51,699 nt of DNA, taken from Eledone cirrhosa (Eukaryota). The notes under the pieces are model-generated. The model was not told the DNA's origin and ran no database searches. It saw only the letters and a program-made list of their open reading frames with translations. Positions 1 through 51,699 of this stretch are shown here, piece after piece. The translations under genes were made by a program, and so were the position numbers. Each line of letters starts with the position of its first letter. Position 1 is the first letter of the stretch. The stretch is taken from positions 1 through 51,699 of the forward strand of contig CAXHJY010001171.1 of the NCBI GenBank assembly GCA_964016885.1, written 5' to 3'.

Positions 1-67
1 TATATATATAATATATATATATATATTATATATATATTATATATATATATAATATATATATATATAC

Positions 68-163
<96 letters not shown>

Positions 164-190
164 TATATAGATATATATATATATATATAG

Positions 191-228
<38 letters not shown>

Positions 229-248
229 GTATATATATATATATATAG

Positions 249-311
<63 letters not shown>

Positions 312-892
312 GTATATATATATGTATATATGTATATATATATGTTATATGTATATATATATGTATATATATATATATATGTATATATATATGTATATAT
401 GTATATATATATGTTTATATGTATATATATATGTTTATATGTATATATATGTTTATATGTATATATATATGTTTATATGTATATATATATGTTTATATGT
501 ATATATATATGTTTATATGTATATATATATGTTTATATGTATATATATATGTTTATATATATATATATATGTTTATATGTATATATATATGTTTATATGT
601 ATATATATATATGTATATAATCTATATGTGTATATATATATGTGTATATATGTATATGTATATATGTGTATATATATATGTATATATATATGTATATATA
701 TGTATATATAAATATGTATATATATGTATATATATATATGTATATATATGTATATATATATGTATATATATGTATATATATATGTATGTATATGTATATA
801 TATATGTATGTATATGTATATATATATGTATATATGTGGTGTATATATATATTTGTATGTATATATATTTGTATTATATAAAAATATATATA
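1..892. repeat. (TA)n / (TATG)-interrupted microsatellite
   Basis: Almost pure TA dinucleotide with TG interruptions; overlapping YI-rich ORFs are artefacts. Confidence 0.97.
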
Positions 893-1432
893 TAATAAAT
901 GTAATCTGAGTTTTTTGAATATTAATAATAACATTCGATTAGTTTGCAATTATGCAAACAAGCCTCAATTTTATAGCCATGTCAGTAGAATGAACACTTC
1001 ATTCTTGCTCTTGTGTTGGCATGTGAACAGAACTGCAGACACTAATGTTTCTGGGTATCACCCCTCATCAGTACAACTCCGGCCATTTATCGCTCGTATA
1101 CAGGAAACTGACTGGCTAGTCTGCTGATATGCAGATTTGACTCATCAGCCAGTCTGCTAATATGGAATTCCGACTGATCAGTCACTGTGTATTTTTGAAA
1201 ATAGCATATATTTTCACTAGCTCTGACAGTTTGGCAGATGAAGGGTGATACCCAGAAACCTTAAAGTCTGCAGTTCTGTTCACATGCCAACACAAGATCA
1301 AGAATGAAGTGTTCATTCTACTGACATGGCTATAAAATTGAGGCTTGTTTGCATAATTGCAAACGAATTGAATGTTATTATTAATATTCGAAAAACTCAG
1401 ATTACATTTATTGTATTCAGCCATGTAGAGTG
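893..1432. mobile_element. Fold-back, HHR-bearing non-coding element (family A; probable Penelope pseudo-LTR derivative)
   Basis: About 180-bp inverted arms (893-1070 vs 1237-1413) flanked by TA tracts; internal ~34-bp subrepeats; second copy at 21351-22577. Confidence 0.75.
1030..1079 (-). ncRNA. Type I hammerhead ribozyme (minimal, short palindromic stem III)
   Basis: Minus strand: gagttgta CTGATGA g gggt gat accc a GAAA cat ta gtg TC tgcagttc; stem I 8 bp including G-U pairs, intact core, GUC site. Confidence 0.8.
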
Positions 1433-1507
1433 AAATTTTCTTTTTATATATATATTTCTATGTATATACATTTATATGTATATGTATATATATATATTTA
1501 TATGTAC

Positions 1508-1558
<51 letters not shown>

Positions 1559-1561
<3 letters not shown>

Positions 1562-2666
1562 ACTATATAAATTGGAAGTGGTCGGACGTTGTATATTTAA
1601 GTAAGTAGGTGTAGTCGGATAAACGTCGAAATGGCTTGGTTTACACAGTTATTTACACAGTTATGCAGAATGACCCGAGGAGGCGTTGGGTCAACTTTTA
1701 GGGTTCAAGCTTCCATGGTTACGGAGAAAATCGATGAAACAGGAATTTCTCATTCAAATTGAACTGAGAGTAATCTGTGAAAGCAGAAGTAAATATTCGA
1801 GAAACGTTGCAACCGAACGAAAACAGGAAGACGATATTTTGGTTCGTGAAGACGTTCCATGGCAATGAACGGGGCAAAAAGCGAGGATAATACGTCGTTA
1901 TGTGGAACGTAAAGAACAATTTCATACAAAGACAAGACCAAGTTTATGGTGTAAATGGAGTCGTTAGACTAATATTCTATTTAAAATAACAGAATGATTT
2001 CCAGCCCCGGAGTTTAAGAATAATGTAAATAAAATTGAAAACGAAAATAACAGAGGTTATTAAAATAGTAAAAGTAAATAGTGAAGATTTAGGCCAGTAC
2101 ATACATATGCTCCGACGGACATACACATACATACGCACACACAAATACATACCCCCCCCCCCTCCACACACACACACACACAAACCCCCTCCCCCTACAC
2201 ACACACACGCGAGCACGAACGTGTATAAACCTTATGCATTTCTACAGTATTTTCACCAAACTTAAGACATAGGTTACTTATGTGCCCCGGATGGTCATGG
2301 GCACTTTCATTTTTACAGATATTGATTATAGGCCCCCCCCCCCCCCCCTCGGCAGATAACCCCTTTAATCACTTCCTTGGAGTCGACTGAAGCACTGCAG
2401 TGCAATGCAACAAAACGTCATAACTTCTGGAGTTCGCAACCGATTTTCACAAAACTTGACACATGGGCTATGTTTCTCCTACAGATGAATGTGAACTCTC
2501 AGAATTGGCACATATTGAGTAGGGGCCCCTGGGGGCAGGAACCCCCTTTTGGAAAAAGCCGATGATTTTGTAAAAGTATAGTTTTCGAAGCAGCACTGAA
2601 GTATTGACATAAATGGTATACACAACTGCTATTTAATACCAGAGCAACGCCGGGTACCTCTGCTAG
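1559..2666 (+). mobile_element. Non-autonomous Helitron
   Basis: Starts a|TCTACTATATAAA, ends accagagcaacgccgggt (imperfect hairpin)-acctctg-CTAG|t; A/T insertion site, no TSD or TIR. Confidence 0.75.
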
Positions 2667-2707
2667 TATATATATATATTTATATGTATGTATATATCTT
2701 TATATAT

Positions 2708-3715
2708 GCAAAAGAAACCAAAGAACGCTTACATACTCAAACAGTCTTTATTCACTAACAATGTTTCATCCTCAGAGCTTAATAAATACCGTGTTGAGTA
2801 TAAGCTCCACAATAACTTAGTCACATGAACAATCAGAAAAAATAATAGGGGGATTGGAGATAGCTAACAAAGAGGTTCATGCTGGGGTTACTAAGCAACA
2901 CTGCAAAATACCAAGGTACAATTGGATTTACCAAGATGAAGACACAGTAGATGGCACTCAAAAATATAGAATGTAAAATCAAAAAGTGTGAAAGCATTAA
3001 AAAGTACATAATAAATACATAAAAATACATTAAAAAATACATGAAATACATAAAGAAATACAGGCAAATGTTAAAACATAATATAAATTATATTAAACTA
3101 GTAAAAAATAGAGATAATATAATAAAATGAAATGAAGTAAAATAAAATAAAATAAAGTAAAATAATTAAATGAAAAATATACTAAAAATAAATTAAAATA
3201 CAATAAAGTAATATAAAAAGTATAATGAAATAATAATATTAAATTAAAAAGGATTAAAAATATTTAATAAATTGAGAAAAAGTTATATGTTATGAACACT
3301 TAGAGAAAGGAAGTTATTACAAGCGCAGTTCCTAGCAACACAAGCGAGTAGGATGTCAGTAGTCTATATACAGGCGTGAAGAGATCTTTTTGGTACATCC
3401 CAAAAGATCACAGTAATTCGAATGACCATCATACTATACATACACAAGGTTTATCAGTAGGTAGCCAATTGGTGTTCACAAGTATATAGAAAGGTATCAC
3501 AAAGGCACAGGCCTCACTCAAGTAAATTGGTTATTATATGGTATTGCTGAGTGAAACAAGTAAATACATTCAAGGCATAAAAAGAAGCCATGCAAAAGCA
3601 GGTTTAGGCTAGTGTGCCATAGAATTGAAACAGTCTCAATATATTCGTTGTTATAAAACAATTGGCAAAGTTATTATTCATGCATAATTAGCAACACAAG
3701 CAGGACTAATTGTTT
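2708..3715 (-). mobile_element. Probable Penelope-like 3' UTR/pLTR remnant with decayed HHR (about 2750-2830)
   Basis: Minus strand: ttcat gtgacta ...gagctta/taagctc hairpin... GAAA cattg TT agtgaa then aataaa; bounded by TA tracts; core mutated. Confidence 0.4.
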
Positions 3716-3774
3716 ACATATTCTATATATTATATATAATATATATATATGCTCTCGGGTTAAATATACGTAGT

Positions 3775-4612
3775 AGTAGTGAGTGCTGGGTGCTTTTATG
3801 CCGTGGCACCTCCACGACCACTTTACAGTGGGAGGGGTGGCGATTATTGTCTATATGCTTCAGCTTTGGCTTGTACCCGTGGGAAGTCGGGTCTTCTGTA
3901 TTGCTGCATGACACCAGAGGTCACGGTCGTGTGTCATCGCCTTTGAGAGGTGTAATTGGGTAAGGTCGGCTTTTATCACTTCATCCCAGGTCTTCTTGGG
4001 TCTCCCCACTCCACAGCTTTCAACTTCTAGTGCTCTGCACCTTTTTATGCAGCTGTCATCCTTCATACGCATCACATGTCCATACCAACGCAACCGCCTC
4101 TCCTGCACACAGCATTTGATTCCTCTTATGCTCAGTCTCTCTCTCAATTCATTTATGCTTTGCCATTTGCGTATATTACTATTACACATCCATCGGAGCA
4201 TGCAGGCTTCGTTTCTTTCTAATCTACGTAAGTCTTCCACAGACAACGCCCAGGTCTCACTACCATGTAACATTGCTGTTCATATACACGCATCATACAG
4301 TCTGCCTTTCATTTTGAAGGAAAAGGTTTTTGCAGCTAGCAGTGGCAGTAGCTCCCTGATTTTCTTCCATCCCGTTCTTACCCTGGTTACTGTACTTTCA
4401 GAACACCCACCTCCGCTGCTAATTCGGTCACCTATGTAGTAGAAGCTGTCTACTGTTTCTACAGAGCCCTCCCAGAGCTTGGTAGTGCTTGTTTCCTGTG
4501 GCCATTTACTACTTGCCGCCCTAGTGCAGCTGCTACATATAACACCTACATTCCTAGCTAAGCTTCCTGAGATCCCACTACATCTCTTGTGTACCCATTG
4601 CATACACATTAT
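3775..4612 (-). mobile_element. RTE-clade LINE 3' fragment
   Basis: ORFs 4280-4630 and 3860-4273 give WVHKRCSG, GRLYDAC, MLHGSETW, RRLRWYGHV, GRPKKTW; frameshifted. Confidence 0.9.
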
Positions 4613-5117
4613 CTTCACACACACACACACATCTACACATAATATGCAATGACAGACAATTAATAGGTGTGCTTGAATGTATGTCTCTGTGTCTGTCTTA
4701 GTATATGTATGAGAGTGTATGTATGATCATTTTTATTTTCATTTGGATTAAAACAATAGAAAACAACACAATGACATCACATTTTGTATATGAATATGTA
4801 TGTGCCTGGGAATGTGTGTGTGCATTCATGAACGTTATTAAACACACATATACATATGTGACAACTGACAAAAAAAATTAGGTAAAAAGCTATGCGTGTG
4901 TAGCAACAATTTATTCATTTGGACACCAACAAAAAATTACACAATGAATATTGTTAACACTGAGGTGCTTCAAGATGGACAGATTTTCATTTCTAAATTC
5001 TATTATCATTACAATTTTGATATTTCTTTTATAAAATATAGATATTTTGAAATAATTATGAAAAAAATATATATATCTTCATGTTTATTGTTTACTGATA
5101 TGGATAAGAACAGCAGT

Positions 5118-5148
5118 AACTCGGGCAACACCGGGTTATTCAGCTCGT
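5118..5148 (+). mobile_element. Degenerate Helitron 3' terminus
   Basis: aactcgggcaacaccgggttattcagctcgt resembles 2638-2667 with CTAG changed to CTCG. Confidence 0.4.
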
Positions 5149-5559
5149 ATATTTATATATATGTATGTATATATATTTATATATATGTATATTCCAGCAT
5201 AATAGCTGATTTACTGAATGATAGTATCTCTTCACCACTCTCACAGCAACCACCAGTTATCATCATCACCACCACGGCAGCCATCGTCTTCTACCATGTC
5301 AACTACTGCTAATAATAATCCACTGCTTTCTTCCCCCACATCGCCACCACAGTCCTGCTGTAGTACAAAGAACCTTTAAAAAAATCTATGTAGCTGTATG
5401 CGCCCCCCACTACACAAACAAGAAACCCCAAAATATGCCGCTACTCACTACGTCAGAGGCTCTGCACACGTAGCGACTGCATCTTCACTCATTTACCTGG
5501 CACTAGACGCACAAACACTACCAGCCAACACCAAAGCATACTTCCCATAATAACACCAA

Positions 5560-8500
5560 CACCAACACCACCAAATAGTAAACTGAGAGAGAGACTATGT
5601 CTGCTGCGTGACTGTCCCTTCAGTCATCTTCCAGGGACCCAATGCACTAACAGAAAAGGGGCTCCGAGCCCACACACAAACCACAATAAAACCACACCCT
5701 GCTGCAGTAATGCTGGTCCAGTCTTTTCACAAAGTCACAAATACAACAACAACAAAAGAGGGAACTACAACCCTATGCAACAGTGTAACCACAATTCCAG
5801 TCAAAAACTGCTCCCTAAACAGGAAAATTCTTTTTTAGTCATGTTGAACCTGGCAAAAGATCATCCAAAAAACCTTTTAGCCATCACCCAATACCATCCT
5901 ATGATATTACTCCAGTGCACCCCCACATTGCTGTTACTAACACACAATCTCAAAACAAGCTCCTTGCAACAGTCAAAACCAACCACTACACTAGCCTCCA
6001 TTTCTACTCAATGCACAAGGTGTCAGCCCATCCATCAATGCACAAAAATGGAAGATCCAATTCATTGAGGATTGGGTTGGTAACCATCCACTCCACATCC
6101 CTTTCTTCATTCTGACTGAGATCCACCTTGACAACTCCCACTTGGAGGCCAAAGTAAGAGAGGAATTTCACAACCATCCGTGTGGATCGTGTTGGCAGAA
6201 GGAAGGGTGGAAATGCCATTTTCCTGTATGATTCCTTTACGGCAGATAGAAATATCACATTCTCCAATGGCTACTGTGAATCAGTCACCATGTACAACAA
6301 AGCCAATGACCTGACATTAGTATAGGCCACCACAAACACCCATAATCTGTTTCAAAGAATGACTCAACAGCATTAAATGCTTTATCAAACAGTGCCATTT
6401 TAGTAACACACTTTTGATGGGAGACTTAAGTCTAAGGCTTGGTGTTGGCTTTAAGTCTAAGTCTAATGCTAGTGTTGGTTGATCTACAAACAGTTTGAAA
6501 CCAGGCACTCCCACCTCAACCACTGACAAAGAAGCAGTCGAGTCACTTCTCCACGTTATGAATGAGTTTTTCTTGTCCCAACTTGTCCTTGCACCAACAA
6601 AGTATCTGAAGAACATTTTGGACCTAGTGTTTAGTAACCACACTAACACTATCCATAATATTACAGTGGAAAAAACCCTTCTTTCATGGTTCCTTGTAAC
6701 CTGAGATTCCACCAGCCGAAAGCTAATCCTAGGGACCTCTTTCCACCCCACCCATTTGATAACATTGATCTCTATAATGCCAACTGGGATGCAATCATGA
6801 ACGAGCTATCACACGTTGACTGGTCTTTTACACATGCACACATCTCCACCAACATCAAAACATCTTGACAGATCTTTGTAGACTGTCACAAATATATGTG
6901 CAAAACACACCCCACCAAAACCTGTGAACAAAACTAAGTGCAGTATCCCCCAAAACAGAAAAACTATTATAAGTAAAATAAAAAGGACAAACAAAAAAAT
7001 TAACACACTAAAATACTGCCAACAGCAACACACTCATTTGACAGCTATCGCACTGCTTGAATCAAATAAATATAACCTCCAACAATGCATGAAGACCACC
7101 ATCAATAACCAGAGAATAGCTGAAGAGAGGTGGGCCATTGAGAAAATCAAACTCAACTCCAAAGTGTTCTTTTCATTTATGAAAAAAACACAAGGTCACT
7201 GCCTCCACTGTTGGGTCTCTGATGAAAATGGTACACTCCAAGATAATGCCAAAACCATGGGTGATATACTGCAGAAATAATACTGTTCTGTTTTCAACAA
7301 TCCTGTTATGGCCGATCTGGGCCGTATCAGTGATGTTAACCCCCAACACACTATATCAGACATAACGTTTGGCGCCCCTGATGTCTTAGCAGCAATAAAC
7401 AAAATTAAACACAATTCAGCTGTAGGCCCCGATAGGTTCTCTGCTTTTGTCCTGAAGGTGTGTTGACACCAACTTGCAACCCCTCTTGACAATCTGTGGA
7501 GGAACTCACTGGACACTGGTTATATTCCTGAAAACTTTCTGTTCCAGTCTTCAAAAAGGGAAATAAGTCCCTTGCAGTGAACTACCGTCTGATCTGACTC
7601 ACCTCTCATATTATCAAGGTATTTGAGAGGGTGGTGAGATACGAATAACCCAGTTTCTTGAAAGTAATGGCCTGCTGAACTCGAACCAACATGGGTTCCG
7701 TAATGGAAGGGACTGCCTAACGCAGCTCCTGCATCACTTTGATGATATTTTGAGAACTTTGGGAGAGGGCTCCAACACTGATGTCATCTACCTTGATTTC
7801 AGCAAGGCCTTTGACAGGGTTGATCACAAGATTCTACTGAAAAAAAACTATCCAGCATTTGTGTCTCTGGAAATTTACTAGAGTGGATCAAGTGTTTCCT
7901 GACAGACAGAACCCAACATGTTGTAGTCGAAGGAGTAAAATCAAGCCCTGCCAAAGTCACTTCTTTTCATCATCTACTTTAATGACATTACTGACATCAT
8001 CAAGCACAGCAATATAAGAATCTTTGCAGATGATTCCAAGCTCCAAAAGGTCATCAATGAGGTGGGTGACCAGACTTGCCTTCAGTCAGACCTACTAGCT
8101 GTTATCCAATGGGCAGAAAAGAACAATACGCTGCTGAATGAGGATAAGTTCAAGTTAATCCACTTTGGAAAAGAGGATGCCCTGAAACTCCCATACTCTC
8201 TTCCTTCGGGTAAAACTCTAGTGGCTTCCAATAACATCAGAGACATGGGAGTAATTGTGGACAACAATATAAGCTGGACCACTCATATAAACAGCAAAGT
8301 TGATATGGGCCGCAGAATGTGTTCTTGGATTCTCAGAACTTTCCAGTTGAGAGATATCCACACTGTTGTCCTTCTCTACTCCACTTTTGCCTGACCCCAC
8401 CTTGAATACCTCAATTGGCCCTACTCTCTTTAACATTACACTAAAACACATTAAAACAGAGACAATTTGTCTCTGGACAAGTTGCTTCAAGATACCCCGG

Positions 8501-8650
8501 ATAAGCCTCCTACACCCAGATATGCCTCCGTAAACAATGACTCTCTACTTGAGAGGGCCATGGTGCCCAAATCCTGATTTGAAAGACTTCGCCAGGTTAG
8601 ACATGGCCTGGGCCAATACTGGGCGAAACCTATCAAAGTTACCAAAGTTA
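5560..8650 (+). mobile_element. CR1-group LINE, decayed (APE plus RT pseudogene)
   Basis: Fragments translate to RVDRVGRRKGG, NILDLVFSN, LTSHIIKVFERV, QHGFRNGRDC, YLDFSKAFDRVDH, IFADDSKL, IRDMGVIVD; many stops and frameshifts; short tandem tail caaagtta x2; 5' boundary approximate. Confidence 0.88.
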
Positions 8651-9029
8651 TATATATATTTATATATATGTATGTAATATATATATATATATATATAGAA
8701 TAGAATTAGGATTTAGCTTCATGCTATATATATATATTTATATATATATTTTTACATTCATTTGATTTATTGATTTATTGATATTTTATCTGAGTGTCCC
8801 GAATCTTCCAGATCGTAATTTTTTGGTCGTATGGTTGATTTTAGACATGTTCTACGTGTGTCGGTATTTTAACGATAGTTATAGCTCTGATTTATCTGAA
8901 TTATTGAGCCCTCTGCCGCTCATTTCGAATTTTGTTTATCGTGAACTCGTGCGCCGATTTTTCGATACTCGATTATTCTACTATATATATGTATATATAT
9001 ATTTATATGTATCTATGTATATATATGCT

Positions 9030-9080
9030 ATAGAAATGGCTTCTACAGGACTAGAACTGTTTCATTCGGGGAAATCATCA
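9030..9080 (-). ncRNA. 5'-truncated hammerhead (family C)
   Basis: Minus strand: TGATGA t ttc ccc gaa t GAAA cagttctag TC ctgtag; C3 and stem I 5' strand missing; family also near 33030, 37190, 44858, 46946. Confidence 0.5.
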
Positions 9081-9082
9081 TA

Positions 9083-9405
9083 TGAGGTCTGCTCTCACCA
9101 CCTCTGCCCATGTTTTCGTGGTCTTTGTCTACTGTGTCTTCCCTCCACTGGGATTTCTTAGCACTTCTTTACCCAGCAGTCATCCACCATGCACATCACA
9201 TGTCCATACCATCTCAGTCTTCTCTCCTGCACACCACAACTTATCCCTCTTATACCCAGTTTCTTTCTCAACTCATCTATGCTTGGTCGTTCACGCACAT
9301 TGACATTGCATACCCAACAGCATGCTTGCTTCATTTCTCTCCAGCTGTCGCATATCTTCTGCAGTTGCTGCTCATGTCTCACTACCATGCAGCATCGCAT
9401 ATCTC
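9083..9405 (-). mobile_element. RTE LINE 3' fragment
   Basis: MLHGSET and VQERRLRWYGHVMCMVDDCWVKKC on minus strand. Confidence 0.85.
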
Positions 9406-9656
9406 ACACACATATATATATGTATATATATATATATATGTGTGTATATATATGTATATATAAATGTATATATATATGTGTATGTATATATATATTTATA
9501 TATGTAGGTATGTATGTATATATATATGTATGTATATGTATATATATATGTATGTATATGTATGTATATGTATATGTATGTATATGTATGTATATATATA
9601 TGCATGTATGTATGTATGTATGTATGTATGTGTATGTATGTATGTATATATGTATG

Positions 9657-9695
<39 letters not shown>

Positions 9696-9698
9696 GTA
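9406..9698. repeat. (TA)/(TATG) microsatellite
   Basis: Direct inspection. Confidence 0.95.
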
Positions 9699-10310
9699 TC
9701 AGGTCACCAGTTGGTGCTACTGGTAACATGTATCCCAGTACAACCTGTCTCATGGTCGGGTCGTTGGCGACTAAACTGGCAACCCCACCAAGGTTTCTTG
9801 GTGAGGAGGGTGACTTTGGACATCCTGCAGGACTAAAAACAAAACCTGTCAAAGGGCAAAGGGGCTCTTAAGAGTCAATGGCCATCCAAAATCACCGGGA
9901 GAGATGACCCCTTAGCCTTTGTCAAGGCAGAATTCTAGGAGAAGGAAAACTCTGATATAACACCTGCAACCCTGATGGTATCCAATGATGTTGACTTGTT
10001 CTTCTTTTTGGTAAATATCATCTTGGTTAAGAGAGTGGGACTGGCTTTGTGCAGTGCCTTTGCTCACTATAAAAGCTTCACGGCACAGGCATTGCTTTAT
10101 ATCTGGAGATCTCTCTGCACTTGCCGTCACATGGTACCAAGGGCCCAGCACTATGTGTCAATAATTGTCACAAGTGTAGTGTTTGTACCAGAGTTTTCAA
10201 GTCGCTGGCTGGACTAAAAAGTCACACTCGTTCAGCGCATCGGTAGGGGTTCTCCTACATGGATATAAAGTAGTGGCCGTACTCGAAAACGAGTTGGCAG
10301 CCGCCATGTG
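9699..10310 (+). mobile_element. Possible LINE 5' UTR fragment
   Basis: GC-richer island between TA tracts resembling RTE leader sequences; no diagnostic protein motif. Confidence 0.25.
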
Positions 10311-10319
10311 TATGTATAT

Positions 10320-11035
10320 ATCATCATCATCGCCGTTTAACATACGTTCTTCCAGGCTAGCATGGGTTAGACAGGTTGTCTTGTGGGCAGTGTCCGGTCG
10401 GCTGACCATGTCTTCCTCATATGGCTTGATTTCTACAGCTGGATGCGCTTCCTAACACCAACCTCATTTACAGTGAGTGCTGGGTGCTTTTTTGCCGTGG
10501 CACCTCCATGACCTCTTTACAGTGGGATGGGCATATTGTCTATATGCTTCAACTACAGCTTGTACCCCTGGGAAGTCGGGTCTTCTGTATTACTGTGTGA
10601 AGCCAGAGGTCACAGTCATGTGTCATCGCCTTTGAGAGGAACAACAGGGTAAGATGAGCTTTTATCACCTCATCCCTGGTCTTCTTGGGTCTCCCCACTC
10701 CAAGGGAGGTGCTCTGCACCTTTTTATGCAGCTGTCATCCTTCATACACATCACATGCTCATACCAACGCAACCTCCTCTCCTGTACACAGCATTTGATT
10801 CCTTTTATGCTCAGTCTCTCTCTCAATATATATATATTTATATATATGTATGTATCATCATCATCATCATCCTTTTACATCCGCTTTTCCCTGCTTGCAA
10901 GGGTGGGACGGGTCCTATTCATTCAGCACAGCATCTCTCCACTTGTCACAGTCATTCGTCATCTCCTCTGTGAGCTTCAGCGATCTGAGGTCAGCTCTCA
11001 CCACCTCCACCCATGTTTTTTGTGGTCTGCCTCTT
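10320..11035 (-). mobile_element. Two RTE 3'-end fragments with (CAT)n tails
   Basis: catcatcat tails at 10321 and 10855; homologous to 3775-4145 and 21130-21300. Confidence 0.85.
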
Positions 11036-11048
11036 TATTTATTTATAC

Positions 11049-11102
<54 letters not shown>

Positions 11103-11134
11103 GTATATATATATGTATATATTTATTATATATA

Positions 11135-11728
11135 GGAATATAAAAAGCAACAACAACACAGGAGTACAAGTTACAAAAGGTATTAGGTTCACACTTAGTG
11201 AGAGTGAGGTGTGTGGGTGCCACGTTTCGGGCAGAAGCCCTTCATCTGGAGAGTGGCGGAGGGGGAACTCCGAGGGGAGAAAAAAGTAAAACATGAAGTG
11301 GAAAATATAAGTTAAAATACAAATTGTGAAAAGATGTGAGGTGTGTAGGGGTGGTGGGGTGTGGGGGTGGATGGAGGGGGAGAGAGATGGCTAAGGAAAA
11401 AAGACGTCCGTGTGAGAGGGGCGGAAAGTGAGATGTGTGTGTGTGGTAGGTGTACATGTGCGTGTATATGCGGGGTTGCGTGCTTGTGGGTTTTGGAAAA
11501 TATTGTGTATGTTGGGGTGGAGTGTATGTCTGTGTGCATGTGGATGGAAAGGGGTCAGATGGGGTGGGGCAGAGTGTACGGAATCCAGAGGCAGAATGGG
11601 TGGTCACATGTGTGGTGTGGAATGTATGGTTGTGTGTGTAAACTGTTGGTAACATCCGTGGGAATGGTGTGGAGGAAGTAGAATGTTATGGGGAGGGGGG
11701 CACAACAGGAAGTAGTCAAGGGGTGGTC
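11135..11728 (-). mobile_element. Penelope-like 3' tail with decayed HHR (11218-11258)
   Basis: Minus strand: CAGATGA a gggc ttct gccc GAAAC gtggc; core U4A and cleavage site lost. Confidence 0.4.
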
Positions 11729-11880
11729 AGAAGATCCCGTTAAGGGTGAAAGCAGCGATTCTTTGCTTAAACTTTAATCTGTTATTTTAATAAATATTTG
11801 CTCTACGGTTCTTATATATTTCATATATATTTATCCTTATCGAGCCCTCTTTGGATTTTAGTCTTCAATTTTATTATTAT
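11729..11880 (+). ncRNA. 5'-truncated hammerhead plus tail (family D)
   Basis: aGAAGA t ccc gttaa ggg t GAAA gca gcgattctt tgc TT aaac; first 69 bp identical to 50642-50710; related fold-back at 12660-12722. Confidence 0.5.
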
Positions 11881-12214
11881 TACTATATATATATATAAAC
11901 AGACCCATGCTAGCATGGAAGATGGACATTAAACGATGATGATGATATATGTCACTAATAATTTCTGTTATATTTCCTACATACCCAGACAAACCAGACA
12001 TATAAATACTGTTGTTACAGACAGACATCATCATAAAACACTATATACACCACCAATATTTGCTGATATACTCTCAAAATTACATACAACATACTTATCC
12101 TCCTTTTTTCTACTTCATATTTTCTAACCTCTCTATTATTGTACTCCCCTGATGATGGATTAGCATCTCGTACTTTGAGATTCTTTTCTCTCTTTCATCC
12201 AAAGTATGAACCTA

Positions 12215-12530
12215 ACAACACTAATGCTTGCATGGGTTGGACAGGTCCTTCTCAGCACAGCATCTCTCCACTTGTCATGTTCCTTCACCATCTCCTCTTC
12301 CAGTCTCAGTGATTTGAGGTCTGCTCTCACCACCTCTGCCCAGATCTTATTTGGTCGTCCTCTACTATGGCTTCCTTCCACTGGCATTTCCTGGTGCTTC
12401 TTCATCCAACAACCATTGTCCATATGCATCACATGTCCAAACCAAAAGCCTTCTTTCCTGCACACCACCTCAAATTTCTCTTAAACCCAGTTTTTCCCTT
12501 AGTTCATCCAAGCTCTGTCTTTCTCTCACA
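12215..12530 (-). mobile_element. RTE LINE 3' fragment
   Basis: ORF 12160-12468: WFGHVMHMD...RGRPNKIW. Confidence 0.85.
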
Positions 12531-12779
12531 CTTATATATAAATATATATATATAAGTGTGTGTGTGTGTGTAGTAACTATAAACACAAACCCCAAGATCC
12601 TGAGAGGTTTCCATATGGGTTGTATATAAGCTCTTTGACCAAATATTTACTATAAGCACAGATTAAAGTCTAAGCAAACCAGCTTTCCTTTCACCTAAAC
12701 TGTTCGCTTAAACTTTTAATCTTGGCTAATGATAATAATAATATATATATATAATATTTATACACATTAATATATATAT

Positions 12780-12988
12780 ATGAATGTATGTATAGTATAT
12801 TTGGCAATATACTATATGTTTACTTAAAAACATTTAGAAGACCATACACTATCAGTTTTAAAGTAGTGACTATGTCACTTACTTCTTTTCGGCGAAAGAA
12901 GAGAGAAAAGCTGACAGTTTTTTCACACTTCTAAATGTTTTTAACTAAACATACGGTATATTGCCAAATATACTATATATACATTCAT
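12780..12988. repeat. Fold-back insert (61-bp arms), family B tail
   Basis: Arms 12780-12840 and 12928-12988; homologous to 25120-25250 downstream of the UUGAUAA hammerhead. Confidence 0.8.
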
Positions 12989-13180
12989 GTATTCATTGCT
13001 ATTTCAGAGCACCAGCCCTAATATATATGTATAATTGGTTACAACAGTCATATATACAGGTACTTAAGTTTCGTTGGGTTATACACCTGTACATACTACA
13101 GTATATATATCAAGTATGTTTTGAAACAGTGAGCAAGTTTGAAAATAGAAATAGCAGCGTTTGCAGTATTTTTGACTAAA

Positions 13181-14177
13181 GAAATGTTAGCCTGATAATG
13201 GGGTTTAGAACCCTGTAAGAAATGTTAGGCTGATAGTGGGGTTTAGAACCCTGTAAAAAATGTTAGCCTGATAATGGGGTTTAGAACCCTGTAAGAAATG
13301 TTAGGCTGATAGTGGGGTTTAGAACCCTGTAAAAAATGTTAGCCTGATAATGGGGTTTAGAACCCTGTAAGAAATGTTAGCCTGATAATGGGCTTTAGAA
13401 CTCTGTAGGAAATGTTAGGCTGATAGTGGGGTTTAGAACCCTGTAAGAAATGTTAGGCTGATAATGGGGTTTAGAACCCTGTAAGAAATGTTAGCCTGAT
13501 AATGGGGTTTAGAACCCTGTAAGAAATGTTAGCCTGATAATGGGGTTTAGAACCCTGTAAGAAATGTTAGCCTGATAATGGGGTTTAGAACCCTGTAAGA
13601 AATGTTAGCCTGATAATGGGGTTTAGAACCCTGTAAAAAATGTTAGCCTGATAATGGGGTTTAGAACTCTGTAGGAAATGTTAGGCTGATAGTGGGGTTT
13701 AGAACCCTGTAAGAAATGTTAGGCTGATAATGGGGTTTAGAACCCTGTAAGAAATGTTAGCCTGATAATGGGGTTTAGAACCCTGTAAGAAATGTTAGGC
13801 TGATAATGGGGTTTAGAACCCTGTAAAAAATGTTAGCCTGATAATGGGGTTTAGAACCCTGTAAGAAATGTTAGCCTGATAATGGGGTTTAGAACTCTGT
13901 AGGAAATGTTAGGCTGATAGTGGGGTTTAGAACCCTTTAAGAAATGTTAGGCTGATAGTGGGGTTTAGAACCCTTTAAGAAATGTTAGGCTGATAGTGGG
14001 GTTTAGAACCCTGTAAGAAATGTTAGGCTGATAGTGGGGTTTAGAACCCTGTAAGAAATGTTAGCCTGATAGTGGGGTTTAGAACCCTTTAAGAAATGTT
14101 AGGCTGATAGTGGGGTTTAGAACCCTGTAAGAAATGTTAGCCTGATAGTGGGGTTTAGAACCCTGTAAGAAATGTTA
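13181..14177. repeat. 38-bp minisatellite, about 26 copies
   Basis: Unit gaaatgttag(c/g)ctgata(a/g)tggggtttagaaccctgtaa. Confidence 0.97.
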
Positions 14178-14621
14178 ATCTGAAAGTCCACCCCCTAACG
14201 GGGAATTTATTTTGTTATATTTATGCATAGTTTATTTTATATTTTTTATATCATCATTGTTAAATTAGTCTTGCCATTGTGCACTTTTACTCGACCTTAT
14301 TGTAAACCCCTACTGTCCCTGTCTTTGTATTGTCCCCTACATGTCGGCCCTTGTGACTAATAAATGAAATCGTTATTATTATTATTATTATTTTCCTAAT
14401 CCTGGCAATAACACCTAAACAGAAATATACTATACAATGTTGTAAACTGCTTCTCCCAACAAAAAACAGTTTTTTATATTGTTTTTCTTGGGCTTTATTT
14501 GTTTTCTTTCCTGTTTGCTCATCTGGAGTATATTTTTCCAACTTCAACAGATACAAAACTCTGTATACATTCTTGTATAAGTATCTATATATACATGTGT
14601 GTGTGTATGTGTATATATATA

Positions 14622-14812
14622 TTATTAAGATTAGATAATGTGTCTTGTTACTCTGGAGTTTCTCCTGCTTATCAACTAACAAGATGACCCTGTGGTAAAC
14701 AGGTGAAACCCCAGAGTAACAAGACTCACTATTTAGCTTTAATAAAATGAATATTAAAACTCTACTTTTGTATTGAGTACTCCTTTCTCTCAGTCATCAA
14801 CTACATTCGGAT
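14622..14812 (+). mobile_element. Fold-back insert with truncated HHR (family E)
   Basis: 14683: GATGA c cctgt ggtaa acagg t GAAA ccccagag TA acaag; inverted arm 14625-14674; second copy 32773-32900. Confidence 0.6.
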
Positions 14813-14944
14813 ATATGTGTGTGTGTATATATATATATATATGTATATAGATATATATATATATAAAATCAAAAAATCTGGGTGAAGACAGGAAAATGAC
14901 ATCTGTATTCATTCGTTTTTAGCCACAGGGACATTTTTTTTCAA

Positions 14945-15236
14945 ATCATCATCATCATCATCATTTTACGTCTGCTTTTCCCTGCTTGCAAGGGTGGGAC
15001 AGGAACTGATTCTAGCTCGATTTCTACAGCTGGATGCCCTTTCTAACACCAACCTCATTTACAGTGAGTGCTGGGTGCTTTTTTGCCATGGCACCTCCAC
15101 GACCACTGAGTAAACTGGAGCAATGTGAAATAAAGTGTCTTGCTCAAGGAAACAACACATCACCCGGTCTGAGAATTGAACTCACAACCTTTCAATTGCA
15201 AAGCCAATGCTCTAACCATTAAGCCATGTGCCTCCA
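14945..15236 (-). mobile_element. tRNA-derived SINE with RTE-type tail (internally deleted)
   Basis: Minus-strand A box tggcttaatgg, B box gagttcaattc, cttgagcaagacactt domain, (GAT)n tail; homologue 38603-38940. Confidence 0.85.
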
Positions 15237-15591
15237 TACAATGTTGTAAACAAATATATATATATATATACAAATTCAAGGTATCAGAACATATATATTA
15301 TGTCTGATATTTGTGATTCTTATTAGAAAAGCTGAATGAACATTTGTCCAGAGTATTTAGAAATACTGTATTATGGTTTCTTGAATCATGGCGCCATCTG
15401 GAAATAAGAACTTTTTTTCCATTTTGAAGTACGTATTTTTCATATTATGTACTTTTATATATGTACAAAATACTGAGTTTCGCAAAAGATAAATAGCTCT
15501 TACTCCCTCTCTTTATATACATATATCTCTAAATTTGGATTATATATATGTATATATATATATATATATAAATGAAAATAGAGAAATTAAT

Positions 15592-15778
15592 TGTTTCTAC
15601 TTTTGGCACAAGGCCAGCAATTATCCCAGTGCATTACTGGTACTTTATTTTATCGACCCCGTAAGGATGAAAGGCAAAGTTAACCTCGGCGGGATTTGAA
15701 CTCAGATCATAAAGGGAGGTAACTCTATGCTTCAAAGCATGGCGTCCGACCCTTACCGATACTGCCAATCCACCGCCC
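15592..15778 (-). mobile_element. tRNA-derived SINE (second family) with 19-bp TSD
   Basis: B box gagttcaaatc, central gcctttcatccttacggggtcgataaaataaagtacc; TSD tgaaaatagagaaattaat at 15573-15591 and 15779-15797. Confidence 0.88.
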
Positions 15779-16025
15779 TGAAAATAGAGAAATTAATGTG
15801 AGCAAGAAGCCAACAGTAATTCATATATATAAGTGACTATTACGTCAAGATGGAAAATATTCAACGTAAGATATGGGAAAATAATTCAAATTCAATTAAA
15901 AAAAAGTCAAGACAGAAATTTTATCCACAGATTTTGTGAAATCCAGGGAAAAAAACCAATAGAGTCTTAACTCAGAATAAAATTAAGGTTAAATACTTAT
16001 CCTTCAATTTGGAAAAACTACAAAT

Positions 16026-16106
16026 GCTCTATATAGTCTTAAAAAGACTATTTCACGAAACTTTTCAGTGGGGTTAGTCACGGTTGGAGTCGTTCATCAG
16101 TAGAGC
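16026..16106 (-). ncRNA. Canonical type I hammerhead ribozyme
   Basis: Minus strand: gctcta CTGATGA acga[31-nt loop]tcgt GAAA tagtctt ttt aagacta TA tagagc; stems 6/4/7 bp all Watson-Crick, intact core. Confidence 0.9.
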
Positions 16107-16147
16107 TCAAACACGATAACCAAATATATATATATATATATATATAT

Positions 16148-16268
16148 ATAGGAAAAGGTTCAGGACCCCAACAGCAGAGCTCAAGCCGTTTCGACGGCTA
16201 TTCTGAGTCCAGAAATAGCTGTCGAAATGGCTTGAGCTTTGCTGTCGGGGTCCTGACTCTTTTCCTAT
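16148..16268. repeat. Short imperfect palindrome (fold-back insert)
   Basis: tcaggacccc...gctattctg agtc cagaaatagc...ggggtcctga; related sequence 43090-43155. Confidence 0.75.
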
Positions 16269-16417
16269 TACCCACTCTTCTACCCATAGTATTGAGTACT
16301 CTGGTGCATTATGGTCCACCCGGTTCCTTACCACACCTTCTTTGTTATATATATATATATATAAAGACAAAGCAAGTTTGTTTTGAAAGTTTGAAATAAA
16401 GTAGAAATGTAAGCTTA

Positions 16418-16473
16418 CGCTGTATTTGGACTAAAGAAATTATCAGGCTAATTTCTTTAGTCAAAATACAGCG
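16418..16473. repeat. Hairpin related to the flank of the 38-bp satellite
   Basis: cgctgtatttggactaaagaaatta tcaggc taatttctttagtcaaaatacagcg; matches 13162-13199. Confidence 0.7.
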
Positions 16474-16489
16474 AATATATATATATAAG

Positions 16490-16682
16490 CAGGGGTATAA
16501 ACCCTCTTCAGTCACCAATGACCACGGGATTTGCACCTACAAGGTTCCCCCTCCGAAGCATAAGATTGTTTGTGGAAGACCAGTAGTCGCCCATGTATAC
16601 CAGTGCCCCCTCTCCACACTGCCGATGTTGTCCAAGGGAAAGGTAATGTCTGATACAGCTTGGTACCAGTGACACCACAACT
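16490..16682 (-). mobile_element. SINE 3' portion, source of the adjacent tandem array
   Basis: Minus strand agttgtggtgtcactggtaccaagctgtatc...cttggacaacatcggc...ggtgcaaatcccgtggtcattgg; recognised from memory as a SINE body. Confidence 0.6.
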
Positions 16683-17294
16683 ATATATATATATTATATA
16701 TGATGTTGTCCAAGGGAAAGGTAATGTCTGATACAGCTTGGTACCAGTGACATCACAACTATATATATACTATATATATTATATATGATGTTGTCCAAGG
16801 GAAAGGTAATGTCTGATACAGCTTGGTACCAGTGACATCACAACTATATATATACTATATATATTATATATGATGTTGTCCAAGAGAAAGGTAATGTCTG
16901 ATACAGCTTGGTACCAGTGACATCACAACTATATATATACTATATATATATATTATATATGAAGTTGTCCAAGGGAAAGGTAATGTCTGATACAGCTTGG
17001 TACCAGTGACATCACAACTATATATATACTATATATATATTATATATGATGTTGTCCAAGAGAAAGGTAATGTCTGATACAGCTTGGTACCAGTGACATC
17101 ACAACTATATATATACTATATATATTATATATGATGTTGTCCAAGGGAAAGGTAATGTCTGATACAGCTTGGTACCAGTGACATCACAACTATATATATA
17201 CTATATATATTATATATGATGTTGTCCAAGGGAAAGGTAATGTCTGATACAGCTTGGTACCAGTGACATCACAACTATATATATACTATATATA

Positions 17295-19250
17295 AGTTTG
17301 TTGTTGAGACACATAATTCTATCACGCAATTTGTGGAAGGAAGGGGTAGCTGAACCTGCCAGTAGAAGAAAGAGGGAGCGGGAGGGGAGGAAACCCAGCC
17401 GTGCGTTGATAGTGCCAACCACAGCAGGATCCTAAGGGCAGGAGGTGAAGAAAGTATACTAGGGAGGGGGAAGAGGTGGAAGTAGAAACAGTAAGTAAAT
17501 CAATATGGAGTAAATATATAGAAGAATAATAAGAATGTTAAAAATATTAAAAAACAATTTCTGGTTACTATTCCCTTACCACCATCATCAAGTCTCTTAC
17601 TGGTACTGCTAAACTATAGAGAAGTTTACTAGGTGTGTTGGAATTGTAGTGAGAGAATTTTATGAGTTAGTAGTAATCAACCGAATCTATCTTACAGTGA
17701 CGGGTCAACAAGTAGGGGGCCAAAATACTAAAGAAACTACTACGAAATAATAATTCAGAGTCCCGAAACTAATACGAGATAATAATTCAGAATCCCGAAA
17801 AAGAATACTAATACTATCTATAAGGGTGCCGCTACGATACAAAAATTCTAATACAAACTACATAGATGCTCGTACGATATATATGAAAAATTTGATATGG
17901 ACAAAAAATTCAGAATCTGGCGTCTATCACATCTGCTATAAAAAGCGGAGTCGGCCAATTCTATCATAGAATAGGGGATGGGGGTGGGGGGTACTGAAGC
18001 TACAAAGGACCGAAGGGCTGCCTCAGGGTGGGCAGGAAAGTGAAAAGGACAACGACAAAGAGGGAGAACTGGGGTGGAAGGACTAGGAAGAAGGAAATAT
18101 AGAGGAAACGATAAAAAGATATGAGAAAATCTTACGTCTACCTTTGCAAGCAGGGGTTACCCATTACAAAGTCGGCAAGAGGGGTGTTACAGCCCTTGTC
18201 TACTCCCCCCCGGTCATTATGGGGTTTGAGGGCAAGGTAAGCCCTATGCAATCTGTGTTTGCATGCAGTAACCAGTTCGTCTTTCTTGTTTAGGAGTTGG
18301 TCCTTCGAAAACAGCATTTGTAAAGTTTCCTCCGAGCATAAATTGCACGGACGGCGTCCTCCCGTGTAAGAGTTGGCTCTGGACAGTAAGCTCCAAGTGA
18401 GATCATAGGTAATATTATTATCTTTGAGGTCCCAGAAGTGGCCCGAAAGTAGTGGCGTGACGCCGGGCCGGGTTTCGGAAATTATGTCTGTGTTGGTATA
18501 GCCGGGTCTTGAAGTCACATGCGGTTAATCCTATATAAGCTTTGTTGGAGGTGTCCGTCCTCACGTTGCACTGGTAGATCACATTACAATCTCTGCATCT
18601 GTTGTCGAGGGGGAAAATGGATCCATCAGGACAGTTGCACCTCCTGGTCGGCTCTCCACTGCTATTAAGGTTATTTCTTCCATAGGGGTTGAGTTTTTTG
18701 TTGTTAGAGGAGGCGATGTTTTGTGCAAAGTTAGGTGTGGTGTTGTAGGAGAGTTTGATGGTATTTTTGTTGATTATGTTGTGGTAGCGGTGTTGTAGTG
18801 GGAAGTGTTTTTCGATGAGCCTAAAGAAGATTTTCCCGATAGGTGTTGTCACCTCGGCGTTGTTACATGATTCAATCCTCCCCACAACGCCGAGGTGACA
18901 ACACCTATCGGGAAAATCTTCTTTAGGCTCATCGAAAAACACTTCCCACTACAACACCGCTACCACAACATAATCAACAAAAATACCATCAAACTCTCCT
19001 ACAACACCACACCTAACTTTGCACAAAACATCGCCTCCTCTAACAACAAAAAACTCAACCCCTATGGAAGAAATAACCTTAATAGCAGTGGAGAGCCGAC
19101 CAGGAGGTGCAACTGTCCTGATGGATCCATTTTCCCCCTCGACAACAGATGCAGAGATTGTAATGTGATCTACCAGTGCAATGTGAGGACGGACACCTCC
19201 AACAAAGCTTATATAGGATTAACAGCATGTGACTTCAAGACCCGGCTATA
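17295..19250 (-). mobile_element. Penelope-like retroelement, 5'-truncated with inverted duplication
   Basis: GIY-YIG coding region on minus strand plus about 840-bp 3' UTR; 367-bp inverted arms 18497-18863 and 18884-19250. Confidence 0.9.
18138..18863 (-). pseudogene. Penelope-like linker plus GIY-YIG endonuclease (probably Naiad-type), one frameshift near 18450
   Basis: NTIKLSY, CNC..PLDNRC, NVIYQC..AYIGLT..FKTRLYQH, then LSGHFWDLK..CNLCSEE..LNKKDELVTACKH. Confidence 0.88.
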
Positions 19251-19530
19251 TATACTATATATATATATTATATATGTTGTTGTCCAAGGGAAAGGTAATG
19301 TCTGATACAGCTTGGTACCAGTGACATCACAACTATATATATATTATATATGATGTTGTCCAAGAGAAAGGTAATGTCTGATACAGCTTGGTACCAGTGA
19401 CATCACAACTATACATATACTATATATGATGTTGTCCAAGAGAAAGGTAATGTCTGATACAGCTTGGTACCAGTGACATCACAACTATATATATACTATA
19501 TATAAATATTGTATATGTTGTTGTCCAAGG

Positions 19531-21302
19531 TATTGTAAGCAACTCGTCTAGGAGAGCTACCACTCTGAATAAATTGATGCGGGGTAGAGAAGTTCCCTGA
19601 GTCCAGTAAGATGACCTCTCTAGTGCTGGTGGCACGAATAAAAGCACCCAGTCCATGCTGTAAAGTGGTGCTGGTGTTAGGAAGGGCATCCAACCAGTAT
19701 ATATACTACTGTCAAAATCTGATTGCAATGAATGAAATTTGCAACAACTGCGTCAACAGCAATAACACTAACCATGTTAGGGCTGCACACGGTAGTGGGG
19801 TGGCTGGTGCGGCCATGTGTGAGAACCCCCCGACCGTCCTCAAGCAATCGCACAACAGGAAAAAGAATGGGATGTCGCATCTCAGGGTTGCCACACTTAA
19901 TGTTGGCACTCTAACAGGTAGATCTAGTGAGATAGCGGAGATGCTGGAGAGAAGGCATGTGGATGTGTGCTGTGTGCAAGAGGCGAGATGGAGAGGTGCC
20001 TCTGAAGACTAACCACATGCAAACATCTTAGTTATAAGCTTTTCTGGGTGGGTAATGATGATGGGTTAGGTGGGGTGGGCATATTACTGGCTGAGAGATG
20101 GATCAATAAGACAATAGAGGTAGTTAGAGTTAGTAATAGAATAATTAAGATTAGATTAGTTGTAGGTAAGAGACTACTGACAATCATCTCTGCCTATGCT
20201 CCCCAGGCAGGCCTAGGTAAAGAAGAGAAAGACTGCTTTTACGATCAACTTTTACAAACAGCCTCAATGACAGAGGACAGGGACATCGTTATGATAGTAG
20301 GGGACTTCAATGGTCATGTTGGACAGCTCCAGGATGGATACATGGGGTACATGGTGGGTACGGTTATGGCTCAAGAAATGAAGGAGTGAGGCTTCTTGAA
20401 TTTTGTTATGCAAATGCTCTAAACATTTGCAACACTAACTTCCAGAAACCTACCAACCAGCTAATAACCTACAAATCAGGCGAACACATAAGCCAAGTTG
20501 ACTTCCTGCTAGTTAGACAGTGAGACAGACAGATGGTGTCAAATACTAAGGCATACCCCGGGGAAGAATGTACCCCACAGCATAGGTTAGTCGTTAGTGA
20601 TATCTCAGTAAGCAAGAGATGGAATGAGATATACAGGAAGGTGTGGAAAAGAAAGGTCTAGACCTTTCACTAAAATATAAATTTAGGAAAGCCCTTCAAG
20701 ACGTGTATGATGAGTAAGATGATGATTTAGAAACATATGACAGATGATAACTGGAATTTTTTATATGACAACTTACTGCAGGCTACTGAAGAGACTTGTG
20801 GCTGGAGCAGAGCTCCAACCAGACAGAGAGTGACCTGGTGGTGGAACAGCACAGTAGAGAGGGCCATTAGAGACAAAAGACTAGCATGGGATGCTTGGAA
20901 AAAGGGTGGGAGTAGGGAAGGATATACAGCAACTGCAGAGGGTATGCGACAGCTGGAGAGAAATGAAGCAAGTATGCTCCATTGGATGTGTAATGTCAAT
21001 GTACGTGAACAACCAAACATAGATGAGTTGTAGTGTGCAGGAGAGAAGACTGCGATGGTAATGACATGTGATGTACCTGGAGGTTGACTGCTGGGTAAAG
21101 AAGTGCCAATAAATCCCAGTAGAAGGAAGACGTAGCAGAGGAAGACCACGTAAAACATAGGTGGAGGTGGTGAGAGCGGACCGCAGATCGCTGAAGATCA
21201 CGGAGGAGATGACGAAGGACCGTGACAAGTGGAAAGATGCTGTGCTGAATAGGACCCGTCCCACCCTTGCAAGCATGGAAAAGTGGACGTAAAATGATGA
21301 TG
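19531..21302 (+). mobile_element. RTE LINE with 5' UTR and APE domain, RT deleted
   Basis: LRVATLNVGTL, CVQEARW, ISAYAPQ, VGDFNGHVG; jumps at 20930 to the C-terminal region; (GAT)n tail. Confidence 0.9.
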
Positions 21303-21698
21303 ATATATATATATAATAAATTTAAAAAAAAAATAAAAAAAATATTATTGCTCTACATGGCTGAATACAATAAATGTAATCTGAGTTTTTCAAATAATAA
21401 TATTCGATTCGTTTGCAATTATGCAAACAGTCTCTTTTTTAAAGCCATGTCAGTAGAATGACCTCCTCATTTTTGCTCTTGTGTTCTTTTTTATTTATTT
21501 GAATATAGCAAAGCCGGTCATTTATCGCTCATATAGAGGAAACCGACTGGCCAGTCTGCTGATATGGAAATCTGGCTGATCAGTGGATCTGCTAATATGC
21601 AGATCTGACTGATCAGCCAGTCTGCTAATATGCAAATCTGTATATTTTAGAAAATAGCATATATTTTCACTAGCTCTGACAGTTGGCAGGTGAACAGT

Positions 21699-21748
21699 GA
21701 ACTGTACTGGTGAAGGGTGATACCCAGAAACATTAGTGTCTACAGTTC
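21699..21748 (+). ncRNA. Type I hammerhead, core-mutated (A6G)
   Basis: gaactgta CTGGTGA a gggt gat accc a GAAA cattagtg TC tacagttc; perfect 8-bp stem I. Confidence 0.7.
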
Positions 21749-21859
21749 TGTTTACATGCCAACACAAGAGCAAGAATGAAGGGCTCATTCTACTGACATG
21801 GCTTTAAAAATGAAGCTTGTTTGCATAATTGCAAACAAATTAAATATTATTATTAATAT

Positions 21860-22560
21860 ACGTGAACAGCAAAGCATAAATGAACTAAGTGAGAAATTAG
21901 AAATAAGAGGGATCAGATGCTGTTTACTTGAGAGAAGACTACATTGTTATGGTCACGTGATCCGCATGAAAGACGACAGCTGCATAAAAAAGTGCAGGGC
22001 GATCAAAAGTGACGGTAGCTACGGAGTAGGTAGACCCAGAAAAACCTGGGACGATCTGATAAATTCCGACCTTACACACTTACACCTCTCCAAGACAATG
22101 TCACTGGACCGAGATCTTTGGCGCTACGCAGTAATACAGAAGTCACGCCTTGCCAATGTACAAAGCAAAACCTACAGTCAGTAGGCACCTCCTATCCAAA
22201 TATACACCCCAATCCACTACCCTATCCTCCCACTCCCACCAACACCACCCTCTCTCTATAAAGTTGGTACCACAACATCCAGTCCAAATAAATGAGATCG
22301 AGATCGAGATTGTGTAGGTGTCACGACAAAAACACACAGTCCACGCTGTAATGTGGCCGTGTAGGTAACACGGTAAAAAGTTCCCAGTTCCACACTGTAA
22401 ACGTTGTTGGTGTTAGGAAGGGCATCCAGCCGTAGAAAGACTGGCAGACAGTCCTATATGAGCGAGACACGGCCACCCGACCAACCTTGCCTCAAGTGGG
22501 ACAACTCCCGTCTAACCCATGCTAGTGTGGAAAATGGACGTTAAACGATGATGATGATGA
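21860..22560 (+). mobile_element. 5'-truncated RTE with 3' UTR and (GAT)n tail
   Basis: RRLHCYGHVIRM...GRPRKTW; tail gatgatgatga at 22547-22560. Confidence 0.88.
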
Positions 22561-22604
22561 TTCGAAAAACTCAGATTAGTTATATATATATTATACATAT
22601 ACAT

Positions 22605-22762
22605 TGTGAATTGGCAGTATTGGTAGAGGGTCAGACATGCTTTCCAGCATAGTTACGTCCGAGCCGAGGTTAACTTTGCCTTTCATCCTTACGGGGTCGA
22701 TAAAATAAAGTACCAGTAATGCACTGGTTAATTGCTGGCCTTGTGCCAAAAGTAGAAACAAT
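22605..22762 (+). mobile_element. SINE (second family), partly deleted
   Basis: Reverse-complement homologue of 15592-15778. Confidence 0.8.
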
Positions 22763-22807
22763 TATATATATATATATTGTATAGGCACTAAGCAAGTACA
22801 CTGACTT

Positions 22808-25065
22808 GCAACACAAACTTCCAGAAACCTGCCAACCACCTAATAACCTACAAATCTGGCGAGCACATCAGCCAGATTGACTTCTTACTAGTTAGGCAGC
22901 GGAACAGGCAGATAGTGTCTAATACCAAGCCATACCCTGGGGAAGAATGTACCTCACAGCATAGGTTAGTTGTTAGTGATATCTCAGTAAGCAAGAGATG
23001 GAATGAGACATACAGGAAGGTGTGGAGAAGAAAGGTCTGGAAGCTAAAAGACCTTTCACTAAAATACAAATTTAGGAAAGCCCTTCAAGATGTGTATGAC
23101 GAAAAAGATGATTTAGAGACGTATGACATAGATAATAACTGGAATTTCTTACGTGACAACTTGCTGCAGGCTACTGATGAAACCTGTGGCTGGAGCAGAG
23201 CTCCAACCAGACAGAGAGTGACCTGGTGGTGGAACAGCACAGTAGAGAGGGCCATTAGAGACAAAAGACTAGCATGGGATGCTTGGAAAAAGGGTGGGAG
23301 TAGGGAAGGATATACAGCCGCTAAGAGAGAAGCTAGACGTCAGGTGTACTTAGCATGCAGGGAGGCGGAGAGTAGGAGGTTTGCCAATGTTCTGCGACGG
23401 GGTAATCAGAGGCGTGCAGCGTTCCACATTGCAAGGCAGTGTGTCAATGCAAATCAGGATGTTGTTGGAGATAAATATGTCCGGGATGATGCCGGTGTAC
23501 TTAGTGTCACGAATGATCAGAAAAAGGAGGCCTGGAAATGTCATTATGAGAGACTGATGAATGTGGAGAACGAATGGGAGAGAAAGAAATTACCCTTAGT
23601 AGATCCAACAGAGGGACCGGCTATTGAGATTGATGAATATAGGGTCCAAGAGGCAATTAAGGAAATGAAAAATGGTAAGGCAGTGGGACCGTCGGGGATA
23701 GTTGCTGACATGCTGAAGACAACAGGGGACGTAGGCACTAAACCGGTTGCACGCATCATCAATCAAGCTATATATGGTGGTGTCATACCCAAAGACTGGT
23801 GCAGCAGTATTCTCATAAATTGCTACAAAGGTAAAGGGGATGCTCTTGAGAGGAGCAATTATAGGGGTATAAAACTGATGGATCAGGTTATGAAAGTGGC
23901 AGAAAGGATATTAGCACAACTAATTAGAGAAAGGGTCAAACTAGATGAGATGCAGTTTGGTTTTGTGTCTGGCAAGAGTACAACAGATGCCCTCTTCTTG
24001 GTGAGACAATTACAAGAGAGGTTCTTAGAGAAGAATAAGCCACTATACTTAGCCTTTGTTGACCTAGAGAAGGCCTTTGATAGGGTACCCCGATCTGTCA
24101 TCTGGTGGTCCCTAAGGAAACTATGTTTTGAGGAATGGCTTGTGAGGACAGTGCAAAGTTTGTACAGAGGTAGTCAGTAAAGTCAGGGTAGGAATGGAGT
24201 TTAGTGAGGAATTTCAGATACAAGTAGGAGTACATCAAGGTTCGGTCCTCAGCCCGCTCTTGTTAATTATAGTCCTCCAAACCATAACAGAGGAGTTTAA
24301 GACTGGCTGTCAATGGGAACTTCTCTATGCTGACGATCTGGTTCTTATAGCAGAATCAGTAGAGGAGCTAGAGAATAAATTCTGGCTATGGAAACAGCAG
24401 TTGGAAGCAAGAGGACTGAGAGTGAACCTAGCTAATACAAAAGTGTTGATGAGTAGAAAAGAGGACAAAACTCTGATTCCATCAGGGAAATGGCCATGTT
24501 CGATATGCAGAAAAGGAACTGGCATAAATTCTATAAAATGCACACAATGCAGATCCTGGGTACACAAGAGGTGTAGCGGGATAGCAGGCAAACTAATATG
24601 TATGCAGTAGATGTACAGGGAAATTAGACAGTAGAAGTCGCATTGATAGACACATTTTTCAAATGCAGGAGGGCGCTATAGAAGTGGTGGATAGCTTCCG
24701 GTACCTAGCAGATCAGATTATCATGGGAGGGGGGTGTTTGGAGGCCATAGTATCTAGAATAAGGACGAGTTGGAAGAAGTTTAGGGAGCTGCTTCCTCTG
24801 CTGACGAAGAAGGGTTTCTCCCTGCGTACGAAAGGCCGGTTGTATGATGCCTGTGTGAGGAGCGCGATGTTTCATGGTAGTGAGACACGGGCAGCAACTG
24901 CAGAGGATATGCGACGGCTGGAGAGAAATGAGGCAAGCATGCTCCGTTGGATGTGCAGTGTAAATGTGCGTGAACGACCCAGCATGAATGTGTTGAGAGA
25001 GAAACTGTGTCTGAGAGGGATAGAATGTAGTGTACGGGAGAGGAGACTGAGGTGGTATGGACATA
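22808..25065 (+). pseudogene. RTE LINE ORF: APE C-terminus, reverse transcriptase and Cys/His finger; frameshifted
   Basis: 421-aa ORF with SQHRLVV, NYRGIKL, QFGF, FVDLEKAFDRV; next frames GVHQGSVLSP, LLYADDLVL, CSIC..CTQC..VHKRC, RRLRWYGH; frameshifts near 24180 and 24600-24660. Confidence 0.95.
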
Positions 25066-25079
25066 TTTAATTAAAAACA

Positions 25080-25127
25080 TGGCCTTGATAAACGCTCACA
25101 AGCGAGAAACAGACTGTCTGTCGGCCA
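25080..25127 (+). ncRNA. Type I hammerhead, U3-A8 core variant (family B)
   Basis: tggcc TTGATAA a cgct caca agcg a GAAA cagactgtctg TC ggcca; preceded by a short inverted copy of its own tail (25063-25080 vs 25203-25221). Confidence 0.7.
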
Positions 25128-25263
25128 CTCTCTGTTACTTTTGCCGAGAATAAGTAAATGACATAGTCACTACTTTAAAACTGATAGCAAATGGTCTTCT
25201 AAATGTTTTTAATTAAACATACAGTATATTGCCAAATATACTATACATACATACACATATATA

Positions 25264-26495
25264 CAGGGTGCGGACAATATTTGTTCGCAAGATTACTGTC
25301 TAGGAAAAAATAACACAGTAGTTTTATTTTTTAAGATATATTTATCAAACTTGGGTCAGTTTGTCTTCATGACTTGTTCTTTCGATCTCACTTGATAAAC
25401 CCACCATTGGCTTTGATGACGGCCTCAAGACGGCCTCGGAACTGGCTACAGGCCTTCGTCACTGTCCCCCGACTTAGGCCCCTAAAGGCACTTGTGATCC
25501 TGGCCTTCAGATCGTCTTTCGTATTGCAGCTAGATCTGTTGGTGTCTCGTTCCACTGCACCCCACACAAAGAAGTCAAGGGGGTTGCAGTCAGGTGAGCT
25601 GGGAGGCCAGATGTCAGGTGAAGTGTGGTCGACGAAGTTCTCTGAGAGCCAGGCTTGGGTCTTTCGGCTGGTATGGTAGGGTGCTGAGTCTTGCTGCCAC
25701 ATGTACGGCCTACCTGCAGCTACCTGGTCGATCAGGGCTTTACTACCTCGCTCAGAACGCGGATGTAGCCATCGGTGTTCAGCTTGTGGCCCTCAGGGAA
25801 GAAGTGAGGTGGCATGACGTCACCTAAGACCAATGTTGTCGCTGGAAACTTTGTCTGCATGACTCTGGGCGCGTCTTTGGATGAGACAGCGAGCCACCTG
25901 TTGTTCTGGGAGTTGATCTTCTGGTCTTGGCAGAAGTTTTTCTCGTCGGCGAAAACCACAGCATGTCTGGCTCCAGTCGATGTTTCAACTTGTTGATCAG
26001 CTTCTTTGCGTGCTTCAGTCGCTTTTCTTGCATCGCCTTTGACAGAAATTGTTCTTTCCTCATCTTGTATGAAACGTAGTGAATGTCTTCATGTACCACC
26101 AGCCTAATGAGCTTTTCATCCACGCCTTTCTCCCTTGCAATGGCATGCATCGACTTGCTAGGTTCATTGTTGATGATATCCTGAAGGCGTCAGATCGTCG
26201 ATCATGTTTCTCTCTGATGTTGCTTCGTAGTTGAACCCTGAATCTTCCAATTCCTTTCTGACCTTTTCCACCATTCTCCTGCTGATGCTGAGAAAGTCTG
26301 AAATTTCCTTATTTGTCCTCCCGGTGAGGATTCCACAAATTTGGAGGTTCAAAATTATTCATAATCTATTATTCTGAAAATAAATAATGGAAATATAGTC
26401 ACTGTTTTTATGAAGACAAGAGTGACAACGGAAGTAAAAAAAATTTGCATAAAATTAGCAGTTGAAAATTGCGAACAAATATTGTCCACACCCTG
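25264..26495 (-). mobile_element. Tc1/mariner transposon, DD37D (maT) family, full length
   Basis: 27-bp TIRs cagggtg(c/t)ggacaatatttgttcgcaa (25264-25290, 26469-26495); TA TSD on both sides. Confidence 0.95.
25388..26352 (-). pseudogene. DD37D transposase, frameshifted
   Basis: DEKNF, QQDSAPYH...SPDCNPLDF with 37 residues between the 2nd and 3rd Asp; split over 4 ORFs. Confidence 0.92.
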
Positions 26496-26690
26496 TATAT
26501 ATATATGTGTGTATAATATATATATATATATATATATGGTAATAATATATATATATATATATATATACGGTAAACATTGTTGCAATTCAATTCAAGCACT
26601 CAATGTTTTTTTCCACATAGGAGTGACGGAGTATATTTAGAATGAGAAAATGTGAAGTAGTTTCAGATGTTAAAGTCCTTTATTGGTAAT

Positions 26691-26765
26691 GCTGTAATAC
26701 ATATTTCAATGACGACAGTGGCTACACGATTCTGTGTACCCAGTGCTGTGACATCATCAGACAGC
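26691..26765 (-). ncRNA. Type I hammerhead with extended stem II, minimal stem III (family F)
   Basis: Minus strand: gctgt CTGATGA tgtcacagcactgggtacacagaatcgtgtagccactgtcgtcatt GAAA tatgta TT acagc; tail 26575-26690 homologous to 42695-42830. Confidence 0.75.
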
Positions 26766-27089
26766 TTCTTACGTTCTCACAGCAATCCAAAGTGAAACAA
26801 CGAGGGAACGGACAAGGCGTGTGTTCTTGTATCCCTCGTCTGTTCCCCTGTGAGCCACAATTCACATCCACCGGCGCAAAAAGTGATGGAACCATCCACT
26901 ACCCCAAACTAGCCTAGGCAAGTTTTCCTCACCCTCAACCAAAAATATTTTAGCACCTTGTTGAGCGCTTTATGGTGTAACCGATATTGTAAAGAAGCGA
27001 GCACATGTCTATATTGTCACCTTGGTAGCTTTATATAAAGTACATACCTGAGACATGTCTATATTGTCATTAGTCACCTTGGTAGTTCT

Positions 27090-28130
27090 TAACCTGTTCT
27101 TTTGTAGAGGTGTCATTTTCAGAGATTGAGCCTTTCCCCTTGCAGCAGCGTAAAATAATTTTGCATCTCTGGCAAATAATCTATTTAGCTGTTGCCGTTT
27201 ATGTGCTGTTGACTTATATTTTAGTCTTTCTGCTACAGTTTCTGTTTCAGGTGGTTTAGTTTGGAGTTTCAAATGCTAAATCTTGTATCTCGAAATCATC
27301 TTTCTTGCTTTCTTCTTAAATCTTCCTGATGTTCTCTATTTTGTATTTTATAATTACAGCGATTTATGAATTACTTCGTCTCAAGGACAACATTTTATTT
27401 TGTAAATTACACATCCACGTTGGTTTAGGTTTTCTGTTAGTATCTTGGTTGCATGGTTTCAGGTGTTTATGATAGGATAGCAATGTGACAGCTGAAACAT
27501 ATATCAAAATATTAATAATTTTTTAGGTTGTCTCCACACCTTTGGATAATTGTCAGCTATTTCGTTCACTGCTTCCAATTCTGATTTAGTGGGTTCTTTA
27601 CTGATTCTGGTGTTGTATGGTCTGTTAATCAATTAAGGCTGTGTATCTCTTGAGACATATCCCATATCACTTGTAATGTGTCCACAAATTTTTGGTGTTC
27701 TGTTTGTACAGTAGAATTATGGATTTTAGCTATGTTGTTGGTGTGCTACTGCTAGATTCAGCTGACCATTCTCTCTGTTCATTGGTGGAAGTTGGGTGAA
27801 TTTCAGCTATGTTGTTGGTGAACCGTTTATTGATAGATTTAGCTGACCATTCTCTCTGTCTGTCAATGGAAGTGGAATGATTGTCTTCAATAGTGTCATT
27901 CAGTTCCGTTAGATGTATCAATTTACATATAATGATACATTTTCCTGTTCATTTAAATATTTTGGGGAAAAGTCTAATTCTAGGTGTTTGGAGTTCCACA
28001 AAGTTTTTAGTCTCTGCAAAAAACCGAATGTTTGGGGGTCAGATTGTTCATATAAATCTTTGTTGAGATCCTAACTCAATTGTATACAATGGTTGTAGTT
28101 GCGATTTGGTTGAAGAAGACATGTTTTGCC
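27090..28130 (-). mobile_element. Highly decayed non-LTR retrotransposon fragment (possibly R4/Dong-like)
   Basis: Minus-strand pieces ILIYVSAVT and ERLKYK..RQQLNRLF...KLFY resemble the pre-RT region of RLE-type LINEs; no RT core seen. Confidence 0.35.
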
Positions 28131-28482
28131 ATGATGAGTTCGTCTATTCACTAATATTTGCATTTATTTTCAGAATACACGATGATCTTTAAAAGTTTCG
28201 ACACAGTTTTGTCATAATTAAATTTAAAGTTGTTCCCAGCTTGGGTAATATTTCCTTACGGCTAGTTTTTAATTCTACAACTGTATTTTAAACGTTTATA
28301 TTTAGCTTTTTCTTTTTGTTAGGTGAATCGTTTTGTAATGTTACTTAGTATGTTTCTTTATGAATGTAATATAACAACGCTGTATTTATATGTTAAAATC
28401 TATGTAACATTCATATAAATATATGTGTTGCAATATATTTACAGTTCAAACACTTTTGTAGAAATATTGTATGTAATCTTAC

Positions 28483-28758
28483 TGCATTCTGTAGATCAAC
28501 TTTTCCAATATATGGTATGTTGCCTTCATATAAGCCATAATTACACACGCCCAATCATCAAACTGACCACAATGGTTGCCATTAGTATTTATGTATATAT
28601 GTGTGTATTTATATGTACGTATGTATGTATGCTTATGGAAGTAAATCCAATCCATATGCCACCACCATAAACTGTTCCCCGATAGCAGTGAGCAGAGATA
28701 TGATCTGGGGGTGTCATGAACGTCAGAAGTGTCCAGCACCATAGGCTCAAGCACAAAC
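28483..28758 (-). other. Candidate (pseudo)exon
   Basis: ctctctgatAG acceptor, GCA|GTAAGA donor, 276 nt; hydrophobic reading LCLSLWCWTLLTF..GGGIWIGF interrupted by a microsatellite-like insert. Confidence 0.25.
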
Positions 28759-29304
28759 CTATCAGAGAGCTGTTGTTATTTTTCTATTAGCATTTACATT
28801 ACTCTACAATTATATTTGCCTGGTAAAGGTTTTATCTCCCATAATATGTAATCTAAGAAATTTTGATGACATTATTTTAAGAACAACCCCTTAACACTAG
28901 TACGAGTGGGCAGGTGTGACAGTTTGAAGAGAAAGACATGAGAAAATTCTGACTGTATATGGCTTGTTTAAATGCTAAAGGGTTAAACTAGAGAAATGAG
29001 TAGCATTACTGAGCCATCAGAAACATGAGACTAAAACTAATGAAAATAGGGCTTCACTTCACACATCTTGAATCACATGAAACCAAGACAGCATCATGTT
29101 AGAAATTAGTCTTTACGACAAATTTCACAACAATCTGTCCACATAATATATTAGTTAAAAAATAATTTTTTATTTCTAGCTTTGGTACACGTGTCTTTGA
29201 TTTCTTTGTAGAAAATGTTGACCCCAATTCATAGCCAGTAGTTATTTTATCTACCTCAGAGTGATGAAAGGCAAAGTGGGTTATTTCAGTGGGATTTGAA
29301 CATT

Positions 29305-30006
29305 TGTAGAACACGACTACACACATGTAGAACACGACTACACACATGTAGAACACGACTACACACATGTATAACACGACTACACACATGTATAACACGA
29401 CTACACACATGTAGAACACGACTACACACATGTAGAACACGACTACACACATGTAGAACATGACTACACACATGTAGAACACGACTACACACATGTAGAA
29501 CATGACTACACACATGTAGAACATGACTACACACATGTATAACATGACTACACACATGTAGAACACGACTACACACATGTAGAACATGACTACACACATG
29601 TAGAACACGACTACACACATGTAGAACACGACTACACACATGTAGAACATGACTACACACATGTAGAACATGACTACACACATGTAGAACATGACTACAC
29701 ACATGTAGAACACGACTACACACATGTAGAACACGACTACACACATGTAGAACACGACTACACACATGTAGAACATGACTACACACATGTAGAACATGAC
29801 TACACACATGTAGAACACGACTACACACATGTAGAACATGACTACACACATGTAGAACATGACTACACACATGTAGAACATGACTACACACATGTAGAAC
29901 ATGACTACACACACATGTAGAACATGAGTAAACACACATAGAACATGACTACACACATGTAGAACATGGCTACAGACATAGAACATGATTACACACATGT
30001 AGAACA
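29305..30006. repeat. 21-bp minisatellite, about 33 copies
   Basis: Unit tgtagaaca(c/t)gactacacaca; begins at the B-box region of a SINE remnant (29220-29300). Confidence 0.97.
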
Positions 30007-30381
30007 AAATGAAACACTTACGAGGCATAACTAAACACATGTCAAACATTTAATCAAACATTCCACCACTATCAGATGGATTAATAAAAAAAAAATAAGA
30101 ACATTTTATTTTTTAAAAATTTAATAATGTGTTTTTCTTTTCTTTCATGTTTAGTAGATTACATTTAATTATATTTTTCTTTTGTAATTAAAAATAGGAT
30201 TAAATATTTAATTAACAGCAGCAAATGTTCTACACTTGGACTACACTGAACCATTAACGATAGAATAAAAGAAAGAATGGTGTGGAACTACTAACAATAG
30301 AAATCCAAATAAATTATATTTTAAAATAACTCAAGTTTATCCCAATCATTAAAAAGAAACAAACTAAAAACAGTGTAATTC

Positions 30382-30418
<37 letters not shown>

Positions 30419-30697
30419 GTTTCTGATTTAGGCACAAGGCCAGCAATGATAATAATAATTATAAAGTTTATAAAGATTAAAAATAAAATGCATGGAAAAA
30501 ATTAGATCGTTTAACATCAAAGTTGGATACACACAATTAAACATGAATTCAAACCATAGAACAGGTGAGAAAGACAGGCAGGTGTGTGTGTATATGTGTA
30601 TATATATGTATGTATATACAGGAGAGAAAGGTAGGTAGATATAAGAGATAGAAAAGCCAAATGTGTTGTGTGTAAGTATATATATATATATAATTTT

Positions 30698-32228
30698 GAA
30701 CTTCAAGGACAGGTGGTATAACCACCATCATACCTTTATAAGGATAAACAAAAAGAAAAGTACGGCCCTTTCCGAACTGATTTGGTCCAAGGTTAGGGAG
30801 GTACCTCCAGACGGAGGGAGGCCTGCAACCTCTGTCAGAGTGAGACTCTGGAGATACTCAGAGGTGGGAGTAATCTAATCAACCTTAGGGTGGGAACTTC
30901 CCTCAAGCTATATGGATAGCAACCCCGTCACACTGAGCCCCCACGACACCAACCCCACTTCCTATATCAACATCTTGTCTCGAATAACATTTATAACACC
31001 ACTGAGACATACTTACCTAGCAGCTAGACCCATGCCTCACACCCCTGTGGTCCACCCTTCTCTCTCACTTCCTTATCTTGAACCCAAGTTAACAGACCCT
31101 AGATAATTAGCGAAGTGATGTACGTCGGCAGAGTCCTACCGTGTGCAACCAGGCACCCCACGTTTCCAACCACCGGGCCTCACCACCCAACCCCAGTCTG
31201 TGATCCGGTTTTCCGAAGGATATGCTACCTCAAACCTGACCCCTTTCGCATGCAAGAGTCAGTACTATTACAAGTAAATAAGACACACCTATTACTTCTC
31301 TCCCACTCCACTGAGAGGACATATGTGTCTGTGTCTACGTATGTGTATATGTACTTGTGTGTGTGCATGTATATATGTGTACGTAGTTATGTTTAGCTAC
31401 GGATGTATGTGCATGTATAGATGTAGGTATGTGTGTGCACCTATAGTTTTATGTGTGTACATGTATGGGTGTATGTTGATGGATCTTTGCGAGTGTGTAC
31501 TAAATGTTTAAAATACAGATTATAATTCTTAACACTTCTAGATTTTAACACGTGTTTGTTCTAGCACACACATTTATAACATCTCCCACTATAAAACCTG
31601 ACAGTATAGACAAGTACTGACACCACCAGAGGAACCCATATCAGTTTACCTACATAGATTCTTCCTTCACAACCTAATTACCACAACAGGGGGATTGTAA
31701 TTGACCTGCTAACAGGGTGAGAGTGATTGACCTGCTAACTGACCTGCTCACACCAATACCACTACAGCGAAGTAGGTCAACTGGACCAGTATATAGATGC
31801 AGTTAAAAGCAACTGTAACAGGCTGACCTGTTTCTAGGAGAAGTGACCAAAAAATTTCAATAGATTTATGGCTGGTGTGTTGATATGATATCTGACCAAT
31901 GAGGTGAAGATATCCTTCGGACGCTGGAATAGCTGGGGGGGGAGATATGATATCTGACCAATGAGGTGAGGGCATGTCCTTTGGACACTGGAATTCGTTC
32001 ATTTAAATCATATGCTTTCAGTTCCTTAGAGGACTAACACCACACTCGGGATCTGAAAATATCAACGGATTAACACGGTAAAATCTATTACAACATTATG
32101 TTTTTCTGTTCAAGTTCTAACTGCCTGATGAGGTCATAGATGTTGAATAATGGTCATCACTGAAATATATATAACAGCGAATATGAATAAACGAAGCTAA
32201 TTTTACCCTGTTGACTTACACTTCTTGT
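30698..32228 (+). mobile_element. Penelope-like remnant (endonuclease C-terminus, 3' UTR, HHR)
   Basis: FKDRWYNH..STALSELIW..CNLCQSETLEI at 30700-30880; HHR near the 3' end. Confidence 0.7.
32120..32178 (+). ncRNA. Minimal type I hammerhead, partly decayed stem I
   Basis: actgc CTGATGA ggt cata gatg...catc act GAAA tatata TA acagc. Confidence 0.65.
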
Positions 32229-32287
<59 letters not shown>

Positions 32288-32369
32288 GAAATTTTACAAA
32301 AAGAAATGTTATATGGTTTGAAGCAATGAAATCAGCGTGGCTGGGCATATATGGAGTTCTCCAAAACAA

Positions 32370-32605
32370 ATGAGGTCGTGTAGGTGTCACGACAAAAAAA
32401 CACACAGTCCATGCTGTAATGTGGCCGTGTAGGTAACACGGTAAAAACCTCCCAGCCCCACACTGTAAACGTTGTTGGTGTTAGGAAGGGCATCCAGCTG
32501 TAGAAAACCCGCCAGACAACCACTCTTGCCTCAAGTGGGAAAACTCCCGTCCAAACCCATGCAAGCGTGGAAGATGGACGTTAAACGATGATGATGATGA
32601 TGATG
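32370..32605 (+). mobile_element. RTE-type 3' tail / SINE tail
   Basis: Homologous to 22313-22560; (GAT)n tail. Confidence 0.75.
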
Positions 32606-32772
32606 CTGATCTCCTTCACTAATGATGAGTTGAGAAAATGTTTGAGATTTCTTTCTATAAAAACTACAATAAAATAATTTATGATATTCTGTCATTTCAC
32701 AACTTTAAAAAGACACTGAATATGAAATATCCAATATTATGACAGTGTGTGTGTGTGTATATATATATACAT

Positions 32773-32895
32773 ATATCCGTTTGTGGTTGACGGCTGAGAG
32801 AAAGGAGTACTCAATACAAAAGTAGAGCTTTAATGATGACCCTGTGATAAACAGGTGAAACTCCAGAGTAACAAGACTCACTATTTAGTCTTAAT

Positions 32896-32900
<5 letters not shown>
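32773..32900 (+). mobile_element. Family E inverted insert with truncated HHR
   Basis: 32834: TGATGA c cctgt gataa acagg t GAAA ctc ca gag TA acaag; 32773-32834 is the reverse complement of 14755-14812. Confidence 0.6.
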
Positions 32901-32939
<39 letters not shown>

Positions 32940-32940
<1 letters not shown>

Positions 32941-33138
32941 TCCTCAGTTAAATCAGAGGTAACCACAATAACTAAGGTACTCAATACATTAGTAGTGTGT
33001 AAACATCATGTTTAATATAGACATGGCTTCTACAGGACTAGAACTGTTTCATGATTTCCTTCAAATGCAAAAGTTCTAGTCCTGTATTAAACATGATGTT
33101 CACACCCTACTGTGGTTACCCTCAATTTTACTTGGGAT
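32940..33138. repeat. Family C fold-back insert
   Basis: Inverted blocks acaggactagaact / agttctagtcctgt and aacatcatgtttaata / tattaaacatgatgtt; homologue 37108-37217. Confidence 0.7.
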
Positions 33139-33149
33139 ATATATATATA

Positions 33150-35505
33150 CATATATTTAACAATAATTCCCAATACTATAATGAGGCCTTAGCTAAATCA
33201 GGCCATAAAAAATGGGATTGAATTCCTACATATAAAATCACATAGTTACAACATTATTTCTCACAATATAGCCACAAGGAAAAATAATAAAGGTACTAGC
33301 CACTCTTACTCTAAGACGAAGGGTAATATCAAACTTAACTCGCACCAAAGTAAACACCACAAAAATAATATAAACAGAAATACAAATACCTCAAAAGACA
33401 TTACAAAAAACAAAAATAGAAGAACTAATACATTCTTCAATCCCCCTTTCAATCTAAACGTCTCTACCAACTTGCCTAAGGCTTTCTTCTCAATCCTAGA
33501 AAAAAACTTCCCATCTGGCCACAAATACCATAATCTTATAAATAAAAATACCATTAAAATCTCTTACTCTACCACACCAAACAGCTAGTAGTAATAAAAG
33601 GAAGATTAATAATTATTTCCAACTAATTACAACACAACAGGAGGTAAACTTACAGAACAACATAGTACCTGTAAACCCTAGTAGCAATAGTAATAATGGT
33701 AATAGCACTAATGAAATCAATAACAATAGGAACAACAACCATCATTACCCTAATGCTATCCATAGCAACCAGACTTCTACACAACATAGTAACCAGCAAG
33801 CTAACACCCAGAATAAATGTAACTGTAGATCAAATAGAACTTGCCCCTTAGGTAATAATTGCTTAATCAAAGACATCATTTGCTCTTGCACTGTTAACAC
33901 AAACAACTCTTCTAAAACTTATATTGCCTCTACTTCGAACTGCTTCAAGATGAGATACAACTCGCACCTCCACTCTTTCAAAAAACACCTAGCTACAAAC
34001 ACTTTCTGAAAACTAGGAATAGACCATACACACTTCAATGGGAAGTAGTAGGTAGGGCCACATCGTATAAACCACCGAATAAATTATGTAACCTGTCTTC
34101 TAGAGACCCGTACTATAATCTTTTCGAAACTAGACCTCCTTAATAGAAAGTCAGAGATGTTTTCCTCATGCCAGCACCACTACCGACACTCATTCCATAA
34201 CTTTAAACCTAGCCGCTAGTATATAACAATGTCAGATTTGAATTCCCCACCACCTCTAACACTTCACCTCTAGGAATTTCCTTCCCCCACAGCATCAGAC
34301 TCTTTGATCTGCTCTTTCCTCTACACAACTCCTATTTATCTCAAACCTTATACTCTACAATAACTATTAGAAATAAACATCTAGTCACCACCTTTTAATA
34401 TAACTACTTTAGATTACTTATAATATATAAAGTAATGGATATATAATATGTAGAGACATTAAATGTAATATGTGATAATGAATTATATATACATTTATAA
34501 TTAAATATATAAATTAATAGCATTGTATATAAAGGATTAAATTATTAACATAAGGGATTTAACTAATTGGACATGTAAACAGCTATACATTGTTCCATAA
34601 CTTATATCTTGTCTAGTAATGGATAGATAACAATCTAATGAAACCTTTAATATATTATGAGAGAATAGACTGTATTTAAAATTAAATATAAATATATAAC
34701 ATTATGTAAAAGGGATTCAATTGTGACACTATATAATGTCTATTAGAGCAAAGAATTTAAATAGTTTAATTTAATGAGCTAGTTACATCCCTTACGCATT
34801 AGCTCCCCTTAATTTTGGATCTCATATTCACTTCCGGAAATTAAACCATTGGAAAATCTTGCCGTAGAACAACTCTAATCCATGAATATGAATACAATAA
34901 GACCAATTTACAATCCATTACTATAACCAACTAAAAACATTCAATACAAACATTAACTAAAATATAATTTAACATATGTAATGGATAGGAAATCAATAAC
35001 TTTCATATTCGCAACACATACAAATTTGAACTCTACAGAAACTATCGTCGCATTACATCCTCCATAATACACTAACATATTCGCTTAAAGTGCTTGTATT
35101 TTATGTAATACCTTGCCATACAGTATTTATTTATCTATTTATGCCTAATACCTTTGCTTGTTTCCTTCTCATATATCACTAACGCATGTGCACTCTCTAC
35201 GCGCTTGAATATGTATTGCTAGTGTCCTCAATGCCTCTTTAATTATTAGACTATTCTCTTGTATTATCTGTTGCATGTTTGTACAATTCTCGTAAAATAT
35301 ATGTTGCATCCATTCCACCCTGTAAATACTAAACTGTTGCTCACAACATCAATATATATGTATCTATATGATTGTTCAGTTGAATAGGAGGTTAATTATA
35401 TGTACAAACATTGATAATGCTCCGATGACTCTAAACGAAAGTTTGGTAGAAACGATTGTCAGCTATTAAATGATTTGAACATAACTTTGATAATTGTGTA
35501 TTTTA
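33150..35505 (+). mobile_element. Penelope-like element remnant (linker, GIY-YIG pseudogene, 3' UTR, HHR)
   Basis: FFNPPFNLNV..FPSGHKYHNLINKNTIKISYS, CNCRSNRTCPLGNNCL..TYIASTS.CFKMRYNSH, ATSYKP..LCNL (33420-34220). Confidence 0.85.
35415..35468 (+). ncRNA. Minimal type I hammerhead (U4C core)
   Basis: taatgct CCGATGA ct ctaaac GAAA gtttgg ta GAAAC gatt GTC agctatta; GNRA-capped stem II. Confidence 0.65.
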
Positions 35506-35601
35506 TATATATACATATATATATATAGAACAGCATGTATAATATAAAACTAACATTGCCGAATCTAAGAAAATAATTGCCTAAGTTTACTAAATGAAAA
35601 T

Positions 35602-35637
35602 AATAGTAGCAGTGATAGTAGTGGTGGTGGTGGTGGC

Positions 35638-35670
<33 letters not shown>

Positions 35671-36140
35671 GGTAGTAGTAGTAGTGGTAGAAGTGGTGGT
35701 GGTAGTAGTAGTAGTAGTGGTAGTACTAGTAGTAGAAGTGGTGGTAGTAGTAGTAGTACTAGTAGTGGTGGTGGTAGTAGTAACAGTAGTAGTAGTAGTA
35801 ACAGTAGTAGTCGTAGTACTAGAAGTAGCAGCAGTAGTAGTAGCAGTAATAGTAGTGGTGGTGGTAGTGGTAGTAGCAGCAGTGGTAGTAGCAGCAGTAA
35901 TAGTAGTAGTGGTGGTAGTGGTAGTAGTAGCAGTAGTAGTAGTAGTAGTAACAGTAGTAGTAGTAACAGTAGTAGTAGTAGTAGTAATAGTGGTAGAAGC
36001 AGTAGTACTAGTACTAGCAGTGGTAGTAGTAGTGGTAATAGTAGCAGTAGTAGTAGTAATAGTAGTAGTATTAGTAATAGTAGTAGTAGTAGTAGTAAGA
36101 GTAGCAGTAGTAGTAGCAGTGGTAGTAGTAGTGGTAGTAA
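35602..36140. repeat. (GTA/GTG/GCA)n trinucleotide microsatellite
   Basis: Direct inspection; poly-T and poly-V ORFs are artefacts. Confidence 0.97.
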
Positions 36141-36957
36141 TCAACTAGTGTTCAAGTATACTGGTCCCACGTGAATGGAATCATTAAAACAATAAAAGAA
36201 ATTCTCTAGGGCCAAAACTGTTTGTTTCTTAAAATTAATTGTTTCTACTTCAAATATAAAATAACATTGTTATATAAATATATATATGGCCCACCCTTGC
36301 AAGCAGGGAAAAGCGCACGTAAAATGATGATGAGTACCTTTGGAGTTATGATAAACATAAATTTATCCCTTTCATGTTACATTAGCTTGAACTCTGATAT
36401 AATACAATAACATAAATCCTTTAAAATTTTATAGTCTAAAATCTTATGTCATTTGATTAATTGACTATTTCTAATTAACTTAAGATTTGAAAATAAACGG
36501 TCATGCATCATATGCCTAAATATTCTTTCCCCCTATCTAATTATACGCTATTTATATGTTACAATGCATATCTTCCTCCCTTTGTTTATACGATTTAACT
36601 TATTTTCCTCTCTCTATCATTTGATCATTTCTCCCTTCTCTTGTTCCTACGGTCAAATCTTTTTTTTCTCCCTTTCCTCCTGATTTGCTATCTCAATCTC
36701 TCACTTCCACTATCTGCAATAATGAGGTATGAATATATTATTATTATTTAAATTTTTAACAGTTATATAAGTTTATGTATTATATATTATTAGTTATTTA
36801 TATATCTTTTTACACATTCTCATACGCACCCTCTGTATTATATGTAATTTTTCATGTTTCAACTTAAGGTATATAAATATCGAGTTTTGTCATAACTAAT
36901 CACTGCCATGACTAAATTATAACCATCAACATAGTCAAGGTATGTCAGGCATCAACT

Positions 36958-37023
36958 TATTTTATCTGATGAGGACGTACTGTTGAAATAGCTCAGTACC
37001 TCTGAAATATGTATAATAAAATA
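36958..37023 (+). ncRNA. Minimal type I hammerhead
   Basis: tattttat CTGATGA gga c gtactg[11 nt]cagtac c tct GAAA tatgta TA ataaaata; 8-bp stem I; ends a non-coding tract from about 36335. Confidence 0.8.
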
Positions 37024-37049
37024 TATTTGATCACATGAATGTCTATATT

Positions 37050-37085
<36 letters not shown>

Positions 37086-37299
37086 TATATAGAGATGTAA
37101 TATATGTAATCCCGAGTGAAATGAAGGGTAACCACAGTAAATAAGGTACTCAATACATTAGTAGTGTGTAGACACCATTTAATACAGGACTTCTACAGGA
37201 CTAGAACTGTTTCATTGGTTGCAATCACCAGAAACACATTCCTAATTATTTCATACGAATGAATGCCATTTCTACATTAAATTTGTTGTAGCATATATA

Positions 37300-37485
37300 T
37301 CGACAATCGACTTTCGTCAAATCGGACCAAGGGAACAATGTTTCCATTGGTCTTTCCAGTTGCTAATACTATCTATCGGTCGCAACTCCAGGTAGAAGGA
37401 GCAACGTGAAATAAAGTGTCTTGCTCAAGGACATAACATATTGCCCAGTCCAGGAATTGAACTCACAACCTCATGGTTGCGAATT
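37300..37485 (-). mobile_element. tRNA-derived SINE with alternative tail
   Basis: Head gagttcaattcc...cttgagcaagacactt like 38603, tail homologous to the 95-bp satellite unit. Confidence 0.75.
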
Positions 37486-37633
37486 CCCTAACAACAATAT
37501 ATTTATATATATATACATACATATAATAGATAAAAGAGGGTTTTATTCGTACATCTTTATTACACTGCATGTTTTCATCAGATAGTGTACACACCACGAG
37601 AAACCAGTAACATATCAACAGATAGAAAACTAC

Positions 37634-37700
37634 ATCTGATGAAAACATGCCAGGGGTTATCATATAACCACTCTGGCATCTTTGAAATATGTATAATAGA
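37634..37700 (+). ncRNA. Hammerhead with long stem II, stem I largely missing (family G)
   Basis: at CTGATGA aaa c atgccagg ggttat cat ataacc a ctctggcat c ttt GAAA tatgta TA at; inside fold-back insert 37523-37870. Confidence 0.65.
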
Positions 37701-38452
37701 ATTATGTAATAAAATGAAGATGTATGAATAAAACCGTCTCTATTATTTATTATAGTAAAACACCATTTGATACCTTACAGAGAAAATCCTAAGGAATACA
37801 AATCGTAGAGTGCTTTATGTCTGTTTACGAAAAAGTTAGCAGATTATATGATCAACTTTCATCAACTGAATTATGTATGCATGTATGTATATATATATGC
37901 ATGCATGCATGTATGTATGTATGTCATACTCCCCGACATTCGTAGCCCCAGTTATTTGTGGAATTTTCCTTAGACCCTAACCAATAATTATTCATGAAAA
38001 CCACCAAATAATTGCGGAATCATAGATATCTTCTGTGATTTTTTATGGCTTTTTTTGTGGCAATATATATTATTTTAACACTAAATTATCAACAACAATA
38101 TACCGTATTTGCTGGCCTATTGGACGCACCTTCACATAAGACTCTTCCTCTTTTTTTTTTATTATATTTTACGTCATATTTTGACATTTATAGGCATTTT
38201 TATGGACCACATCCAATATTGGGGCTTTTTCACTGTTCGAGGGTGTTCTCGGAACATAACTCCTGCGAATACTGGGACATAATAGTATATATATAGTTTG
38301 ATAAGATACCCTTGTAGATTCCATCTAGCTCTGCAATTATACACTCACGCTTAATGAACTTAGAAAAATCACATTATGTTGTAAATAGAAATTTGCAACC
38401 TACAATGGATACTATATATATATATATATATATACACATACACACCAAAAAA

Positions 38453-38940
<488 letters not shown>

Positions 38941-39359
38941 TCATCATCATCATCATCATTTTATTATATTACAGTTCAGCAAACAAAATAATTGTTATTT
39001 TTCCATCAAAACTAAATGTTGTTTTCAAAAGTTAATTAAATAGAACATTACAAGAGTAAACATTTCTAAACATGAAGAAATTTCTTTTCATTTTTTTTTT
39101 TTCACACAAAAATGGAAAAACAAGAAAAGAGAAAAAAAAATATAAATAAAACTGAAATTTACTGCAGAAAAAATTAGAACCACCAGCAGTTTTAATTTTA
39201 TGAAACAAAACACACACGCATATATATATATAATAATATATATATAATATAATATAATACTATATATATATATATGAACCTACAGTAACTCCAAGTTACA
39301 CTCCCTGGATATATATATATATATATATACATTATATATATTATATATATATAATATAT

Positions 39360-39393
<34 letters not shown>

Positions 39394-39447
39394 AATATAA
39401 TATATATATATATAATATATATAAATATAATATATATATATATAATA

Positions 39448-39499
<52 letters not shown>

Positions 39500-39521
39500 A
39501 ATATAATATATATATATAATA

Positions 39522-39569
<48 letters not shown>

Positions 39570-39894
39570 TGGTTTTTAAATATTTGTTTTTTAATTATGA
39601 AAGAGGAAGAACAGTTGCTGTATTTATTTAAAAAAACAAAACAAAGAAACAGCAGCAATATAAATCAGATGTTTTTGAATAGGAACAAAAAGAATGAATA
39701 TATATATATATATATATATAGTTATATTTAAATAATTCTGCCTCTAAAGACGTACCAAACATGTTGGTGATACACCAACCAATAGAAGCCATGAGGTGGT
39801 GAAGCAGTTTTATTGACAAAAAAAAACAAACTGACAATCAAGTGAAGTGAGGCTAAAAATTAAAAAAAGAAAAGGTATAAGAATAAATGTAATT

Positions 39895-40249
39895 TAGTTG
39901 GCACAAGGCCAGCAATTTGAGGTGGGATTTGAACTCAGAACAAAGAATCAGACAAAATATCTTAAAAGCCATTTCGTCTGATTCCTTAACAATTCTGCCT
40001 ATACACTGTTCTCAATAACAACAATAACAATGGTTTCAGATTTAGGTACATGGCCAGTAATTTGGGGGGAGGGGAAAATTTGATTAAATCAACTCCAGTA
40101 CATTACTGGTACTTTGTTTTATGGACCCCGGAAGGATGAAAAGTAAAGCTAACCGTGACAGGATTTGAACTCAGAACATAAAGGGTCATAACTTTATGTC
40201 ACAAAGCAGGGTGTCTGGTGCTCTACCAATTACTGCCAATCCACCACCC

Positions 40250-40292
<43 letters not shown>

Positions 40293-40680
40293 TTTATGTA
40301 ATGTGTTGAATGGAGGTCATGCAGGTACTTGAAGCAATAAAGAATAGCCTGTTAGAGGTCAGAAGATGAGGAAAATATGAACCTTTCAATAGAAAAGACA
40401 AAGATGAGAAGAGTGGGGAGATTAGCAGAAACACACCACCCCCACCTCATAGGTTATCTTTCAGTTAACGTCTCAGTAATAATAATTGTTTCTACTTTTG
40501 GCACAAGGCCAGCAATTACCCAGTACATTACTGGTACTTTATTTTATCGACCCCCGTAAGGATGAAAGGTAAAGTTAACCTCGGCGAGATTTGAACTCAG
40601 ATCATAAAGGGAGGTAACTCTATGCTTCAAAGCATGGCGTCCGACCCTCTTCCGATACTGCCGTCTCAATAATAATTGTT
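39895..40680 (-). mobile_element. Cluster of three SINE copies (second family)
   Basis: ggcacaaggccagcaatt...gatttgaactcaga at about 39900, 40045 and 40500; last copy flanked by duplicated cgtctca..taataattgtttcta. Confidence 0.8.
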
Positions 40681-40812
40681 TCTATTTTTGAATAATAATA
40701 CAGTGCTACAAATACAGAGGTCATGGTCATAGTGCATGTGTTGGAGAGAGGGGGGAATAAATCAACACATTTTATCCTTGATTGAAAAATTCAACCAAGG
40801 AATTGATACCAA

Positions 40813-41548
40813 CAGATAGAATCAACAATAGAAAGACCAATAGAAACATTATTTCCTTGGTCTGATCTGATGATCAGCTCCTTTCTACTGCCAGTAGTTG
40901 TGACTGACAGATAGTATCAGTAATGGAAAGACCAATAGAAACATTGTTTCCTTGGTCTGATCTGATGATCAGCTCCTTTCTTCTGTCAGGAGTTGTGACT
41001 GACAGATAGTATCAGTAATGGAAAGACCAATAGAAACATTGTTTCCTTGGTCTGATCTGATGATCAGCTCCTTTCTTCTGTCAGGAGTTGTGACTGACAG
41101 ATAGTATCAGAAATGGAAAGACCAATAGAAACATTGTTTCCTTGGTCTGATCTGATGATCAGCTCCTTTCTTCTGTCAGGAGTTGTGACTGACAGATAGT
41201 ATCAGTAATGGAAAGACCAATAGAAACATTGTTTCCTTGGTCTGATCTGATGATCAGCTCCTTTCTTCTGTCAGGAGTTGTGACTGACAGATAGTATCAG
41301 TAATAGAAAGATCTATAGAAACATTGTTTCTTTGGTCTGATCTGATGATCAGCTCCTTTCTTCTGTCAGGAGTTGTGACTGACAGATAGTATCAACAATA
41401 GAAAGACCAATAGAAACATTGTTTCTTTGGTCTGATCTGATGATCAGCTCCTTTCTTCTGCCAGGAGTTGTGACTGACAGATAGTATCAGTAATAGAAAG
41501 ACCAAGGGAAACATTGTTTCATTGGTCTGATCTGATGATCAGCTCCTT
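40813..41548. repeat. 95-bp minisatellite, about 7.7 copies, SINE-tail derived
   Basis: gaaagaccaa recurs every 95 bp from 40831 to 41496; matches reverse complement of 37312-37403. Confidence 0.95.
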
Positions 41549-42244
41549 AACCTTTTTTGTTTACCTCAAATTATCTCTAGTGTCATCTTAAGGAAAGGCT
41601 TTTTACTACATTTATACCTTTTTCTCTCTTCTAAACCTGCTAAATTATACCTGCACACACGTGTGTGTTTATGTGTGTAAGTCATACCTCAATTCTCCAT
41701 ACAATATTTACAATGTAAGATATATGCTGAGGTTAGGTGAAGGAGATAAGTGACACGCTGGTTTCTTTTGTAGAAAATAGTTAAGTTTATACACAGATAT
41801 ATGCATGGGTATATACAGTAATGGTTAAACACAAGTATATACAGTAATGGTGTTGCTTATACAAGGGTATAGGCAGTAATGGTGTAGCCCATATATGGAT
41901 ATATGCAGTTATGCTTCAACATATACATGGGTATATACAGTAATGGAGCAGGTTATACATGAGTATATACAGTAATGGTGTAGCTTATACAAGGGTATAT
42001 ACATTAATTAATATATCTAAAATATTCAATGATAACAATGTTTGTAACATTGGCACAATGCCTAACGTTTGGAGGAAGGTGCCAGTTGAAAAAAATCAAC
42101 CCAATTGAATGACACCTTATATTTTGGCTTCCAGAAGGATGTAAAGCAAAGTCAATCTTTGTTGAATTTCCACTCAGACCATAAAAAAGCATAGTTTTTG
42201 CATCTGACACTCAAATGATTCCACCAATTATTATTACGGTCAAT

Positions 42245-42447
42245 TGGCATAGTTGCTAAAGTCTCGGAACAAGTACTTTGCACTATTTGTTCAGGCTGTT
42301 TATGTTCTGAGTTCAAATCCTGCCAAGGTTAGCTTTCCCTTGCATCCTTACGGGGTCGATAAAATAAAGTACCAGTAACACACTGGGGTTAATATAATCA
42401 ACTTTCTCTTCCCACAAAATTGTTGGCCTTGTGTCTAATTCAGAAAC

Positions 42448-42450
<3 letters not shown>
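42245..42450 (+). mobile_element. SINE (second family) with (ATT)n tail
   Basis: gagttcaaatcc, catccttacggggtcgataaaataaagtacc. Confidence 0.8.
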
Positions 42451-42478
<28 letters not shown>

Positions 42479-42756
42479 GATGCTAATGATGATTGTTATT
42501 GCTGTGGCAAGCTCCATAGAATAAAATATGATTTTAATTCCCCAACCTTTTCAAATTCTGCTACTAATATCACCTTGTGCTTAGTTAAACCCATGAATTA
42601 ACATTTTAAAATTCTTGAATAAATTAACTTTGAAAGTCATAGGAGCACATTGGCACTTGGAAAATTTGTAGAGAGAAAAGTATATATATATTTGGTAGGC
42701 AATTCAATTCAAGCACTCAATGTCATATTACTTTATTCAAAATAAGGATGATGGAG

Positions 42757-43074
42757 TATATTTAGAAAGAGGAAAATATGAAGTTGTAGATGTTAGGGTC
42801 CTTTATTAATTGAGCTGTTATACATATTTCCATGACGATAGAAAGCAAAGTTGAGTAAAAGATAAGATTTCTGAGGATATTATCGGTGGAAGGAAGCAGT
42901 CAACCAAAGCAAAAGCATAAGTTTTTTTAGTCCGCTTCCTTCCACCCATAATATCCTCAGAAATCTTACCTTTTACTCAACTTTGCTTTCTATCGTCATG
43001 GAAATATGTATAACGGCTCAATTAATAAAGGACCCTAACATCTACAACTTCATATTTTCCTCTTTCTAAATATA
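42757..43074. repeat. Fold-back, 141-bp arms, 36-nt spacer (family F)
   Basis: Arms 42757-42897 and 42934-43074; each carries the HHR 3' half GAAA tatgta TA ac(a/g)gc. Confidence 0.9.
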
Positions 43075-43548
43075 TATATATATTATAAAGAGTTGGGACC
43101 CGAAGGCTGAGCTCTTGCCGTTTCAACAGCTAGTTCCAGACTGTTTGCCGAAAGGCTACATGGTTGATGCATATATAATCATCATCATCATCATCATCGT
43201 TTAACGTCCATTTTTCCACGCTAGCATGGGTTAGACAAGTTGTCCTGATGTGAGACAAGCCAGATCAGATGACCATGTCTTGCTCATACAGAACTGATAC
43301 ATATATATATGAGAATCAGCTGAAAAGTTAATAGACTGACTAAGATATTCTCATGGAATGACCAAATGAGGTTCCTGGAAAGAAACAATGCAGTTATTAA
43401 AAACAGTTGAAATTAATGCACGCAAGATTTCACAGCTCTAGCATAACTCCTTCATAGTCAGCCTATGACTTTTCAACCAACACTTGTGTACGTGTAAATC
43501 ATCATCATCATCGTTTAATGTCTATCTTCCACGTTAGCATGGATTTAG

Positions 43549-43603
<55 letters not shown>

Positions 43604-43895
43604 CATGACTGAACAAGAGTTGATTGTATTACAATGCTTGGTATATATCAGATAGCCAAACAAGATGGAAAGCAAAGCTTGTTGGCAAGATTGGAACTCT
43701 GACTTGCAGAGAGAAGGACAAAACATGGCTGTTTCTATCTTGGCACTGAGAATACAAGAATAATTTCAGTAATGGAAACAGAAACCATACATCTCAATGG
43801 CAGGAAAACCAGATATCACAGGTCAGAAAAATATGATTCAATTATATTTTTATCACACTATGTATATTTTGTCAAAATTTTACTTCAAAGAGCTT

Positions 43896-44174
43896 TAACC
43901 CTTTCATGACCACATTTCTAATGAAATACAATTTATTTTAATTAATTATTTCATTACTTAAATAGTAACTTAATGTAAGGTTCTTATATAAAATTATGCT
44001 GAAAGAGTTTAGTATAAATTGGAAACTTTTAAAGTGGGTGGTTTTATTTGATAGAACCAGAGCTGGTTTTGGCTGGGTTGGTAACTAAAGGATTAAATAG
44101 GAACTCTTTATAATGGGTGGTTTTATTTGTTAGAACCCGAGCTGGTTTTGGCTGGGTTGGTAACTAAAGGGTTA
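43896..44174. mobile_element. Possible piggyBac-type MITE
   Basis: ttaacccttt...aaagggttag termini; internal about 77-bp duplication; similar termini at 28977-28987 and 45427. Confidence 0.35.
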
Positions 44175-44736
44175 GTCCAGCAATTACTTTAACTACTAAA
44201 AAAAAGTTGGTATTTATCTTGTTTTCCTTCGAAATACAGGGGACAAAAAGGTTAAAACACTGATAGAGATGTGCCCCCAAGAAAGACGGTCATTCATACA
44301 TGAGAAAGATTGAATATGACTTGTATTTCACAACCAGTAAAAAAAAAACATTAAAAAAAACACATCCAGTGTAACCAGACAACTGGGAAAACTGTTTAGA
44401 ACAAAAAGGATTTTAAAAATATATAATATGTGTGCATACATGTAATAAATACATACATATGTATATAAATGTGTATACATAATATATATGATATAAATAC
44501 ATATAATAAATACATACATATGTATGTAAATGTGTATACATAATATATATGATATAAATACATGTAATATAAATATATGTAGCATATATATGTGTGTGTG
44601 TGTATGCATGTATATATATATATAATATCTGAAATGTTAAGACTCTTTTCCTACTATATCAAGCGTAAAATTAATAGCAAATTTCTTCATTGTACTGTGA
44701 CGTTTGCTTTGTTATTTCTGTTTGCCTTTTCCATCC

Positions 44737-44767
<31 letters not shown>

Positions 44768-44888
44768 ATATAAATATATATACATATATATAATAAATAT
44801 ATCTATATATATTATATATATACATAAAATATATATCGGGAGATATCTTACTTATGTAACAGTTCTAGTCCTGTACAAGTCATTTCTT

Positions 44889-44923
<35 letters not shown>

Positions 44924-45567
44924 GTATATATGTATGTGTGTGTGTGTGCGCATACATGTATATATATATATATTTATTTAATTAGAGAAAGTTGGTTGAT
45001 TTAAAATCTGCCGACTTTTCTATAACAGATGTCAAGCACTCAACAGTTTATGTTTATCTGGAGTTTTAGTATAATAATAAACAAGTAAGACGGTTACATT
45101 AATCGATCCCTATTTATTTTATTATGTTTATTCTTTTTTTTATAATATAGGGATGGCCTAACATAACTGTCTTAGTTGTTTATTATTATATATATATATA
45201 TAGTTAGTGGTAAGAAACTCTCAGGGGAGCTGGATAGCAGAAGTTCTTCAGAGAAGAAACCCCTTAACTTCTTACACTCTAAGGGGACCAGGCTGCACTC
45301 CTGGGTCCCATTCTGCTGACATTTAGCCATCCAGATATCGGAGACTTGTATATACAGTGTATAGAGATGTTATTGACATGATCTAGCTGGAACTCCTCTC
45401 TGTTGCTTCTCCTTTCAAACTTATATTTAACCCTTTACCATTTAAACCAGCCGTATCTAGCCAGAATTCTCTCACCTCTTTCTGCTCAAATCAGCCATAA
45501 CTGGCCACTCATACTGATGTTAATGTATTGTTCTCAAAATAAATAATATCAAAATCATGTAGATTTG

Positions 45568-45920
45568 ATATTATGTGAGGTAAGGTGTTTACTGTGAAAA
45601 TACAATAGTATATATAGAGTAATGTAAATGTTATGTAAGATATTGTGTGAGGTAAAGCCTTTACTGTGAAAATACAATAGTATATATAGAGTAATGTAAA
45701 TGTTATGCGAGATATTATGTGAGGTAAAGTCTTTACTGTGAAAATACAATAGTATATATAGAGTATGTAAATGTTATGTGAGGTATTATGTGAGGTAAAG
45801 ACTTTACTGTGAAAATACAATAGTATATATAGAGTATGTAAATGTTATGCGAGTTATTATGTGAGGTAAAGCCTTTACTGTAAAAATACAATAGTATATA
45901 TAGTAAATATAATGTAAATG
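45568..45920. repeat. About 72-bp minisatellite, about 5 copies
   Basis: attatgtgaggtaaag..tttactgtgaaaatacaatagtatatatagag repeated. Confidence 0.92.
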
Positions 45921-45996
45921 CTTTCTTGAATTTGGCAAAATAAAGTTTATAGTCTTAGTAGCAGTGAGATATATATAATTCCTATGTAACACACAG

Positions 45997-46030
<34 letters not shown>

Positions 46031-46094
46031 GTATATGTATATATATACATATGTATATATATATATATATGTACATATATATATATATATGTAC

Positions 46095-46160
<66 letters not shown>

Positions 46161-46359
46161 GTGTGTATATATGTATAAATAAATATACACGGGTGTGTAT
46201 GATTGTGTATAGAAGATTATATTAATAAAAGGAATTCCAACTTTGCCTGATTTACTCGTTTTATTTACAATCCTTTAAAAAGTACTTTAGGTTCATGTTC
46301 AGTGGTGACAGTCAAGTTTGCAATTTTATATATATATATGTGTAACATAAGATAATTAT

Positions 46360-46417
46360 TTCATTTACCAGTGGTTTCTTGAAAGCAGATATACCTGTTT
46401 TCAATCGTCAGAATGAA
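46360..46417 (-). ncRNA. Type I hammerhead ribozyme (left arm of palindrome)
   Basis: Minus strand: ttcatt CTGACGA ttgaaaacag gtatat ctgctttcaa GAAA cca c tgg TA aatgaa. Confidence 0.85.
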
Positions 46418-46620
46418 TAAAACATGGTGTTTTTATTAAATATGGATTTGAAAACAAAATATAAGAAATATGAAAGTGAGGCTGAGGAAACAACGGGCGA
46501 AGAAGAAGAAAAAGAATCATATTCTTTTTCTTCTTCTTCGCCCGTTGTTTCCTCAGCCTCACTTTCATATTTCTTATATTTTGTTTTCAAATCCATATTT
46601 AATAAAAACACCATGTTTTA

Positions 46621-46678
46621 TTCATTCTGACGACTGAAAACAGGTATATCTGCTTTCAAGAAACCACTGGTAAATGAA
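46621..46678 (+). ncRNA. Type I hammerhead ribozyme (right arm of palindrome)
   Basis: ttcatt CTGACGA ctgaaaacag gtatat ctgctttcaa GAAA cca c tgg TA aatgaa. Confidence 0.85.
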
Positions 46679-46789
46679 ATAATTATCTTATGTTGTTTAT
46701 TACATAACTATTAAGCTCTGTAGCCTACATAGAGCACTCTTTTTTCCTGTACCTTTCTGACGGAATTACTTCACCTACATATATGTGTG

Positions 46790-46841
<52 letters not shown>

Positions 46842-46927
46842 TTATATATGTATATATATATGTATCCGATGTAGTTAAAAAAGCTACTCAATATGTTGGT
46901 AGAATATAGGCATCTTCATTATATATC

Positions 46928-46994
46928 AAAATGACTTCTACATAGTGATAATTTCATATGAATGAAACAGTTCTAGTCCTGTAGAAGTCATTTC
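46928..46994 (+). ncRNA. Family C fold-back with decayed or truncated HHR
   Basis: aaatgacttctaca tag TGATAA t ttc atat gaa t GAAA cagttctag TC ctgtagaagtcattt. Confidence 0.45.
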
Positions 46995-48283
46995 TATATA
47001 TAATAAATATCATCATCATCATCATCATATATATATATATATATTAGCCATACAATATGTATAGTAGTTATATAATTCCTAAATAACATATATATAATAA
47101 ATATATGGTATGATGTTGTAACTGTTGATGGAGCTATAGGGGGACTGTAGTGACAGCGTTTCTAGGGCATGTGAAAACCTGGTGGAGCGCATCCCTCTCC
47201 AGGATATATATATATATAATATAATATACGCACGCACATACTTGTGAACACAACACAGACATACATACACACTAATACGTATGTGGACCTGCTCACACAC
47301 TCATTAGTATGTATGGGTGCAAGCAATCAAGCAAAACCTTGAGGAAACGCCTGCACGAAGCATGCACACACTCATATAACAGCATACACATGCAAGCACA
47401 CCCACACACGTGTGTGTGTGTAAAAGTATATAAATATATATCCAATCTGATAAAATTAGTTTTTTTTCTGATCAATGCTGGAGTCGGGTCTGTAGTACAA
47501 ATATGGACCTTGAGCCATCCATCTGTGAAACATATGAAACTGTCACAATATTAATATTTATGTACACTCTGCTTTAGTATTGAGTACTAATATTGGTACC
47601 ACCTCTAGTAACCCACAAAACTACTGAATCATCTAAAGATTTTTCTTCTTTCCGAAGTTGAGTACCATGGAGTGGTTTTCTTACACCTCAATTAAAGGAC
47701 ATGCCCATACCGGAAGACACCTACTTAAAGATGATCATACAGAAAATGGACAGATGAGGTGGCCTACAAACCACTTCAAGTGGGGAGGGGGCACAACAGC
47801 AGCAGTACTACATCTAACTTGAAACGTATGCAGATGAGGAAGAACTTCAGTTACCAAAAATAGAGCTGACTGAGGAAGCAAGAGTGATAACAGACTACAG
47901 AAAATAGCATCTAACAGTCACTGATGTAGGCTGCTACCACTGTTGTTATGACTACCTCATACTACTACACCACACATATATAAATACAAATCAGTATGTT
48001 GAAAAAAATCCTAGTGTTATAAATTGCCACTTTTCCCTTCGTATTCTCTACACCTAGATGTTGGTGATGTTGTCGCTGTAGCAAATGAACGACCAATCTA
48101 GTACACCTGACCTTGAACAATCCCTTTAACTGCACACACAAACACACACACACGGGTGCCAACAAGCAAAACCTTGACCACGCGCCAATGCTCACATTCA
48201 CACTCATATAACATCAAACCTGTACAAGCACACCCACGTTAAATGCTGTATGTGTGTGTATATATATATAATAAACAAAAAGA

Positions 48284-48352
48284 GACGGCTTTAAGTGTAC
48301 ATCGTCTGTTTATTGTATAATAAACAGAGGATGTACATTTAAAACCATCTCT
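48284..48352. repeat. Hairpin at the start of a family G-like tail
   Basis: gagacgg...gtttat tgtata ataaac...ccatctc; downstream sequence resembles 37690-37830. Confidence 0.65.
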
Positions 48353-48547
48353 CTTCTTTACAATATTAACACGTCTCATACCTTATTGATAATACTTTAA
48401 GGAATACAAGTCATTGCATGCTTTATGCCTGTTAATGACCAAAGTCAGTGGACCGATCAACCAACGCTGGAAGCAGATTTAACTTAAATCTGCTCTCCAA
48501 ACAAACACAGTCTATCCAATTGCTTTTTATGTCTCTAATAGGGTTAC

Positions 48548-48588
48548 TCCCTTGACAAAGGGTTTTTAAACCCGAAAATATTTAGGAT
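48548..48588 (+). ncRNA. Candidate minimal hammerhead, U3-A8 variant
   Basis: tccc TTGACAA a gggttt tt aaaccc GAAA atatt TA gga; weak stem I. Confidence 0.45.
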
Positions 48589-48748
48589 TTTAAAATTTGC
48601 TAAGGTAAGATTCTTTTGTTATCTTGGCAATTTAACATTCTTCATACGCATTGTTTTGGTTTTTGAAATTTTAATTTGTTTCATATATATATGATCTGAT
48701 ACTAGATGCCCTCAGATAACATTTTGTTTTTTTCTTTGATTAACAAGT

Positions 48749-48831
48749 GTGATGAGCAGATTGATGCTAGAGTCAGATTTATAACACAAATATTGACCTT
48801 GAGCCAATCATTTGTGAAACATTTGTAACAG
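48749..48831 (+). ncRNA. 5'-truncated hammerhead with long stem II
   Basis: gTGATGA gcaga...tttgt GAAA catttg TA acag; decayed relative at 47475-47545. Confidence 0.5.
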
Positions 48832-48949
48832 TTTTTAATCAATAAAAACATCCATGTGAAACGTTGTTATGTTATTCTTAATATATAATTGTTGTTAAAT
48901 GAGATCTTAAATGACATGTGAGCCCTGAAAGCTGTTTCAAGATCTGACC

Positions 48950-49800
48950 ACAAATACTGCTGCAATGTCAGCATAGGCTCCATTTTCCACTTGTTTCTTG
49001 TTTAATTGCCACTTCAATCCTCCACATGACTTGCAGGTTTTTTGTCAAGCATGGCATTGAAACTGGTCATCCTGAATGAAATTCCAATAATTCATGTGTG
49101 CTTTACCCACGTGGACATGTTGGTGCAATCTCAGACTAGTGTGAGATATGAATATTTTTATACATAAGGATCATTTAAAGAAACAACGAAAAGATATTGC
49201 TCTTAATCTCATTTCTATGCACTTTTCTTTTCATGTCAGCCTGCTTAACTGTGTCAAGCTGAAAATCCTTACCACCGTTCCAAATCATAGTTCACCATGC
49301 TTCCCTATCTGCCACAAGTGATTCAAGACTTTTCTAACATAATTTAAGACATTTCAAATTTGATTTTAAAGAGTCTTTGTATCTTTTCTTTGGCTTACTA
49401 TTTTTTCTGTTACCCACATAAGCTCACTATATAACATTTGCTTGGGAGTGTGCTCATCATCTATATGGAATGGTCTGTCCATTGTAGTTGATTCCTAATA
49501 AGTTTGGCATGGATTGATGTGATCCGAGCTTCAGTGAGAACTTCGGTGTCAGTAAGGACCAGCTAATTCTAAACATGTGGTGGAGGTATTTCTAGTGAAA
49601 TCCTTCCCACATTTTCACATGACGCCTGTATATTGTCCAAGTTTTAGAATTCAGAAATAACAAATGAGACATATACCTTGATCTTAGAGTCAGCTATAAT
49701 ATGGCACTGTGACCAGACTTTAGATTCTGGGCTGCCAAAGGCTTTTGCTGCTGTTAGAATGTGAGAACTGATTTCCATGTCTAAATTTGTTCTGCAGGGG
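48950..49800 (-). mobile_element. Old RTE (BovB-like) LINE 3' fragment
   Basis: Minus strand DDEHTPKQMLYSEL...KRYKD followed by Cys-rich remnants; heavily decayed. Confidence 0.55.
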
Positions 49801-49959
49801 CAACTTGATGAACAGTTTTTTTTTTCAAATTAATTGAGACCAAAAACATTACATATAGAATCAAATACACTAATTAGGTTCTGTAAACCTTGCTCAGCGT
49901 GATTAAGTCAGTCATCCCAAAGAGGTAAAGACTTTGGTTTTGAAGTTCAACAGATGGCA

Positions 49960-50028
49960 TCTATATACGATATATATATATACATACATATATATATTTA
50001 CATATATATATATATACATATATACATT

Positions 50029-50063
<35 letters not shown>

Positions 50064-50150
50064 TTACATATACATATATACATTTACATATATATATATA
50101 TATATATACATTTACATATATATATATATATATATATACACATTTACATA

Positions 50151-50182
<32 letters not shown>

Positions 50183-50279
50183 CATATACATATATACATA
50201 TACATATATATATATACATATACATATATATATACACATATACATATATACATATATATATATACATATACATATATAC

Positions 50280-50312
<33 letters not shown>

Positions 50313-50369
50313 CATATATATATACATATACATATATACATATATATATATATACATATATATATACAT

Positions 50370-50402
<33 letters not shown>

Positions 50403-50549
50403 TATATATATACACACACATATATACATATATATATATATATACATATATATATACACACACATATATATATATATATAACACATATATATATATATAT
50501 ATATATACATATACATAAATATATACACACACAATATATATATACACAT

Positions 50550-50582
<33 letters not shown>

Positions 50583-51022
50583 CATATACATATATATATA
50601 TATACACATATATATATATATATATACACATATATATATATAGAAGATCCCGTTAAGGGTGAAAGCAGCGATTCTTTGCTTAAACTTTAATCTGTTATTT
50701 TAATAAATATATATATACATAAATATATATACATACATATATTCATATATATATACATACATATACATATATATGCATATATTCATATATATACATATAT
50801 GCATATACATATATATATATATACATACATATACATATACATATATACATATATATATATACATATACATATATACTATACATATATACATATATATATA
50901 TACATATATATATATACATATACATATATACATATATATATATACATATATATATATACATACATATATATATATACATACATATACATATATATATATA
51001 TATACATATAAATATATACATT

Positions 51023-51054
<32 letters not shown>

Positions 51055-51061
51055 CATATAC

Positions 51062-51094
<33 letters not shown>

Positions 51095-51115
51095 CATATA
51101 TATACATACATATAC

Positions 51116-51171
<56 letters not shown>

Positions 51172-51184
51172 CATATATATATAC

Positions 51185-51217
<33 letters not shown>

Positions 51218-51699
51218 CATATATACATATATATATATATATACATATATACATATACATATATACATATACAATATACATATACATATATACATATACA
51301 TATATACATATACATATATACATATATATACATATATATATATACATATATATACATATATATATATACATATATATATATACATATATATATACATATA
51401 TATATATACATATATATAATACATATATATATATACATATATATATATACATATATATATATACATATAATATATATACATATATATATATATAACATAT
51501 ATATATATACATATATATATATACATATATATATATACATATATATATATACATATATATATATATACATATATACATATACATATATACATATACATAT
51601 ATATATATATACATATACATATATATACATATATACATATATATACATACATATATATATACACATATATACATACATATATATATACATAAATACATA
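49960..51699. repeat. (TA)/(TACA) microsatellite with a 69-bp insert at 50642-50710
   Basis: Direct inspection. Confidence 0.97.

Follow-up and report, generated by a model that had tools for sequence, protein, structure and literature searches.

Positions 16106 to 16026 on the minus strand of the 51,699-nt stretch of DNA analysed here (the window) raise two questions: whether they hold a genuine hammerhead ribozyme, and what kind of element brought it there. The role of hammerheads in Penelope-like elements (PLEs) is still debated; most animal ones need dimers and cut poorly, and a purified PLE had no need for cleavage in vitro in the available text of PMC11167929. An animal family that is present in many copies and closes a conserved stem III by itself would permit a simple monomer assay with natural variants. 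Otherwise, the motif is one hammerhead among many, as the window alone contains three or more motifs that are complete.

A type I hammerhead motif on the minus strand

On the basis of its sequence, we consider the segment to be a genuine type I hammerhead ribozyme motif, for which self-cleavage is predicted. The invariant core (CUGANGA, GAAA and UH) is intact, and three helices are present, of which helix I is open-ended. Its parts are as follows.

16026..16106, minus: whole type I hammerhead motif (sequence, pair check, descriptor scan with shuffles)
16101..16106, minus: 5΄ strand of stem I, six Watson-Crick pairs with 16031-16026 (pair probability 0.97 when isolated)
16094..16100, minus: catalytic core C3-A9, CUGAUGA; N7 (16096) is the sole varying site among the variants listed
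16055..16093, minus: stem II and loop II; four Watson-Crick pairs, 16093-16090/16058-16055, and a 31-nt loop, 16089-16059
16051..16054, minus: core G12-A15.1, GAAA (sequence)
16034..16050, minus: stem III; seven Watson-Crick pairs, 16050-16044/16040-16034, and a 3-nt U loop
16031..16034, minus: AUA triplet (16034-16032), with the predicted scissile bond at 16032/16031 (sequence and NUH rule)
16026..16031, minus: 3΄ strand of stem I, paired with 16106-16101; U-to-C at 16031 in about half of the family depth

Stem III is extended by A15.1-U16.1 to 7+1 pairs. The NUH rule is the established basis for predicting hammerhead cleavage sites, and the AUA triplet accordingly falls where the first-pass annotation had placed the cut, between 16032 and 16031 on the minus strand. 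Its statement that all core nucleotides and three Watson-Crick stems are present was likewise confirmed, with 6, 4 and 7+1 pairs. The description of the motif as fully canonical, in contrast, goes too far: the first pair of stem II (10.1-11.1) is A-U rather than G-C, loop II spans 31 nt, no tertiary contact between helices I and II was recognised by eye, and a search of 15950-16135 returned no Rfam hammerhead match at E ≤ 10. The Rfam test is insensitive here, since none of the other hammerhead motifs in the window gives an Rfam match either.

We scanned the window with a strict descriptor (stem I ≥ 6, stem II ≥ 4 and stem III ≥ 7 pairs) and a looser one (≥ 5, ≥ 4 and ≥ 2 pairs, respectively), and applied both to 4,596 windows shuffled block-wise with dinucleotide composition retained. 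The strict descriptor gave no match in the shuffled windows and the looser one gave five. In the real window, the scan identified three motifs, at 36966 (plus), 46411 (minus) and 16100 (minus).

The motif lies in a truncated copy of a non-coding repeat

The copy that contains the motif spans 15779-16123 (345 nt) and starts at 16123, directly after a (TA)n run. Its surroundings are as follows.

16124..16150, unstranded: (TA)n run at the 5΄ junction, the likely insertion target (repeat listing)
16107..16123, minus: 5΄ leader remaining after truncation, which can pair with loop II (fold prediction; loose ends at 16108 and 16110)
15779..16025, minus: non-coding family tail, 247 nt past the motif, with high family depth throughout
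15592..15778, minus: SINE-like later insertion close to the very end of the element, within its final bases (target duplication of 19 bp, 15779-15797/15573-15591; B-box motif)
15546..15572, unstranded: (TA)n run at the 3΄ junction (repeat listing)

We take the insertion at 15592-15778 to be a SINE from its B-box. The first-pass annotation had put the limits of the insert about 20 nt upstream and 245 nt downstream of the motif; these agree with a start at 16123 and a tail of 247 nt reaching 15779, although the 5΄ limit is valid for the window copy only, because other copies continue upstream. The insert was also said to lack an ORF, and stop codons indeed occur in all six frames of 15779-16123, leaving no long ORF. 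The copy has neither a tRNA head nor a terminal inverted repeat, and the window holds no second copy of the family. In size and composition, the 345-nt copy fits the range described for retrozymes (170-400 nt, non-coding, low GC). TA runs adjoin many unrelated repeats in the window.

A high-copy family in public sequencing runs

The stretch is wholly or partly present in six public runs from three organisms, none of which is recorded as RNA; this carries no information on expression. Run X1 may come from the source of the window itself. Four of nine candidate runs were compared with 15780-16125 at 80% likeness. Family matches were found in 1,538 contigs of run X1, 34 of organism B and 3 of organism C, as well as in 2,496 reads of a RAD run; the run that yielded 3 contigs was X6, in which the share was low. 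The motif therefore belongs to a family, as the annotation had supposed. In X1, the summed depth over 15780-16091 was 14,000-85,000, compared with 6-24 for the eight longest contigs, from which we roughly estimate hundreds to thousands of copies, depth not being equal to copy number. This depth showed no steady rise to the 3΄ end, and fell to 19,000-34,000 between 15900 and 15995.

The ends of family matches were examined using the 19 of 232 loose ends that were listed. Among these, the ends at 16108 and 16110 extend the family upstream with non-TA sequence, and those at 15825, 15860 and 15913 start with or soon reach TA runs, which indicates that shorter truncated copies exist. The listed loose ends thus have variable 5΄ starts, and no pLTR pair or inversion was seen for the family. 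The annotation had proposed a search for tandem or circular copies; none emerged, as no head-to-tail joints within 15780-16125 occurred in the four runs, a comparison from which units longer than 346 nt would escape. A contig of organism C contains an 11-nt match to the 3΄-end stretch shortly before its core (loose end 16088).

No ORF for a reverse transcriptase (RT) was linked to the family by sequence, 30 letters of upstream family sequence being visible, and a 16-nt motif from this upstream sequence is absent from the window. The family would behave like the end of a Hydra-type PLE, a likeness that, with no linked ORF, falls short of membership. Sequence scans found no family match in viral contigs or prokaryote genomes. 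The sole metagenome match to a 19-nt motif (L001) was rejected as a chance match, as it consists of 21 nt without GAAA or stems. The literature searched holds no description of the repeat family; Repbase and Dfam may contain it, and similar motifs may exist in the supplements of PMC4209133, PMC7229834 and a 2026 preprint.

Variation within the motif

Variant figures rest on the 40 of 89 rows that were listed. Thirteen of the 40 fall in the motif, namely nine in loop II and stem II, two in stem I, one at N7 and one in loop III, and the stem II region is accordingly the most variable part of the motif among the rows listed. None of the 13 lies on the 12 invariant core positions or the 14 paired positions of stem III (hypergeometric P = 0.004); for the core positions alone, the avoidance gives P = 0.10. 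Variation in stem III (one substitution and two small indels) is restricted to the loop and its U-run, with both indels within the loop III U-run.

The stem I change U16031C made up 47% of the depth in X1 and 72% in X4, and was present in 50% of the reads from X7. A loose-end consensus at 16088 (331 reads, agreement 0.61) carries G at the partner of 16031 and U at the partner of the change at 16056. Judged from these sequences, the changes at 16031 and 16056 fit swaps from A-U to G-C in stem I and from C-G to U-A in stem II, although the two halves of either swap were never observed together on one molecule. The stem I change at 16104 has no partner change among the variants listed.

Predicted folding and activity

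We estimated folding with nearest-neighbour energies, which leave out Mg2+ and the tertiary energy of the core; the estimates therefore rank motifs and cannot exclude activity. In the isolated 81-mer, stem I formed with a probability of 0.97, stem III with 0.95 and stem II with 0.14, and the complete active fold, which lies 0.9 kcal/mol above the minimum free energy (MFE), with about 0.05. Stem II and the complete fold are rare in the 81-mer because a rival hairpin buries or pairs G12. Addition of the 17-nt 5΄ leader lowered the active-fold probability to 0.001-0.007 at 37°C, and the whole insert lowered it to 2e-5. In the transcript 15990-16125, the active fold reached about 0.3%, a drop that arises because the 5΄ leader pairs with loop II. 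Stem III retained a pair probability of 0.91-0.96 in every construct, as the annotation of a stable 7-bp stem III had implied. The accompanying expectation that the motif should fold as a monomer is upheld in that no dimer is needed, but the complete fold is predicted in only about 5% of the 81-mer and about 0.3% of 15990-16125.

The motif had also been called the best candidate for real activity. The motif at 46411, which has a GUA site and stems of 6, 6 and 2 pairs, equals it in predicted fold probability (0.06), and this claim was not sustained. The motif at 36966 is minimal, with a predicted fold probability of 3e-5.

From these models, we predict that the ribozyme would act as a monomer and cut at AUA, but that cleavage would be slow and take place at raised Mg2+, because stem II is weak, no tertiary contact is recognised and the flanks favour rival folds. 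We lean towards expecting measurable cleavage of the isolated 81-mer at 10 mM Mg2+, and consider it rather unlikely that the 16026-16106 copy would cut efficiently within a long transcript. Hammerhead cleavage leaves a 2΄,3΄-cyclic phosphate and a 5΄-OH.

Fast-cleaving hammerheads are expected to have a tertiary contact between helices I and II, either loop-loop or pseudoknot. The leader:loop II duplex has a predicted energy of −8.9 kcal/mol; duplexes as strong arose with 579 of 2,000 shuffled leaders and with 182 of 2,000 random 17-mers, and its strength is thus no greater than expected by chance. It could form a pseudoknot, a contact predicted in approximately 40% of hammerheads (Perreault et al., PMC3088659, available part).

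The 253 nt from the cut site onward (15779-16031) are predicted to form a rod (folding z = −2.88; 1 of 200 shuffles was as good). No compensatory support was found among 28 variants, of which 8 preserve pairing, 8 disrupt it and 12 lie at unpaired positions, and a conserved downstream rod was accordingly rejected. The 5΄ pentamer of stem I (16101-16105) recurs 316 nt downstream at 15785-15789, the end of the element, and for this second occurrence, pairing with the 5΄ end of the product left by cleavage is predicted.

Neighbouring Penelope-like elements and other hammerhead motifs

A Hydra-clade-like PLE fragment lies on the same strand, 1.2 kb upstream of the motif.

17292..19250, minus: 3΄ fragment of a Hydra-clade-like Penelope element, its 5΄ piece of 367 nt inverted (inverted repeat, protein match)

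In tblastn, this fragment matches the C-terminal half of P0002, a protein that bears an RT (E 2e-29), and YIG, CxxC and CxH motifs occur in it. It has a decayed hammerhead of its own at 17592-17545, with one extra core base and an AUA site at 17545, which was matched in none of 3,000 shuffles of its 909-nt UTR. The two layouts are alike: the hammerhead of the neighbour lies about 250 nt from its TA end, and the cut site of the studied motif lies 253 nt from its end. When the studied family was compared with the end of the neighbour and eight other hammerhead-like ends in the window, none of the nine comparisons exceeded z 2.5; as they have no sequence in common, we regard the repeat family as separate from the neighbour. 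We rejected an origin of the motif as a displaced 3΄ end belonging to the PLE at 19250-17292, since that PLE has its own hammerhead and end and shows no similarity.

A second Hydra-like PLE fragment lies at 33193-35530 (plus), where 33542-34006 encodes an exact CxCX5C linker; the hammerhead-like motif near 35420 in its long AT-rich 3΄ region is broken and is followed by a TA run. The YIG, CxxC and CxH motifs and the linker mark the Hydra clade (PMC8557442), and in the window they occur only in fragments separate from the studied copy. Pfam recognised none of the four endonuclease-region fragments in the window; the LINE at 22792 gave a match to RVT_1.

Hammerhead-like motifs at 32125, 36966 and 37636 (plus) and 26760 (minus) have a common GAAA-UA...UA-U-H core and stem II spans of 30-46 nt. 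The annotation had contrasted the studied motif with minimal Penelope-type hammerheads nearby. The contrast stands for stem III, in which a 13-nt hairpin replaces the 2-nt centre of the other window motifs, but was drawn too sharply, as a GAAA-UA...UA-U-A core and a long stem II span are common to both. Another hammerhead-like motif, at 1071 (minus), has a GUC site and a mismatched stem II base; this motif and those at 32125, 36966, 37636 and 26760 are minimal or decayed. An inverted pair of near-canonical hammerheads, at 46366-46411 (minus) and 46627-46672 (plus), forms a tail-out fold-back around a hairpin at 46468-46571. Such a fold-back (46366-46672) is typical of PLE inversions, and by its predicted fold, the 46411 motif is as good an assay candidate as the studied one.

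Several other structures were noted in the window. A fold-back with 55-bp arms (16148-16268), related to 43067-43142, lies immediately upstream of the motif, and 12 of 13 bases of its right arm are common with the junction of stem I and core; judged by sequence, the structure may derive from a different PLE end that folded back, or the resemblance may be due to chance. A 56-nt palindrome at 16418-16473 is related to the repeat 13111-13199, from which a 38-bp tandem array (13160-14189) appears to have grown. The segments 16604-17290 and 19256-19500 make up one tandem array of 76-89 bp units, split by the inserted Hydra-like PLE, and the array presumably originated in the terminal part of a LINE-type 5΄ region. 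Long near-perfect inverted repeats at 18497-19250, 42700-43060 and 46340-46690 would give long dsRNA if transcribed. A decayed coding-like stretch at 27150-27500 (minus) seems to resemble the N-terminal part of an R4/Dong-type retrotransposon.

Origin of the copy

We consider it probable that the motif sits in a 5΄-truncated copy of a non-coding repeat that forms the 3΄ end of a hammerhead-bearing Penelope-like family, and that the copy was inserted into a TA microsatellite by reverse transcription. The anatomy of the motif, a multi-copy family in three organisms, TA flanks, varied starts beside TA and the lack of tandem joints support this reading, as does the neighbouring Hydra-type fragment at 17292-19250, which has the same layout. 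The parent element was most likely of the Hydra type: a canonical hammerhead near the 3΄ end is seen here, with the cut site 253 nt from the end, and (TA)n lies on both sides of the copy and at the ends of other copies, although this target is not specific to the clade. We lean slightly towards a parent that encodes its own RT rather than one that borrows it.

In the proposed mechanism, the family RNA would be bound by a Penelope-type RT/GIY-YIG protein, which would nick (TA)n and begin cDNA synthesis at one set position, about 250 nt to the 3΄ side of the ribozyme. In the window copy, cDNA synthesis would have stopped 17 nt past stem I. Because the copy spans the cut site, its template would have been uncut, or re-ligated at the scissile bond; misfolding that depends on the flanks is a plausible reason for an uncut template according to the fold models.

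A reading that we consider unlikely goes further, and regards the family as a dispersed, non-autonomous ribozyme retro-RNA of this animal lineage, conserved in three organisms, of which monomer cleavage would be gated by its own flanks. The leader:loop II pairing would then either switch cleavage off or, as a pseudoknot, activate it, with the 3΄ end of the element mimicking the stem I 5΄ strand. Such an RNA could toggle between an intact template for retrotransposition and a cleaved or circular form of about 316 nt. If this were true, the family would offer a single-molecule system for asking why Penelope-type elements keep a ribozyme that destroys their template.

Three other origins compete with the 3΄ end of a Penelope-like family. 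We consider it quite unlikely that the copy is a solo, circularly permuted monomer of a non-LTR retrozyme, that is, a unit of approximately 320-350 nt that cleaves itself from tandem transcripts, is circularised and is copied by a PLE enzyme. The size and low GC of the copy lie within the 170-400 nt units of PMC7229834, as far as its available part describes them, and the type I motif, the absence of an ORF and the self-paired downstream RNA (z = −2.88) would also be expected. The recurrence of the stem I 5΄-strand pentamer 316 nt downstream (15789-15785) and the organism C contig with its 11-nt match to the 3΄-end stretch shortly before the core point in the same direction, and solo monomers are known in retrozyme families (10.64898/2026.07.22.740005, available part). 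However, no joints were found in 1,538 + 34 + 3 contigs or 2,496 reads with both ends of the stretch covered (units longer than 346 nt being invisible), the upstream family sequence is unlike the 3΄ end, the window holds a single copy, and the downstream rod has no compensatory pairs (8 kept, 8 broken and 12 unpaired of 28).

The lack of an RT link, together with the TA runs beside many unrelated repeats in the window, would suit a hammerhead captured by a repeat other than a PLE, such as an unclassified SINE, the end of a LINE or a DNA transposon, in which case the PLE-like layout would be a coincidence of TA targets. This origin is very unlikely, since the core, the AUA site, the long stem II span and the end distance resemble those of other hammerhead-like ends in the window, and the copy carries no tRNA head or terminal inverted repeat. 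If the hammerhead consensus had been matched by chance next to an ordinary hairpin, the absence of an Rfam hit and an MFE fold without stem II (z = −0.85) would be explained, but this origin is extremely improbable given that this motif class appears in 0 of 4,596 shuffled windows and that diverged copies have kept both the core and stem III.

Comparison with known systems

The following comparisons refer to the available parts of the cited papers. Nearly all Hydra PLEs target (TA)n and carry canonical hammerheads, and they include an Octopus family (Craig et al. 2021, PMC8557442). The clade is defined by a CxCX5C linker, its single ORF being marked by RT and, at the C terminus, by a GIY-YIG without CCHH, and by our arithmetic on S1/S2 of that paper, the elements end approximately 35-350 nt past the cut site. 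The studied motif resembles these hammerheads, including Hydra-1_oBim of Octopus bimaculoides, in being of type I, in sense orientation, with a 3΄ end abutting (TA)n; a closed stem III, an A at position 17 (common there), a first stem II pair other than G-C (which occurs there) and a tail length within range are further likenesses. In contrast, each of the 26 published Hydra rows combines a GUH site with 3-4 bp in stem III and 3-10 nt in loop 2, whereas the studied motif has AUA, a stem III of 8 bp and a loop II of 31 nt, and the studied copy, unlike Hydra-clade PLEs, has no linked ORF. A search of the available supplement of Craig et al. with two sets of short motifs, five and four, found no family match and one 9-mer common with the Hydra-1_oBim leader.

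Helix III is usually 1-2 bp in animals, and PLEs of fungi and protists are described as carrying large-helix-III motifs active as monomers (Cervera and De la Pena 2014, PMC4209133). Those of the Serpula lacrymans type are similar to the studied motif in their type I topology, large helix III and lack of a recognisable helix I/II contact, and one fungal motif cleaves as a monomer with kobs of 1.97 and 0.16 per min at 10 and 1 mM Mg2+, respectively (PMC4209133). These PLEs are endonuclease-less and telomere-associated, whereas the studied family is dispersed in TA microsatellites of an animal-type genome, and its cleavage is a prediction. With the minimal hammerheads of metazoan PLEs (Penelope/Poseidon and Neptune; PMC4209133), the motif shares a single-motif arrangement, truncated copies, an enlarged stem II and variable sequence. 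Unlike these, which lack a stable helix III and depend on dimers, it closes helix III alone.

Retrozymes, for which units in tandem and circular forms are the defining features (Cervera and de la Pena 2020, PMC7229834), are argued to derive from PLE pLTRs, and cleavage was found in one of nine dimers tested (Li, Clavereau and Pollet 2026, 10.64898/2026.07.22.740005). Like the animal non-LTR retrozymes of these two papers, the studied family is small, low in GC, non-coding and high in copy number, with one type I hammerhead; unlike them, it shows no tandem arrangement, and its helix III is far longer than the 1-2 bp usual for canonical motifs in metazoans.

For one PLE, reverse transcription begins at an internal site on the 3΄ side of the hammerhead, and uncut RNA serves as template in vitro (Frangieh et al. 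2024, PMC11167929). The repeat landscape of the window would fit a cephalopod host. The giant squid genome paper gives 235 loci of Rfam hammerhead 1. The hammerhead class is already known, and a long stem III in an animal family represents a modest variant of it.

Follow-up and report, generated by a model that had tools for sequence, protein, structure and literature searches.

The insertions closest in design to the locus described here are those of Penelope-like elements (PLEs). Craig et al. (PMC8557442) describe an inverted 5'-truncated copy lying directly at the 5' end, a tail of 30–40 nt at one end and hammerheads in the pLTRs, as well as a microsatellite bias in the Naiad clade. Arkhipova et al. 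(PMC3846280) describe an adjacent inverted pLTR, target-site duplications (TSDs) of 8–10 bp and head-to-head palindromic junctions, for which self-priming was proposed. Dual minimal hammerheads on opposite strands, 100–700 bp apart, were reported in 2014 by Cervera and de la Pena (PMC4209133); a tested monomer of the minimal PLE hammerhead gave no cleavage, and a dimer model is given. In vitro, an Anolis PLE primes internally at two tail-bounding sites, and both target strands are cut and extended (PMC11167929). In Drosophila, siRNAs match the inverted regions of rearranged Penelope copies (PMC3681739). The non-LTR retrozymes of animals are direct tandem repeats of 150–450 nt (PMC7229834; bioRxiv 10.64898/2026.07.22.740005). 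Mechanism papers newer than these were not found in the openly readable literature.

The sequence analysed, called the window below, is a 51,699-nt stretch of DNA from Eledone cirrhosa (assembly GCA_964016885.1, contig CAXHJY010001171.1) and resembles a microsatellite-rich animal genome. It also holds a non-LTR retrotransposon frame, open for 462 codons and matching RVT_1 (22792–24180, plus strand), and minisatellite arrays at 45550–45912 (5 copies of a 71–72-nt unit), 13179–14187 and 40798–41548.

A first-pass annotation had claimed a near-perfect 351-bp palindrome with a 3-nt spacer and opposed hammerhead motifs, and this was reproduced on recomputation: two arms of 174 nt each, 99.4% identical, differ at a single position. 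The mismatch lies at 46634, which is C, whereas the mirror of 46404 reads T; as claimed, it affects the pair that opens stem II, which is U-A in the left copy and C·A in the right. The annotated extent, 46344–46694, is exact for the arms and leaves out an 84-nt tail and the flanking duplication. The whole unit, 46344–46778, thus comprises an inverted copy, a direct copy and the tail on a single side, with the orientation of the arms set by hammerhead polarity. The unit has a low GC content (30%) and contains no ORF, and a self-search of the window found no second direct copy or tandem monomers of it. The features of the locus are as follows.

46334–46343, plus strand: possible 10-bp target-site duplication (left copy), ATATATGTGT, closing a TA/TG run
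46344–46517, minus strand: left arm, read as an inverted, tail-less copy of the element end
46360–46417, minus strand: type I hammerhead motif, left copy, with U-A at the base of stem II and a predicted cut after 46366
46518–46520, no strand: 3-nt spacer, CAT, at the head-to-head junction
46521–46694, plus strand: right arm, read as a direct copy of the 5'-truncated, pLTR-like element end
46621–46678, plus strand: type I hammerhead motif, right copy, with C·A at the base of stem II and a predicted cut after 46672
46695–46778, plus strand: one-sided 84-nt tail, multi-copy in the species by read depth and read ends, with GAGCACT at 46732
46779–46788, plus strand: possible target-site duplication (right copy), leading into a TA microsatellite

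The locus is very probably one dead-on-arrival Penelope-like insertion, in which the heavily 5'-truncated 3' end of an element carries an inverted copy head-to-head at its 5' side. With the EN+ PLE units (Penelope/Poseidon, Neptune, Nematis; PMC3846280, PMC8557442) it shares 5' truncation, the head-to-head inverted copy, the one-sided tail, a possible duplication within the 8–10-bp range, an AT-rich or microsatellite target and a terminal-repeat hammerhead. It differs from the units as described in those papers in the length of its tail (84 nt versus 30–40 nt) and in having no ORF remnant in this copy. The longer tail may be a family-level difference, or the inverted copy may have stopped internally. 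Assignment of the family to the PLEs draws on architecture and motif type and is the most likely one; no PLE ORF linked to the hammerhead family was found in the window or in scans of metagenome and viral contigs.

The tail sequence is absent beyond the left arm on self-comparison. The annotation had hinted at 46695–46780 as a family tail, and reads bear this out: contigs and RAD-seq show a multi-copy family extending past the right arm to about 46767–46780, with high read depth to about 46770 and 436 read ends at 46767. Both flanks of the unit are TA/TG microsatellite. The repeat of ATATATGTGT across the unit is a possible target-site duplication, for which support is modest because this low-complexity 10-mer is also present at 11 of the 290 TA-run starts in the window. 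Two very high-copy repeat fragments (46190–46310 and 46946–47006) flank the unit; these flanking repeats show many opposite-strand read joints at 46946–46963, and hammerhead-core letters occur in loose ends.

Evidence on the family was drawn from three short-read contig runs of one sample, which hold 43–55% of words, and from one RAD-seq run, in which depth reflects few start sites. Raw-read depth climbs from the palindrome centre toward the 3' end, from about 35 to 1800, as expected with 5' truncation. A fold-back joint at exact mirror positions, 46421>46617, was present in all three contig runs (depth 9–16), and a second, 46454>46584, in two of the three. Further joints among those listed fall inside stem II (for example 46377>46653, 46379>46655 and 46391>46659), each in one run. 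Joints in short-read contigs carry less weight than long reads would. Since the family joints sit at other mirror positions, some of them within stem II, fold-back is a habit of these elements, its centre is variable, and it does not require two whole hammerheads. A pattern scan for family copies gave 0 loci in metagenome contigs and 0 in viral contigs.

Both arms carry G46644/C46394, where more than 95% of contig depth at 46644 has another base, and T46577/A46461, where most contig depth differs. Because these departures from the family majority are shared, the arms derive from one template or were homogenised, and arm identity is no clean clock. A recent origin of the palindrome, which the annotation had read from the near identity of the arms, is therefore plausible and not firm, one template or gene conversion being able to account for the shared departures. 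Support for G in the family at base 46639 was mixed across runs. A related subfamily, read by eye from a 709-read loose end at 46387, retains stem I and the core and differs at N7 and in the loop; its stem II is a perfect 11 bp, in which a single compensatory change replaces G-C by A-U. This rebuilt stem favours the view that the motif may be under structural selection.

The inverted self-search of the window returned 11 close inverted pairs, of which a pure TA microsatellite pair (724–1572) was dropped. Exactly one end lies in a TA/TG run in 9 of the remaining 10 fold-backs. Besides the hammerhead palindrome and a large PLE fold-back treated below, there are eight units of differing ages, most with one end in microsatellite.

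42757–43074: fold-back unit
16148–16268: fold-back unit
12776–12992: fold-back unit
14613–14754: fold-back unit
16418–16473: fold-back unit
45070–45190: fold-back unit
46912–47010: fold-back unit
48266–48366: fold-back unit

These data bear on whether the palindrome was made during assembly or library preparation. Arms that are nearly identical, and a 46517/46521 junction that is spanned by no contig or read among the matches listed, would suit a fold-back artefact; such an origin is nevertheless very improbable. The left arm ends at 46344 and gives way to different DNA, only one side has a tail, the 10-mer is repeated across the unit, and two to three short-read runs show family fold-back joints at matching positions. 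The arms of the other fold-backs in the window diverge by about 0.5% to over 20%, a spread that marks a series of ages and not an artefact of reads.

The largest fold-back served as an internal control, being part of a separate PLE insertion.

17290–19250, minus strand: separate 5'-truncated PLE insertion with a linker and endonuclease coding remnant

Its palindrome, 18497–19250, has arms of 367 nt (18497–18863 and 18884–19250) with 2 mismatches and a 20-nt spacer, and duplicates PLE coding DNA, with 37% identity (E 2e-29) to P0001, which we take, from its RT and linker/endonuclease motifs, to be an RT-endonuclease protein. Coding DNA of the kind expected in EN+ PLE families, for a telomerase-like RT with a GIY-YIG endonuclease, lies at 18249–19245 in this different PLE. 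The strict hammerhead scan found no hammerhead in these arms. On the minus strand the element extends through its non-coding end as far as a TA run. It interrupts a minisatellite array with a unit of about 85 nt, is frameshifted near 18445 and carries a decayed hammerhead-like motif near 17590. Its Cys-containing linker is presumably of the Neptune/Nematis type described in PMC8557442; no Pfam matches were obtained for the remnant or for P0001. The 20 nt of the spacer are native coding sequence (FNPP) and run in the orientation of the short arm. By our reasoning, a simple snap-back of the long first strand would leave the spacer in the orientation of the long copy; twin priming on one RNA therefore suits this palindrome better than snap-back. 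A second, older PLE linker and endonuclease remnant lies at 33418–34095 on the plus strand (tblastn E 5e-13).

Because fold-backs without hammerheads occur in the window and family copies fold back at other centres, the hammerhead palindrome is most likely a generic product of PLE insertion. The same comparison bears on a different origin, in which a piece of a non-LTR retrozyme, or of some other non-autonomous hammerhead repeat, inserted first and was then inverted through fold-back repair of the DNA at the microsatellite. Like animal retrozymes (PMC7229834), the unit is non-coding and AT-rich and has a type I hammerhead, and retrozymes have themselves been proposed to derive from PLE pLTRs (bioRxiv 10.64898/2026.07.22.740005). 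It is, unlike the retrozymes of the former paper, a single inverted pair rather than a series of direct tandem repeats, and no tandem monomers are present at the locus. One-sided tails and head-to-head polarity recur, moreover, across unrelated repeats, the coding PLE included, which points to the integration mechanism. Inversion of a retrozyme-like repeat after insertion is accordingly improbable.

For the PLE insertion, we infer the following series of events. The element endonuclease would nick the AT-rich microsatellite, and reverse transcription would be primed internally at the tail end (about 46778) and halt after about 258 nt. The second strand would copy 174 nt of that template in inverted orientation and be connected to the target at 46344. 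It could have arisen through fold-back self-priming or through separate priming from the other strand of the target; the palindrome's 3-nt spacer fits self-priming and twin priming alike. Repair would then leave the 10-bp duplication, and one later substitution would account for 46634. On this scheme the hammerhead would be part of the terminal repeat of the element, doubled only because the truncation point fell upstream of it.

A short motif, GAGYRCY, is found 15–39 nt past the arm end in 6 of the 10 fold-backs, always on the tail side, compared with 3.6% for random placements; the motif was picked post hoc, and two pairs among the six loci belong to the same families. The GAGYRCY sites in repeat tails and the further sites are as follows.

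46732, 42718, 16294, 13007, 14775 and 45041: GAGYRCY sites in repeat tails
37808, 37151, 32982, 32812 and 26601: further GAGYRCY sites

At 46732 the motif sits in the 3' strand of a predicted 7-bp hairpin in the tail. Tails from several distinct repeat families have it, often with a TA run 20–60 nt further on; it also follows the hammerhead at 37636 and, at a number of other repeat ends, comes just ahead of a TA run. The window has 29 matches on both strands, other repeats included. A MAFFT alignment of the six tails gave 46% column identity, with the motif out of register in some rows. A published description of a GAGYRCY tail motif was not found in the literature searched. One could propose that GAGYRCY is a cis signal common to unrelated PLE families, placing the protein and fixing two internal priming sites, with the inverted arm made by twin priming on one RNA and not by cDNA snap-back. 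We hold this proposal as tentative and rather doubtful; its twin-priming part comes from the neighbouring palindrome, where the native coding spacer is oriented with the short arm.

The hammerheads had been described as intact, a term that holds as a statement about their sequence: the core called for in PLE-type motifs, CUGANGA, GAAA and NUH with a helix I of 4–6 bp, is complete in both arms. In the right copy, a 6-bp stem I (46621–46626 paired with 46673–46678) is followed by CUGACGA at 46627–46633, a stem II of 11 positions (46634–46659), GAAA, a 3-bp stem III with a 3-nt loop, and GUA. Stem II pairs at 10 of 11 positions in the left copy and at 9 of 11 in the right. Across the window 5 sites passed the strict scan; 200 block-wise Markov shuffles averaged 0.015 sites and never had more than 1. 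Other type I motifs, in unrelated sequence, lie at 1038–1071 (minus strand), 36966–37015 (plus) and 37636–37703 (plus), with decayed motifs near 21700 and 32125; palindromic helix III loops are seen in several of the other type I motifs of the window.

The motifs resemble PLE pLTR hammerheads, including the opposite-strand pairs of Schistosoma mansoni (PMC4209133), in their type I topology, long helix II (at least 7–8 bp), short self-complementary helix III and placement on opposite strands, here about 216 nt apart. They depart from the minimal PLE hammerheads as presented in that paper in their longer helix II (11 positions), 3-bp helix III and lack of the G10.1-C11.1 pair with an unpaired base after A9. 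The unpaired base and conserved pair of the minimal consensus are absent from both motifs. Stem II starts with U-A (left) or C·A (right), followed by U-A and then G-C, and because of this the motif is, by sequence, a variant rather than a minimal PLE hammerhead.

As an isolated 67-nt arm the motif takes the hammerhead shape, one G·U pair off the minimum-energy structure (fold energies of −7.7 for the right copy and −8.4 for the left); with longer flanks the right copy folds otherwise. Neither 81-nt fold was more stable than its shuffles (z = 0.01 and −0.50). The Rfam hammerhead families gave 0 matches at the gathering score and none among 68 rows at E values up to 10. Rfam matches to miRNA precursors, all below the gathering score, were explained by the long hairpin alone and were set aside. 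The helix III segment, 46663–46671, is self-complementary, with a homodimer energy of −8.2 kcal/mol (8 of 9 pairs) compared with +0.4 for the hairpin. The hammerhead is predicted from this modelling to act as a same-polarity dimer via helix III, which agrees with the dimer model for PLE hammerheads (PMC4209133), and the opposed copies are unable to provide such a dimer in cis.

The motif positions confirm the claim that an antisense copy precedes the sense copy on either strand. The annotation had gone further and seen in this a built-in mutually exclusive fold. With both cores complete and antisense ahead of sense on both strands, one could imagine a ribozyme switch between sense and antisense copies that is under selection, or a palindromic mini-element that propagates itself. 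The computed energies contradict a switch: the full hairpin between the arms reaches −283 (plus strand) or −287 (minus strand) kcal/mol and the hammerhead about −8, a gap of ∼275 kcal/mol with no second state. Within the full palindrome, hammerhead pair probabilities are 1e-18 or lower, and the hairpin already stands at −180 kcal/mol when stem I emerges, ahead of transcription of the catalytic core. As modelled, the arm-to-arm hairpin would be a one-way off state with no alternative fold. In addition, the centre varies among family copies and some joints cut stem II, the right copy has lost one stem II pair, and palindromes of the same design without hammerheads occur in the same window. A selected switch or mini-element is thus scarcely credible, and, since family copies fold back at other centres and hammerhead-free fold-backs share the window, the pairing of two complete hammerheads in the palindrome is incidental.

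For the truncated PLE insertion, a read-through transcript is predicted to make a 174-bp hairpin, which would prevent cleavage and would probably be acted on by small-RNA silencing. In this the locus is like the rearranged Drosophila Penelope copies (PMC3681739), as a long element-derived inverted repeat predicted to give double-stranded RNA if transcribed. Double-stranded RNA would be a likelier consequence of read-through than switching.

As it stands, the locus is one more copy of a described insertion pattern and matters little. It shows that hammerheads paired in opposite orientation in animal genomes can be explained without invoking regulation. Long palindromes with short spacers plausibly form cruciforms or become fragile, and fold-backs such as this one may give rise to hairpin small RNAs or act as fragile sites. 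The shared tail motif and the orientation of the spacer bear on how PLEs make inverted ends and tails. If a shared GAGYRCY signal and twin priming were true, this genome would be a natural library for how the inverted ends of PLEs form.
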